DNA from: Macrostomum hystrix
Lineage: Eukaryota > Animalia > Platyhelminthes
Direction of reading: 5' to 3'
DNA length: 64,000 nt
NCBI GenBank assembly: GCA_950097015.1
Contig: CATNEN010000005.1
Coordinates: forward strand, 4,154,001 to 4,218,000
Below the pieces are notes generated by a model that saw only the letters and a program-made list of their open reading frames with translations, did no database searches and was not told the origin of the DNA. Shown in pieces: positions 1-64,000 of this stretch; within the stretch, counting starts at the first letter, position 1, and each line of letters begins with the position of its first letter. Made by a program: the position numbers and the translations under genes.

Positions 1-270
1 TCACAATGGTCACTCTCTCACAATGATCACTCTCTCACAATGATCACTCTCTCACAATGGTCACGCTCTCACAATGATCACTCTCTCACAATGGTCACTC
101 TCTCACAATGGTCACTCTCTCACAATGATCACTCTCTCACAATGGTCACTCTCTCACAATGATCACTCTCTCACAATGATCACTCTTTCACAATGGTCAC
201 TCTCTCACAATGGTCACGCTCTCACAATGATCACTCTCTCACAATGATCACTCTCTCACAATGGTCACTC
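1..270. repeat. 17-bp minisatellite (TCACAATGRTCACTCTC)n, runs off window start
   Basis: Direct reading of a tandem unit with period 17. Confidence 0.95.
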
Positions 271-317
271 CCAGACAAAAGCACGCTAGGCCCCAATGGG
301 ACTTCGTAACCCCCAAC

Positions 318-3300
318 CTTCTGGATGAGGGTGTTCTGAATCAGCTGGTTCGCCAGCTCGTCAGTGAATCGGCCAGCCTGAAGCAGCTCCTGGCGAAGGA
401 GGGCATTCTCCCGCTCGGCGGATTGCAGACGTTGCTCACAGCCGATGCGTTCGAGACGGTCAAGACGCGTGCGAGCTGTTGAACTGCCCGACGATGCCAC
501 CTTGAATGATGTAAAATAGTGATCTCATTTAAATCCCATCCAAAGATCCCATTTGAATCGCATCCAAAGATCCCATTTGAATCCCATCCAAAGATCCCAT
601 TTGAATCCCATCCAAAGATCCCATTTGAATCCCATCCAAAGATACCATTTGAATCCCATCCAAAGATCCCATTTGAATCCCATCCAAAGATCCCATTTGA
701 GTCCCATACAAAGATCCCCTTTGAATCCCATCCAAAGAACCCATTTGAATCCCATCCAAAGATCCCATTTGAATCCCATCCAAAGATCCCATTTGAATCC
801 CATCCAAAGATCCCATTTGAATCCCATCCAAAGATCCCATTTGAATCTCATCCAAAGATCCCCACACTGAATCCCATCCAAAGATCCCATTTGAATCCCA
901 TCCAAAGATCCCATTTGAATCCTATCCGAAGATCCCGTTTGAATCCTATCCAACGAGCCAAAGTTCCTTAGACGGAATTCGTTTCATTTTCTACCCTGCC
1001 TGAAGTAACAACTCTGGTGTTGAAAATTGTACGCCGGAAAATTAGTTCGAATTTCTTAGCCAAAATTTTTATTACGCAGCAAAGTTTGCTAATAAAATTT
1101 CCTGTCAAGGGTGTACGGCGCTCCGTGTTTGTAAAATGTTAATTAGCATTCTGGTTAGGATTCTACGATAGTTTTTTTAGCACCCTCCGCGGGGTCACAT
1201 TTTAATTGGCTTATAAATGAAAAAGTGCAAAGTTTTGAACAACTTACCAAGCAAAATACAGTGTTCAACACTGAAAATAAACTAGAAATATACTATCGGA
1301 TTATTAGATTTCATCTCAAAATATCCCACAGTTATTCTTAGGTTTTATCCCTAAAATCCCGGAAATGCCACAGTTATTCTTAGGTTTATCCCAAAAATCC
1401 CGGAAATGCCACAGTTATTCTTAGGTTTATCCCTAAAATCCCGGAAATGCCACAGTTATTCTTAGGTTTATCCCTAATATCCCGGAAATACTACAGTTAT
1501 TCTGTGTTTTATCCCTAATATCCCGAAAATACCACAGTTATTCTTAGCTTTTATCCCTAAAATCCCGGAAATACCACAGTTATTCTTAGGTTTTAACCCT
1601 AAAATCCCGGAAATACCACAGTTATTCTTAGGTTTTAACCCTAAAATCCCGGAAATACTACAGTTATTCTGTGTTTTATCCCTAATATCCCGAAAATACC
1701 ACAGTTATTCTTAGCTTTTATCCCTAAAATCCCGGAAATACCACAGTTATTCTTAGGTTTTAACCCTAAAATCCCGGAAATACCACAGTTATTCTTAGGT
1801 TTTAACCCTAAAATCCCGGAAATACCACAGTTATTCTTAGGTTTTATCCCTAAAATCCCGGAAATACCACCGTTATTCTTAGGTTTATCCCTAAAATCCC
1901 GGAAATGCCACAGTTATTCTTAGGTTTATCCCTAATATCCCGGAAATACCACAGTTATTCTTAGCTTTTATCCCTAAAATCCCGGAAATACCATAGTTAT
2001 TCTTAGGTTTTAACCCTAAAATCCCGGAAATACCACAGTTATTCTTAGGTTTTATCCCTAAAATCCCGGAAATACCATAGTTATTCTTAGGTTTTATCCC
2101 TAAAATCCCGGAAATGCCACCGTTATTCTTAGGTTTATCCCTAAAATCCCGGAAATGCCACAGTTATTCTTAGGTTTATCCCTAATATCCCGAAAATACC
2201 ACAGTTATTCTTAGCTTTTATCCCTAAAATCCCGGAAATACCACAGTTATTCTTAGGTTTTAACCCTAAAATCCCGGAAATACCACAGTTATTCTTAGGT
2301 TTTAACCCTATAATCCCGGAAATACCACAGTTATTCTTAGGTTTTATCCCTAAAATCCCGGAAATACCATAGTTATTCTTAGGTTTTATCCCTAAAATCC
2401 CGGAAATGCCACCGTTATTCTTAGGTTTATCCCTAAAATCCCGGAAATGCCACAGTTATTCTTAGGTTTTAACCCTAAAATCCCGGAAATACCACAGTTA
2501 TTCTTAGGTTTTAACCCTAAAATCCCGGAAATACCACAGTTATTCTTAGGTTTTAACCCTAAAATCCCGGAAATGCCACCGTTATTCTTAGGTTTATCCC
2601 TAAAATCCCGGAAATGCCACAGTTATTCTTAGGTTTATCCCTAATATCCCGAAAATACCACAGTTATTCTTAGCTTTTATCCCTAAAATCCCGGAAATAC
2701 CATAGTTATTCTTAGGTTTTATCCCTAAAATCCCGGAAATACCACAGTTATTCTTAGGTTTTAACCCTAAAATCCCGGAAATACCACAGTTATTCTTAGG
2801 TTTTATCCCTAAAATCCCGGAAATGCCACCGTTATTCTTAGGTTTATCCCTAAAATCCCGGAAATGCCACAGTTATTCTTAGGTTTATCCCAAAATCATC
2901 CGACAGTTCTTCTGGGTTTTATCCCAAAAATATCTCACGTAATTTTTAATTACCCCATTATTTTGCCGTATTTTATCCCTAGAATGACTTATGTATCCAC
3001 AGATCTTATGCTCTTCTATCCAAATCTAGCCAATACCTCCTGCGCATTACATTTCCCAATTTACAATGCCAAGTACATTTGGCATTCATACCCGATAATA
3101 AAAAGATAAAAAATCAATCAAAGCCCTTTAGAATTGCCGCAAAGAATAGCCTATCTACTAGAAGAGAGAGTTATTCTTACCGCCAATTCGCCTCTGAGTT
3201 GCTGGCACTCGATCTCAACCCGCTCCAGGCGATTCACGGCCTCTTCAATGCGACCGCCAAGTCTGCAACATCATTGGTTGGTTACTTAGCTCAGCTAAGA

Positions 3301-5351
3301 ATAGAATTATCGTTGTCTAATTTCCCGCCTGGCCACTAGCCTACTGATAATACAGATAATTAATTTAATTATTTGCCTGCCAATAGCCCCGGGCTGTGGT
3401 GAGCTGCCATGCTTACTGAGCTATGTGCGAGCTATGCATGATGTGTGCTTCATAACTTCACGAGTCTCTTCAAATCCTTCAGACGGCTGTCCTCTGATCC
3501 TTCACATCCTTCAGACGGCTGTCCTCTGATCCTTCAGATGGCTATGCTCAGATCCTTCAGATGTCTGTCCACTGATCCTTCAAATCCTTCAGACGGCTGT
3601 CCTCTGATCCTTCAAATCCTTCAGACGGCTGTCCTCTGATCCTTCACATCCTTCAGACGGCTGTCCTCTGATCCTTCAGATGGCTATGCTCAGATCCTTC
3701 AGATGTCTGTCCACTGATCCTTCAAATCCTTCAGACGGCTGTCCTCTGATCCTTCAAATCCTTCAGACGGCTGTCCTCTGATCCTTCAAATCCTTCAGAC
3801 GGCTGTCCTCTGATCCTTCAAATCCTTCAGACGGCTGTCCTCTGATCCTTCAAATCCTTCAGACGGCTGTCCTCTGATCCTTCAGATGGCTGTCCTCTGA
3901 TCCTTCAAATCCTTCAGACGGCTGTCCTCTGATCCTTCAGACGGCTGTCCTCTGATCCTTCAAATCCTTCAGACGGCTGTCCTCTGATCCTTCAAATCCT
4001 TCAGACGGCTGTCCTCTGATCCTTCAGACGGCTGTCCTCTGATCCTTCAGACGGCTGTCCTCTGATCCTTCAGACGGCTGTCCTCTGATCCTTCAAATCC
4101 TTCAGACGGCTGTCCTCTGATCCTTCAGATGGCTGTCCTCTGATCCTTCACATCCTTCAGACGGCTGTCCTCTGATCCTTCAAATCCTTCAGACGGCTGT
4201 CCTCTGATCCTTCAGATGGCTGTCCTCTGATCCTTCACATCCTTCAGACGGCTGTCCTCTGATCCTTCAGACGGCTGTCCTCTGATCCTTCAAATCCTTC
4301 AGACGGCTGTCCTCTGATCCTTCAGACGGCTGTCCTCTGATCCTTCAAATCCTTCAGACGGCTGTCCTCTGATCCTTCAGACGGCTGTCCTCTGATCCTT
4401 CAGACGGCTGTCCTCTGATCCTTCACATCCTTCAGATGGCTGTTCTCTGATCCTTCACATCCTTCAGACGGCTGTCCTCTGATCCTTCACATCCTTCAGA
4501 CGGCTCTCCTCTGATCCTTCACATCCTTCAGATGGCTGTTCTCTGATCCTTCACATCCTTCAGATGGCTGTTCTCTGATCCTTCACATCCTTCAGATGGC
4601 TGTCCTCTGATCCTTCAAATCCTTCAGACGGCTGTCCTCTGATCCTTCAGACGGCTGTCCTCTGATCCTTCAGACGGCTGTCCTCTGATCCTTCAGATGA
4701 GGAGACAGGAGACAGGAGAGAGGAGAGAGGAGAGAGGAGAGAGGAGACAGGAGAGAGGAGAGAGGAGAGAGGAGAGAGGAGAGAGGAGACAGGAGAAAGG
4801 GAAGAGGAGAGAGAGGGAGAGAGGGAGAGAGAGAGCGGGAGAGAGGAGAGAGGACACTGCCCATTGAATTTCAAAAATCTAATGTTGGAATCGATTCCGA
4901 TATGTATCGAAAAAATTGAAATCAGGATTCGAACCAAGGCAACTGCAGACGCGTTTCGCTCTTATTGGAGCTCATCAGTAGAGTCTAGCCTAGCGCTCTA
5001 GCCATTAGGCTATAGGCGCTTGTTCAAATCCAGCCTTCAATCTCAACATATCGTAATCGATTCGGCAGCGCCCCGCAACTCAATCCATACTCACTCAACT
5101 CCGTGGTACTGACTCGGTCCTCTCGGAGAGAGGAGAGAGGAGATAGGAGAGAGGAGAGAGGACAGAGGAGAGAGGAAAACTGAGAGTGGATCAGTATTAA
5201 GATGAGTCTGATAATATATTTATACTTAATAAATCTGATAAAAATTTCCAAACTGATGTACATACGCTGCAGTCGAATATTTGTTGACTCACATTCTGTT
5301 CGATTCTTGAGATTCGCTTAGTTGCTGCTGCTGCTGATGTAACTGCTGTAA

Positions 5352-5393
<42 letters not shown>

Positions 5394-6845
5394 TAGCTGT
5401 TGCTGTTGCTGTGGCTGTGATGTGCCTACTCCATCTTGTTGATTTAGACCTCGTCTTGATGCTGTTGCATCATTCGCTGGTGAGTTAGAGTTTGCCTGCT
5501 GCTGCTGCTGCTGCTGATTGTGAGACTTCTTTCTCTATTGTGATTTTGAATTGTTTGGTATTGTGTATTTATTTTTTACCGAATGGATTAAAAGCAATAG
5601 AATAGATTTATTATAGCCATCTGAAGGATAGCCATCTGAATGGATAGCCATCTGAATAGATAGCCATCTGAATGGATAGCCATCTGAATAGATAGCCATC
5701 TGAATGGATAGCCATCTGAATGGATAGCCATCTGAATGGATAGCCATCTGAAGGATAGCCATCTGAAGGATAGCCATCTGAAGGATAGCCATCTGAAGGA
5801 TAGCCATCTGAAGGATAGCCATCTGAAGGATAGCCATCTGAAGGATAGCCATCTGAAGGATAGCCATCTGAATGGATAGCCATCTGAATGGATAGCCATC
5901 TGAATAGATAGCCATCTGAAGGATAGCCATCTGAAGGATAGCCATCTGAATAGATAGCCATCTGAAGGATAGCCATCTGAAGGATAGCCATCTGAAGGAT
6001 AGCCATCTGAAAGATAGCCATCTGAAGGATAGCCATCTGAAGGATAGCCATCTGAAGGATAGCCATCTGAAGGATAGCCATCTGAAGGATAGCCATCTGA
6101 AGGATAGCCATCTGAAGGATAGCCATCTGAAGGGTAGCCATCTGAAGGGTAGCCATCTGATGGCCATCTGATAGCCATCTGAAGGATCAAAGGACAGCCA
6201 TCTGAAGGATCAGAGGACAGCCGTCTGAAGAATCAGAGGACAGCCATCTGAAGGATAGCCATCTGAAGGATAGCCATCTGAAGGATAGCCATCTGAATAG
6301 ATAGCCATCTGAAGGATAGCCATCTGAATAGATAGCCATCTGAAGGATAGCCATCTGAAGGATAGCCATCTGAAGGATAGCCGTCTGAATAGATAGCCAT
6401 CTGAAGGATAGCCGTCTGAAGGATAGCCGTCTGAAGGATAGCCATCTGAAGGATAGCCATCTGAAGGATAGCCATCTGAAGGATAGCCATCTGAAGGATA
6501 GCCATCTGAATAGATAGCCATCTGAAGGATAGCCGTCTGAAGGATAGCCGTCTGAAGGATAGCCATCTGAAGGGTAGCCATCTGAAGGATAGCCATCTGA
6601 AGGATCAGAGGACAGCCGTCTGAAGAATCAGAGGACAGCCGTCTGAAGAATCAGAGGACAGCCATCTGAAGGATCAGAGGACAGCCATCTGAAGAATCAG
6701 AGGACAGCCGTCTGAAGAATCAGAGGACAGCCATCTGAAGGATCAGAGGACAGCCATCTGAAGAATCAGAGGACAGCCGTCTGATGGATCATGAACGGAT
6801 CATGAATCGCACGAAAAATGAACTCACCTGAAATTTTGTAAACAT
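318..6845 (-). CDS. Partial multi-exon coiled-coil protein, possibly EVI5/EVI5L-related; 3' end lies beyond window start
   Basis: Phase-compatible exons with AG/GT: 5534-5293 (RKKSHNQQQ...ESNR, ends phase 2, donor gtgagt), 3262-3181 (LGGRIEEAVNRLERVEIECQQLRGELA, donor gtaaga), 500-318 (VASSG...ERENALLRQELLQAGRFTDELANQLIQ). Tentative first exon 6845-6828 (MFTKFQ|gtgagt) and tentative 27-nt exon ~5121-5095. ENALLRQ-x11-LANQLIQ has the same spacing as my recollection of the EVI5L segment ENRLLKQ-x11-LADRLIQ. The exon structure is more secure than the family call. Confidence 0.6.
530..955. repeat. 24-bp minisatellite (TTTGAATCCCATCCAAAGATCCCA)n, intronic
   Basis: Tandem period 24; explains the FESHPKIP-type ORFs. 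Confidence 0.95.
1325..2895. repeat. 41/42-bp minisatellite (CCCGGAAATACCACAGTTATTCTTAGGTTTTAWCCCTAAAAT)n, intronic
   Basis: Tandem units of 41-42 bp with recurring variant units. Confidence 0.95.
3470..4697 (+). repeat. Composite minisatellite: 23-bp CCTTCAGACGGCTGTCCTCTGAT plus 9-bp CCTTCAMAT inserts
   Basis: Direct reading. Confidence 0.95.
4698..4855. repeat. AG-rich low-complexity tract (GAGAGGA)n
   Basis: Polypurine tract; a similar tract is at 5125-5175. Confidence 0.9.
4910..5019 (-). ncRNA. tRNA-derived Pol III-type unit containing a minimal type I hammerhead ribozyme
   Basis: Minus strand reads GCGCCTA-TAGCCTAATGG (A box, 5012-5002)-CTAGAGCG...-CTGATGA-GCTC-CAATAA-GAGC-GAAAC-GC-GTC-TGCAG...-GGTTCGAATCC (B box, 4935-4925)-9 nt-TTTTTT (4915-4910). 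All conserved hammerhead core positions are present. Confidence 0.75.
5615..6785 (-). repeat. 15-bp (GATAGCCATCTGAAG)n grading into 23-bp (GATCAGAGGACAGCCRTCTGAAG)n, the reverse complement of the 3470-4697 unit
   Basis: Direct reading; the 23-mer equals the reverse complement of the upstream array unit. Confidence 0.95.
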
Positions 6846-7714
6846 TTCGAGCAGCAGTCTTGTTGTACGGCTCGAATTATGGAACACTCAATCAGGTTTG
6901 TAGCCCTTAGCCTCATATTAAGGACCAAATAGGCATTGGTTATTCTCCAGTCGCCAATATTTCATTCTAATTGCAGCTTGTTCTGTTTACGAGTTGACTG
7001 CTTATTTTCGAACTAAGTAGAACTTCATGACAATAAAATAGTCTGTATGTATGCTGCTGTTGTGTATTAGACAGGCTGTGCTTGAATGCAGCGTATAGAG
7101 AAACGAGTGGGATATTTTGTATTCAGGAGGGGATGCGTTGACTTACGCTGTTAATGTACTCTCAATCTTGGGCGAGATACAGACTGGGTGTGTGTGTGTT
7201 TGAGTGTGCGTTCCACTTACCCTAGTAGAGGGCTAGGAGATTGTATGTCGTCTAGAATGTACACCAATGTGTTGGGTTGGTCTATCTTAGGGAGGTTTTT
7301 AAAGGCTGCGACTGTACGTTTAGTTTAAAAAACACTATGTGCACATTTCTAAACCGGGGGGTAGAGAGAGTGACGGAGAGAGAGAGAGAGGATTGGCTGC
7401 TAGATCCTTATAGGGTTGCTGTTCTTAGGGATTCTATAAGTGGGACAATTTTTTGCTGGCAGAGGGGTGACGTCATTTCTAGGGCGGTTCGTGTGCCAAA
7501 TCCCATTGCTCTTTGCCTTAGGGAGAAGTGATCTATAGAGAGACAGAAGATAGAGGAAATCTGGTATGCTTGTTGTTCCCCTAGGAGACGGGACTGTCTG
7601 TACTTGCAAAATGGGTATGCCCGCTGAAGGCTAAGTGGATATAGATGCACCAGCAGTGCAAGTCGTACGCGAATGAACGAGTAAATACCGGAGCACATTC
7701 GGGTATTTTATTTA

Positions 7715-8140
7715 CTGTGAGACTGTGAGACTGTGACTGTGAGACTGAGACTGTGAGACTGTGAGACTGTGAGACTGTGAGACTGAGACTGTGAGACTGT
7801 GAGACTGTGAGACTGTGAGACTGTGAGACTGTGAGACTGAGACTGTGAGACTGAGACTGTGAGACTGTGAGACTGTGAGACTGAGACTGTGAGACTGAGA
7901 CTGTGAGACTGTGAGACTGTGAGACTGAGACTGTGAGACTGAGACTGTGAGACTGTGAGACTGAGACTGTGATATGGGAGAGACAGTGAGATGGGAGAGA
8001 CAGTGAGATGGGAGAGAAAGAGAGATAGTGAGACAGTGAGATGGGAGAGAAAGAGAGATAGTGAGACAGTGAGATGGGAGAGAAAGAGAGATAGTGAGAC
8101 AGTGAGATGGGAGAGAAAGACAGATAGTGAGACAGTGAGT
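7715..8140. repeat. (CTGTGAGA/GAGACT)n short-unit array followed by GA-rich composite units
   Basis: Direct reading. Confidence 0.9.
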
Positions 8141-8689
8141 GGGATAAAAGAAATGCACAAGAAGTAGTAGTGCAAATATTTCAATGCGCAGATATTTTGG
8201 CGGCATAACGAAAAGCATGGTATGGCTGCTGATGCCAGTATTGGTGAATGCGGCAGTGATCTGTGATGTTTGTTTATCCAATCCTGCACGCGTTTGTCGT
8301 GCAAACGGGATTTGCATGTTCGCTTTGCAGATGGGATTTTTTTGGTGTGCTGGAATCCCTAATCGCTCATCAAAAGAGTAATTAGTTTGCCCTAAGTCTG
8401 TCAAGATGAATCTCTATTTTAAAAGCCGTTATTTAGCAAATTAGTAGGAAAATGAAGTTGCATAAATGACTGGCATAGCTTATCGATGATTGGCATTGCA
8501 TATTTCCTACTACTTGCTGTTTTTAATACAATTATTCCTTAACCTTCTACTTGTAAGTAGCAAGTAGAGTACAATGTTTGTTTAATGAACGAATGACTCT
8601 AAAAAGACTTAGCTACTTTTTAATAAACTTTTTCGAGCAAAGTATTATCTACTTTAGAAAATTTCTGGCTTCGGGAGATACTAGTTTCG

Positions 8690-9100
8690 GAAGATTCTTG
8701 TTTAGGAAGATTCTTGTTTTGTAAGATTCTTGTTTTGGAAGATTCTTGTTTCGGAAGATTCTTGTTTTGGACGATTCTTGTTTCGGAAGATTCTTGTTTT
8801 GGACGATTCTTGTTTCGGAAGATTCTCAATTCGTAAGATTCTTGCTTCGGAAGATTCTTGCTTCGGAAGATTCTTGTTTTGGAAGATTCTTGTTTTGGAA
8901 GATTCTGGTTACGGAAGATTATTGTTTCGGAAGATTCTTGTTTCGAAAGATTCTTGTTTCGGAAGATTCTGTTTTTTTAGCTGTTGTTTCAGAAGATTCC
9001 TTTTGCAGAAGATTATGGTTTCGTAAGATTCTATGTTTGGGGTTTTCTCGCTTTGGAAGTTTCTTGTTTCGGTATTTTTTGTTTCGGAAGATTCTGATTT
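8690..9100 (+). repeat. Diverged 16-bp minisatellite (GGAAGATTCTTGTTTC)n
   Basis: Period 16; related to the reverse complement of the 32525-33950 array. Confidence 0.9.
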
Positions 9101-9589
9101 CGTATGTTTCTAGCTTGGTGTGTTTGTTGAACATTGGATACAATCGATCACAGACTAACAAAGTTTTCAATCTAGTAATTTGACACCTAATACACGAGCC
9201 CCGGCTTATTAAAGTACCGATAAGTGCCTTTACTGCTCATAAAAACGAGCCAGGAAACGATTAGTTTTTTCGATGAAAGCCATTAAGAGATTAGCAATCA
9301 TTTGAGTCTTGAAATCTGTTTGCTAATCTGTCTTAAATAATGTATTCTGTACATTGAGAATCGATAAAGGTAAAAAGGCAGAGGTGAGAAATAGTCTATA
9401 AGTCTTTTGACATCTGAGAGCAAATCAATGGTGGGATTATTTCTATGTTCGGGATCACAAAATATAATGCCCAGTTAAGTGGTTTCCTAGCTGTCTTATT
9501 TTGTTTTGCGGTATCGATGAGTTACTATACGCGCATCGTGAGCAGTTCAGGAATATTTATGTAACACTGACTTTTCAATCAATATCAAA

Positions 9590-11985
9590 GAGAGAGTGGG
9601 ATAGTGAGAGTGTGACAGTGAGAGAGTGTGGCAGTGAGAGAGTGTCGCAGTGAGAGAGTGTGGCAGTGAGAGAGTGTGGCAGTGAGAGAGTGTGGCAGTG
9701 AGAGAGTGTGGCAGTGAGAGAGTGTGGCAGTGATGGGAGTGTGGCAGTGATGGGAGTGTGACAGTGAGAGAGTGTGGCAGTGAGAGAGTGAGACAGTGAG
9801 AGAGTGTGGCAGTGAGAGAGTGTGGCAGTGAGAGAGTGAGACAGTGAGAGAGTGTGGCAGTGAGAGAGTGAGACAGTGAGAGAGTGTGGCAGTGATGGGA
9901 GTGTGGCAGTGATGGGAGTGTGACAGTGAGAGAGTGTGGCAGTGAGAGAGTGAGACAGTGAGAGAGTGTGGCAGTGAGAGAGCGTGGCGGTGTGGCAGTG
10001 AGAGAGTGTGGCAGTGTGGCAGTGAGAGAGTGTGGCAGTGAGAGAGTGAGACAGTGAGAGAGTGTGGCAGTGAGAGAGTGAGACAGTGAGAGAGTGTGGC
10101 AGTGATGGGAGTGTGGCAGTGATGAGATTGTGGCAGTGTGGCAGTGAGAGAGTGTGGCAGTGTGGCAGTGAGAGAGTGTGGCAGTGTGGCAGTGAGAGAG
10201 TGTGCCAGTGAGAGAGTGTGGCAGTGAGAGAGTGTGGCAGTGAGAGATTGTGGCAGTGTGGCAGTGAGAGAGTGTGGCAGTGAGAGAGTGTGGCAGTGAG
10301 AGAGTGTGGCGGTGTGGCAGTGAGAGAGTGTGGCAGTGTGGCAGTGAGAGAGTGTGGCAGTGAGAGATTGTGGCAGTGAGAGAGTGGCAGTGAGAGAGTG
10401 GCACTGAGAGAGTGTGGCAGTGATGGGAGTGTGGCAGTGATGGGAATGTGACAGTGAGAGAGTGTGGCAGTGAGAGAGTGAGACAGTGAGAGAGTGTGGC
10501 AGTGAGAGAGTGTGGCAGTGAGAGAGTGAGACAGTGAGAGAGTGTGGCAGTGAGAGAGTGTGGCAGTGAGAGAGTGAGACAGTGAGAGAGTGTGGCAGTG
10601 AGAGAGTGAGACAGTGAGAGAGTGTGGCAGTGATGGGAGTGTGGCAGTGATGGGAGTGTGACAGTGAGAGAGTGTGGCAGTGAGAGAGTGAGACAGTGAG
10701 AGAGTGTGGCAGTGAGAGAGTGTGGCGGTGTGGCAGTGAGAGAGTGTGGCAGTGTGGCAGTGAGAGAGTGTGGCAGTGAGAGAGTGAGACAGTGAGAGAG
10801 TGTGGCAGTGAGAGAGTGAGACAGTGAGAGAGTGTGGCAGTGATGGGAGTGTGGCAGTGATGAGATTGTGGCAGTGTGGCAGTGAGAGAGTGTGGCAGTG
10901 TGGCAGTGAGAGAGTGTGGCAGTGTGGCAGTGAGAGAGTGTGCCAGTGAGAGAGTGTGGCAGTGAGAGAGTGTGGCAGTGAGAGATTGTGGCAGTGTGGC
11001 AGTGAGAGAGTGTGGCAGTGAGAGAGTGTGGCAGTGAGAGAGTGTGGCGGTGTGGCAGTGAGAGAGTGTGGCAGTGTGGCAGTGAGAGAGTGTGGCAGTG
11101 AGAGATTGTGGCAGTGAGAGAGTGGCAGTGAGAGAGTGGCAGTGAGAGAGTGTGGCAGTGATGGGAGTGTGGCAGTGATGGGAGTGTGACAGTGAGAGAG
11201 TGTGGCAGTGAGAGAGTGAGACAGTGAGAGAGTGTGGCAGTGAGAGAGTGTGGCGGTGTGGCAGTGAGAGAGTGTGGCAGTGTGGCAGTGAGAGAGTGTG
11301 GCAGTGAGAGAGTGAGACAGTGAGAGAGTGTGGCAGTGAGAGAGTGAGACAGTGAGAGAGTGTGGCAGTGATGGGAGTGTGGCAGTGATGAGATTGTGGC
11401 AGTGTGGCAGTGAGAGAGTGTGGCAGTGTGGCAGTGAGAGAGTGTGGCAGTGTGGCAGTGAGAGAGTGTGCCAGTGAGAGAGTGTGGCAGTGAGAGAGTG
11501 TGGCAGTGAGAGATTGTGGCAGTGTGGCAGTGAGAGAGTGTGGCAGTGAGAGAGTGTGGCAGTGAGAGAGTGTGGCGGTGTGGCAGTGAGAGAGTGTGGC
11601 AGTGTGGCAGTGAGAGAGTGTGGCAGTGAGAGATTGTGGCAGTGAGAGAGTGGCAGTGAGAGAGTGGCAGTGAGAGAGTGTGGCAGTGATGGGAGTGTGG
11701 CAGTGATGAGAGTGTGGCAGTGAGAGAGTGTGGCAGTGAGAGAGTGTGGCAGTGAGAGATTGTGGCAGTGTGGCAGTGAGAGAGTGTGGCAGTGAGAGAG
11801 TGTGGCAGTGAGAGAGTGTGGCAGTGAGAGAGTGTGGCAGTGAGAGAGTGTGGCAGTGAGAGAGAGTGGCAGTGAGAGAGTGGCAGTGAGAGAGTGGCAG
11901 TGAGAGAGTGGCAGTGACAGAGTGGCAGTGGGAGAGTGGCAGTGGGAGAGAGTGGCAGTGACAGAGTGGCAGGGAGAGTGAGAGT
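9590..11985. repeat. Composite GTGGCAGTGAGAGAGT satellite with higher-order blocks
   Basis: 16-bp base unit with 8-bp and GATGGGA variants; the marker GTGCCA recurs at ~10203, ~10941 and ~11470. Confidence 0.95.
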
Positions 11986-12398
11986 TAGACAGAAGGTATA
12001 TTTAAGAAGTTTTTGTGTGTAAGTAATTGATATCTCTAAAGCTGCAAATTTATAAGCGAGTTTTCAATCTATACAGCAAAACAAGACAAACACAGTATTT
12101 TCGAAATTTATTTGATTACGAATTGTTACAGATCATGACAATATGACCGAAATATGAGTACAATTAAATTTGTTTTCTAGCTTATTGTCGCAGGCATAAA
12201 ATAGTAGTTGTTAGTAAAGTTGGTGTATATTAGACAGAAACAGGTATTTGCGCTTGATAAACTGTAGGTTTGAAGAAAATCGGGACTTTTTGTACAAGCA
12301 TTGTTTTTTTGTTTAAAACGGCAACTTTGATTTAAAACTTCGATTCTCATATTTTTTTAAATATAAAGAATCTAAAACTTTAGCAGTGTTTCAGAAAT

Positions 12399-12578
12399 TC
12401 AGATGCCCGCGTTAGACCAAGGCCATAGCTTTGCTGCTGCGGCTGCTGCTGCTGCTGCTGCTGCTGCCATTGCGGTGAAATGCTGCTGCTGCTGCTGATG
12501 CTGGACGGTAATCTGCTGCTGATAGTGATGCTGTTGAGGAAACTGATGAAACGCTGAGAATGCCAGATGATGAAGAGG

Positions 12579-12614
<36 letters not shown>

Positions 12615-15600
12615 ATGCTGATGATAGTGCTGCATCAGCGCATCCGACTGAGCTAGCTTCAATCGACCGCCAAAGCTTGAAGTGTCTCGTTTTCGCTTTC
12701 TAGATACCTTTCGAGACTCATGGCTTGAAGCTGCGGCGGCGGCGGCGTTGACAGCGGAACTTGGCGCTGTGGCGTCAACCGCATCGAAATCGCCAGACTC
12801 ACCTGATTCGGCTCGTTTGCACTTGTAGCGATGATTTTGAAACCAAATCTTTACCTGGAAATTATAGTGTCACAACAATTAGTAATTATTCAGTGTGAAT
12901 TCAATGTGAATTTTTTTAATGAAAATTATGATTTATTGTCATAGTCATTTTCAGCTTCCAACTGAGTTACAACCAGCACCTGCCTTATACTGCTCTTAAA
13001 TCAATTATCGCTTTGAGAACTAGCTGAGCTTTGTTCTGCAAAATATCCCGCTGTGTGATTCTATTCCTGACAAAAATTTTGCTCAAAACGATTTGACTAC
13101 AAAAATTAGAAATTTCCCGCTGCGAATTCTGTGTTGCATTTCATAGATTGCCTTTATAGGCACAGATTTTCACTAATTTAATTTGCACCATAATTTTGAC
13201 GCCTTGAAAGATAGATTCACAATGAGACAGACATACAGATATACAGACTGTGAGACAGAGTGAGACAGATAGTGAGACAGGGTGAGACAGAGTGAGACAG
13301 ATAGTGAGACAGGGTGAGACAGAGTGAGACAGAGTGAGACAGAGTGAGACAGAGTGAGACAGAGTGAGACAGATAGTGAGACAGGGTGAGACAGAGAGTG
13401 AGACAGAGTGAGACAGGGTGAGACAGAGTGAGACAGAGTGAGACAGAGTGAGACAGAGTGAGACAGAGTGAGACAGAGTGAGACAGAGTGAGACAGAGTG
13501 AGACAGAGTGAGACAGAGTGAGACAGAGTGAGACAGAGTGAGACAGAGTGAGACAGAGTGAGACAGAGTGAGACAGAGTGAGACAGAGTGAGACAGAGTG
13601 AGACAGAGTGAGACAGAGTGAGACAGAGTGAGACAGAGTGAGACAGAGTGAGACAGAGTGAGACAGAGTGAGACAGAGTGAGACAGAGTGAGACAGAGTG
13701 AGACAGAGTGAGACAGAGTGAGACAGATAGTGAGACAGGGTGAGACAGAGAGTGAGACAGAGTGAGACAGGGTGAGACAGAGTGAGACAGAGTGAGACAG
13801 AGTGAGATAGAGTGAGACAGAGTGAGACAGAGTGAGACAGAGTAAGATAGAGTGAGACAGAGTGAGACAGAGTGAGACAGAGTGAGACAGAGTGAGACAG
13901 AGTGAGACAGATAGTGAGACAGGGTGAGACAGAGAGTGAGACAGAGAGTGAGACAGAGTGAGATAGAGTGAGACAGAGTGAGACAGAGTGAGACAGAGTA
14001 AGATAGAGTGAGACAGAGTGAGACAGAGTGAGACAGAGTGAGACAGAGTGAGACAGAGTGAGACAGAGTGAGACAGAGTGAGACAGAGTGAGACAGAGTG
14101 AGACAGAGTGAGACAGAGTGAGACAGAGTGAGACAGAGTGAGACAGATAGTGAGACAGGGTGAGACAGAGAGTCAGACAGAGTGAGACAGGGTGAGACAG
14201 AGTGAGACAGAGTGAGACAGAGTGAGATAGAGTGAGACAGAGTGAGACAGAGTGAGACAGAGTGAGATAGAGTGAGACAGAGTGAGACAGAGTAAGATAG
14301 AGTGAGACAGAGTGAGACAGAGTGAGACAGAGTGAGACAGAGTGAGACAGATAGTGAGACAGGGTGAGACAGAGAGTGAGACAGAGTGAGACAGGGTGAG
14401 ACAGAGTGAGACAGAGTGAGACAGAGTGAGACAGATAGTGAGACAGGGTGAGACAGAGAGTGAGACAGAGTGAGACAGGGTGAGACAGAGTGAGACAGAG
14501 TGAGACAGAGTGAGACAGAGTGAGACAGAGTGAGACAGAGTGAGACAGAGTGAGACAGAGTGAGACAGAGTGAGACAGAGTGAGACAGATAGTGAGACAG
14601 AGTGAGACAGAGTGAGACAGAGTGAGACAGAGTGAGACAGAGTGAGACAGAGTGAGACAGGGTGAGACAGAGTGAGACAGAGTGAGACAGAGTGAGACAG
14701 AGTGAGACAGAGTGAGACAGAGTGAGACAGAGTGAGACAGAGTGAGACAGAGTGAGACAGAGTGAGACAGAGTGAGACAGAGTGAGACAGATAGTGAGAC
14801 AGAGTGAGACAGAGTGAGACAGAGTGAGACAGAGTGAGACAGAGTGAGACAGAGTGAGATAGAGTGAGACAGAGTGAGACAGAGTGAGACAGAGTAAGAC
14901 AGAGTGAGACAGAGTGAGACAGAGTGAGACAGAGTGAGACAGAGTGAGATAGAGTGAGACAGAGTGAGACAGAGTAAGATAGAGTGAGACAGAGTGAGAC
15001 AGAGTGAGACAGAGTGAGACAGAGTGAGACAGATAGTGAGACAGGGTGAGACAGAGTGAGACAGAGTGAGACAGAGTGAGACAGAGTGAGACAGATAGTG
15101 AGACAGGGTGAGACAGAGAGTGAGACAGAGTGAGACAGGGTGAGACAGAGAGAGACAGAGTGAGACAGAGTGAGACAGAGTGAGACAGAGTGAGACAGAG
15201 TGAGACAGATAGTGAGACAGAGTGAGACAGAGTGAGACAGAGTGAGACAGAGTGAGACAGAGTGAGACAGAGTGAGACAGAGTGAGACAGAGTGAGACAG
15301 AGTGAGACAGAGTGAGACAGAGTGAGATAGAGTGAGACAGAGTGAGACAGAGTGAGACAGAGTGAGATGGAGTGAGACAGAGTGAGACAGAGTAAGATAG
15401 AGTGAGACAGAGTGAGACAGAGTGAGACAGAGTGAGACAGAGTGAGACAGATAGTGAGACAGGGTGAGACAGAGTGAGACAGAGTGAGACAGAGTGAGAC
15501 AGAGTGAGACAGATAGTGAGACAGGGTGAGACAGAGAGTGAGACAGAGTGAGACAGGGTGAGACAGAGAGAGACAGAGTGAGACAGAGTGAGACAGAGTG

Positions 15601-18600
15601 AGACAGAGTGAGACAGAGTGAGACAGAGTGAGACAGATAGTGAGACAGAGTGAGACAGAGTGAGACAGAGTGAGACAGAGTGAGACAGAGTGAGACAGAG
15701 TGAGACAGGGTGAGACAGAGTGAGACAGAGTGAGACAGAGTGAGACAGAGTGAGACAGAGTGAGACAGAGTGAGACAGAGTGAGACAGAGTGAGACAGAG
15801 TGAGACAGAGTGAGACAGAGTGAGACAGAGTGAGACAGAGTGAGACAGAGTGAGACAGAGTGAGACAGAGTGAGACAGAGTGGGACAGAGTGAGACGGAC
15901 AGTGAGACAGACATAGAGTTACAGAAAAAAGCAGAACTAAGACTTTTTAGCAACGCAGTAGCCCAATTCTCACCTGAGTCGGGGTCAGATCAATCAGCGC
16001 AGCCAGGTGCTCCCTCTCGGCTGCCGACAGGTATCTCTGCTGACGGAACCGCGCCTCCAGCTGCTGGCACTGCTGCTTGCTGAACAGAATTCGTCTCCTT
16101 CGTCGTTTGGCCGCAACTTCGACTGTCACCTTGGCGACGGTTCTGACGCTCGACGCGTCGGCGGACGCAGCAGCGACGTCATCTTCGTCGTCGTAATCTT
16201 CGTCGATGTCTTCGTCGTCTGGATTGTCGCAGTCTAGATTGGCGTTACTACTGAGCTGCTGCTTGTCTTGACAACCTGGTCAGGTATGTTTTGTGTGCGG
16301 TTGATTTTTGAAGTTGATATTATGGTGTCAAAAAAGCATCAGTTTGATGATGAAGTTCCTAATTATGCTTCCAGTTTTTTTATAACCGTAAAAAGATTAA
16401 GCAGGTGCTTCTGGAAAAGTCGCTTGCTTACTGACCCCATTAACCACCAAACACCTGTCTAATTATTTCGGACTTTATATAGTGATGTGTGAAAAGAATG
16501 CTCCAATTATCCTATGATTTTTTGTCTCGAAAAGTCAAATCCAAGAATGACTGGCTTTATCTTTCCAAGAAATCAACACTGCTCAGTCGCAGTAACTGAA
16601 TCTACCGAGCATCTGCTATTTCGCTGATTAATTCTCAATTCCTATTCTTATCTAATCTTTTAAGCTCTTCTCTCCCCCAAAAAATCGCCCAGATATTCGG
16701 GAGAACGAGGATCATTAAGGAGGATAAAAATACGTCCACTTTTTAGATCTTATTTTTTGTGATTAACAGGGCAAACTCACTGAACAATAGGAGACAATGA
16801 AACCACTGACAGCTTGGGGATACGCCATGATTTTCCCCATTTTCTATAATCCTAATTTGACCTGTTGCCATTTGGACGACCTATTTTATTTCCCCAAAGG
16901 CGGCAGTCCTTGCCAACACCAGACCTATACTTAAATTGATCAGTTGGTCAAGAGTGAAATGGTGAAATGGCGCCAACTCCTCGTATTAAAGTTCTATGCA
17001 TTTTTAATGTTTCCACATGGACAGTCACATTTGAAAGGCTATGTTGAGCCAATCGATTGTGACTGTTGAACACTAGTTGCTAGGGTGTAGTCCAGGGTGA
17101 GAGTTCTTGGTTGATTTTGACCGTTCTCGTTCTGTACAACGCCCTGACCACCCTCGGGTGGAGTTCTCACTAGCTCATCACTAGAGAGTGACGCAATCCT
17201 ACAGTCTTGGTTTCAATCTCATGACCGCTATTATAACAAAGACTTGTTACAGCTCAAGAGATTCCAATTTTGTGAAACAATAAAAAATGGCCGTTCGAAT
17301 GACCCAATGGATACCAATTTGACACTTTCGATAGCTTCGAATTACTATTAGCCCCAGAAGAAATCTTGACAGCCAGCTCAACCGTAAAACGGTTAAAATG
17401 TCTCGCATAAATTAAGGGCCTGTATATTTTGATGACATCTCTTACAAAGACTTGTTTTATATCGACTTCTGAATACGATGTATATGCGTAAAAACTTTAT
17501 AGATATACCTTAGTAAAGTTTGTCCCCAATCAACTATCGAAACACAATACCAGATGTTTCAGTAGCAGCCGCTCTTGAATTGAATAAATATTTTTATGAT
17601 TTACTGATTGATCGGAATTTCATAGATTGGAATAGAAATAAATGTGTGACTTAAATATCGGTTTGATGAAATGATGCCTGGAATTGTGAGCATGTTCGAT
17701 ATTTATAGACCAGATTTTATTTTGATCGAGCCCGATTAGAGAACCATTGTGAGCTATAGCAATAAACAAACATATTGGAATTAGAAATTTCACGGGAGAG
17801 ATGAGACACGGGAGAGATGAGACACGGGAGAGATGAGACACGGGAGAGATGAGACACGGGAGAGATGAGACACGGGAGAGATGAGACACGGGAGAGATGA
17901 GACACGGGAGAGATGAGACACGGGAGAGATGAGACACGGGAGAGATGAGACACGGGAGAGATGAGACACGGGAGAGATGAGACACGGGAGAGATGAGACA
18001 CGGGAGAGATGAGACACGGGAGAGATGAGACACGGGAGAGATGAGACACGGGAGAGATGAGACACGGGAGAGATGAGACACGGGAGAGATGAGACACGGG
18101 AGAGATGAGACACGGGAGAGATGAGACACGGGAGAGATGAGACACGGGAGAGATGAGACACGGGAGAGATGAGACACGGGAGAGATGAGACACGGGAGAG
18201 ATGAGACACGGGAGAGATGAGACACGGGAGAGATGAGACACGGGAGACATGAGACACGGGAGAGATGAGACACGGGAGAGATGAGACAGGATACTGAAAG
18301 GTGTCGGAAGGGGCAACGGGCCGGATTTGGGAACTTCGAGGGCCGCATCTGGCCCGCGGACCGGAGTTCGCCAACCCCTGCGGCCTAGCAACAAGCGATG
18401 GGAAAATGGGAAATTAAGTTGGAGTCAATAAAAGTTTACTCACCATTATCGTCGTCAGGTTGACAATTCAACACTGCCTGCTGCTGCTCCTGCTCCTGCT
18501 GCTGCTGCTGCTGCTGCTGTTCACTACAATCGGAACTAGACTCAGTTGAGTCGTGCTCATCTGTGCCAAGGTTCAGTAGGCTCCTGACAGAGAATTTGAA

Positions 18601-18633
18601 ACATCCTGCGGGCTCCGTTGTTGAAGCAGCCAT
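12399..18633 (-). CDS. nkx2.2: NK2-class homeobox transcription factor (Nkx2.2/vnd-like), 3 exons, ~315 aa
   Basis: Exons 18633-18444 (eh1/TN motif FSVRSLLNL, phase 1), 16275-15974 and 12854-12399; total 948 nt in frame. Homeodomain [44 protein letters not shown]|[14 protein letters not shown] has the NK2-diagnostic Tyr54. C-terminal WPW resembles the W-x-W tail of Nkx2.2. Confidence 0.92.
13245..15910. repeat. 10-bp satellite (GAGACAGAGT)n filling intron 2 of the homeobox gene
   Basis: About 2.7 kb array; source of the spurious 926-aa ORF. Confidence 0.97.
17790..18290. repeat. Highly homogeneous 16-bp minisatellite (CACGGGAGAGATGAGA)n in intron 1
   Basis: Near-perfect tandem, period 16. 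Confidence 0.97.
18310..18380 (-). mobile_element. hAT (Charlie/MER58-like) DNA transposon terminus, single end
   Basis: Minus strand CAGGGGTTGGCGAACTCCGGTCCGCGGGCCAGATGCGGCCC matches the typical hAT-Charlie end motif; no matching second TIR seen. Confidence 0.6.
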
Positions 18634-19584
18634 TTGCCAACGAATTGGGTGAACAGTCGAATTAAAAATATCGGAAAATTTGCGCAGATTTTTCAGTTGA
18701 TCATTTTACTGCTTATATATCAATGACTTTTGCTATTCACAAACACGAAACAATGGGGGGTTCCGTGGAGCGCCGTGTCGACTGGGGTGGGTGTCAGACT
18801 CAGGTCGTTCCCCATTGGCTACGCGGGGGGTGTTCTACTATCTTGTTTCGCGGGAACCGCACAGTGGGTGAGCATCCGATTGGATTGGGCGAAACACAGC
18901 GGGTGATGAAGGACTTCAGGAAAAAAATGTTAATTTCGTGTTGTGAAACTTTCGTCAATGACACTTTTTAATTTCATCCCGCTGTGTTGTCAGATAATTT
19001 TATATTGATCACTTTCCACTGTCAAGTTTGCAAGAACAGCAAGTTTCTCTGCTCGTGCGCAAACACCATTGAAATCAGCATGAGCTCTAGACATTGTGAC
19101 AGTTTCCAGCTGTTGGAGTTATCGACAATGCGTCAAATTTTGGCAACTTTATCGAGCTTCCTTGCCGTACAGGCAGTGGCGGAGCTGTTTCCGGTCCGTG
19201 GACTGTAATGGGCCTAAACTTGGTCTGTAATTGCACAAAAGCAACATTGACAACAGAGAAATGTCAAGGCTTCTATAAGGAAGCGTCATTCATTGTTGCT
19301 TATCGAATTACCAATGGGTTAAGTGTAAAGGTGTCACGCTGTACGCTTCGTTGCTTACTAAGCCACAGGTCGGCGATCTGTGTTGCTAAGCGATGTAACA
19401 GGGAAGGATCACATTGATAAAGTTTTTTGATACGCACGATAATTAATGATATTATAGACTTATGGGGTATTATAGGATGCGTTGCTCTGAATTAAAGCAT
19501 ACCTAATTTATTCGATTCTATTGGAAGGACTAAATTTGTGTGTGTGTGTGTGTGCGTTAGATGATAGGCATGCTATGCTGGTTT

Positions 19585-20345
19585 GACAGTGATAGAGAGT
19601 AGAAGGGAGAGAAGAGAGTAGAGGGGAGATGAGAGGAGAGAGGAGAGAGTATAGAAGGGAGAGGAGAGGAGAGGAGAGGAGAGGAGAGGAGAGGAGAGGA
19701 GAGGAGAGGAGAAGAGAGGAGAGGAGAGGAGAGAAGAGGAGACGAGAGGAGAAGAGAGGAGAGGAGAGGAGAAGAGAGGAGAGGAGAGAAGAGGAGAGGA
19801 GAGGACAGAAGAGGAGAGGAGAGGAGAAGAGAGGAGAGGAGAGAAGAGGAGAGAAGAGGAGAGAAAAGGAGAGGAGAGAAGAGGAGAGAAGAGAAGAGGA
19901 GAAAAGAGAGGAGAGGAGAGGAGAGGAGAGAGTAGAAAGGAGACGAGAGGAGGGAGGAGAGAGTAGAAGGGAGATGAGAGGAGAGAGGAGAGGAGAGAGT
20001 AGAGGGGAGATGAGAGGAGAGAGTAGAAAAGAGATGAGAGGAGAGAGTAGAAGGGAGATGAGAGGAGAGAGTAGAAGGGAGATGAGAGGAGAGAGGAGAG
20101 GAGAGAGTAGAGGGGAGATGAGAGGAGAGAGTAGAAAAGAGATGAGAGGAGAGAGTAGAAGGGAGATGAGAGGAGAGAGGAGAGGAGAGAGTAGAGGGGA
20201 GATGAGAGGAGAGAGTAGAAGGGAGATGAGAGGAGAGAGGAGAGAGTAGAAGGGAGAGGAGAGGAGAGAGGAGAGGAGAGAGTAGAAGGGAGAGGAGAGA
20301 GTAGAAGGGAGAGGAGAGGAGAGAGTCGAGAATAGAGGAAGAGGA
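19585..20345. repeat. Polypurine (GAGAG/GAGGA)n low-complexity array
   Basis: Direct reading. Confidence 0.95.
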
Positions 20346-20929
20346 GAGATGACTGTTTATGATTGGCTGTGCAAAACAAACAGTTGAGCATCAGGTTCTC
20401 ATCAAATATTTAGCACATATCAACTATATAGGCCTAATCTAATTTAGCAACATGGCTTACTTATAATTCCCAGAAGATTGTCTTTATTTAAGCACATCTG
20501 TCTTTGTGTTGTGGTTTTTAACAGGAAAATTTAAGGCCTTGGAAGTGATAGCGATAGCCCATTGTAATGCAAATGAGTCTGTCAAAAGTATGAGAATAAT
20601 TATTCAAATTAAAATACAGCAACTCGTTCACATTTCGATGATGATGTTCTAAACACAGAAAACTTGAAATTATTATGACGGAAGGAAATGAGCCATCAGG
20701 TGTCTGTGTGTGAAATCTATAAGCTACATTGGCTGCTTCGCTGCGGCTAAAATGATAATACGAGTTTTTGTTACAAAATTGATGAATTCAATTCTAAATT
20801 TGTTGGAACGCGACAATGCTAAAAGTTTGCCCATTGGAAACTGCGTGACAACGCGAACTAAAGTAACGAGTAAAGTAAAGTAACGATCTAGATAGCATTG
20901 ACAAATGGTTAATGATGGTTGACAGAAAA

Positions 20930-21210
20930 TTAGGGGGAGAAAGAGAGGGGAGAGAAACAGAGAAGAGAATGAGAGGGGGAGAAAGAGAGAGGGGAGAAAG
21001 AGGAAGGGGAGAAAAAGGGAGGGAAGAAAGAGGGAGGGAAGAAAGAGAGAGGGGAGAAAGAGATAGGGGAGAGGGAGAGAGGGGAGAAAGAGAGAGGGGA
21101 GAAAGAGAGAGGGGAGAAAGAGAGGGGAGAAATAGAGAGGGGAGAAAGAGAGAGGGGAGAGGGAGAGAGGGGAGAAAGAGGGGGGGGAGAAAGGGAAAGG
21201 ATAGAAAGTG
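20930..21210. repeat. Polypurine (GAGAGAGGGGAGAAA)-like array
   Basis: Direct reading. Confidence 0.9.
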
Positions 21211-21796
21211 TTTGAAGCAATAAGGAGGGTGAGAGATAGTGTGGATGCAACACAGAGGCTATCAAAATAGGCAAATATTGCGTTTTGCTAAAGAAACCAG
21301 CCCAAAGCAACTTTTTTGTTCAGAATCTTTACACTTAACTTTGGCAATAAAAAATGTCAGCATCGAAATGCCTTTAATCGTCAGGCTATTAACAGATAAT
21401 TTCTAGTCAGAATTGGCGGTGCAATTCCCAGTGTCAAATATCCAGGCCTTTCGTTGCAGAGGCATAAAATATATGTAAGCCGGCAGCAAGATGTCACCAC
21501 TGTAACAATAAATTCAATGAAATTGCACCGATGCATTGACAATGTTTGTTTCATCAGCTTTTTTGACATTAATCGAGGCCAAATTTGATTCTTAGAATCA
21601 GTGGCAACAATTTTACATTACGACTCTTTATTGGCGAATTTGCGCATCCTTTGAAGAAATTCTCGTCTGATTGCAAATTGTTTTCTGTTGCGAACCTAAA
21701 AATGTGTACAGGTGTAAATTAAACATAAATATTCTGATAGATGCAAGATACTGGACTATTAAACTAGCTGTGGAAATGAACTGCACCTAAAATCAC

Positions 21797-22895
21797 TATC
21801 GAACTGCATGGAACACCCGTGTCTAACAGGTCAGTTCCTTATCGAACTGCATGGAACACCCGTGTCTAACAGGTCAGTTCCTTATCGAACTGCATGGAAC
21901 ACCCGTGTCTAACAGGTCAGTTCCTTATCCAACTGCATGGAACACCCGTGTCTAACAGGTCAGTTCCTTATCCAACTGCATGGAACACCCGTGTCTAACA
22001 GGTCAGTTCCTTATCCAACTGCATGGAACACCCGTGTCTAACAGGTCAGTTCCTTATCCAACTGCATGGAACACCCGTGTCTAACAGGTCAGTTCCTTAT
22101 CGAACTGCATGGAACACCTGTGTCTAACAGGTCAGTTCCTTATCGAACTGCATGGAACACCTGTGTCTAACAGGTCAGTTCCTTATCGAACTGCATGGAA
22201 CACCCGTGTCTAACAGGTCAGTTCCTTATCGAACTGCATGGAACACCCGTGTCTAACAGGTCAGTTCCTTATCGAACTGCATGGAACACCCGTGTCTAAC
22301 AGGTCAGTTCCTTATCGAACTGCATGGAACACCTGTGTCTAACAGGTCAGTTCCTTATCGAACTGCATGGAACACCTGTGTCTAACAGGTCAGTTCCTTA
22401 TCGAACTGCATGGAACACCTGTGTCTAACAGGTCAGTTCCTTATCGAACTGCATGGAACACCCGTGTCTAACAGGTCAGTTCCTTATCGAACTGCATGGA
22501 ACACCTGTGTCTAACAGGTCACTTCCTTATCGAACTGCATGGAACACCCGTGTCTAACAGGTCACTTCCTTATCGAACTGCATGGAACACCCGTGTCTAA
22601 CAGGTCAGTTCCTTATCGAACTGCATGGAACACCCGTGTCTAACAGGTCATTTCCTTATCGAACTGCATGGAACACCTGTGTCTAACAGGTCAGTTCCTT
22701 ATCGAACTGCATGGAACACCTGTGTCTAACAGGTCAGTTCCTTATCGAACTGCATGGAACACCCGTGTCTAACAGGTCAGTTCCTTATCGAACTGCATGG
22801 AACACCCGTGTCTAACAGGTCAGTTCCTTATCGAACTGCATGGAACACCTGTGTCTAACAGGTCAGTTCCTTATCGAACTGCATGGAACACCCGT
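21797..22895. repeat. 43-bp minisatellite (TATCGAACTGCATGGAACACCYGTGTCTAACAGGTCAGTTCCT)n, ~25 copies
   Basis: Period 43 (e.g. ATCGAAC at 21841 and 21884); no spacers. Confidence 0.97.
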
Positions 22896-23334
22896 TCGAC
22901 CCTTATTAAAAAATTTTATAATTCAAGCAGTTCTTAAAAGAAATTTTCTAATGCGTTTAAACTCTTACAAAAAGCATCTAACAGTTTAGAAACCAATTAT
23001 TATTTAATAAATAAAAAATCAGATCGATTAAAGATTACATTCACCCTGCGAAGAAAGAAGTAGATCTGGACTTCACGAGAACACAAAGCAAGAATTTTCA
23101 TGTTGAAATAGGATAAATTTCGACATTTATGCTGCAAAAAGACTAAACAACGAAAAGCGAATATCAAAAGCAAAACACACTGTTCATACTACTGTTTACC
23201 TGTAGTAGTACATCAAGGAAAACAAAAACGCATTTTCATTTATAAATTTTTGTGATTGGCATTTTAGTAAGCACTTTACGCACGAAATTCTGCAAGGTTT
23301 AAGAGTCAAATATGTAAGATTCTTTTGGTAACAT

Positions 23335-24700
23335 GGTAACAACCGTTTGACAGATAATTAATCCTGTTAGACAGATTGTTACACCTGTTAGACAGGTTGT
23401 TACACCTGTTAGACAGATTGTTACACCTGTTAGACAGGTTGTTACACCTGTTAGACAGATTGTTACACCTGTTAGACAGGTTGTTACACCTGTTAGACAG
23501 ATTGTTACACCTGTTAGACAGATTGTTACACATGTTAGACAGATTGTTACACATGTTAGACAGGTTGTTACACCTGTTAGACAGATTGTTACACCTATTA
23601 GACAGGTTGTTACACCTGTTAGACAGATTGTTACACCTGTTAGACAGATTGTTACACCTGTTAGACAGATTGTTACACCTGTTAGACAGGTTGTTACACC
23701 TGTTAGACAGATTGTTACACCTGTTAGACAGATTGTTACACCTGTTAGACAGGTTGTTACACCTGTTAGACAGATAATTAATCGATCATGTTAGACAGAT
23801 TGTTACACCTGTTGGACAGATTTTTACACCTGTTGGACAGATTTTTACACCTGTTAGACAGGTTGTTACACCTGTTGGACAGGTTGTTACACCTGTTGGA
23901 CAGGTTGTTACACCTGTTAGACAGATTGTTACACCTGTTAGACAGGTTGTTACACCTGTTAGACAGATTGTTACACCTGTTAGACAGATTGTTACACCTG
24001 TTAGACAGATTGTTACACCTGTTAGACAGATTGTTACACCTGTTAGACAGGTTGTTACACCTGTTAGACAGATTGTTACACCTGTTAGACAGATTGTTAC
24101 ACCTGTTAGACAGGTTGTTACACCTGTTAGACAGATTGTTACACCTGTTAGACAGATTGTTACACCTGTTAGACAGAGTTTTACACCTGTTAGACAGATT
24201 GTTACACCTGTTAGACAGATTGTTACACCTATTAGACAGGTTGTTACACCTGTTAGACAGATTGTTACACCTGTTAGACAGATTGTTACACCTGTTAGAC
24301 AGATTGTTACACCTGTTAGACAGATTGTTACACCTGTTAGACAGATTGTTACACCTGTTAGACAGGTTGTTACACCTGTTAGACAGATTGTTACACCTGT
24401 TAGACAGATTGTTACACCTGTTAGACAGAGTTTTACACCTGTTAGACAGATTGTTACACCTGTTAGACAGATTGTTACACCTGTTAGACAGAATTTTACA
24501 CCTGTTAGACAGATTGTTACACCTGTTAGACAGATTGTTACACCTGTTAGACAGGTTGTTACACCTGTTAGACAGATTGTTACACCTGTTAGACAGATTG
24601 TTACGCCTGTTAGACAGATTGTTACACCTGTTAGACAGATTGTTACACCTGTTAGACAGATTGTTACACATGTTAGACAGATTGTTACACATGTTAGACA
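23335..24700. repeat. 21-bp minisatellite (TTGTTACACCTGTTAGACAGR)n
   Basis: Period 21; source of the LLHLLDR ORFs. Confidence 0.97.
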
Positions 24701-24974
24701 AAAAATGCTACACAAAACTCATTCAAATCAAAGCTGCTTTAATGAGTAGGGTTTGTAACAAATAAGCTAAACAGATAAAGATTTATAAAAAACAACATTA
24801 CGAGATCACTTTTTAAGGATAATTTGACCAGAAATTTTTATTTATTTATTTTTTTTAACTTAAGTAAAACGACAAAAGTTTTCAGAAGGAATTAACACGA
24901 TCAGATTATCAGATTTCTTGATGTGGATTCTATTTTCGATACGAGTTATATTTCTATCTTCGATACTACTTAAA

Positions 24975-25395
24975 ATTCTTGCCCTTGTACCAGTCACAAT
25001 TCTACCTTCGATACCAGTCACAATTCTACCTTCGATACCAGTGAGAATTCTAGCTTAGATACCAGCCGTAGTTCTTGCTTCAAAACGAGCCTCAATTCTA
25101 GCTTCGATACCAGCCGCAGTTCAAGCTTCGATACCAGCCTCAATTCTAGCTTCGATACCAGCCTCAATTCAAGCTTTGATACCAGCGTCAATTCTGGCTT
25201 CGATGCCAGCCTCAATTCTGGCTTCGATGCCAGCCTCAATTCTAGCTTCGATACCAACCTTCATTCTTGCTTCGATACCACCCTCAATTCGTTACCAGCC
25301 TCAATTCTAGCTTCGATTCCAGCCGCAATTCTAGCTTCGATTCCAGCCGCAATTCTAGCTTCGATTCCAGCCGCAATTGAAGCTTTGATACTAGC
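24975..25395 (+). repeat. Diverged 24-bp minisatellite (CTAGCTTCGATACCAGCCTCAATT)n
   Basis: Same AGCTTCGATAC core as the 27785-28090 array and the reverse complement of the 28850-29437 array. Confidence 0.9.
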
Positions 25396-25646
25396 AACAA
25401 ATCTAGCATATCACAAAAAACAATAACGCTTTTTATCGTAAAATACGAATTAGATAATGCGTAAAAATGTTGGAATGCAAACTGAATCACTCATCAAAGC
25501 CTCATCACTCATACTACTTACAGACGTATTGAAAGTTATCACACAAAATTAAACAAAAAACGTAGAAAGTTAGAAAAAATACAAGACAATCAACAAAAAC
25601 AGAAGATTTCATCAAAAATTAGAAGGTCCATTTAAGTTATGAATCT

Positions 25647-27087
25647 TTACAACTTGCCATTCAAACCAGACGTTCCACCACTGTCGCCGCCACCGCCGCT
25701 AGCGCCACTGGTTCCTCCCGTTATGGAGCCCCCCATCTCAATAAACTCGGCCGTTTTGATGAGAAACGCTGCCGCTTCACGAAAACTTCGAGACATGCGT
25801 CGAATCTGCAATTGGTTTTTTAGCTGATAATGACAACAAATTCTTGTGACGAAAACTATATTCATTTCGAACGCAACAGACCCAAAATGATGATGCTGCC
25901 ATTGGTTTGAGTGATGCTACCATTGGTTTGAGTGATGCAACCATTGGTCTGAGTGATGCTACCATTGGTTTGAGTCATGCTACCATTGGTTTGAGTGATG
26001 CTACCATTGGTTTGAGTGATGCTACCATTGGTTTGAGTCATGCTACCATTGGTTTGAGTGATGCTACCATTGGTTTGAGTCATGCTACCATTGGTTTGAG
26101 TGATGCTACCATTGGTCTGAGTGATGCTACCATTGGTCTGAGTGATGTTACCATTGGTCTGAGTGATGCTACCATTGGTCTGAGTGATGCTACCATTGGT
26201 CTGAGTGATGCAACCATTGGTCTGAGTGATGCTACCATTGGTCTGAGTGATGCTACCATTGGTCTGAGTGATGCTACCATTGGTCTGAGTGATGCTACCA
26301 TTGGTCTGAGTGATGCTACCATTGGTTTGAGTCATGCTACCATTGGTTTGAGTGATGCTACCATTGGTCTGAGTGATGCTACCATTGGTCTGAGTGATGC
26401 TACCATTGGTTTGAGTCATGCTACCATTGGTTTGAGTGATGCTACCATTGGTCTGAGTGATGCTACCATTGGTCTGAGTGATGCTACCATTGGTCTGAGT
26501 GATGCTACCATTGGTCTGAGTGATGCTACCATTGGTCTGAGTGATGCTACCATTGGTCTGAGTGATGCTACCATTGGTCTGAGTGATGCAACCATTGGTC
26601 TGAGTGATGCAACCATTGGTCTGAGTGATGCAACCATTGGTCTGAGTGATGCCACCAAATCACTTTTTGTCTTCGTTTTAAGGGCAAAGTTTGCCATAAT
26701 ATTCGTCATGAATAAGAAGCCTTTAGGCATGACAATCCGCAACAATGATCGCTCACTCACGGAACCATCTTTGTCGTCAGCGAGCTGATGACCGAGCTGA
26801 GCCCGGAACAGTGTCTCAAACGACTGCCAGTCCAGTTCGACTGGTCTGTCAACTCTATTCGCTCCGGCAGCCGCGGCGGCAGCGGCAGCAGCGGCGGCGG
26901 CAGCGGCAGCCGACGGCGGCATCAGCTGCGCCGCCGGACGCAACATCTGGGGAGCGAAGCGCAGGGGTAGAAACGGGGACGTCAGCGCTGCGGCCAGCGA
27001 TGGCGGAAAACCGAACGGTGTGGCGGTTGCAGCGGCGAGAGGGAATCGTGCAGCTGCGGCAGCTGCGACAGCTGCATTTGCCTGCAA

Positions 27088-27118
<31 letters not shown>

Positions 27119-30100
27119 TGCTGAAGTATTTGTTGCGTCTGGGCAACAATAGAAGTGGAGGCAGCGACAGGCAGTGTTGTCACTGATTGAATCGGCGTGG
27201 CGGCTGCAAAAAATTGTTGTGCAATCGGTTGCTGCTGCTGCAAAAGCGGCGGCTGCAGCTGCTGATTTGAAACACTCTGCTTTGTCTGCTTCGCGCGCAA
27301 TTGCTGGTGCTGCGGCTGCTGCTGCGGCTGCTGTGAACTCTCGGACGCTTTCGTTTTTATAACCGGCTGAGGCGACAGTTGCGGCGGTTCCGGCGGCGGC
27401 TGCGGTGAAGGTGGCGATGACGCTAGCTGCTGCTGCTGCTTGGCCGAGTTCGGGCTGGTGGCGATGGTCTGGCCGCACCGAGCCTGCAGCTCTCGCTCGC
27501 TGCTCAACGCTCGCTCGAGAATGCCTTCGGCGGTGGCTGAGGTCAGGTGGGATGGCGTAGTGCGCGGCTGCGAAACAAAAAGAAACAAGGAGTTCACCTA
27601 GCAGCTTCTGCAGTCACACAGTTCAACAAGCTACTGTTGCGAAATATTTACTGAACATGCTACTGACATTGGTTCGCATAAAACTACGGGAATATATTTT
27701 TAAGTCTAAAAGTTGATAAATATATATTTAAGTCCTTCAAGACAAGGATGGTCGCTTGTCAAACACTCGGAGAAATACCAACTTAAATTGTAGCTTCGAT
27801 ACCAGTTAAGACTCTAGCTTCGATACCAGTTAAGACTCTAGCTTCGATACCAGTTTAAATTCTAGCTTCGATACCAGTTAAGACTCTAGCTTCAATACCA
27901 GTTAAGACTATAGCTACGATACCAGTTAAGACTCTAGCTTCGATACCAGTTAAGACTCTAGCTTCGGTACCAGTTAAGTATCTAGCTTCGATACCAGTTA
28001 AGAATCTAGCTTCGATGCCAGTTAAGATCATAGCTTCGATACCAGTTAAGACTCTAGCTCCGATACCAGTTTCAATTCTAGCTTCGATACAAATTAACAT
28101 TTTCGGTCCATGGACTGAACAGCTGTACACAAGTTGGTCTACTTATCATTTCTATAATATTCAATATATAATTTAACTAGTCATGACCAATGTAAAATGT
28201 TATCTTTTTAGATTCTTGCCAACACCACTTCGATTCTGATATCGTAGCATCTACAGGTTGACGTGGTTTTTTAAAATTCAGCTTTCAATAATCTTCAAAT
28301 AATCCTTCGCAAACCCAGCTTAGCAAATTATTTCCAAAAGCAATTCGTAATCCCAATTTTTTGTCGTTGGAAACTTAAAAGGAATCTTAAAAGAATGAGA
28401 TGTTTTCAAAAAACGAACGAGACTTTGAGCAAGCTGAGAAGGCTTCTGAAGCGGGCCCAGTTTGACGAATCAAGAAATCGCAGGTGAAAAAATTATTTCA
28501 GCTAGCGGCTCCTTTGGCTGCTGGCGAACCGACAAACAGGCGAGGCGTTGAGCACCTGCTCATTCTTCTCGGGTTCTAAATCATCTGTATTGATTTTTCC
28601 AGTTGCCTCTAGCTGGTGTTTAGGATCTGGACAACAAGAAAATTGGTGCAATTTTCATCCTATTCCCAGCCGAAGCTTCTACCCCTGGTTCGCCTCATAC
28701 GAGTAATTTAAGGGGAGGTTGCGCATAGCGCCAGATGCGCAAGATTTGAGTAGTTTCTTGCTAGCAGGGAACGTCCGTTAGGAGGCTTGTTTTTTATGCT
28801 TTCAACCTTTAACATTAGAAATAATAACTATAGAAGTTTGAGTTGTGACTGTTATCGAAGCTAGAATTGTGACTGGTACCGAAGCTAGAATTGTGACTGT
28901 TATCGAAGCTAGAATTGTGACTGGAATCGAAGCTTGAATTATGACTAGTATTAAGCTTGAACTATGACTAGTATCGAAGCTAGAATTGTGACTGGAATCG
29001 AAGCTTGAACTGTAACCAGTATCGAAGCTTGAACTGTAACCAGTATCGAAGCTTGAACTGTAACCAGTATCGAAGCTTGAACTGTAACCAGTATCGAAGC
29101 TTGAACTGTAACCAGTATCGAAGCTTGAACTGTAACCAGTATCGAAGCTTGAACTGTAACCAGTATCGAAGCTTGAACTGTAACCAGTATCGAAGCTTGA
29201 ACTGTAACCAGTATCGAAGCTTGAACTGTAACCAGTATCGAAGCTTGAACTGTAACCAGTATCGAAGCTTGAACTGTAACCAGTATCGAAGCTTGAACTG
29301 TAACCAGTATCGAAGCTTGAACTGTAACCAGTATCGAAGCTTGAACTGTAACCAGTATCGAAGCTTGAACTGTAACCAGTATCGAAGCTTGAACTGTAAC
29401 CAGTATCGAAGCTAGAATTTTAATAGTATCGAAGCTGGATGGAATCCGCGTCAGATCGGATTCAAGCAACGCCGCGACCTGCGGTCATGTCGCCAGTGAC
29501 TTTTGACTCTTTGTTGAAACTGGACAAGTGTATAAACTTTTCATCTCTCCTATTAGAGATTGACATTCCCTACCGTTTTCGCCGTCGTCTCCGCTGGAAG
29601 TCCGCCGTGTTTTCTACCGTTGCGTCGGCAGGCCTTCAGGTAGGTCCGCACTCGTTTTCTGGCCCGATCGAACAGCTCCGGAAACTGTCTCTCGCACGCG
29701 TCCAAAATGCCGTTGAGCTTGTCCTTGGGCTGCTTGGAGATCGGCACCATTCGGTCCATGTTATCGTCTACGAAGAACCTGACGAAGAGCTGTTTGAAAA
29801 AGTCTAAATTGGTTAATTGTAAAGAGTTTCTCATACCCAAGAGCAGAACCAATGGCTCACATTGAAGGCCTTGACGCGCTCTTCGTCGACCACAGCCGCG
29901 CTGTCAGCGCTACTTTGCGGCTCTTCATCATCCTCTTCTTCTTCTTCCTCTTCCTCGTCCTCGTCGGGATCTTCGCAATCCTTTTTGATTGATTTCTTTG
30001 CCTCCTTGGCGTCCAGAGCGGCATTGGAGCACTGCGAAAGCGATGAAAGCGTTGACGAAAAATAGGATCTCAAAGCCAAATCGAAAAACGCACAATGGAC

Positions 30101-30440
30101 ATCTCACCTGAGCTTGCCCAGTCTCGCCATGCTCTTCCTTGGAGCCGCTGTGTTTGCGCTTTCTTGACGATACGTCTCCATTGACATTTGGCGTCTCGCC
30201 GGCCTTAGTCTGATCCTGGCGACCACTCAAATCAATGGCTGGGGGCTCAATGTTCTCAGGAATTGAAGTATCTTTAACTTTGTCGACTGTCTCGATTGTG
30301 TTATCTACCGGGGCCTCTAGCGCTACTGCCGGTGCGTCGGCGGCAGCCGTGGTGGCAGCGGCTGCGGCAGCGGAGTTTCGAGTTCGACAACGAGCACCTT
30401 GCGATCGAGGCTTCATCGCGCTCGTGTTGGCGTTGCGCAT
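25647..30440 (-). CDS. nol4: NOL4/NOL4L-like protein, 5 coding exons identified, ~567 aa (5' end uncertain)
   Basis: Phase-0 exons 30440-30108, 30031-29861, 29789-29574, 27567-26761 and 25823-25647, all GT-AG. Family motifs: ERVKAFN|[22 protein letters not shown]...[28 protein letters not shown], and C-terminal [13 protein letters not shown]. Confidence 0.9.
25897..26655. repeat. 21-bp minisatellite (GAGTGATGCTACCATTGGTCT)n in the last NOL4-like intron
   Basis: Period 21. Confidence 0.97.
27785..28090 (+). repeat. 24-bp minisatellite (CTAGCTTCGATACCAGTTAAGACT)n
   Basis: Direct reading; intronic. Confidence 0.9.
28850..29437 (-). repeat. 24-bp minisatellite (GTATCGAAGCTTGAACTGTAACCA)n, inverted relative to the 27785-28090 array
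   Basis: Core GTATCGAAGCT is the reverse complement of AGCTTCGATAC. Confidence 0.92.
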
Positions 30441-31689
30441 TATTCGACTGAAATTAAAACGAACAAGAAAGGGTTTGAAACAATATTAAAACAGTCGAGC
30501 AGACAGGTAAATTGACGGTGCACTGTCGGACGTTGGTTGGTGGTCGGGTCGTACGAGCTGCTGCGCCGGCGCGTTTTGCCACTAAAAATTGAGGCGATAC
30601 AGGAAAGAGGAGGGACCGGCAGACCAAAGCTTGGGAGGGGGGTGCAGACTTGGGCTGGGCCAGGCGCACTGGAGGTCGCCTCCTTTCTCCCAACCTCAGA
30701 GCCCAGGTTCCCAACCCCCCGGTCGCTTTTTTCTCGCGCCCCCTCCACCCGGCCCTTTCCAAGCAAGGATTCCGGGGATTCGCTCTCGAGTGTGTCGCCG
30801 GGGAGCCCAGAAACTCCCCCCTCTCTCTCGCCTTCTCTCTGTGTCTCCTAGCTCCTAACAACGCACCCCACTCTCCTATCCGCAACCCAACGCGACTGGG
30901 AGGGGAAATGAGGGAAGAGAGAGAGAGGGGCAGCCCGCGGGTAGTAGTTGGACCCACCCACTAGGGGGGGGTCGGTTGGTGCACACGCCGTCCTATATAC
31001 TTCCTCTGTGTGTCTCACAGCCCGCCGCCTTGCCCTCCCGACAGTTGTCGCCCAAAATCCTCAGCCGCGCACACACAGGCGCACGCAGGCATACACAAAG
31101 AATCCACTATACTCACCAAGGGGCGCACAGCATTGGAGGAAAGGAAAAGGGGTCTGTAGCTGGAGTAGCAATGCGTCTCTCGCAATGCACCCCTTTTTGA
31201 GTGCCAGTCGTTATAAATGCAAACTTGGAGGGCCCCTTAAAGCCCATGACTTCCAGTAGGGAATTTCCACGGATTTATCCCTATAGCATCTTCCTCATTC
31301 AGTGCTGATGTAGTGGCGTTTGCAGATCAGTAAAATGGGACTCCCGGCTCTACACCCCCTCCTTTAGCTCACCTTCTTCCCACCCTACCTGGCTTTTGTA
31401 TACATATGTTTGACCCGCATTTTTCAAACTGAACGTTTTGGTTTCCTTCTCGTATTCTATAGGAGATGGAGACAGAAAACTAGACTCTACAACTAGAGAC
31501 TTTGAGTCCGACTGGTACACCTTTGGAGTCATCTCAAAGGATGAATCTATAGGGATTTCTAAATACAACTATAGCTTAATTTGCTGATCAAATAATTATG
31601 TAAAAATTTTTTCTTCGATTATTTGTTTTTCTTTAACACAGATCGATCGAATTCGTTGAAAGAACTGAAAATTGAATCTTTGATCTGAG

Positions 31690-31920
31690 AGGGAGGGAGT
31701 GAGAGGGAGAGGGAGAGAGAGGGAGAGAGTGGGAGAGGGAGAAGGGAGAAAGAGACAGGGAGAAGGAGAGAAGGAGAAAAAGAGAGAAAAAAGGAGAGAG
31801 GAAGAGAGTAAGAGTGAGAAAGAGAGAGGAAGAGAGAGTGCGTGAGAGACTTGAGAGAGGGAGAACGAGAGAGACAAAGAGAGAGAGGGAGGGAGGGAGG
31901 GAGTGAAGGGAGCAGAGAGG
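31690..31920. repeat. GA-rich low-complexity tract
   Basis: Direct reading. Confidence 0.85.
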
Positions 31921-32524
31921 AATATAGAAAGCGAGAGTAGAAGAATAGAATAATTCAAGTAAGCTAGGCAGTGCCCACAACGAGCTTTACCTTTATTAAT
32001 TCTCCCACACTTCCATAAGCCGACCCTGGTGGGCGGGGAGGCGCACGGGGTGGAGACTAGTAGGAGAAAGAATAGACTAGCGAGAATAGACTGGGATGAA
32101 AAAAGGGGAGCAGCCAGTGGGAGTTGGCGGATTTAGTCCGGATGGCGGAGGGGAAATAAGGGGACGAAAGGCTGGGAGGGCGGACTTCAGTTCCCAGATC
32201 CCCAGTCTCCAGCTCAGCTCCCCGTCCAGACCCCCATTCAGCCAAGAGGGGGTGCGGCTGGTTGCTGCCGTTAAGGTTTGCCTGGGCGAGGAGCGACTGC
32301 AGTCGATGCAAGTCGAAACACACACACTAAAAAGCCTCACCGTCTATCCGAAAGCCTGCTCAACGGGGAGGGCAAGCGGGACGATGGGGCGCGGTGACTC
32401 TGGACTATCCCTACCGCCCTTCATTTTCTTCTCTCTCTCGCAATACCCTCCTTATTTTAGGCTGACCTGCCTGAGTGGGCCAGCTCAGATTTTTCTACGT
32501 TTTCCCTCTTTTATCGTCCGACAT

Positions 32525-33945
32525 GAATCTTCCCAAACTAGAATCTTCCGAAACTAGAATCTTCACAAACTAAAATCTTTCTTAACTAGAATCTTCCTAG
32601 ACTAGAAACTTCAGAAACTTCCCAAAATAGAATCTTCCCAAACTAGAATCTTCCCAAACTAGAATCTTCCCAAATTAGAATCTTCCAAAACTAGAAACTT
32701 GCCAAACTAGAAACTTCCCAAAATAGAATCTTCCTAAACTAGAATCTTCCAAAACTAGAATCTTCCCAAAATAGAATCTTCCTAAACTAGAATCTTCCAA
32801 AACTAGAATCTTCCCAAACTAGAAACTTGCCAAAATAGAATCTTCCTAAACTAGAATCTTCCAAAACTAGAATCTTCCAAAACTAGAATCTTCCCAAACT
32901 AGAAACTTGCCAAAATAGAATCTTCCTAAACTAGAATCTTCCAAAACTAGAATCTTCCCAAACTAGAAACTTGCCAAACTAGAATCTTCCTAAACTAGAA
33001 ACTTCCAAAACTAGAATCTTCCCAAACTAGAAACTTCCCAAAAAAGAATCTTCCTAAACTAGAAACTTCCCAAACTAGAAACTTGCCAAAATAGAATCTT
33101 CCTAAACTAGAATCTTCCAAAACTAGAATCTTCCAAAACTAGAATCTTCCCAAACTAGAAACTTGCCAAAATAGAATCTTCCTAAACTAGAATCTTCCTA
33201 AACTAGAAACTTCCAAAACTAGAATCTTCCCAAACTAGAAACTTGCCAAACTAGAAGCTTTCCAAAATAGAATCTTCCTAAACTAGAATCTTCCAAAACT
33301 AGAAACTTCCCAAAATAGAACCTTCCTAAACTAGAATCTTCCCAAACTAGAAACTTCCCAAAATAGAATCTTCCTAAACTAGAAACTTCCAAAACTAGAA
33401 TCTTCCCAAACTAGAAACTTGCCAAACTAGAAACTTTCCAAAATAGAATCTTCCTAAACTAGAATCTTCCCAAACTAGAAACTTCCTAAACTAGAATCTT
33501 CCTAAACTAGAATCTTCCTAAACTAGAAACTTCCAAAACTAGAATCTTCCCAAACTAGAAACTTGCCAAACTAGAAGCTTTCCAAAATAGAATCTTCCTA
33601 AACTAGAATCTTCCAAAACTAGAAACTTCCCAAAATAGAACCTTCCTAAACTAGAATCTTCCCAAACTAGAAACTTCCCAAAATAGAACCTTCCTAAACT
33701 AGAAACTTCCAAAACTAGAATCTTCCCAAACTAGAAACTTTCCAAAATAGAATCTTCCAAAATAGAATCTTCCTAAACTAGAATCTTCCCAAACTAGAAA
33801 CTTCCTAAACTAGAATCTTCCTAAACTAGAAACTTGCCAAACTAGAATCTTCCCAAACTAGAATCTTCCCAAACTAGAAACTTGCCAAACTAGAATCTTC
33901 CTAAACTAGAAACTTGCCAAACTAGAATCTTCGAAAATTAGACTT
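32525..33945 (-). repeat. 16-bp minisatellite (AAACTAGAATCTTCCC)n with variant units
   Basis: Period 16; its reverse complement GGGAAGATTCTAGTTT resembles the 8690-9100 unit. Confidence 0.95.
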
Positions 33946-34284
33946 TTACCAAACCAGAAGATTACAAATGATAACATCAGTCTTTCATTCCAGTACTAAG
34001 TACTTCCAGTTAATCATTCTTGATTAACTAAGTAAACAATTTTTTTATAATGAAAACTTATTACATTTATAATTTAGCCTTAATAATTATGACGCAAAAA
34101 ATTAAAAACACATGTGACCGATGCTACTATAAGTATGGACATAACAAAATCGACACAAATTTTGGCTCTCACTTGCTATAAAAAATTGAAGCATTAATTA
34201 GCAAAAACCGTTTTTAGAAAAGCAGACAAGTCTGTTTTTTAAACTGTTGGGCTATTTGTACAGCTACAGCTGTAGCTGCAATTT

Positions 34285-34357
34285 TCCTCGAGCATGGAGA
34301 TTCGAACTCCCGACCTCTCTATCAGAAGGGCGATGCACTTACCACGGGACTACAAAC
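34285..34357 (-). mobile_element. tRNA-like SINE head or tRNA pseudogene
   Basis: Minus strand TAGTCCCGTGG (A-box-like) ... GTTCGAATC (B box); no convincing acceptor stem. Confidence 0.5.
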
Positions 34358-34487
34358 TACCAATGCGCATATTTTAACCGTGGATATTGAAAAGCATTGG
34401 AATACGGTAAGTGTGCACACGCCGAATAAATATAAATTCGTTACATCAGCTAATCAAACGTCATTGTTGCATTATAGCTCACAATGA

Positions 34488-36275
34488 TTATAATGCTTCA
34501 TCCGGATTCAAGGACACTCGCTTGGTCAGCCTGCTCTGCCTGTCCACAACTGAGTGATAGAAAACATGTTTCTTGCCCTCCTTTTTCCCGGGAATGGCCT
34601 GGCTAGTGATGCCCTCGTTAACGGCTAGAATCATGCCCTCGAGGTCTTCGTTCTCGTATCGACTCTCAATCACGTCGCAGAGAGTCTGGATGAAGATGGA
34701 GCCTCTGTCGGGACTCCTGTAGGCCGGCGAGTCCTCCGTGTTGGCGAAGCAGATGAGAAAGTCGCTCTCGTTTGGAATGAAGCTCGCGTCTTTCACTGGC
34801 ACGTCGCCATCGCGTTGAATGCACACCGACGATGCGCGCTCGGCCTCAAGGTGTGAGCGCACCGCCACCTGTTCGACACTGCCGCGACAGGCCTGCAAGA
34901 AGAACAGCTTCGGCTTTCGATCCAAGCCGTAGCACTTGCTTGGTTGAAACAGCATGGTCAGCTCTTTGATCATCTGGAACTGGCCGTCGCGACCATAGAT
35001 GGCGCCGTTGGTTCCGTGAGCCATGAGGAAGCAGACGAGAGTGCCGTATCTACTGTGGTTTAGCTGAGCGATCTTCGACAGCTCCCAAAAGATTTCTTTG
35101 CCCGTGAGATTTCGCCTGACCGTAACTTTGAAGCGCAAAGATTCGAAAAGCTTTTCAACTCGCATCACATCCAGCTCGGAGCCTGTGCGATTGGAAAACT
35201 GCGATTCCTTGTCGTAGATTTCGATATTGATAATTACACAATGACCCTGTGGGTCCCTCACAGGATAATAACGAATTGAAGTCCTGAAAAAAGAAAAGTT
35301 TTACAGAACAGATAAATGTTTTTTGAAAAGCTCTACTTTTCTTGCTCTAGGCTTACATCGTCTGTGACCTCATCAGCAGTTTTGTCGGTTCTCGTGTCAT
35401 TGGTGGTGGATTTAACCTGCAATTAATTGCAACCAACCGTTATGAGAAAGCAATGACGTTGACTACTGACTTACCTACGTCCTTACTTACTCGACGCTTG
35501 ATATCTGTCTGATGAAGCTCTTAGAACGAGGCACAGGTTCTGCTAGATCCTCTGCTCCTCCGATCTCCTCTTCCGAGAAGTCATCGTCGGAGTCGAGGCT
35601 AAAGGAAATAGAAAGAGTTAATGAAGACACAAATCGCAAAGCTCTAGAGCCAAAAATGAATCTATAATTTCATTCTTACTTGTCTGTCTTGAAGCCGCGC
35701 TTCGCGGTTGACCTACAATCGAGCAGAATAAACATATGCGAATCAAGTAACTCAGGAGACAAGTCCTTTGCAATCAACAATTTAGCGAATATAGCCAGCT
35801 GAAAAACGAATGTAATTCACCAGTTTCTCAGCAGTTGCACAATGTCCCAGTGTTCGTGCATCTCCGCCAAGGATTCGGCGGTGTCGCCGTCTATGTCTAG
35901 AGCGCCGGGGTCGCTGCCGAGTTGCAGCAGTTCGCTGGCAGCTTCCAGCTTTCCTTTCCAGCAAGCCAGCATCAGCGGTGTGCAGCCCAACTGTTTCTCT
36001 CTGGCCTCGAGATTCGCACTTGCGTTCGCTAATAGACGCAGTACAGCCAAATTGTTGGACTCGGCTGCCCAGTGCAGCGGAGTAAGTGCCTGCGGATCCC
36101 TGACGTTTTTGTCTGCGCCCAGGCTCAGCAGGAGTCGAACGCAGTCGGAGTGGCTCGATTTTGGTCCCGACTCGCCGCCCCAGGCAGCTCGCAACAGCGG
36201 AGTCTGGCCCCACTGGTCCCGACGGTTGACGTTCTGCCTGGTCGCTTGCTGGCGTAGTCGCTTCTCATCGCCCAT
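34488..36275 (-). CDS. Ankyrin-repeat-caspase fusion protein A (~483 aa; ~4 ANK repeats, acidic linker, caspase p20/p10)
   Basis: Exons 36275-35821, 35712-35680, 35598-35491, 35416-35357 and 35283-34488, all joined by phase-2 GT-AG introns; total 1452 nt, open. ANK motifs GQTPLLRAA, LTPLHWAA, GCTPLMLAC. Caspase motifs CVIIN, RTGS, MAHG, QACRG, SDFL, AYR..GSIFIQTLC. The start codon could lie further upstream. Confidence 0.9.
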
Positions 36276-36474
36276 TAGAGCCAGATTGCTCAGGGTGTTG
36301 GCCAGCTTTTGCAAGGTAGGCGGGGTGGGTGTCAAAATCTGAGCTTCTCTCAACCGAGATTCAATTTGAAACTTAAAGCGTCTCTAAACAAAAACAATTT
36401 ATCAGCAAAAAAAGTATAAATAAATTTTTAGGCACTCTCGGGAAAGTAAATTACAAAGTTAGGGAAACAACTCG

Positions 36475-36690
36475 CCAGGGCCGCCCTAGAGGACCAACCT
36501 CCAAGGCACAGTGAAGTGTACACAGCCTGACGATGAGAAAGTCAGGGCAGATGTACACACCTGTGTGAGGGGATGTCTGCGTGTCAGCGGAATGGGCAGA
36601 ATTGCCTCCTTCCTGGCTGCGGGTCTAGTGTCACCAAATGAGGTGCCATTGCCCGCAGCACTCCTACAATTATTATAATATTATTGCTTA
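36475..36690 (+). mobile_element. SINE family A, 5'-truncated copy
   Basis: Reverse complement of the 39520-39872 body; ends ...GCAGCACTCCTACAATTATTAT. Confidence 0.8.
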
Positions 36691-37574
36691 GCGCTCCTTA
36701 AGTAATTAGTTTATTAAGAAACAAAAAATGTTCTTTTGCATTGCGAAAAATACGCTTTTGCTGCGAATCATGCCCTCAATTTACAGTAGCGCTAAATTTC
36801 TCGGTATTTTTAGCCCTAACCTCTCACAATGCCTGAAGTCGTATTCTCTAACCCCCCTAGTCGTTTGTCATCGCGTCTTTCGCAATTTAGGCTCAGTGCG
36901 AGGACATTCAGCCACAAGCATTTGGACGAACCGCATGTTTTGTGCCACACAGTTCGCTGGCAATAATAAAAATAACAGGCAAAAGTTTCTGAGAATATGG
37001 TACTGATGCTTACCTTCACATGTTCATCTGTCTGATTTACTTTGCTACGGCTTGATGAAGCCATACAGTGCAAAGTATAAAGGGATAAATCTCCACAGGA
37101 AACTGAAACTGATAAAGAAGTACTGGCCAGCGAATTCGTTGTTTGAAATTTCGAAACTAGCTTACGTTGTTACAGTACACTTTAAATAACCATTTTTAGG
37201 AACACAAGACTTTACGATTCTAATTCAAACTTAGACTCAGTGTAGCTAGTGGCTTCGTCCAAGTTGAGAACAATGGCATTTGAGCGAAGCATCGTAAGAG
37301 AGAGAGAGAGCTCTTATGTCAAGAAATAAACATAAAATGCACAATTGAGAGACTGCACAATGTCAGTGGAATGAGGGCTTAGGAAAAAAGTACAAAGTCC
37401 TAACAAAACCAACACGGATGGTCGAGTTATTAAATTTTCTGGCAAAGCATCCTCGAGAGGTTTTAGAGAGTGATTTTTCGTTGCAGTAATAAGTCCTTAT
37501 TACTAAATTGATAAGCAGTACGGTAAAACACGCAGTTGTAAGGTACTGACAATGCCTTCCAGTACAGCTGAAAT

Positions 37575-37935
37575 ATAAAAAAATTGCAGGAGGGCTGCGG
37601 GCCATGCCAAATCATTTGGTGACAGTCTAACCGCAGCCAGTTAGGACGCAATTCTGCCCATTTCGCTAACTCCTGAGCACACACGCACACAGATACTGTA
37701 CTCAGACACACACTTACTCAGGTGAGTACATCTGCCCTGACCTTCTCATCGTCAGGCAGTGTGCACTTTCACTGTGCCTTGGAGGTTGGCCCTCAAAGGC
37801 GTAAATTGCTTGACAAGCCCCCAAGCCTTCTCTCTGCGACAGCGTCCCAAATGAATGTGGCCTCGCCACGGAATCGAGCTCAGGGACCTTGGTGCGAGAG
37901 GCAGAGGCGTTAGACCATCCTGTCACTCAACCACC
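37575..37935 (-). mobile_element. SINE family A, near full-length (tRNA head)
   Basis: Colinear with 39520-39872; B-box-like GCTCGATTCC; tail GCAGCCCTCCTGCAATTTTT. Confidence 0.85.
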
Positions 37936-38519
37936 TTTTTACCTCCATCGTTCACCCACTTTAAAAATATTCCAGGTATTTTTTTTACATCAATTATCCT
38001 TCTTTACGGAGTTGTTGAGACACACATTTTTTATAAACAAACGCAAATCAGCTCCTACAGTTATGTATGTATTTCACATCTGAAAGAAATACATAAAGTC
38101 TTAAATTACTAAAAAACGAAAAAATGACGCACAGCAAAGAAATAGTGCTTGATTGAAAAGTCGTACACAAAGTGTGGCAATAATTGTTTTTCGAACACAC
38201 GAGACTTTGATCTTATACGAGTACATACTCGAGAAAATAATATCATTCAAAGAATGTACGAGCTAATATACGGTTATAATAGAAATAATAATTCAACGAG
38301 GCAGTATTACAGTGATTGCATTGTATTTTTTCACAGACTGATTTACCATACGGTTTAATGGGGCTAAGTGGCATAGCGTTAATGCGTAAACAAAGTTCTT
38401 AAGCTCGAATACATGGTGAGGCCACACTCATTTACATAGCTAAAGTCAGGACAATTGTACATCCCCGTTGGTGTTTGAGTTGATTATAATAATAATTGAT
38501 CACATCTGCCCCAATTGGG

Positions 38520-38670
38520 TCAGATGTGCAGCCGACAGCACAGCCGCAGCTATTGCGCGGTGCATCTGAAGGCAGCGAACGGCTGTTCAGTCCATGGACT
38601 GGGGGGACGCCACACCAACCGTGATGCGTAATAGCCCGTAGCCCTCCTGCAATTTTTATTTTATTCTACC
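38520..38670 (+). mobile_element. Retroposon 3' fragment ending in the SINE-A-type tail
   Basis: Ends GTAGCCCTCCTGCAATTTTTATTTTATT, but the upstream body differs from SINE A. Confidence 0.45.
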
Positions 38671-38756
38671 GTATGGCTTAGATCAACCACCGTGACAGAG
38701 TTTTTCTAAACAAATAAAAAAGAATTGAATTTGCAAAACTAATACCGAAGCCTCCT

Positions 38757-41700
38757 TCAGGCGACCAGGTGCGGGTTGAAGGACACCTTCTTGGATAACC
38801 GGCCTGTCTTTTCCACCACAGCCTGGTAGAAGGCTCCATCGCCGCCCTGAATAGGTCTGCTTGTGACGCGACTGTTAACCTCGAGGATCATGTCCTCCAG
38901 GAACTCGGTCTGATATTGCTCCTCAATTACGTCGCACAAAGTTTGCACAAAAATCGAACCATTTTTGGGATCTCTGTAGGCCGGAGAATCCTCTGTGTTG
39001 GCGTAGCAGATCAGGAAGTCGCTCTCATTCGGACAGTTCTGCGGATTCCTAACTGGGACGTTTCCATCGTGCTGCACCTCTGTGGGTTCCGAAACGTGGC
39101 CGCTGGCACCGCGACAGGCCTGGGTGAAGAAGAGCTTCGGCTTGCGCGCCAGACCTTGGCACTTTGCTGGCTGAAACAGCGAGACCAGCTCCTTGAGCAG
39201 CTGGTATTGACCGTCGCGGCCATAGATAGCACCTTTGGTGCCGTGAGCCATTAGGAAACAGACAAAAGTGCCAAACTGGCTGTGCTCGGCGCGGGCAAAG
39301 TTCGTCATCTCCCAGAAGATCTCTTGGCCTGGTTAGGTAGAGAAAACTTAAAAACGGTTTCGAAATGTTTGAAATAACTGCTAACCCACCATTGCGGGCA
39401 GAAATTGGAGGTTTCCTCGGCCCTAGGCTCGGCATGGATTTTTGGTAGGCTTTTTACCATTACCCGCTGCTAGCCGGGGTGCGGGGCAGAGCCCGCGCTA
39501 GGTGTGTGTGTGTATTAAATAATAGTAATAAACATAATTGCAGGAGGGCTGCGGGCAATGGCACGTCATTTGGTGACACTAGACCCGCAGCCAGCGAGGA
39601 GGCCATTCTGCCCATTTCGCTGACTCCTGAGCACACAAGCACACAGATACTGTACTCAGGCACACACTCACTCAGGTGTGTACACCTGCCCTGACCTTCT
39701 CATTGTCAGGCAGTGTACACTTTCACTGTGTCTTGGAGGTTGGCCCTCAAGGGTGTAAATTGCATCCAAGCCTTCTTCTCCGCAGCTGCGCCCCAAATGA
39801 ATGTGACCTCGCCGTGGAATCGAGCCCAGGGACCTTGGTGCGAGAGGCAACCGCTCTGCCACTCAACCCCATATAATTTATTGAGAATACTGTTAATTAT
39901 TATCCGAGTATTAATAAATGTCTATGGTCTCGCCATAGAGGTTTATACAGAGAAATGCCAGTTGTCCTTGGCACCAAGGTCTTCGACAATAATCACTGAA
40001 TATATTGACGATGCCGACGTCGAACGGCTTTGAAAGTTAGTTCATCGTAACGGGCGGAAAATTTTGATTCAGATGATGGAATTTCACGAAAATCGGTTGT
40101 TCGGTTTGGCAGCTATCCTGAAGTATAGGCAACGGGTATTTGAAATACCCCCATGGACATTCCACACGCGGAAAATATTGGACTTTCTACTGTTAGAAAT
40201 TCTTGCTAACTATCCAACTTCGGTTAGCGTTACAGAAAATTACCTGTGAGATCCTGGAATGACCAAACTTTGAAGCCCAACGATTTGAACAACTGTTTCA
40301 CCCGCCGGGCATCTAATCTGGAGCCTTCTCGACGACTAAAGTTCGACTCTGGGTCGTAGTTCTCGATGTTTATTACTACACAATGTCCCTGTGGCTCGGT
40401 GACTGGGTACACATTGCGTAGGTGAGCTCTGCGGGTGACAGATAAGGTGTGCGATCAAGCATTCATGCAAATTCAATACTCACTCGTACTTACCCAGCGT
40501 CCGAGTGACTCAAAATTGGAGTCGGTGAGTGAGGCCCCATTCTACAACAGCAAATTAGAATGGTTAAAATACGGAGCTAACTACTAAACTGCTAGCAAAA
40601 TTCACCCTTACCCAATGAGATCCAAAGATCTGGTCTCATCAATCTGTTGAGGCTGGAACATTTCCATCTTCATCTGCTCCAAAAAGTGCACGCTGAAAAT
40701 AATGATCGGAGCAGTGGTCGCTCAAAAAAGCTGTCTGTTATTATGCAAAAAATATTACGAAGATTGTATAGTTTAGTCATTTACTCAGCATCCCCATCAG
40801 TTTCTGCTCCACCGGTGACTTTTGCCGATGCTACAGAGAAGTTCTTCGACCTGAAGATTTTCAGAGATAAGACAAGAAGTGAAAAACTCATTTCTCGTAT
40901 CACTTTGCTAGCATAGGCAATACAAAAGCGTTTGAGTTGTTGTTATCAGTACGAGCGAATGTATGGTTTTAGGTTGCACTCTACTAACCAGTTTTTTTCG
41001 AGTGTTGTATAGTTGGCTCTTAGCTCTGTGCTCTCTATCTCTACCTCACTCTCTTCCTCTGATTGGGTCCCACTTCCTTACCCTTCCTGTCTTCTAATTG
41101 GTTCCCACCCCATCACCCCTTCCTGGCTTCTAATTGGTTCCCAATCTTTTACACCTTCTCAATCTCAAATCTCAAATCAATTATTAAATGCCGTTTTTAT
41201 TTTTAGCGTGGCTAATTTACACTCGAGAACGACGACAGCATGTTCAGTCCGTTGACTGGGGAGAGCCACGGCAACAGCGCATACTCTTCACTTAATAAAC
41301 ACTGGTATTCGTTTTGTATCCACATCTGGGTTAAAGCAATGGGTGACTTCAGTATCTCCCCTAATTGGCCTAAAATTCCGAAGTGCTAGGAATGGGACAG
41401 CGAGGCTCACCAGTCAGACAGGAGTCGCACAATGTCACCGTGCTCGTACATTTCAGCGAGTGACGCCGCAGTGTCACCGTCTTTATCCCTGACGCTGGGA
41501 TCGCAGCCGAACTGCAGCAGCTCTCTGGCCGCTTTGAAGTTGCCTCGCCAGCTAGCCAGCATCAGAGGCGTCAGGCCTCGCTTGTCCGTCGCATTGAGGT
41601 GAGCTCCGGCCTCGGCCAGGAGCTTCAACACGGCCAGGTTGTCCGACTCAGCCGTCCAGTGCAGTGCCGACACACCGTCCGGGTCCTTAACATTGACATC

Positions 41701-41880
41701 GGCGCCAAGGCTCAACAGAAGTCTAGCACAATCGGCGTGTCCTTGATTGGGCACGAACTCGCCAGCCCAGGCGGCTCGCAGCAGCGGAGTCTGGCCCCAT
41801 TGGTCGCGCCAGTTGGCGTTCTGTCGGTTGGCCAGCTCTCGCAGCCGTCCGATGTCGCCCATCAAGGCCAGATTGCTCAT
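38757..41880 (-). CDS. Ankyrin-repeat-caspase fusion protein B (~446 aa)
   Basis: Exons 41880-41411, 40850-40785, 40541-40494, 40428-40244 and 39328-38757; phases 2,2,2,1; total 1341 nt, open. In-frame stop upstream of ATG 41880. MAHG and QACRG intact. Confidence 0.9.
39520..39872 (-). mobile_element. SINE family A, full-length, inside the caspase-domain intron of gene B
   Basis: tRNA-like head GGGGTTGAGTGGCAGAGCGG...GGCTCGATTCC; shared body; AT-rich tail. Confidence 0.87.
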
Positions 41881-41939
41881 TGAGTTGGCTCTCTGGGGTT
41901 GCGGTTGTTAATTTGGATGGGCAAACTTGGCACCTTGGA

Positions 41940-42140
41940 CTAGGCTGGACGCCACACCCACTCCCTCACACTCACACCCACACCCACCCATTTAACAGCT
42001 GAACAGCTGGGTGAACTGCAGCAATGCAGAGTTAAATGTCTTGCTAAAGGTCTTTTCCTGTAGAGTCGAGAATCGAACCTCCGACATTTCTGAGTCGTGA
42101 GTCGAGAGGAATCCGACGCCCTAACCACTAGGCTACTACC
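41940..42140 (-). mobile_element. SINE family C (tRNA head plus central domain)
   Basis: A box TAGCCTAGTGG, B box GGTTCGATTC, then CTTTAGCAAGACATTTAACTC...TTCACCCAGCTG...AAATGGG, which resembles conserved SINE core domains. Confidence 0.7.
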
Positions 42141-42214
42141 CCTACTAGATTAGACCCCACTGGGGCTACAATGAGACCTGATGCTGGTCCATCCACTGGG
42201 GTACTGAGACCCCA

Positions 42215-42915
42215 CTAGGCCACAACCCCAACTGGGCCACAACCCCCACTGGGCCACAACCCCCACTGGGCCACAACCCCCACTAGGCCACAACCCCCAC
42301 TAGGCCACAACCCCCACTAGGCCACAACCCCCACTAGGCCACAACCCCCACTGGGCCACAACCCCCACTGGGCCACAACCCCCACTGGGCCACAACCCCA
42401 ACTGGGCCACAACCCCAACTGGGCCACAACCCCCACTGGGCCACAACCCCCACTGGGCCACAACCCCCACTGGGCCACAACCCCCACTAGGCCACAACCC
42501 CCACTGGGCCACAACCCCCACTGGGCCACAACCCCCACTAGGCCACAACCCCCACTAGGCCACAACCCCCACTAGGCCACAACCCCCACTAGGCCACAAC
42601 CCCCACTAGGCCACAACCCCCACTGGGCCACAACCCCAACTGGGCCACAACCCCCACTGGGCCACAACCCCCACTGGGCCACAACCCCCACTGGGCCACA
42701 ACCCCAACTGGGCCACAACCCCAACTGGGCCACAACCCCCACTGGGCCACAACCCCCACTGGGCCACAACCCCCACTAGGCCACAACCCCCACTGGGCCA
42801 CAACCCCAACTGGGCCACAACCCCCACTGGGCCACAACCCCCACTGGGCCACAACCCCCACTGGGCCACAACCCCAACTGGGCCACAACCCCCACTGGGC
42901 CACAACCCCCACTAG
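42215..42915. repeat. 17-bp minisatellite (CCACAACCCCCACTRGG)n; G-rich on the minus strand
   Basis: Period 17. Confidence 0.96.
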
Positions 42916-44232
42916 GCTACAAGCCCCACAAGACTGCAGCCCTTACTAGATGACGAGCCCTACTAGGCTACAACCCTTAATTTGTTGCAATCCAACATGT
43001 GTGAATGTGTGTTATTGTACAGTATCACTGTCCTGGCGTGCATAGGGGTCAGCGGAATAGACAGAATTGTCACCTCTCTGACTGCTTCTCGACCGTCGCC
43101 AAATTACACTTCATTGCATTTTACTGTTCTATGATAAAATTTACCATTTCAATTATTATCCATAACAGTTCTAAAAATAACACACAAAGTAGAATTCAAA
43201 ATTCAAAATTCAACAGATTCCAAAACTTAAAATGTTTACCTCTTCCTGATCCTTTTTCATGCCCCATTCGTTGGTCATTATGAACAGTGAAGTCAAGTTT
43301 CGGTTATTCAAAATTCAAAATGTGCTGAAAAATTTTGTGCCTTAGGGAAAAGAAAAAATTGAAGCTGCGAAAATTACTAAACACAAGAAATTGGAGTGAA
43401 CATATTAAAGTTTGAGCTGAATGTAGTTTAAGCAACTTATTAAGCTGAGACAAGAACTGTAGCTATAGAAAGAGCAGAAATGAGCTGATGCAGTACTCAC
43501 GCGGAGAGGTTGAGAATCTAACACAATAGGAGTGCGTCGATAGGAGTGTACAGTTTATTTAGTGTACACAGGAGATTTCAGTACAATGGCTTCCTCACCT
43601 GTCTCTACACTCTATACACCAACCAGTATTTTAGGCGAAAATGACGACAAGACAGGAAAGTGGTTACCAATGCCAACAACAATCTTCTAGACAGCTCTGG
43701 ATTGAACGAAATAAGTAATCTGTACTTTTGTGTGATTTGTCTGCAGGCATACCCAATTCATGTACTAAATCTAGTACAAGTATAAAGCGTCATTTCTTGA
43801 TTTGAGCGAATATAAGTGACAATCAACTAATAAATACAAACCTTTGGCTCATTTGACCTAAGCACACAAACTCATTTGAGTAATTTTATATTATATTTTA
43901 GTAATTACTCATTAACTTTCAAAAGCGATAGTTTTCATGTATTTGCGATGCGCAGGAAAATCGTTTGAAAAAATCTTTGAAATACGCAAATATGCTAGAT
44001 TTGTAATCGCAGGTGCAGTTGTACGAGGATAATTATTCTGGAAAATAATAGTTTCTTAGTTAATTAGTAAATAGCGATGGTACTACAGCACTTTACGCTC
44101 GTAAAAGCATGAAACACAGAAGATGGGACTAAAAATAGGTGGTGTTTCGCTTGAGTAAACAATTCTATGCTTCGCGCAATAATAGTTAGGAAAAAATTTC
44201 CATTAATGCATCAGCGCTTAAATTATTCACCT

Positions 44233-45969
44233 TTACTTTCCCCAGCCACGGCCTCCTCTGAAACCTCCTCTGAAACCTCCTCTGAAACCTCCTCGGCGAC
44301 CTCCTCTGAAACCTCCTCGGCGACCTCCTCTGAAACCTCCTCGGCGACCTCCTCTGAAACCTCCTCGGCGACCTCCTCGGCGACCTCCTCTGCGACCTCC
44401 TCGGCGACCTCCTCGGCGACCTCCTCGGCGACCTCCTCTGCGACCTCCTCGGCGACCTCCTCGGCGACCTCCTCTGCGACCTCCTCGGCGACCTCCTCGG
44501 CGACCTCCTCGGCGACCTCCTCTGCGACCTCCTCTGTGACCTCCTCTGCGACCTCCTCTGCGACCTCCTCTGCGACCTCCTCTGCGACCACCTCTGCGAC
44601 CTCCTCTGCGACCTCCTCGGCGACCTCCTCCGCGACCTCCTCGGCGACCTCCTCCGCGACCTCCTCTGCGACCTCCTGTGCGACCTCCTTTGCGACCACC
44701 TCCGCGACCTCCTGTGCGACCTCCCGTGCGACCTCCCGTGCGACCTCCTTTGCGACCTCCTTTGCGACCTCCTCCGCGACCTCCTGTGCGACCTCCTTTG
44801 CGACCTCCCGTGCGACCTCCCGTGCGACCTCCTTTGCGACCTCCTTTGCGACCTCCTCCGCGACCTCCTGTGCGACCTCCTTTGCGACCTCCTTTCTGAC
44901 CTCCTTTGCGACCTCCTTTATGACCTCCTTTGCGACCTCCTTTGCGACCTCCTCCGCGACCTCCTGTGCGACCTCCTTTGCGACCTCCCGTGCGACCTCC
45001 CGTGCGACCTCCTTTGCGACCTCCTCCGCGACCTCCTGTGCGACCTCCTTTGCGACCTCCTTTCTGACCTCCTTTCTGACCTCCTTTTCGACCTCCCGTG
45101 CGACCTCCTTTGCGACCTCCTTTCTGACCTCCTTTGCGACCTCCTTTATGACCTCCTTTGCGACCTCCTTTCTGACCTCCTTTGCGACCTCCTTTATGAC
45201 CTCCTTTACGATCTCCTTTCTGACCTCCTTTGCGACCTCCTTTGCCACCCGGTCCTGGGTAGTTCTGACTTCTGCCATCGCCAGAGCCGTCGAACGGAAA
45301 ATCTAGTTCATTGCCTCCGAATCCTTCAGGAGAAAAGTCGGGAGCTTCTTCAGGTGGATCCATCTCCGGCTCCTCTGGAGCATAGCTCATGATTTCGGAT
45401 TCAGTTTCCTGATTTCCAGCGGCTGCCTGCTGCGAATTGTCCGGGGTTTCCTGCTGTGCCGCATTGGAACTCTCCTGCTCAGGTAAGATCGCGGCTTGTT
45501 GCTGAGGAGTGTCACAACCATTCTCCTCAGCTTGCGTATTGTCAGCCGGTTGCCCAGACTGCGACGGGTCTTGACTTGAAGATGACGACTCGGCGAAACT
45601 ACGAGTAAATCTGCGCAACCATAACAAGAAGGCCCTTTTCATCCATGCCATATATAATTGTCTAGACGATGACCAACGATTTCTCCTTTGCGGCATTCGA
45701 AAAACTCTTCTATAGTTTCTTGTTGCGAGCCGAGGCAATACTGGAGTAGGCAACCTCGTTCCATCAGACGTCACAGCTGGTGGCTCCGCAGTCGAACTTG
45801 GAGTATCATCGCTGGCTCGACGATCCGCGAGTGCTTCAGCTTGGTCGATAGCCACCAAGTCAGGCAGCTGCGCTCTAAAACGCGGCAGTGCAGTGACTGG
45901 CTGGATAAAGATGCCGCATTGTAGAACTGCCAAGGCTACGAATATTAATCCGAGGAAATTTGTTCCCAT
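44233..45969 (-). CDS. Secreted precursor 1 (578 aa): signal peptide, Trp/Arg-rich segment, acidic spacer, ~330-aa Gly-Gly-Arg/Lys repeat tail
   Basis: ATG then hydrophobic MGTNFLGLIFVALAVLQCGIFIQPVTA; unique N-terminal half in frame with 12-nt repeats (GGRK/GGRT/GGRG/GGRR/GGFR); TATA box 77 nt upstream. Confidence 0.85.
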   Translation of the reverse strand: MGTNFLGLIFVALAVLQCGIFIQPVTALPRFRAQLPDLVAIDQAEALADRRASDDTPSSTAEPPAVTSDGTRLPTPVLPRLATRNYRRVFRMPQRRNRWSSSRQLYMAWMKRAFLLWLRRFTRSFAESSSSSQDPSQSGQPADNTQAEENGCDTPQQQAAILPEQESSNAAQQETPDNSQQAAAGNQETESEIMSYAPEEPEMDPPEEAPDFSPEGFGGNELDFPFDGSGDGRSQNYPGPGGKGGRKGGQKGDRKGGHKGGRKGGQKGGRKGGHKGGRKGGQKGGRKGGRTGGRKGGQKGGQKGGRKGGRTGGRGGGRKGGRTGGRTGGRKGGRTGGRGGGRKGGRKGGHKGGRKGGQKGGRKGGRTGGRGGGRKGGRKGGRTGGRTGGRKGGRTGGRGGGRKGGRKGGRTGGRTGGRTGGRGGGRKGGRTGGRRGGRGGGRRGGRGGGRRGGRRGGRRGGRRGGRRGGRRGGRRGGHRGGRRGGRRGGRRGGRRGGRRGGRRGGRRGGRRGGRRGGRRGGRRGGRRGGRRGGRRGGFRGGRRGGFRGGRRGGFRGGRRGGFRGGFRGGFRGGRGWGK

Positions 45970-46045
45970 TTTTAATCCAAAGGCGCGTTAAATCCAGGAA
46001 TTTCCAGGACATGTGCAGTTTTCATTTGTGTGCAATTTTAGAGCA

Positions 46046-46052
46046 TTATATA
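46046..46052 (-). promoter_or_regulatory. TATA box (TATATAA) of secreted precursor 1
   Basis: 77 nt upstream of ATG 45969. Confidence 0.5.
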
Positions 46053-47139
46053 CACTGGGCTTTTTAATTAGTGTCACTGAGTCCTATTGTGTCTCCGTCA
46101 AGCCAGAGTTTTCTAACGCTAAATCCGTGAAATTTTGCACAACTTCATTGTTCTGTGACAGCTTTTTATACTGTTGAAGGACGTTGTACTCTCACGATTA
46201 CAAGCAGAGGCTTTTATTAATAAGCTGTGTATATTATTATGCATATCCTGGCTTTTTAGGTGGAAAGATTAGTCGTAAAACGAAGCAGTCAACAGAAATA
46301 CCGGATTTATCGATCGGCTGAGCCTGCAATATGCACGCGTACGAGCTACAAGCATGGTTTAAAAAGTAAAATGAAATAAAGACAGCGTGTACTCGTAGTT
46401 TCAGACAGGGGATATCGATGCTTAGATTGTAGACATCTTATCGCTCGCAATAGCAGGTTCTTCAAAAGAACAATTCGAAAAGTTGTCCAAATTAAACATA
46501 ATAGTGTACAAATTCTCGAGTGAGAGAACTTGCGGACCGTTTGAACCGTCCAAGTTATTCCCACTAATGAAAACGCGCAGGCTGCGAGGTCGCATCTTTG
46601 AAAGCCGAGACAATCTGGAACCGGAGCTTCAGCGACTTCTACTGTTTCAAAATCTCATGTCAGAGCTATAATAAAGGCTATCGGAATGGAATTATTGAAA
46701 AATGAATGAGGAATTCAATCATTACGGTAGTAAAAAACAAAAGCATGTAGCTAAGGAAGCGAAAGTTGGTTGCACCGCCGCTGTTTCTCGAGCCTATGTC
46801 ATCTGAGCTAAGCAATTTGTCAGTATCCATATTTTCTTAAAACAATAGGACCTTGTCGAATGCACTAATTAATTTAAAAAATTAAATTTGTTGAAAATTT
46901 CAGCTGTAAAACTTCCTCGAATATTATTGGATCTATCCCAGCTGAAGTTAAAAATATAATGGATTTCATTCTCTACCTTTGCCTGGCACTTTGGGCAGAT
47001 TCTGAGGTCATCTCATCTCAGCTACTCTAGGTCTGACTGTTCTCTGTCTCGCAGACAAACTTTTCGTTACAGAACAGGTCTTGTACAGGCAGAATTGGCA
47101 GAACAGCTTCATATACAGTCCAGAAACTGGTTAAGTGTG

Positions 47140-47340
47140 CGGACTTCATCTGGACGATGCATGACGTTGGGCGTAGCGTGAATGCTTTTGCTCATCTCTT
47201 GATGGCACTGCCGAAACTGTGGCAACGTCAAGACGTGGATCAGAACGGACGCCTTGGAGGCAGCTTGACGCTGCTTATGCGGCCTGCTGCATGCGGCGTT
47301 TGGAGTTCCAGGGACCGGCGAGATATCCCGATGGGCAATT
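47140..47340 (+). pseudogene. Decayed non-LTR retrotransposon RT C-terminal fragment
   Basis: Frameshifted reading resembling AET(W)...QLDAAYA(A)LLHAAFGV, like the post-RT region of RTE-type elements. Confidence 0.35.
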
Positions 47341-47391
47341 GACTGATGGAAGCATGGAGTGTGACGTTTTGACTTTTGATGTCGATGGCCC

Positions 47392-47830
47392 TTCACTTAC
47401 TTAATTGCAGGGGGCCTGGGGCACTTGACGCACAAACACAGGAGCGGCATGCCCCCAGGCCGGCAAACCAGGGGAGGACTTAGATGCCTGAAGGTTAGGG
47501 ACGAGAGGACCAAGCCACGCGCGCAGACGGCTGGTGAAACCTCGCCGCTCAGAGCACGCATGGCTGGTGCACACCCGCCCCACCACCATACAACGCCTCA
47601 CACCCGGCCCAACGCACAAACACAAACTCAAACAAGCAGGCATGCAGAAGGCAGGGGTTAAGCTATTTTTTAATTAGCTTTGGTTGCACAGAATTAGGTG
47701 CATCTCCGCAAGTCACTACTTCGCAGACCCCCAACTAAGCCCCGAAATAATCGTGACTTGAAGGGAGGAACGAACCAGCGACCATTGGAAAGTGAGGCAG
47801 CGACACTAGCCGCTGACCCACTCACCCCCC
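47392..47830 (-). mobile_element. SINE family B, full-length, with 14-bp target-site duplication
   Basis: Direct repeat GATGTCGATGGCCC at 47378-47391 and 47831-47844; tRNA-like head TGGGTCAGCGG ... GGTTCGTTCC; 3' end GGCCCCCTGCAATTAAGTAAGT. Confidence 0.85.
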
Positions 47831-48719
47831 GATGTCGATGGCCCAGAAGGCAGAAGCGCGCTAGCTGACTTTTAACTATTTTTCCCCAGTGTGGTTGGCA
47901 TGAGTAGTACAGTAGTGTTGCTGCTGTTGTCAACTTTGGAGACCTACTCGATCCGGGTTGCCTTCACTTATGGTGACCAGATGTGCACCGATGAAGCGGC
48001 TGAAGCGAGCACCGACGAGAGCGTGACAGTCAATTTAGTTCTCGAGTTTATCCTCTGTGCCAGACTCGGAGTCACGTGAGGGCGCAGTTGGCACCAAACA
48101 ACTAGCTACTGTCTTAACAGTAGAAAGACACGCTAATTTCCCCCAGGGAAAGAAATACTACAGGAGTATTTCCAATACCCACTGCACACTCCATGATAGC
48201 TCGCAAACCAAAGGACCGATTTTTGTGAAAGTCCGCTAAATAAATCAACATTTTCCCCCTTAATTACGATTAATTAATTTTCCAAGCGTCCTACGTCAGC
48301 ATACTAGCACACTATAAGCCCCCTTGTGGGGCACTACTGTTCAGACAAAAAATCTTGTGTAATGCAGAAGGACAAAACACACCTGAAAGTAAACTGATGT
48401 CTCAGAATGTATTCAAGCTCAGACTAACTATTTTTGCATTTAGTGAGAAATAAAATTCTCGTTGAATCGCAATCACTAATATTCGCAATCAGGGAAATTA
48501 ATACTGACGAAATGAGTTTTCGTTTTTGTTTACTTTCAGGTGAAAATTAGCAAATTAGCCCCTCTTCGGGGGCGCACAAAAGTTATCCTAATGCTTGTTG
48601 ACAGTTTGCATATTTTTATGTGGTCCAACAATTGAATTGTGGCAATGAAAGGCTAAAATTAGTTCTACATTAGGCTTATATTGGTATATATTTATACGCT
48701 TACACAGATGTACGAGATG

Positions 48720-48890
48720 TATGCCTGCGTTCAGTATCTGTGTGCGTGTGTGCTCAGGAGTCAGCGAAATGGGCAGAATCACCTCAACGCTGGCTGCGGG
48801 TCTAGTGTCACCAAATGATGTGCCTTGGCTCGCAGCCCTCCTGCATTTTTATTACTATTATTATTATTACTATTAATTTTATTATTATTA
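48720..48890 (+). mobile_element. SINE family A, 3' fragment
   Basis: Matches the SINE-A 3' half and tail GCAGCCCTCCTGCATTTTT followed by (ATT)n. Confidence 0.8.
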
Positions 48891-49522
48891 CTCAGAGTAC
48901 ACCTAGCCGTAAACCACCAGCGTTGGTCATGCCATCAAAACGTGCAGGTACTGACCAGTCGAGATAGATCCGATAAAGTATCCTGAGATAACTTTTCATT
49001 CTTGAGGTTTGGTCGATCTGTCATGGTTGGTCTGACAGTGTACGCACCCTCACGGTGTCAATTGGACCTCATATGGGCTTAAATTGCACGCCTCTAAGCT
49101 ACTGAAATCCTATTAAACAGCGCTTACATATTTGGTGTTATATCAAAAGTTTATGGTGATTTATATATATTTAAAAATTGTGTTCTGAAAAAATCTGATG
49201 TGTTTTCTAATACGCTAATTCTAATTCTAATGAACACATTCGTTATTAGCTAATTACAGTTTCACCGTTTACTGAGCAGTTCATACGGAATTTCGAGAAG
49301 CGAATAGTGAAACTGTTTGAATCGGAACAGTTTGCAGAGCAGTATAAGCAGCCAGGAATATGTATAGTGAAGTTTCTGAAAATTTAAACACTTAAAATCT
49401 TAAACTAAATTTCAATTTTTTTTCAGTAATTGTAAAGTAGCGGTTTAGTTCGCGCTATCTGAAAACGAGACACACTCGAAGGCATTCACGAGCCTCGTAA
49501 ATTAGATACTTCTTCAATTTCC

Positions 49523-50893
49523 TCATCCGAAGCGGAAACCAAAACCGCCGCCTCGATGAAAAAAATGTGGCCGGTAGAAAAATCTTGGCGGTGGACGATA
49601 GAATGTCACTGGCCGCGGACGATAGAATGTCACTGGCCGCGGACGATAGAATGTCACTGGCCGCGGACGATGGAATGTCACTGGCCGCGGACGATGGAAT
49701 GTCACTGGCCGCGGACGATGGAATGTCACTGGCCGCGGACGATGGAATGTCACTGGCCGCGGACGATGGAATGTCACTGGCCGCGGACGATAGAATGTCG
49801 GACGATAAAATCTGACTGGCTGCGGTCTGCGGATTATAACTGGAGTTGTTCTAGGCCATCTTGGTCGAGGAATTCTCGGCAGACTTGGTCGAGGAATTCT
49901 TGGCAGACTTGGTCGAGGAATTCTCGGCAGTCTTGGTCGAGGAATTTTTGGCAGTCTTGGTCGAGGAATTCTTGGCAGTCTTGGTCGAGGAATTCTTGGC
50001 AGTCTTGGTCGAGGAATTCTTGGCAGTCTTGGTCGAGGAATTTTTGGCAGTCTTGGTCGAGGAATTCTCGGCAGTCTTGGTCGAGAAATTCTCGGCAGTC
50101 TTGGTCGAGGTAGTCTCGGCCGCCTTGGTCGCAAATGTTTCGGGAGTTTTGATCTAGGTCTTCGTCGGTTAGCGGCCCCGAAGGGTGAGGAGCTCCCTAG
50201 AATTTGTTCAAGGGGGCTGATTCCGAAATCGTCTTGCGGACGATCGTCAGATTGTCCTTGAGTGTCATCGTCTGCATTAGATTCGGGCTCTTGGTCTGGC
50301 TGCTGGTTTGGACGATCTGTACTTTCTTCATTTAATGCGCTAGAGTTCTTTGGAAGTTCAACCTCCGAGTTTTGAACCAATGGGCTAGCGGTTGTGACGC
50401 CTTGTTCTGATTCACGTGCGGCATCTTCTTGAGAATCACTGGAAGTTTCTTGGGTTCCAGTGTCACTGGTGCCAGCATCCTGTTGGTCATTACCGACAGG
50501 CTCTTCAGAGTCGTAGGTTCCTCCTTCAGATCGCCTGCGGTTCCTTCTCACCCATCTGGGCCAACGGAAGCGTCTAGACCAAGGCCAGCGCGTCCTTCTC
50601 CACCGTTGCCAAGCGAGCCCGATGGTAGTTCGACTGGGCCTATCAGTTGGGGCCTCTCCGTCTTCGTTTGCAGACTGCAACCTGTCCACTGCTACGTCGC
50701 TCTGCGCGGCAGTTGTCGAATCACCTAGAACAATTCGGTCGCTATCTCCGGCATTGCGAGCCTCCAGTTGGTCGCTGAAGTCTAAATCGGTCAAGGCTTC
50801 AGATGCTGCAGGTATGGCAAAGACGGGCCGGGCCAAGATGCAGCTTAGAAGGGCACCGAAAATCAGGTAGCAAGTAAAGCTACCTGTTCGCAT
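49523..50893 (-). CDS. Secreted precursor 2 (456 aa): signal peptide, Trp/Arg-rich segment, acidic spacer, Pro/Arg-rich (RLPRIPRP)n and (RPRPVTFH/Y)n repeats, Gly/Phe/Arg tail
   Basis: ATG 50893 gives MRTGSFTCYLIFGALLSCILARPVFA; TATAAAA at 51002-50996; single exon; ends FFHRGGGFGFRFG*. Confidence 0.85.
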   Translation of the reverse strand: MRTGSFTCYLIFGALLSCILARPVFAIPAASEALTDLDFSDQLEARNAGDSDRIVLGDSTTAAQSDVAVDRLQSANEDGEAPTDRPSRTTIGLAWQRWRRTRWPWSRRFRWPRWVRRNRRRSEGGTYDSEEPVGNDQQDAGTSDTGTQETSSDSQEDAARESEQGVTTASPLVQNSEVELPKNSSALNEESTDRPNQQPDQEPESNADDDTQGQSDDRPQDDFGISPLEQILGSSSPFGAANRRRPRSKLPKHLRPRRPRLPRPRLPRISRPRLPRIPRPRLPKIPRPRLPRIPRPRLPRIPRPRLPRIPRPRLPKIPRPRLPRIPRPSLPRIPRPSLPRIPRPRWPRTTPVIIRRPQPVRFYRPTFYRPRPVTFHRPRPVTFHRPRPVTFHRPRPVTFHRPRPVTFHRPRPVTFYRPRPVTFYRPRPVTFYRPPPRFFYRPHFFHRGGGFGFRFG

Positions 50894-50995
50894 ATTTGTG
50901 ACGAATTTCAAGAGCGAATGATTTCGAACTCTAGAAGAAAGCAAACTTTCCGTCTGCCAATTCGGCTTGCTTCGGTAGCTGTGCTTTGCACGCAT

Positions 50996-51002
50996 TTTTA
51001 TA
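50996..51002 (-). promoter_or_regulatory. TATA box (TATAAAA) of secreted precursor 2
   Basis: About 100 nt upstream of ATG 50893; overlaps the upstream in-frame ATG, which argues against that start. Confidence 0.55.
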
Positions 51003-51609
51003 GACTTTGGCTTTGCCGCGCTTGTCGAGGTAAATCCAGGAGTTTTACGAGAGTTAAAAAAACTTCCAGAAGGCAATTATTTTTAGCATATATCCGTCCT
51101 CTAAGGCTATATCAAAATGCCTAGCTATTCCCGCCACTGAAACCATAAGTCTATAGCATCAATTCCTTTGTCACTTGTCGTGGGCTAGCATTAACGTTTA
51201 TCTGTACAATTTCAGACAGTGCCATTGTTCACAAGCTAATAAATTGCAAGAGAAGGACCACATGCCCTTGTTAGCCTGCATTGCAATAACAAAGTTTAGT
51301 AGCATCAATTAAATTGTATTTTCTGTCTCGACAGACCCCAAGGTGCAAAATGACAGAAAATCCAGGTTTTGTTTGTACTACTCTGTACTGTATGAGAATT
51401 GCCCTATTATACCGCGATGCGTCTTGCATTAGGTCAACATCAAAGTCAAATGAGTAAGTTTTTTACTTTAAATCTAGGCGTTTTTCACCCAAAAATTGCG
51501 CCTGCTAAGAAATATTTCTTATAAAGAAAGGGCCTTTTGACGCTCAAGCCGTTGAGTGTCGACATGTAGATATTTGTTAATACGCAAAGGAGAGAACAAA
51601 AGAGACAGC

Positions 51610-52080
51610 GGCTCAGCAGCATCTGACGCTCAGGGACGGTACACCGTCAAGAGCCATCAGAGCTCTAGACGGCAGCCTCTCGGCGTAGTGCACGCTTAGT
51701 GCGTAGCGCAGCAGGGACCGGTAGAGCGTGTCGGTCATCGGCACTGCTTCGGGACAGGAGGATCAGTTTCACGGCATCAACACCGTCGACCAGCAGTTGG
51801 ATCGCGGCACAGAAGCGCGTATAGGCATCGTATAGTGTAGTCTCGAAGACATCGGCGCACACGTAGTCCACAACCACAATAAGGAAGCCAGCGTGTCTCC
51901 TTGAAGGACGCCGGAGCTGATGCTAACTCTTCGGTGGAACGGAATGGAGACGATATTAAAGGTGCGCCTTTGAGGGGCCGCACAGGCAGTCGCATCGCCT
52001 CCAAGACTTCAGTGCCTGTGGAGCAGACTGGTACCGATAGCAGGGGCCAACTCAGGCAGATTGAGAACCCTTTGTGGCAG
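51610..52080 (-). pseudogene. Decayed non-LTR (RTE-like) reverse transcriptase fragment
   Basis: Frameshifted RT motif GVLQGDTLA ... VVDYV, and downstream LYRSLLRYALSVHYAERL. Confidence 0.7.
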
Positions 52081-53498
52081 TGAGCACATTGTGATAGTAG
52101 TAATCGACTAGCAGGGAAGATTCTTGAGAAGAATACTGTTCATTTTAGAAGGCCGAGTCTAATATTTCAAATACTACTTTTTATGATTCATTATAGAATA
52201 TATTAAGTGCCAGTCAGTCAGCTGAACGGACGAAAATTAATACCATCTCGTAGGGAGCAACAAACAATTGCAATCTTTAGTTGTGCATAAAATTTTAGGG
52301 GCATGTGGGTCCTGATGCATGCACCGTTTTGTGAGCCAGAAATTTTGCCAATTCATACACAATTTCACCTTTGTGCTCTGTACACCTGCCCTATAAACTC
52401 ACACCTTATAAGAGTAAATTAAATGACACACGGGCGGATTATGCTGATGCAGCTTTTTTGCAGGATTGTGATGCTGAAACAAAAAACTAACAATGAAAAC
52501 AGAGATATGCAATCAAGAGATCAGGATTAAGGAATCAACAAATGGGTAATAAAAATGATTACCTAGACAATTTGAAAATCTGAAATAACTAGGAAAGCTG
52601 AAACATTTTTCAATTTATATTTTACTGAAAAGGCGCATGCAAACGTTTAAATCGTAAAAATGATTATAACTTCCGAATCGAAATAAGTTTTCATGCACTA
52701 GATTCCTGAAAGCATTTAAATAATAAGTTTTTGTTTATGAACGATCATCAGCAAAAAATACACGAAAAAAACAGAACAAATTCACATGTAGACGCTAACG
52801 TACAGCTGATACAGAAACGCAGTGCGCAATTAACTGTTTATTGAGAATAAAATACGAACCCGGCAGTTTATTGTGAGTTAACCTATTCTTAATCACTATT
52901 GGCATTCTAAAAAATACGTTCAAGTAAAAACGTGTCTGGAAAAAAATAGAAAAAGTACCAGAGTATGATAAAGAACAAGAGATTCTACTGCAAATACTAG
53001 TGAGCACGAAATTTGAAAATTTAAGACAAGAAAAGAAGCGAAGGCATTTATTTCTTTTTGTGGTATATTTTTCGTTGAGTTTAAAAAATGTTTCTGATTA
53101 AGACGAACCTACGGCTTAGAGATGTCAGAAAAATATGATTACGAGATGTTGAGTTGAAGTGTAACTAAGTTTCTGAAACGAACAAGCTTCTATAAATTTA
53201 GTCATCTTTCTTAGGATTGCCAACTTGAGTAGTAACGATGAGTAACGATGCGATGTTTCTACTGCTGTACTCAGCAACAGCTCAGAATATACTATTATTG
53301 AGTGTGAAAATGACAAAAAACGGTATAATTATTAGAAAATCATGGTTTATTAAATAAAAGAGTGCCTGATGTAGAAAATAAACGTCAGAGAAAAAAAGAA
53401 ATTCGATGGCGAACTTTTTTTAATCTGCTTTTATTAGTAACGCTGTTAGTTGCTTAGCTAGACTGGCGCACCATTTTCTCTTGTCTAAGAATTCTATC

Positions 53499-56400
53499 TC
53501 AGACACTCTGGTAGCCCTGACCAGCGGCTGATCTGCGCCGGCTGATGAGATAGGCCAGCAGGACAATCACAACCAGGCCAGCTAGTGAAGCGCCAACCAC
53601 AATTGGTACAATGTTATCAACGTGGCCGTGTTTCTGGTCGCATTTCGTCTCACTGCCAGTAAACAAGCTTGTGGAATTATCAACTCGAAAGGCCTGCAGA
53701 CGCAAGTCCGAAGCCGTCAGGACGATGACGAGCTTTTCAGATGTGCCTGGCACAACCGGACCGTCCAGTTTCGCGGACACACTCTGACAAGAGTAATAAC
53801 CCTTGCTAGGAATGTCTGCAACGACGCTGTTGTCATTAACAGCGAACAACTGTTTACCGACGTTTGATGCACCAGGAAATACAGTCGAATCATTCAGATT
53901 GTAGCTTAGTAGAACACCAGTGAGGCCGTACGGTCCGTCGGCTGTGCTGCGGTTTAGTTTAAAGGTGAGTTTCCAGTTTTTGAAAAATGTCACAGTCAGA
54001 TTCTGGCGCGTAGCGTATGACTTGTCATTCTTGCTTCGTCGCTCGTCACCACAAAAGCCGCTAACACTAAAGACCTCAGGCACGTAAATTTTTGACTGGC
54101 TAACTCGACCAGGTCGCATGTAGGGAATGTCGAGCTGTAGACGCGACTGGATGCGTAGGCAAGGCTGATGAGTCACTGTGCTCAAAACTGTTAGATTGAG
54201 GAGATTCGGCTGACTTGGTGGCGCACTGAAATGTAGAGAATATAGTCCTATAGGAATCTTATATCAATATTAATTACTCGACCTTCTTGTGCGCTGACTT
54301 GGACAATCAATCTAACGCGTTTGCCTCTAACACAAGGATGCCTAAGAGATCCATTAGCGAGGCAACTATAAATTTAGGATATTAGTCTTCAGATATGAGT
54401 ACTAAATGAGTCAACTGGCACAGGAAGTTAATTTAATTTTAATTTAATTAGAGGATCACAACTCATGAATTGAAGCGTTAAGGGACTTTATAAAAAGTTT
54501 AACGGGAGTTACTACACCAACTTTAACCGCATCTCGAAACACTGATTAAGTTATTGTTCGCATTCGCACTGCCATCAAACATCCACATGTTCCTCCCTAG
54601 GTCTTTCTAGATTTTTCTGCAGTTAGCTGTCTCGCTGCTAGCTGTAACGTACATTGCGCGTACGTACGCATACACTTGTCTGCCCTAGTACCGTTAGTAT
54701 TTTCGCTTCAATTTAGTATTTACTAAGCTTAGAGACAATTATTATTGTACAATTCTACAAGGTTTCTCCAGTTCCAGTATACTCACAAACTGGTTAAAAC
54801 TGGACTGAAATACGTTACACAGATTAAGACTCAATCTAGATTACAAAAACTAAATCTAGCAATAATTGCGAACGCTTAAGCGCCTATCAAAATTGTGACA
54901 AATTGGCAATGTTGTTTAAGTAAAATTGTCAGCCTAAATGCATGAATCAGTCATATACACAGAGATAAACGGAGCAACTATTGCTAATTGATGCGTTCAG
55001 TGCTAGCCAGTTCAAAACACACAAAACACGAAACATTTGCAGAATTTATTAATACATTTAACAAAACCCAATATCCTTATGAATAGGACCAGAAAATACC
55101 AAGCTATCTAGATCTTCTAGATCTACACTTAATGACAAACTGTTTTGACAGTCAACGCAATACCCAAGTCAGCCCGAGATATGGAAAGCTAGTTCAGCTA
55201 CCTACACGGTGTGATTCCCTCTCTAGGGCTGCGTACATCGCTTGCACAGTTTGGCTGTGTGCCCCTCTTACCCAACCATGTATATTATCATACAGTAGCA
55301 AACCTTTAACAAGTTGCTAGCAAATCTGCTTACTAAAAAATCTTTCTGGCTTTGAATTTGTAATATGCCGAAGTTTGCCAAGAATGCTGCGCATTTCCGG
55401 CAAATAATTTATCTCTAGACTGATTCGCAAACTACCCGACTCTCAGACCATCGGATAGAATAAATTTGCATCCTTGGCGAGCGAATACAAAATTCTATAA
55501 TTGGTAAGCTTCGGATAACACACACTTTGATTAGAGTTTGTAGATCGAAAATTTATGGTCATGAAGAGCAAGTTAATTATATTTATTGAAAAATTGTGGC
55601 TTGAAATACACATCTCACCTTGTTGTGACAGGCGTGATTGTGGTTGTCGTTTGATCCTGAGGACAATGTGCCACTTTATCGCTCAGCGTTCCATTAGTTA
55701 AGTTGAAAGCCTGTTTATGAAAGAATAGTTAAACTTCAAAAAACTACCAAAATTAACTAGATACACACTACAATTATCTACATTAACACAAAGCAATATT
55801 ATGTAGTTACCTGAATGACCAAGCCTTTGCGCAATGTCATCTTGGCATAGGGGAAGAGTGTTCGGTTTCTAGCAGCTAATGGCAAGTCAATAGGTGATTG
55901 ACACTCAAATCGTTCAATGTTGCTAGATAGTGACAAGTTGAGTTTTTCAATAGCAAAAGTGACTTGACCAGTGTAAAGCGGATTTTTAAACTGTGTACTA
56001 TTGACAATGTTTACAGTGAGACTCATGTTGGACATAACCACTTGACCAGTTGGTAGGCTGACAAAACGAATTCCAACAATGGATCTAGTAACATTTATCC
56101 AAATCTCTGACCAAACACGATTAGGGACTTTGGCAGCACAGGTTCCTTTGATGCTGGTTGAACTTGGCTTTCCAAGTGTCCATGTGGTGGTCACCTGAGA
56201 CAAATATTTATCGATTGGTTTTAATGAATTTAAATTAGTAAAATGAATGTAGAGGCAACCATTTCGTGCTTAAATATAAGTTATATATGTGCTTTATTAT
56301 TAAGTAATTTTAATCATATAACAGTAGAGCTAGTCACACTTACATTTTTGTTTGATGTGTTGAGAAATTTAATTTGCACACTCAGTGTTGTGTTCAACAC

Positions 56401-58563
56401 GATACATGTCACACCATCCTGTTTTAGTTCGTAGACTGCAGCTTGACACAGTTCACTGATGCCTGTCGAAAATAGGTTAGTTGTAAAAAATATTTTATAA
56501 AATTTTTTAATCAATAGGGGGCCTAAAAGATGGTTGGCAAATAAATTTATAGCATATGTAGATCACAGAATACTAAAACTACAAGTATTTTAAGATCTTT
56601 TATAAATTATTCTGTGGTTTATAGTGCTAAATAATGTAGGAAACACTTTAGCAAGTGCCTTTAATTATATATTCATTGAAGCCAAAACACTAACAAATAT
56701 ATGGCAAACATAGTTAGCTAGCTATTTTTATTTAGTTAAATGTATGTTTTGCTCACAGACTCATCAAAATTTGGCAAGACTAAGAGTAATATCTAATTGA
56801 AGTTCATTTCACATATAAGCAGTAGTTCAAATAACAAGTTTAATACTCTGATTTACAAAATAAACACAGCTAGCTAGGTGGATACATATATATACTCGTA
56901 TATATAGAGAGAGAAATATAATATATAATGCATGTTTCCCTGATACATTCAGATTTATATTCAAAATATAACAAACTCTCTGGCTCTGTACTACCAATTC
57001 AATTGACACTTTAAAGCCTTTGAACAGCAAGTGAGTTATCATACATATGATGGGACACATGTATATTAACAATCATCCTTTGTTACCATATCATATGTTG
57101 GCAAAGTGAAATTACAGTAAAAGGGACAGTGCTCTAAAGTTTTTGCTGATAGACTACCAATAGAGCCCTAAGTATTTTGTCTTCTAAAGTGAAAGACTGC
57201 ACGCTGGACACATCTAAATGTCAGACTTTATACAAGTGCAAACTAAAGTGTCAATTTCACACCAATCAAAAACTTAATTGCCACTCAAATATAACAAAAA
57301 TCTGCATATTTAATTCTATTCCACAGTGAATCCCATTGAAAATGTCACAAAAAATTGCTTGTTTCTTTTGACTCACCAACAAAGTGGTAATGTCTTGCAT
57401 GTCATAGTGGTTGAGGGTGTCAGGGATAATTGGGATGCTAACAAAAAAGTGTTTTTCTAGATCTGTATTAATAAATAAATAACTACCAAAAAGATAATCA
57501 AGCCTGCTAAATCATTTCTCAATCAGTGCCATTTAAATGCTACAAATGTTTGTTAAGTTTCATGCAGTGAAAAGGGCTCCATTATGAATATAATTATTAA
57601 TGTGAAAATCTAAGAACACATGAATGAATTAAAGAAAAATGTGAGCATAGTTCAAGCATGAACAACTTTTGAATTGTAAGATTTATTGGCACAAAAATTT
57701 ATCTGCATTGATAACTTGCTTGCTGTTCAAAGGATGTAAAATTTCAATTGATTTGGCTGAAACACAGAGACAGTGTCTGTGTTTCAGAATGTTGATAATT
57801 TCTAATGTAATTTTTAATATTTATATATTGGATTTATAATAGTGTTATCATGTAACATATGTATGCTAGGCACCAAAAGCCCCTTAGAAAATCACTTCTT
57901 TTATGTTAACATGAATGTCAAAATTCTTAAATGTGCACCCTAGAAATTTCATGGGTATACAATATACATGCCTTTTTCAAAACTATAGACATTGGCCCCT
58001 TTAGTGCATGGTACCCTGCCCCATAAGCTGTTTTTGATGAGCCCCTTTAAAAATGGATCCACCATAGAAAAAATGTTCACTGCTAAAAGCACAAACATAT
58101 TAATTTCTACTTTTTTGTTACTGAAGTCTGTTACAAAAGTGCTAATGACATGTTAAATTTGTTATTAATATCAGAGTGGCTTTTCTTAAAGTAGACTTCA
58201 ACAAACAAATATAGTTAAAATTCCAATATCAATACATAGAATTTGTTATAAGATTTGCAATTTATTATTATTACTTGTTTTATAGCTACTAATGACATTG
58301 GCATCAGATAATAACCTAATGTCCTAACTACAACTGTGTAGGCCTACTGCTCTAGCTTTTTAATTATTTTTTCTGCAACTTCAGCTTAAATGCTGTAAAA
58401 AGCATGAGTATGAAATACGATCAAATACTTTGCATAGCTATTAGTAAAAAAATGGGTGCACGACGCACATTATACACATAAGGCCAAGGGTAAGGATCTT
58501 GAAAACGTACTCACCACATATTAAGAAAAGCAAAGCGACGATGATATTATTTTTTCCTTTCAT
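53499..58563 (-). CDS. lamp1: Lysosome-associated membrane glycoprotein (two LAMP domains, Thr/Pro hinge, TM, GYQSV tail), ~456 aa
   Basis: Exons 58563-58515, 56462-56344, 56194-55811, 55710-55619 and 54225-53499; phases 1,0,0,2; 1371 nt in frame. Signal peptide MKGKNNIIVALLFLICGISELCQA; many N-x-S/T sites; IVPIVVGASLAGLVVIVLLAYLI-RRR; terminal GYxxV lysosomal sorting motif. Confidence 0.92.
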
Positions 58564-59943
58564 TTTACGGAGTTCTATCTAATAATAAATTTTCAACTTA
58601 TAATTAATTTTGCAGTTACTAGACGTAGAAATCTCGTAGGAACAAAATATTTACATCAGTCTTTTCTAACAAACATGATGTTTTAAATTGCTGCTAAAAC
58701 ATATATAAATTAAAACACAGCACTTATAGCACATCAATGATATATTTAAGTTAGGTATAAAAGCACTTGACTGTAAAAAAAGTAATTTTTATTAGGCTAA
58801 AATTAGGCTAAAGCATCGAGACAAAGTACGTTCATTTATTCTAACAGCTGTAAAAAGAATGAGTAGATTTTACAATAGTGATTGCAGTTACTATTCAAGA
58901 ATTAAAGAACAAGGAACACTAGGAGTAGAAGGATTAGAAGCTGTGTTTCTCAGAAAAAGAAACCGTCAATTCATAATTAATGAATTAAAAACTCCTAGTG
59001 ATCCTTGTTAAAGAATTGCGATTCTTTGCATTTGGTTTTCAGGTTGCAGCTGAGCTGATGTATAAAAATGTTTGGGTCAATTATAGAGTGGTGCAGCAAA
59101 TAAAAACTACTATTAAAGCCATTTTCACATCTTTGACCCTAAAGTCAGTCTGAACCATTAATGGTTATAATCTCGACTTGCGTCATGTCTGCACCAGTTG
59201 GCGACAATTGATGCTTCGCGTAGCGCATGGCTTGCTTGACATAGTTTCAACCACTCCAAAGAAGTTGCCAAGAGCAGGATTGCAACAGTACGCTCGTGCA
59301 CATGTAAAAAACGACAAGAAAAGTCAATAACATTAACTAAAACAGTTTAAATTAAGAGTAACTAACGACGTTTCTATCTTCGATATTTTAGCATACTTTC
59401 GCATATACAATACAATATATTTGAATGATAAGAAAAAAACGAAAAAATGCAAATTCAAACGGAAACTCAATTTGAGAACATGCTGAAACGAAGAAACTGC
59501 ATTTAAATACAAAGCAAAACTAGAAAATCTGGAATCTTCATTTTTGTCTTTTTAATGGTTTTACAGATTCGGAAGTTCAGCACTTTCTATAAACACGTAT
59601 ACTTAACGTGATAATGAACAGTGAACAAATCTACCTGTAGAAGTACTAAAAGTTGCTTGCAGTCTTCTAGGGGTCAAAAAGATTCTTAAGACTGTTTGAA
59701 GTATTTTTAACTTTTAGCTTAGCGCTGAGTATTCTATGCATTAGAATCTTTAGCTTTAACATAAGAAAGTCTTCGATTACGCAATATATAAGGCATCTCA
59801 GATCAGAAAGAAAATGAATATATCAAACTTATGCATAAAACACGATTATGGTAACATTATTATTATATTTTTTAACTGTCTAATGATATTTGTATTAACA
59901 ATTAGCGAAACAGATTTGAAAGCACAGTTTAACAGTAGAACTA

Positions 59944-60505
59944 CCAAGGGGGGATTTTCCCCACCCCCTGACAATTTCTTTTGCTGCACCCGAACGGAAC
60001 AATGCAAGCACACGAAACTCAAGAACACGGGACAACTTTTTGTTGCGCATCTTCTGAAAAAAGAAAGAAGTCGCCGGCTCTTCAGACCGGCGAGATATTC
60101 AATGTTTCTGGCCGAAGGTCCGATTTTTCCTGTAAGAGCTAGTGCATTTCATACACCCCTATACACGAATTTGCACTGCGCCTCAGTGCGGCCTTTCCAG
60201 ACCTTCAAACTTTATCAGCATGTCACCCGAATGTGCCTGCATCATCTCCGACTTCGGCGGTCACCGACCTTTATCTAGATCTATCTCTCTTATCTATCTA
60301 GACCTTCAAGAGCTACAACAGGTGGAACTAGGCCACTATGGACACCCTGACGCGAATTTCTCCAATTTCACTGTTCAAGCCTAACTATTAGGCGCAGCTC
60401 AACCACAGGACACCCTCGACTAGTCTGTCAACCAATCAGTCACCCCCAAAGCATTCAGGCGCTGGCAAAAACATTTTCAGGGGGGGGGAATTTCCCACCC
60501 CTTGG
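59944..60505. mobile_element. MITE-like element with imperfect G/C-rich TIRs and TA flanks
   Basis: Left ta|CCAAGGGGGGATTTTCCCCACCCCCTGACAAT; right end reverse complement CCAAGGGGTGGGAAATTCCCCCCCCCTGAAAAT, followed by |ta. Confidence 0.55.
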
Positions 60506-60577
60506 TATAAAAATTGGCGGCAAAATGGCTTGGTAGTCCTACTGTTAAACAAGTGGACTGAGAAGACTGCGAGTGTA

Positions 60578-61576
60578 CTAGTCAATTTTAGAAGCCCCTT
60601 TAACGCCCCGTAGGTTCAGGAGATAGATCAGATCGTTGATGCTATCATCCGTTTCTTCGTCTAAACCAGCGGACGTAGATTCTGGCAGCGAAGCAGGCGA
60701 AGCCTGCCGTCTCACCCGACGCTGCTGCCAATTCGACGAAGTTGTCAGCTGAGCCTCGGCTTCGTTTTTGTTAACTGGACGCCAATAGTGCGGCGATCTA
60801 CCAGGATCTAGACGCTGATTAACTAATAGGCGACATCCGTCTGAGGCCAGCGCCAGTGCTACCCTAGCAATATTGTCGGCGTCGTCTAGACCGCAGTGCG
60901 GCCGGCCCTCGAATGTTAGGCCTAGAGCTGCCAGCATACCCGACAGGTTGAGCTTCTTTTCAAAGCCATAGTGCCGCTGGAATGTGATACGCAAATTAAT
61001 CCAATGCCGAGCCCACACTGGCACAGGCAGACTGTCAATGGAGCACTGAAGCCGAAGAAATGTGGCCACATCTGCCTGACAATCTGTGGCTAGTGCCAAT
61101 GGATGTTTCAAAGCGCCAGAGTGCTGAAGCCAGGCCTCGACTGCGGCTAAAGCGGCTGGAAATCTCGGGGCCGAGTCTACAATCTCTTGCTCGATGCCGG
61201 TGAATTTTCGACAGAAATCAGACAGTTTCGGATGCAACTTCGGCCTGCAGTAGGTGTGAAACTTGTCAATCACTGCACTGGCTTGTAGATCAATCAGTAC
61301 CAAAGGAAATTCGATAATTTCGTGTTGATAACCGTCTGGATTGTGACTTTCGCATGTGGCTTCAAAATCTAAAACTAACAGATATCGATAGGCCTGATGA
61401 ATAGATTGTTGGGTTTGATAGCGCAATCGGCGACGCAGAATTTCTGCACTGCCTCGACAATCTAATCCAGCACGTGTAGCTGCATCACGCAGCTCTCGCA
61501 ACTTGCGCTCCAAGTCTGTTTCAGTTTGTGAAGAATTGGCAACATCAGCTGTCTTAGTCGCTGTCTGATTGCTCAT
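60578..61576 (-). CDS. eri1: 3'-5' exoribonuclease ERI1/3'hExo-like (SAP domain plus DEDDh nuclease), 332 aa, single coding exon
   Basis: SAP-like LRELRDAATRAGLDCRGSAEILRRRL; VLDFEATC, EIIEFP, FHTYCRP..HPKLSDFC, EGRPHCGLDDADNIAR. ATG taken at 61576. Confidence 0.92.
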   Translation of the reverse strand: MSNQTATKTADVANSSQTETDLERKLRELRDAATRAGLDCRGSAEILRRRLRYQTQQSIHQAYRYLLVLDFEATCESHNPDGYQHEIIEFPLVLIDLQASAVIDKFHTYCRPKLHPKLSDFCRKFTGIEQEIVDSAPRFPAALAAVEAWLQHSGALKHPLALATDCQADVATFLRLQCSIDSLPVPVWARHWINLRITFQRHYGFEKKLNLSGMLAALGLTFEGRPHCGLDDADNIARVALALASDGCRLLVNQRLDPGRSPHYWRPVNKNEAEAQLTTSSNWQQRRVRRQASPASLPESTSAGLDEETDDSINDLIYLLNLRGVKGASKID

Positions 61577-62501
61577 ACTTTGATAATGAGGTTTCTCTTT
61601 GTTTTTCAGAGTTTCTATATAGGGTACACAGCTGATCTGCAAGTAAGAGTAGTGGTCTATGGCAAAGAAGGGAAGTGAAGTGACTTCTAGATAAAGAGCT
61701 CTATCATTTTGCTAAAAAAATTATACAATATGAAAATACTCTTTCAACTGATTCTCAATATCCTAATTTTATTGGATAAAATTGTTAATTCAATAAAATC
61801 ACGACGAAGAGTTATCTAAGAATTCTGTGGATGTCATTAAAAAATCATGGGATTCTGGTGCTTGGCTTCACAATAATTGAAGGGTCAATAAACAAGTATT
61901 GTTGATCAGACTCTACACAACCACCAATAAGAAGTGCAGCTGCAATTGAAAAATCTTAGTACTGGCATGCATAATCTGTTGGGTCCATGCAAGATTTGAT
62001 GAAAGTGCTTAGCTATATAATTTTACATAGACATAGTATCATTGTATTAGTGCATTTTTTGTTAATTTCGAATAAAAAATATTGTGCATGATTTCGCTTT
62101 AAAGTTTTATTTCCTAAGATTTATTTAGTGTGCTGTGTTTTATCAAAGCTATAGAGTACATTTCCTAAAAAGTTTATAACATTGTACTTCTGTGCAAATT
62201 TGAGATTAGTGCATCAACATGTGAGCATTTGTGCTATTATTATTTCTTGTGAGCCAGGCCCTCAAGAAAATGAAATTTTGGAGGCAGTGGAGCATCAGCC
62301 CACTTATCCTAGGCCACCCCTTAGCGGCAACAATGCCAGGATCAGCAACAGCGCTATAGCGCCAGTAATGGAATCAGTGTCAGCAGCAGCCTTGGCAGCA
62401 GCAGCAGCACTAGCAGTATTGGCAAGAGAAGCAACACTAGCAGAGCCCATAGTGGCCATTTAAATGCAAAAGAAAAACACCCTTGCCTAGAAGACATGGT
62501 A

Positions 62502-62889
62502 GGCGATCATGAACTTTCCCGCGTTTAATTATTTTTTTATCTTGTTCGTAACCTTTAAGTGCGGGGTGATGAAAATTAGTATTATAAAAGTTCAGGGGCA
62601 TAAAAACACTAGGTACCACGATTATTAGTTAATAAAGAGTCACAGTCAGCAGGGGTAGTAGTGGCAGATCCAGAATAGGATGTGTCCGAACTGATTCGGG
62701 AACGTCCAGCGCCACATAAATTCCTGGAGATATGTATGGACCTGGAGGTGCCGTGCATCGCTCGGAACTTCGCCTTGCAGTTCCCCCACATGCCCTCGAT
62801 GGTGCTTGTGTTTGTTTTGGTCTTCCGGCCATGTCTTCAATGTAGAACAAGACAAAAAATTATTAAACGCGGGAAAGTTCATGATCGCC
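62502..62889. mobile_element. Non-autonomous Mutator (MULE)-type element, 388 bp, 45-46-bp TIRs, 9-bp TSD
   Basis: TIRs 62502-62547 and 62845-62889 (first 27 nt identical); TSD GACATGGTA at 62493-62501 and 62890-62898. Confidence 0.9.
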
Positions 62890-63544
62890 GACATGGTAGT
62901 CCAGAGCTCTGGTCAGTGCCCATGTAGGCCAAGTTTGGAGCAGAGGGCAAGGCAATGCCTTCAAGATCAAGCAGCAGCCATGGCTCCCCGTCATACATGC
63001 GCAACACCCGGCCGACCTGGCCGAACCGGCCGGGTGAAACGAGGGCCAACCCGGCCAAGCAAGGTAAGTCGCATTCCCTTATCTATTAAAACTCTAGAAA
63101 ATAGACAATAAAGGAGGCTCAGCAGCTAATTGAAGCAGTGATCTGAGAGTGATCTCATGGATGTTGAGTTCACAATATTAAAAATCTAGGAGTTTTTTTA
63201 GAAGAAATATTTTTCTTCAATATATAAATATTTATAAAAGCATATGTTTACCATTTGAGGAGACATAGACAAATAAAACTGCTAAAGTTAAAAAATTAAA
63301 ATAACTATCACGTAAAGTAGTTTTTCTCAAGTGCAAACATTTAAGTAAGCCCAGTCAATTGCAGAAAAAAATACTTAGAGTCAAGGTTCGCAGGCACGAT
63401 AATTAGAATGGCTAGTGCCTAGACAAATTAGATAGATTAAGGATCTGTGAGGACCAATAGTGGGAGAACTGGGAATCAGGTGATAGGAAGTGGATTAAGA
63501 GACGACAAGAAACACTATGGGTGCGTTGATTGAATAGAAAACTT

Positions 63545-63600
63545 GAATAGAATAGAATAGAATAGAATAGTATAGAATAGAATAAAACTTGAATTGAATA
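63545..63600. repeat. (AATAG)n microsatellite
   Basis: Direct reading. Confidence 0.85.
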
Positions 63601-64000
63601 GAAAAGATTGAATAGAAAACATAAAATTACAATTATGGTTAGTAAAATAAAAATCTGAACTGCTTTAAATTTTATTATTTTCTAACATGAATTACAGCGC
63701 TACCGCTTACTTTGCTATGCATTGAAATGGAAAATAAAATTTTGTTATGATAATCATTGAGCCGTATAAATAACGCGCACGCGCGCGTTACATACAAGGA
63801 CCACTAGAAGATCTTCCAGTGGTCCTTTTTTACATACTGATTTCTATACCGTCCGGTGCGAATAGAGTGCCTTTATGTGTGTATAGCACACCCACCCTGC
63901 TTGAGTGCAACGGCGGTAATGTAATTGTGTCTGAATATTTCTTTATAGGCCTAGCGATTTTCTTTCTGTATTCGTAGCTAAAAGTTATTAACAATGCATT

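Follow-up and report, generated by a model that had tools for sequence, protein, structure and literature searches.

Tandem ankyrin-repeat caspase genes expressed in the free-living flatworm Macrostomum hystrix

Ankyrin-repeat (ANK) and caspase reading frames lie next to each other at two neighbouring loci on contig CATNEN010000005.1 of Macrostomum hystrix. This raises the question of whether the frames at each locus belong to one gene, and of how a caspase with an ANK prodomain would be activated. Both loci fall within the 64,000 nucleotides analysed here (GCA_950097015.1 CATNEN010000005.1:4154001-4218000), referred to as the window. The favoured reading, with a probability of roughly 0.8, is that the two loci, genes A and B, are expressed tandem paralogues of the flatworm ANK caspases, and that they would act as caspase-8-like initiators recruited through their ANK modules.

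Gene models and transcripts

Genes A and B are a neighbouring tandem pair, both on the minus strand. In each, an ANK exon is followed by short phase-2 exons and an intact caspase (Table 1). The initial annotation had placed the ANK and caspase reading frames on separate exons, and a profile search recovers Ank_2 and Peptidase_C14 as it described, both with scores well over their cut-offs. The apparent stop after each ANK exon does overlap a GT donor, as had been proposed (AAC TG|gtgaat at 35821, GAC TG|gtgagc at 41411). The spliced frames originally suggested (1452 and 1341 nt) are open, but they omitted the first coding exon of gene A and an 81-nt exon of gene B, the latter being kept in the M. 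lignano orthologue (DVHFLEQMKM...). The corrected models comprise 1533 nt (510 aa) for gene A and 1422 nt (473 aa) for gene B, and the two products are 55% identical. Both proteins have an N-terminal ANK module of ~155 aa, a disordered linker of ~70 aa, and a caspase. Prodomain and linker together span about 225-250 aa, a long prodomain like those of initiator caspases.

Table 1. Exons of genes A and B, in window coordinates.
Feature	Coordinates	Strand	Content	Support
Gene A exon 1	37014..37275	-	5' UTR and probable start ATG 37064; encodes MASSSRSKVNQTDEHVK	Longest contig to 37275
Gene A exon 2	35821..36305	-	Five-repeat ANK module from acceptor 36305; phase-2 end, donor TG|gtgaat	Ank_2 1.5e-34 (ORF 35817-36353); contig pieces 35819-36305
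Gene A exon 3	35680..35712	-	33 nt, linker	Joints 35821/35712, 35680/35598, 4 runs
Gene A exon 4	35491..35598	-	108 nt, acidic/Ser-rich linker DSDDDFSEEE...	Contig piece 35489-35598
Gene A exon 5	35357..35416	-	60 nt, linker	Canonical AG/GT sites, open frame; length by contig arithmetic
Gene A exon 6	34488..35283	-	Complete caspase (MAHG His, QACRG Cys, IQRD|G linker site) and stop	Peptidase_C14 1.8e-43 (ORF 34488-35261); contig shared with ANK exon
Gene B exon 1, coding part	41411..41880	-	ATG 41880, five-repeat ANK module, donor TG|gtgagc	Ank_2 1.2e-39 (ORF 41407-41880); joint 41411/40850
Gene B exon 2	40785..40850	-	66 nt, linker	Joints 41411/40850, 40785/40692
Gene B exon 3	40612..40692	-	81 nt, linker	Contig pieces 40612-40692, several runs
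Gene B exon 4	40494..40541	-	48 nt, linker	Joints 40612/40541, 40494/40428
Gene B exon 5	40244..40428	-	Caspase large subunit, N-terminal part	Peptidase_C14 2.4e-09 (ORF 40230-40412); contig pieces 40243-40428
Gene B exon 6	38757..39328	-	Remaining caspase (MAHG, QACRG, VQHD|G, AYR) and stop	Peptidase_C14 1.2e-31 (ORF 38757-39308); joint 40244/39328

In each of four public runs, single contigs of 1.7-2.1 kb span ANK, linker and caspase exons. All checked junctions read CT..AC on the plus strand, that is, GT..AG on the minus strand. Every gene B junction in Table 1 is present in contigs, as are 35821/35712, 35680/35598 and 36305/37014 of gene A; the last skips 708 nt and was found in all four runs. 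It leads to an upstream exon reaching at least 37275, in which the in-frame ATG at 37064 is the probable start and a 3-codon uORF starts at 37193 within the 5' UTR. At the other end of the pair, the 3' UTR of gene B reaches ~38635 (contig pieces 38635-39327). Two of the junctions singled out in the initial annotation, 35821/35712 and 41411/40850, are thus directly seen, and the third, 35357/35283, was placed by contig arithmetic rather than by direct alignment, as was 35491/35416. These last two junctions of gene A are fixed by a 1877-nt gene A contig: its record positions 1174-1245, which cross-match the QACRG region of gene B, sit exactly where the model puts the homologous bases 34953-34882. 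The proportion of sampled words present in the RNA runs (0.72 for gene A, 0.43-0.49 for gene B) fits the exonic fractions; in a DNA run it was 0.95.

The linker exons are all multiples of three in phase 2, so frame preservation alone is weak evidence, and the case for an ANK-caspase fusion is made by the RNA contigs, not by the open frame. Contigs are able to bridge adjoining genes, and in M. lignano two genes have been wrongly joined in one database model (P0184). It is nevertheless highly improbable that the fusion arose by read-through or by chimeric assembly of separate ANK and caspase genes. This reading was rejected because a canonical donor splices out the ANK-exon stop, leaving the frame open over four to five junctions in both paralogues; because identical joints were assembled independently in four runs; and because the order of ANK, linker and caspase is kept in relatives, namely the M. 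lignano orthologues and at least eight paralogue clusters. Moreover, no contig in the four runs ends at the ANK donor. The single transcripts foreseen for a tandem pair of ANK-caspase genes are therefore present. A minor ANK-only or caspase-only transcript may accompany the joined mRNA, since the run type is only guessed and contigs represent the dominant isoform. An abundant repeat occupies introns and intergenic DNA of the locus; Rfam and tRNA scans of 33500-43000 returned no match, the repeat included.

Caspase domain and family placement

The caspase of gene A matches Peptidase_C14 (PF00656) with 149 bits (cut-off 21.4) and covers positions 2-215 of the 233 in the profile, and that of gene B matches in two exons (37.7 and 110.7 bits). 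In the PDB, the domain finds caspase-8, -7, -3 and -9 at 1e-28 to 1e-32, the best relative being caspase-8 (1i4e_B, 2.5e-32). MAHG, QACRG, the Arg of NRTGS/RREGS and the Arg of AYR align with SHG, QACQG, R260 and R413 of caspase-8. The catalytic His and Cys and the Arg/Gln/Arg S1 pocket are present in both genes and conserved across the family, which agrees with the initial annotation. Judged by these residues, the domains are catalytically intact, and their best solved relative assigns them to the caspase-8 lineage. The putative intersubunit sites of A (IQRD|G) and B (VQHD|G), together with HETD in an M. lignano relative (P0017), align with LEMD384|S of caspase-8. A long prodomain and an intersubunit Asp, as in initiator caspases, are present in both genes.

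These are features that caspase-8 shares with the window genes. However, caspase-8 has a tandem DED, whereas Pfam found only Ank families and Peptidase_C14 in the exon products, with neither DED (PF01335) nor CARD, and the kinship is confined to the protease domain. Among the relatives, those from molluscs, brachiopods and vertebrates do have PF01335.

The architecture, which had been thought perhaps unrecorded, is not new. ‘ANK caspases’ have been described as a platyhelminth clade that is the sister group of DED caspases, and as candidate initiators (Horkan et al. 2024, PMC11463336). Databases hold ANK-caspase proteins from M. lignano, Schistosoma, Echinococcus, Taenia and others, and genes A and B are, by sequence, further members of this flatworm family. 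A literature search found no functional data on any ANK caspase.

A phylogeny of the kind proposed in the initial annotation groups 22 flatworm ANK caspases, the window genes among them, in one clade next to the DED caspases (support 93/95). Genes A and B fall within a Macrostomum-specific expansion (starred clade, 97/95), where the partner of gene B is its orthologue from M. lignano (100/98). The branch nearest to the parasite genes is a different M. lignano sequence (P0017, PAA94436.1), and a long-branched jellyfish protein from Sanderia (P0019) is not part of the flatworm clade. Leaving the Macrostomum clade out of the group costs 8.4 lnL units (AU p = 0.058), and neither alternative topology is decisively rejected by AU tests (p = 0.058 and 0.216). 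Monophyly of the window genes with the neodermatan ANK caspases is consequently well but not decisively supported by the sequences.

The parasite proteins include the S. mansoni ‘subfamily C14A unassigned peptidase’ (P0190/P0202) and proteins named ‘Caspase-8’ in E. granulosus (P0217) and T. solium (P0216). Like the window proteins, they start with an ANK region and end with a QACRG caspase, the two being joined by a disordered linker, without CARD or DED, and they have lost the Trp of GSWFIQ, showing G(S/T)(I/V)(F/Y)(I/V)Q instead. In contrast, they are 700-825 aa long, with prodomains of ~450 aa and long low-complexity linkers, while the window proteins have 473-510 aa and one compact five-repeat module.

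In M. lignano, NCBI and UniProt hold many unnamed entries with ANK and Peptidase_C14 (e.g. P0184, P0001, PAA56209.1 = P0010, PAA94436.1 = P0017). Residues 1-438 of P0184 (A0A1I8J1T4) correspond to the gene B orthologue, with 78% identity overall and 83% in the caspase domain. Its residues 439-791 and P0001 (A0A1I8J6A3) are A-like and share an acidic linker motif with gene A, to which these copies are 58% identical overall and 69% over 119 caspase-domain tree columns. In P0184 the B orthologue comes first and an A-like copy second, merged in one model, so both Macrostomum species share the tandem order. With best identities of only 58-83%, M. lignano itself was rejected as the source of the window. 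An unrestricted search of representative proteins gave no match above 51% identity. The M. lignano entries are automatic, unnamed, and partly truncated or merged, without an RNA-checked structure, unlike the window genes. The Macrostomum family comprises at least eight clusters with single or double ANK modules, ANK plus kinase (P0058) or Roc (P0022). Clusters with two modules, a kinase or Roc differ from the window genes, which have one module.

M. hystrix is free-living. The expression of these genes in such a worm contradicts the restriction of the family to parasitic flatworms, and the link of its origin to parasitism, that had been reported (PMC11463336). Because the RNA-supported genes belong to an early-branching, free-living flatworm, the origin of the family predates the parasitic flatworms and that link is removed. 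Beyond flatworms, ANK and caspase are paired in the annelid Alitta virens, in Sanderia (P0019), and in Atlas clusters from Arthropoda and bacteria; the arthropod and bacterial clusters, known from Atlas summaries, are probably independent fusions.

The ankyrin module and its proposed role

The ANK module of gene B is predicted by AF2 with a pLDDT of 96.7 as 10 helices in five helix pairs. In the full-length M. lignano orthologue, both domains are confident, while the prodomain linker (142-189) and intersubunit linker (320-350) have pLDDT <50, falling to 22-36 in the 48-residue prodomain linker, and pTM is 0.53. The low linker pLDDT and the pTM indicate a flexibly tethered ANK module, and the intersubunit linker is modelled as disordered. 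PDB and AlphaFold DB matches of the module are generic ANK proteins (ankyrin, DARPins, tankyrase ARC), and the nearest structures are the peptide or protein binders tankyrase ARC, ASZ1 and gankyrin. It therefore resembles generic five-repeat units that bind proteins or peptides, and these searches gave no clue to its partner. Against ANK regions of cestodes and monogeneans the module scores no better than ~1e-7 to 1e-3, and it has no match among those of schistosomes. Repeats as generic as ANK cannot prove that the Macrostomum and parasite prodomains have one origin.

In the favoured reading, the ANK module would stand in for the paired DEDs in recruiting an initiator-type caspase. Binding of a protein or peptide partner would raise local concentration and promote dimerisation, after which the zymogen would cleave its own intersubunit linker at the Asp of IQRD|G (A) or VQHD|G (B). 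Such self-cleavage would not be universal in the family, as the aligned site has no Asp in some of the Macrostomum paralogues. FADD has been lost in flatworms, and DED caspases are missing from those that have ANK caspases (PMC11463336). With FADD reported absent, the activation platform must differ from that of caspase-8.

The same absences would also suit a ligand-sensing, adaptor-independent caspase, which would dimerise when its ANK module directly binds a small molecule, or a ligand derived from a pathogen or from damage, by analogy with RNase L. The predicted autonomy and flexible tethering of the module would fit such a sensor, and the expansion of the Macrostomum family into at least eight diverse clusters is typical of immune gene families. 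RNase L likewise has an N-terminal ANK stack before an effector that works as a dimer, but the likeness is one of concept: sequence and structure agree only in the generic ANK fold, and RNase L is absent among the best PDB and AlphaFold DB matches listed for the module. The stack is consensus-like, with peptide and protein binders as its nearest structures, and orthologues are 78-83% identical between species and hence not hypervariable. A ligand sensor is on balance unlikely.

Slightly less likely again is a prodomain that folds back on the protease to inhibit it, or that serves as a substrate-selecting exosite. Designed ANK proteins can bind and inhibit caspases (Schweizer 2007 and Flutsch 2014, cited in PMC11463336), and Asp-rich stretches in the linker (DSDDD in A, AETDGDAD in B) could allow the prodomain to be removed. 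Against this, AF2 gives no confident inter-domain packing, a weak point because its output reports no contacts.

Macrostomum supports RNAi and transgenesis, and would thus be a tractable free-living model for caspase activation without a death-fold domain, a mode of activation that also bears on schistosome and tapeworm drug targets. A broader and speculative proposal, itself rather improbable, is that in flatworms, with FADD lost, the five-repeat ANK module took over the death-fold platform interface, in a caspase activation route free of death-fold domains. The Macrostomum expansion would then comprise diversified sensors for cell death or immunity, with a separate peptide or protein cue for every paralogue.

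Ankyrin and caspase exons on single transcripts

Two minus-strand sets of open reading frames (ORFs) lie in 34488-41880, each with an ankyrin-repeat (ANK) ORF upstream of its caspase ORF or ORFs. They correspond to gene A (34488-37275) and gene B (~38635-41880). In both genes, a GT donor overlaps the stop codon of the ANK ORF (AAC TG/gtgaat at 35821 in gene A, GAC TG/gtgagc at 41411 in gene B), and a series of short phase-2 exons, flanked by canonical AG/GT sites, bridges the ANK exon and the caspase. This arrangement, described in the initial annotation, was seen again in both genes, and its open spliced frames of 1452 nt (A) and 1341 nt (B) were reproduced. Because all linker exons have lengths divisible by three, an open frame alone is weak evidence of fusion, and RNA is therefore needed as the test.

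In public runs of one study, the share of sampled words present is 0.72 for gene A's stretch and 0.43-0.49 for gene B's, matching the exonic fractions; a DNA run gives 0.95. Contigs from four runs of one study (their run type is a guess), which show the dominant form only, were placed on 35485-41484. Single contigs of 1.7-2.1 kb span every junction within this interval, with CT..AC ends that represent GT..AG on the minus strand. The final two junctions of gene A, which lie beyond the interval, were fixed by contig arithmetic: positions 1174-1245 of the gene A contig cross-match the QACRG region of gene B (39109-39180), exactly where the model puts the homologous gene A bases 34953-34882. The ANK and caspase parts therefore share one assembled transcript in each gene. 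Among the junctions predicted initially, 35821/35712 and 41411/40850 are both spliced in the contigs, and 35357/35283 follows from the arithmetic.

The fusion and its frames thus stand, but the first gene models were incomplete. In the gene A contigs, acceptor 36305 opens the ANK exon; the exon before it, previously missing, ends at 37014 and contains an in-frame ATG at 37064, reading MASSSRSKVNQTDEHVK/LANTLSNLALMG... The gene B mRNA has an 81-nt exon (40692-40612) that had also been missed. The corrected coding sequences comprise 1533 nt (510 aa) in gene A and 1422 nt (473 aa) in gene B. The 5' UTR of gene A carries a three-codon uORF at 37193 (ATG GTT ATT TAA), upstream of the probable start codon (37064). 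One run (X6) has an optional 3' UTR intron in gene B, where a GT..AG joint at 38645-38745 skips 99 nt just past the stop.

Coordinates of ORFs, splice junctions and repeats in the window
Feature	Position	Strand	Evidence or detail
ANK ORF, gene A	35817-36353	-	Ank_2 1.5e-34 (Pfam)
Caspase ORF, gene A	34488-35261	-	Peptidase_C14 1.8e-43 (Pfam)
Junctions, gene A	36305/37014, 35821/35712, 35680/35598	-	contigs of four runs
ANK ORF, gene B	41407-41880	-	Ank_2 1.2e-39 (Pfam)
Caspase ORF 1, gene B	40230-40412	-	Peptidase_C14 2.4e-09 (Pfam)
Caspase ORF 2, gene B	38757-39308	-	Peptidase_C14 1.2e-31 (Pfam)
Junctions, gene B	41411/40850, 40785/40692, 40612/40541, 40494/40428, 40244/39328	-	contigs of four runs
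~330-nt repeat, direct copies	37577-37903, 39531-39849		88-89%
~330-nt repeat, inverted partial copy	36514-36677
17-nt minisatellite CCCCACTGGGCCACAAC	42210-42929		42 copies, 96% matches

Placement within the flatworm ANK caspases

The suggestion that this architecture might be unrecorded does not hold, as it has been published under the name ‘ANK caspases’, a monophyletic platyhelminth group that is sister to the DED caspases (Horkan et al. 2024, PMC11463336) and, as cited there, was first noticed in Schistosoma by Lee et al. 2014. The same paper suggests that ANK caspases are initiators with an unknown activator, describes flatworms as lacking FADD, and, for Macrostomum lignano, reports no more than a caspase with a kinase prodomain, sister to the ANK caspases. 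A full-text literature search found no further paper with the term ‘ANK caspase’ and no functional study.

ANK caspases were retrieved from Schistosoma, Trichobilharzia, Cichlidogyrus, Hymenolepis, Taenia, Echinococcus and Anoplocephala, and were included in a tree of 38 caspase domains. All flatworm ANK caspases, genes A and B among them, form one clade in this tree (93/95, two support values per node) beside the DED caspases. Genes A and B fall within a Macrostomum-specific clade (starred; 97/95), gene B is paired with its M. lignano orthologue (100/98), and the M. lignano protein P0017 (PAA94436.1) is nearest to the parasite genes (91/77). Moving the Macrostomum clade out of the ANK group costs 8.4 lnL units (AU p = 0.058), and the test does not reject a grouping of P0017 with the remaining Macrostomum genes (p = 0.216). 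Most aligned flatworm ANK caspases, from Macrostomum and parasites alike, have Ile, Val or Leu in place of the GSWFIQ Trp, a shared derived character that supports the grouping. Genes A and B are therefore additional members of a known family with a known architecture. Their contribution is to its distribution: PMC11463336 confines ANK caspases to parasitic flatworms, yet a free-living flatworm has them too, with expression and lineage-specific expansion, and could offer a tractable model for their study.

Domain structure and a candidate mode of activation

The ANK exon of gene B is predicted to fold into ten helices, equivalent to five ankyrin repeats (pLDDT 96.7, pTM 0.90). As a full-length stand-in for the window proteins, the gene B orthologue of M. 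lignano (78% identity) was folded. Its ANK and caspase domains are both confident, while pLDDT is <50 in the linkers of the prodomain (residues 142-189) and between the caspase subunits (320-350), and pTM is 0.53. The predicted picture is of an ANK module flexibly tethered to the caspase, with no fixed two-domain body.

Among solved structures, the top relative of the caspase domain is caspase-8 (1i4e_B, 2.5e-32). The catalytic and pocket residues recognised initially (MAHG, QACRG and the Arg residues of NRTGS and AYR) align with the caspase-8 motifs of His317, Cys360, Arg260 and Arg413. LEMD384, where caspase-8 cleaves itself, is matched in that alignment by IQRD/G of gene A; in the family alignment, this position reads VQHD/G in gene B and HETD/A in P0017.

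The affinity to caspase-8, the length and tethering of the prodomain, and the Asp at the aligned site together lead us to infer a mechanism that goes beyond the anatomy observed here. The proteins would be initiator-type caspases in which recruitment runs through the ANK module in place of the DED pair. Binding of a putative protein or peptide partner by this module would concentrate the zymogen, which would be activated by dimerisation and may then cleave itself at IQRD (A) or VQHD (B). Less probably, the ANK module could instead be a ligand sensor of the caspase, as proposed initially, or have an autoinhibitory or exosite role. Its closest structures in PDB and AlphaFold DB searches, namely tankyrase ARC (TM 0.83-0.86), ASZ1 and gankyrin, are generic peptide- or protein-binding stacks.

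Relatives in other genomes and neighbouring repeats

In protein searches, the close relatives are all M. lignano proteins. Their identities of only 58-83% point to a Macrostomum-type relative, and not M. lignano itself, as the probable source of the window. One of these proteins, the public entry A0A1I8J1T4 (791 aa), merges two ANK caspase genes that lie in tandem into one model, the second copy being truncated; residues 1-438 are orthologous to gene B, with an A-like copy immediately after. The tandem B-then-A arrangement therefore predates the divergence of the two species. The ANK+Peptidase_C14 proteins of M. lignano fall into at least eight clusters, some of which have two ANK modules, and across these paralogues the ANK module can be aligned end to end, with a common N-terminal L-x-x-L-A-x-x-G motif. 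The M. lignano paralogues also include ANK+protein-kinase+caspase (P0058, PAA47029.1) and Ras/Roc+caspase (P0022, PAA63380.1) proteins. ANK, kinase and Roc are modules of DAP kinase.

Outside flatworms, an annelid ANK+caspase case has been published (PMC11463336), and a jellyfish example was found by database search. ESM Atlas summaries list ANK+Peptidase_C14 clusters in bacteria (Thermodesulfobacteriota, Nitrospirota) and in Arthropoda (55 members, ~951 aa); ANK caspases have been stated in print as not seen in ecdysozoans. From these cases, the domain pair has probably arisen repeatedly.

An interspersed repeat of ~330 nt occurs between genes A and B and within the last intron of gene B. Rfam and tRNA scans of it gave no match, and transcript contig depth reaches hundreds to thousands on the repeat versus ~10 on the genes. 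The 17-nt minisatellite lies ~330 nt upstream of the gene B start codon and yields spurious long ORFs (WPSGGCGPVGVVAQWGL...).

Follow-up and report, generated by a model that had tools for sequence, protein, structure and literature searches.

Two neighbouring minus-strand open reading frames in the flatworm Macrostomum hystrix, here called genes A and B, raise the question of what kind of protein opens with a signal peptide, passes through a basic and then an acidic block and closes with a long polycationic repeat. We analyzed both within a 64-kb stretch of contig sequence (the window), and their features are collected in Table 1.

Table 1. Features of genes A and B. Positions are those of the window; a slash marks a predicted cleavage point.
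Feature	Position	Strand	Residues (length)	Net charge	Remarks
Gene A	44233..45969	-	578 aa		single ORF, TAA stop; contig 4198233-4199969
A signal peptide	45889..45969	-	1-27		cleavage VTA/LP
A linker			28-80 (53)	-2	
A basic Trp/Arg patch	45601..45729	-	81-123 (43)	+13	
A acidic S/E/Q/D-rich block	45259..45600	-	124-237 (114)	-24	predicted disordered
A polycationic tail	44236..45258	-	238-578 (341)	+130	84 in-frame 12-nt units
A copy of shared 11-mer TCCTGGATTTA	45989..45999	-			20-30 nt 5' of A ATG
A TATATAA box	46045-46051	-			~76-82 nt 5' of A ATG, read directly
Gene B	49523..50893	-	456 aa		single ORF, TGA stop; contig 4203523-4204893
B signal peptide	50816..50893	-	1-26		cleavage VFA/IP
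B linker			up to 85 (58)	-10	
B basic Trp/Arg/Pro patch	50531..50638	-	86-121 (36)	+14	
B acidic S/D/E/Q-rich block	50174..50530	-	122-240 (119)	-25	
B polycationic Pro/Arg tail	49526..50173	-	241-456 (216)	+66	
B TATAAAA box	50997-51003	-			~104-110 nt 5' of B ATG
B copy of shared 11-mer TCCTGGATTTA	51031..51041	-			5' of B
B TATA-like element 2 (TATATGCTAAAAATAA)	51077..51092	-			51 nt 5' of B's 11-mer, read directly

Genes A and B share one block architecture

Both proteins are assembled in the same order, from a signal peptide through a linker, a basic patch and an acidic block of about 115 residues to a polycationic tail, and the order, length and charge of their segments agree closely, giving a strikingly parallel layout. 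The TATA box, signal peptide and Trp/Arg segment that an earlier note had described in each frame are all present, with the quoted Trp/Arg segments lying at aa 98-121 of A and aa 94-117 of B, and its acidic spacer followed by a long polycationic repeat is borne out by the net charges of the blocks. Signal peptides were called by a heuristic that looks for a hydrophobic core and small residues at -3/-1. The pI is 12.0 for the whole of protein A and 11.8 for B. The open frame of A extends over 584 aa, which makes 45969 its first ATG (context AAAATGG). That of B extends upstream to 51076, and in addition to the ATG in the context AATATGC, which like that of gene A is a good one with adenine at -3, it holds an in-frame ATG 34 codons upstream (50994-50996) that overlaps the TATAAAA box; the choice between the two depends on where transcription starts.

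The tails differ in chemistry. That of A is 52% Gly, 29% Arg and 9% Lys (177, 100 and 31 of 341 residues) and is built from the 12-nt unit GGT CGC NNN GGA, the units running from GGRK/GGQK/GGHK through GGRT/GGRG and GGRR to GGFR, with GWGK at the C-terminus. The tail of B is 29% Arg and 28% Pro (62 and 60 of 216) and contains two 24-nt arrays delineated by Tandem Repeats Finder, one of 11.4 copies reading RPRLPRIP and one of 8.9 copies reading RPRPVTFH/Y, followed by a Gly/Phe/Arg end, GGGFGFRFG. The terminal G or GK proposed as an amidation signal stands at the end of Gly-rich sequence in both proteins and carries little weight.

A and B are probably tandem duplicates

The cleavage motif PV-x-A/[LI]P is conserved between the two signal peptides, the first ~55 residues show 39% identity, and the segment that follows the hydrophobic core outscores 4996 of 5000 shuffles. 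Upstream, the 11-mer TCCTGGATTTA has two matches in the window where 0.04 would be expected, one just 5' of each gene, with a half-copy, TCCTGGAAAT, preceding that of A. The distance from TATA element to 11-mer is 52 nt in A and 51 nt in B when measured from TATATGCTAAAAATAA, an element that B may use. The genes also show weak collinear DNA matches, located where the signal peptide is cleaved and in the Trp/Arg patch; in a diagonal test, 7 of 300 global and 20 of 300 within-segment shuffles reached the same level. BLASTP of the whole proteins against each other was not significant, and a query with the A head did not recover B. With similarity confined to residues ~1-55 and the 11-mer, a tandem duplication is likely, if weakly shown, and the suggestion that A and B are paralogues with exchanged repeats is weakly supported, by their N-termini and upstream motif and not by whole-protein BLASTP.

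The frames look like genuine genes

The same features could be read as those of untranscribed or decaying frames, whose C-terminal halves are satellites open in several frames and whose architecture is a by-product of one local duplication. Tandem repeats make up ~32% of the window. Three of the six frames are open across the A array, frames other than the coding one stay open through the B arrays as well, and the 12-nt satellites that are common and non-coding across the genome translate as G/R/K/E repeats with open frames of 300-1100 aa. An exhaustive search of 1.84 billion protein representatives returned no homologue of the A head, nor so much as a fragment derived from a transcript. The 600 nt 3' of each stop contain neither AATAAA nor ATTAAA, and the codon-usage score of the heads is marginal, at ~0 versus 0.17-0.36 in adjoining domain-encoding genes. 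However, that score ranks the correct frame best of six in both heads and above every intergenic control, and the non-repeat heads stay open for 240 and 254 codons, whereas 300 shuffles of the surrounding 7.1 kb gave no run longer than 199. In each head, which lies 3' of a TATA box, the signal peptide comes directly after the frame's first ATG, and the two heads have diverged nearly beyond recognition yet are both open, where stops would be expected of unconstrained sequence. The array of A and the two arrays of B contain no indels. Both tails are cationic along their entire length, including the non-repeat stretches of B, with 1 and 0 acidic residues, a pattern that suggests selection on charge and not the accidental reading of one satellite. 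The frames look real and intronless, each a single exon, and we consider a non-functional origin unlikely.

Searches with the heads recovered no homologue

Word searches with the heads of A and B found no homologue, and the two genes are the sole copies in the M. hystrix genome. Pfam assigned no domain to A and a single compositional match to B, with Cornifin/SPRR (PF02389) at aa 251-353 (51.2 bits against a cut-off of 34.8). This match is confined to the RPRLPRIP array and was rejected as a periodicity artefact, since both are Pro-rich octapeptide arrays. In vertebrates, SPRR proteins are cytosolic precursors of the cornified envelope whose ends are rich in Gln/Lys; they lack a signal peptide, whereas B carries one. 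In AlphaFold2 models of the single sequences, run without alignment, the only confident structure past the signal-peptide helix is one helix in A (aa 101-128, pLDDT 78-86), which extends from the Trp/Arg patch into the start of the acidic block and is the sole confident one in the mature protein.

The GGRR/GGFR units of A also match the RGG/GAR domains of fibrillarin/Nop1 and GAR1 in the PDB, weakly and by composition (E 0.014-0.41). An identity as an RGG/GAR nucleolar protein was rejected because A has a hydrophobic signal peptide at its first ATG and lacks a methyltransferase, RRM or other globular domain; none of the available tests makes it an RNA-binding protein of the cell interior. Homology to intracellular RGG-type RNA-binding proteins had been raised as the finding that would overturn a secreted family, and Pfam assigned neither A nor B a domain for RNA binding or for any other intracellular function.

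The tails fit a classic antimicrobial precursor poorly

Could A and B be host-defence precursors? Their acidic parts would then mask the cationic ones in storage, and proteolysis would free the Trp/Arg peptide and/or the Gly/Arg- and Pro/Arg-rich polycations to act on membranes or ribosomes. The order of blocks fits, with a signal peptide leading into anionic and cationic segments, and anionic regions are likewise found in precursors of the Bac7/PR-39 type. The patch of B is bounded by RPSR/ and, at its end, by the furin-type site RNRRR/S, that of A has RR/KR sites and the predicted helix, and both patches are about balanced by their acidic neighbours. In composition, the RPRLPRIP/RPRPVTFH units of B resemble Bac7-type PRP repeats and recall Bac5 and PR-39, and its segment RWPWSRRFRWPRWVRR is like the Trp/Arg/Pro peptides indolicidin and tritrpticin. 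The B tail would moreover resist convertases and could persist intact, as 34 of its 66 basic residues are followed by Pro.

Several features of the tails weaken this reading. The junction between acidic block and tail has no usable cleavage site in either protein, since DGRSQNYPGPGGKGG in A lacks a dibasic site and ANRRRPRSK in B places Pro after RRR, and the tail of A, with 26 RR and 20 RK pairs, would be shredded by convertases into tetrapeptides. The comparison peptides Bac7, Bac5 and PR-39 (Pro/Arg) and indolicidin and tritrpticin (Trp/Arg) span 13-60 aa, and we know of no Pro/Arg- or Gly-rich antimicrobial peptide longer than 60 aa, far short of tails of 341 and 216 aa. For every basic residue in the tail, the acidic block supplies 0.19 acidic residues in A and 0.44 in B, and it offsets just 19-44% of the basic residues there. 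Pfam found no cathelin or other known pro-domain in A or B, in contrast to the cathelin-bearing Bac7/PR-39 precursors, and the head searches offer no homologue by which to place them. The earlier assignment to the classic antimicrobial precursors is therefore not upheld, and a host-defence role appears improbable.

A and B as possible gland secretions

By analogy, both proteins look closer to sticky or condensing gland secretions than to classic antimicrobial-peptide precursors. An electrostatic action has been proposed for the Gly/Arg/Lys-rich regions of flatworm temporary adhesives, namely Mlig-ap1 KR, Mile-ap3 and Tmed-ap3 (PMC6410801, PMC6745481, PMC9229212). Secreted GRK/KR low-complexity polycations of pI >13 are essential products of the adhesive glands and bind negatively charged sugars (PMC6410801), and adhesive vesicles have a dense core made of independent proteins with a signal peptide and GRK sequence, beside a Pro-rich protein (PMC6745481, PMC9229212). 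The secretion is charge-dependent, in that heparin blocks it and added cations block its release (PMC6410801, PMC6745481, PMC9229212).

Protein A shares with ap3 (Mile-ap3 of Minona ileanae and Tmed-ap3 of Theama mediterranea) and with the KR/GRK regions of Mlig-ap1 a signal peptide, a long Gly/Arg/Lys(/His) repeat and a very high pI, and like ap3 it is a stand-alone GRK protein, whereas B, which is Pro/Arg-rich rather than GRK, resembles them in charge only. The pairing of A with B is paralleled in Minona ileanae by Mile-ap4, a Pro-rich adhesive-gland protein found beside the GRK polycation, a likeness drawn from the description 'proline-rich region' (PMC6745481). Differences are equally clear. 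The A tail is ~10x shorter than the ~3,600-3,700 aa of its counterparts (Tmed-ap3, 3,700; Mlig-ap1 KR regions, >3,600), and that of B is also far below that size; the 210-aa head of A, with its Trp/Arg patch and acidic block, has no counterpart described for ap3; and the GRK regions of Macrostomum are reported as flanks of ap1 and not as a separate gene, which A is. An orthologue of ap1 was looked for in the M. hystrix genome and not located. The likeness to ap1 and ap3 is thus one of composition and design, compared by description, and serves as an analogy. The adhesive or gland secretion that the earlier note had suggested, citing Mlig-ap1, fits the literature better than an antimicrobial one.

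The reading that we favour, although we rate it slightly short of an even chance, is that A and B are tandem, fast-evolving and lineage-restricted secreted proteins made of disordered blocks, which would serve as electrostatic cohesive or matrix polycations. The sequence itself shows the open frames, their blocks and repeats, and an absence of homologues and of globular domains, while transcription, secretion, a gland origin and polyanion binding are what we infer for both. The cysteine-poor proteins would be intrinsically disordered and secreted, and their tails would have grown by recent in-frame expansion of minisatellites with units of 12 nt in A and 24 nt in B; repeats of this class fill the M. 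hystrix genome. The polycation would be stored in the secretory granules of gland cells and, once released, could bind and condense polyanions such as glycocalyx, mucus and sulfated sugars, most likely acting electrostatically as a cohesive or matrix component.

Other secretory roles

A gland origin would also suit products of the prostate (seminal fluid) or of female glands, that is, orphan secreted proteins evolving fast under sexual selection, with Arg-rich tails that might help in crossing tissue or in handling sperm during hypodermic insemination. A and B are orphan, predicted secreted and fast-diverging tandem duplicates, and reproduction-related genes are reported to evolve rapidly in Macrostomum. 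Of 76 prostate-limited transcripts of M. lignano, 31 have no BLAST match; an ORF was identified in 65, and 38 of these encode a signal peptide (PMC5977470). However, that study contained no seminal-fluid protein carrying polycationic repeats of this kind (PMC5977470), and nothing in the sequence of A or B points specifically to reproductive tissue, which leaves a reproductive role rather improbable.

Finally, we consider it very unlikely that A and B are the founders of a Macrostomum-specific family of secreted Arg-rich effectors, used outside the body as weapons or as aids to tissue penetration. Poly-(Gly-Arg) and poly-(Pro-Arg) are the two Arg-rich repeat chemistries that are known, in other settings, for entering cells and for poisoning both ribosomes and condensates, and the tails of A and B would be, respectively, like the first and the second. 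The Trp/Arg patch would then be a membrane-active module, kept safe by the acidic block as a partner within the same protein, and the effectors might be directed at microbes, prey or predators, or might be passengers of the ejaculate during hypodermic insemination. M. hystrix itself inseminates hypodermically.

Two neighbouring intronless candidate genes share a five-block design

The two minus-strand open reading frames A and B, placed exactly by the earlier note, lie 3.5 kb apart, and each is a single uninterrupted frame that requires no splicing model or joining. Both are built from the same five blocks with nearly identical positions and charges, namely a signal peptide, a linker, a Trp/Arg basic patch and an acidic S/E/D/Q block, which together make up the non-repeat head, followed by a polycationic tail. 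Cysteine is nearly absent from the mature proteins. AlphaFold2 models of the single sequences, which are weak evidence though in line with the composition of both proteins, are confident only for the signal peptides and for one helix of A (aa 101-128, pLDDT approximately 78-86).

The tail of A comprises 84 in-frame 12-nt units of the form GGT CGC NNN GGA, ordered in zones from GGRK/GGQK/GGHK through GGRT/GGRG and GGRR to GGFR, and that of B proceeds from an RPRLPRIP array through an RPRPVTFH/Y array to a Gly/Phe/Arg end. None of these three arrays contains an indel, and their units are so homogeneous that synonymous variation among them is uninformative on selection. Both genes carry a TATA box and an A at position -3 of the ATG. 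An additional in-frame ATG of B has a context (TAAAAATGCGTGCAAA) similar to that of the A start (TAAAAATGGGAACAAA), and a candidate splice-acceptor-like tract (tttgctttcttctag) stands between the two B ATGs, so that the 5' end of this gene could be set by trans-splicing. B has two candidate promoters and two candidate in-frame ATGs (50893 and 50996).

Features of genes A and B and their surroundings (window positions unless a contig is named; aa, residues of the predicted protein)
Feature	Position	Strand	Description
Gene A ORF	44233-45969	-	578 aa; ORF reading
A signal peptide	aa 1-27		predicted cleavage VTA↓LP
A linker	aa 28-80		net charge -2
A Trp/Arg basic patch	aa 81-123		charge +13
A acidic S/E/D/Q block	aa 124-237		charge -24
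A polycationic tail	aa 238-578		charge +130
A upstream region	45989-46009	-	11-mer TCCTGGATTTA and second near-copy
Gene B ORF	49523-50893	-	456 aa; ORF reading
B signal peptide	aa 1-26		predicted cleavage VFA↓IP
B linker	up to aa 85		net charge -10
B Trp/Arg basic patch	aa 86-121		charge +14
B acidic S/E/D/Q block	aa 122-240		charge -25
B polycationic tail	aa 241-456		charge +66
B in-frame upstream ATG	50994-50996	-	34 codons 5' of signal-peptide ATG; overlaps TATAAAA box
B upstream region	51031-51069	-	11-mer TCCTGGATTTA and second near-copy
Ankyrin-caspase gene pair	34488-41880		lower-coordinate side of A and B; Pfam
LAMP-like ORF	53499-54185	-	higher-coordinate side; Pfam Lamp2_2nd, E 7.7e-13
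ERI1-type exonuclease ORF	60578-61642	-	354 aa; higher-coordinate side; Pfam RNase_T/DEDDh, E 1.1e-24
vWD open frame	G000:C2:1973589-1994231	-	6,881 codons, uninterrupted; C-terminal vWD domain; M. hystrix genome assembly

The heads, not the repeats, argue for coding genes

Whether such frames could be open by chance matters because tandem repeats make up approximately 32% of the window. Non-coding 12-nt satellites abound genome-wide, with open frames 300-1,100 codons long that translate into G/R/K/E repeats, and the array of A is itself open in three frames; the repeat halves by themselves thus prove nothing. The heads, however, are free of stops over 240 and 254 codons, whereas the longest open run among 300 shuffled versions of the local DNA was 199, and for both the ORF frame has the highest codon-usage score of the six, above every intergenic control and far under the neighbouring domain genes. 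Each head opens with a signal peptide that starts at its frame's first ATG or close to it, and the non-repeat stretches of the B tail are cationic too. The absence of AATAAA and ATTAAA from the 600 nt 3' of both stops counts against real genes, and would fit the alternative that A and B are non-functional ORFs, which we consider unlikely. On the sequence evidence, A and B are probably real protein-coding genes. Should they prove untranscribed, they would counsel caution on satellite-extended ORFs in the repeat-rich M. hystrix genome.

Minisatellites occupy approximately 20.7 kb of the 64-kb window (1-33959 and 42210-42929), spread over no fewer than 24 arrays that have repeat periods between 5 and 43 nt and a strong GC skew. 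Many have a period divisible by 3 and several open frames, which mechanically yields ORFs as long as 926 aa (13173-15953), and long ORFs of M. hystrix are credible only with a non-repeat part. A Gln/Ala-rich ORF of 393 aa on the minus strand (26416-27597), which has no Pfam match, enters at its C-terminal end a 21-nt satellite (25891-26657) reading as SLRPMVA repeats, and is possibly a further candidate coding head running on into satellite.

Tandem duplication is the best reading of the A-B pair

The earlier note had proposed that A and B are paralogues. BLASTP of the full-length proteins against each other gave no significant match, and a genome search with the A head did not retrieve B. Over residues 1-55, the two are 39% identical, with the common pattern PV-x-A↓[LI]P ... 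L-x-D-L ... D-Q-x-E-A, and the similarity past the hydrophobic core outscores 4,996 of 5,000 shuffles. Weak collinear DNA matches occur at like offsets from the ATGs, in the cleavage region (-45/-42) and the Trp/Arg patch (-282/-294), with a summed diagonal score reached by 7 of 300 global and 20 of 300 within-segment codon shuffles. The 11-mer TCCTGGATTTA has just two copies in the 64 kb, both on the minus strand and immediately 5' of A and of B, each with a TATA-like element 51-52 nt farther 5' and accompanied by a second near-copy (TCCTGGAAAT upstream of A, TTCTGGAAGT upstream of B); together these could form a shared cis-element. A STAT-type interpretation of the TCCTGGA motif was dropped as over-interpretation. 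Taken with the adjacency, common orientation and identical block design, these matches are best explained by a tandem duplication, after which the two genes diverged rapidly and expanded their tails independently. Sequence support for the proposed paralogy is only modest.

Searches for further relatives found none. Word-indexed protein searches with A aa 1-245, B aa 1-250 and the B head alone gave zero matches, as did an exhaustive phmmer search of the A head against 1.84 billion representatives; neither protein matched in the ESM Atlas, and A had no Pfam match. A Cornifin match of B in Pfam is limited to the Pro-rich octapeptide array and was rejected as a periodicity artefact. The earlier note had allowed that homology might reveal intracellular RGG-type RNA-binding proteins, but the PDB sequence search gave compositional RGG-type matches only and Pfam no such domain, so that this homology did not materialize. 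Within its own genome each head is single-copy, one weak match being an unrelated low-complexity ORF, and a profile of the common first 59 residues matched A and B alone; signal-peptide ORFs scanned in 41900-53500 included no third copy. Own-genome searches with the tails gave hundreds of matches, and all ten inspected were ruled out as genes, being non-coding satellites open in several frames.

Possible functions of the polycationic tails

The block order agrees with the classic antimicrobial precursor proposed in the earlier note, as do the Trp/Arg patches, that of B closing in a clean RNRRR↓S site. The tails, in contrast, fit this design poorly: a usable dibasic site is missing from both acidic-block/tail junctions, for every basic residue of the tail the block provides only 0.19 (A) or 0.44 (B) acidic ones, and convertases acting on the 46 RR/RK pairs of the A tail would yield tetrapeptides. 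The B tail would stay intact, as Pro follows 34 of its 66 basic residues. We know of no Pro/Arg or Gly-rich peptide approaching these tails, which are several times longer than the known ones. The C-terminal G or GK, previously taken as a potential amidation signal, is unsurprising in Gly-rich tails, and was rejected as evidence. That A and B are host-defence precursors is accordingly doubtful; if they were, they would be the first flatworm effector family of Pro/Arg and Trp/Arg type.

In flatworms, the sole role with an experimental basis for secreted low-complexity polycations of Gly/Arg/Lys type is to provide cohesion within the temporary adhesive (PMC6410801, PMC6745481, PMC9229212). The KR regions of the Macrostomum lignano adhesive protein Mlig-ap1 have a pI above 14, and heparin blocks adhesion while added cations block release (PMC6410801). 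Mile-ap3 of Minona ileanae is a stand-alone GRK protein that makes up the dense core of adhesive vesicles, beside the Pro-rich Mile-ap4 (PMC6745481), and Tmed-ap3 of Theama mediterranea combines a signal peptide with a GRKHS repeat (3,700 aa, pI 13.2; PMC9229212). The tail of A has this Gly/Arg/Lys composition, and the Pro-rich B stands beside it much as Mile-ap4 partners Mile-ap3. The likeness of A to ap3 is one of composition and design rather than demonstrated homology, and does not extend to size. By this analogy we tentatively favour A and B as gland-secretion polycations that would bind and condense polyanions electrostatically. A search of the rhabdite literature gave nothing helpful, and a reproductive secretion, the remaining secretory role considered, appears improbable.

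Few reversible underwater glues are understood in terms of their proteins. The temporary adhesive of flatworms is one of them, and its active component is a secreted polycation of Gly, Arg and Lys. As a compact single-exon polycation of approximately 60 kDa with an acidic block built in, A, which lies next to its Pro/Arg sister B, would be much easier to express and test than adhesion proteins of 3,700-5,400 aa. The pair could also show how adhesion-type proteins arise, through the capture and expansion of an in-frame minisatellite by a secreted head.

Neighbouring genes and a large frame elsewhere in the genome

A and B are flanked by genes with recognizable domains (see table). The LAMP-like ORF encodes a LAMP-type transmembrane segment and a cytoplasmic tail with a GYQSV end, and probably represents the 3'-terminal exon of a gene for a lysosome-associated membrane protein. 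The vWD frame on contig C2 was considered as the M. hystrix ap1 and rejected, its length and composition suiting a large lipid-transfer protein of the vitellogenin/apolipophorin type; at 20.6 kb without an intron, it is a remarkable frame in its own right.
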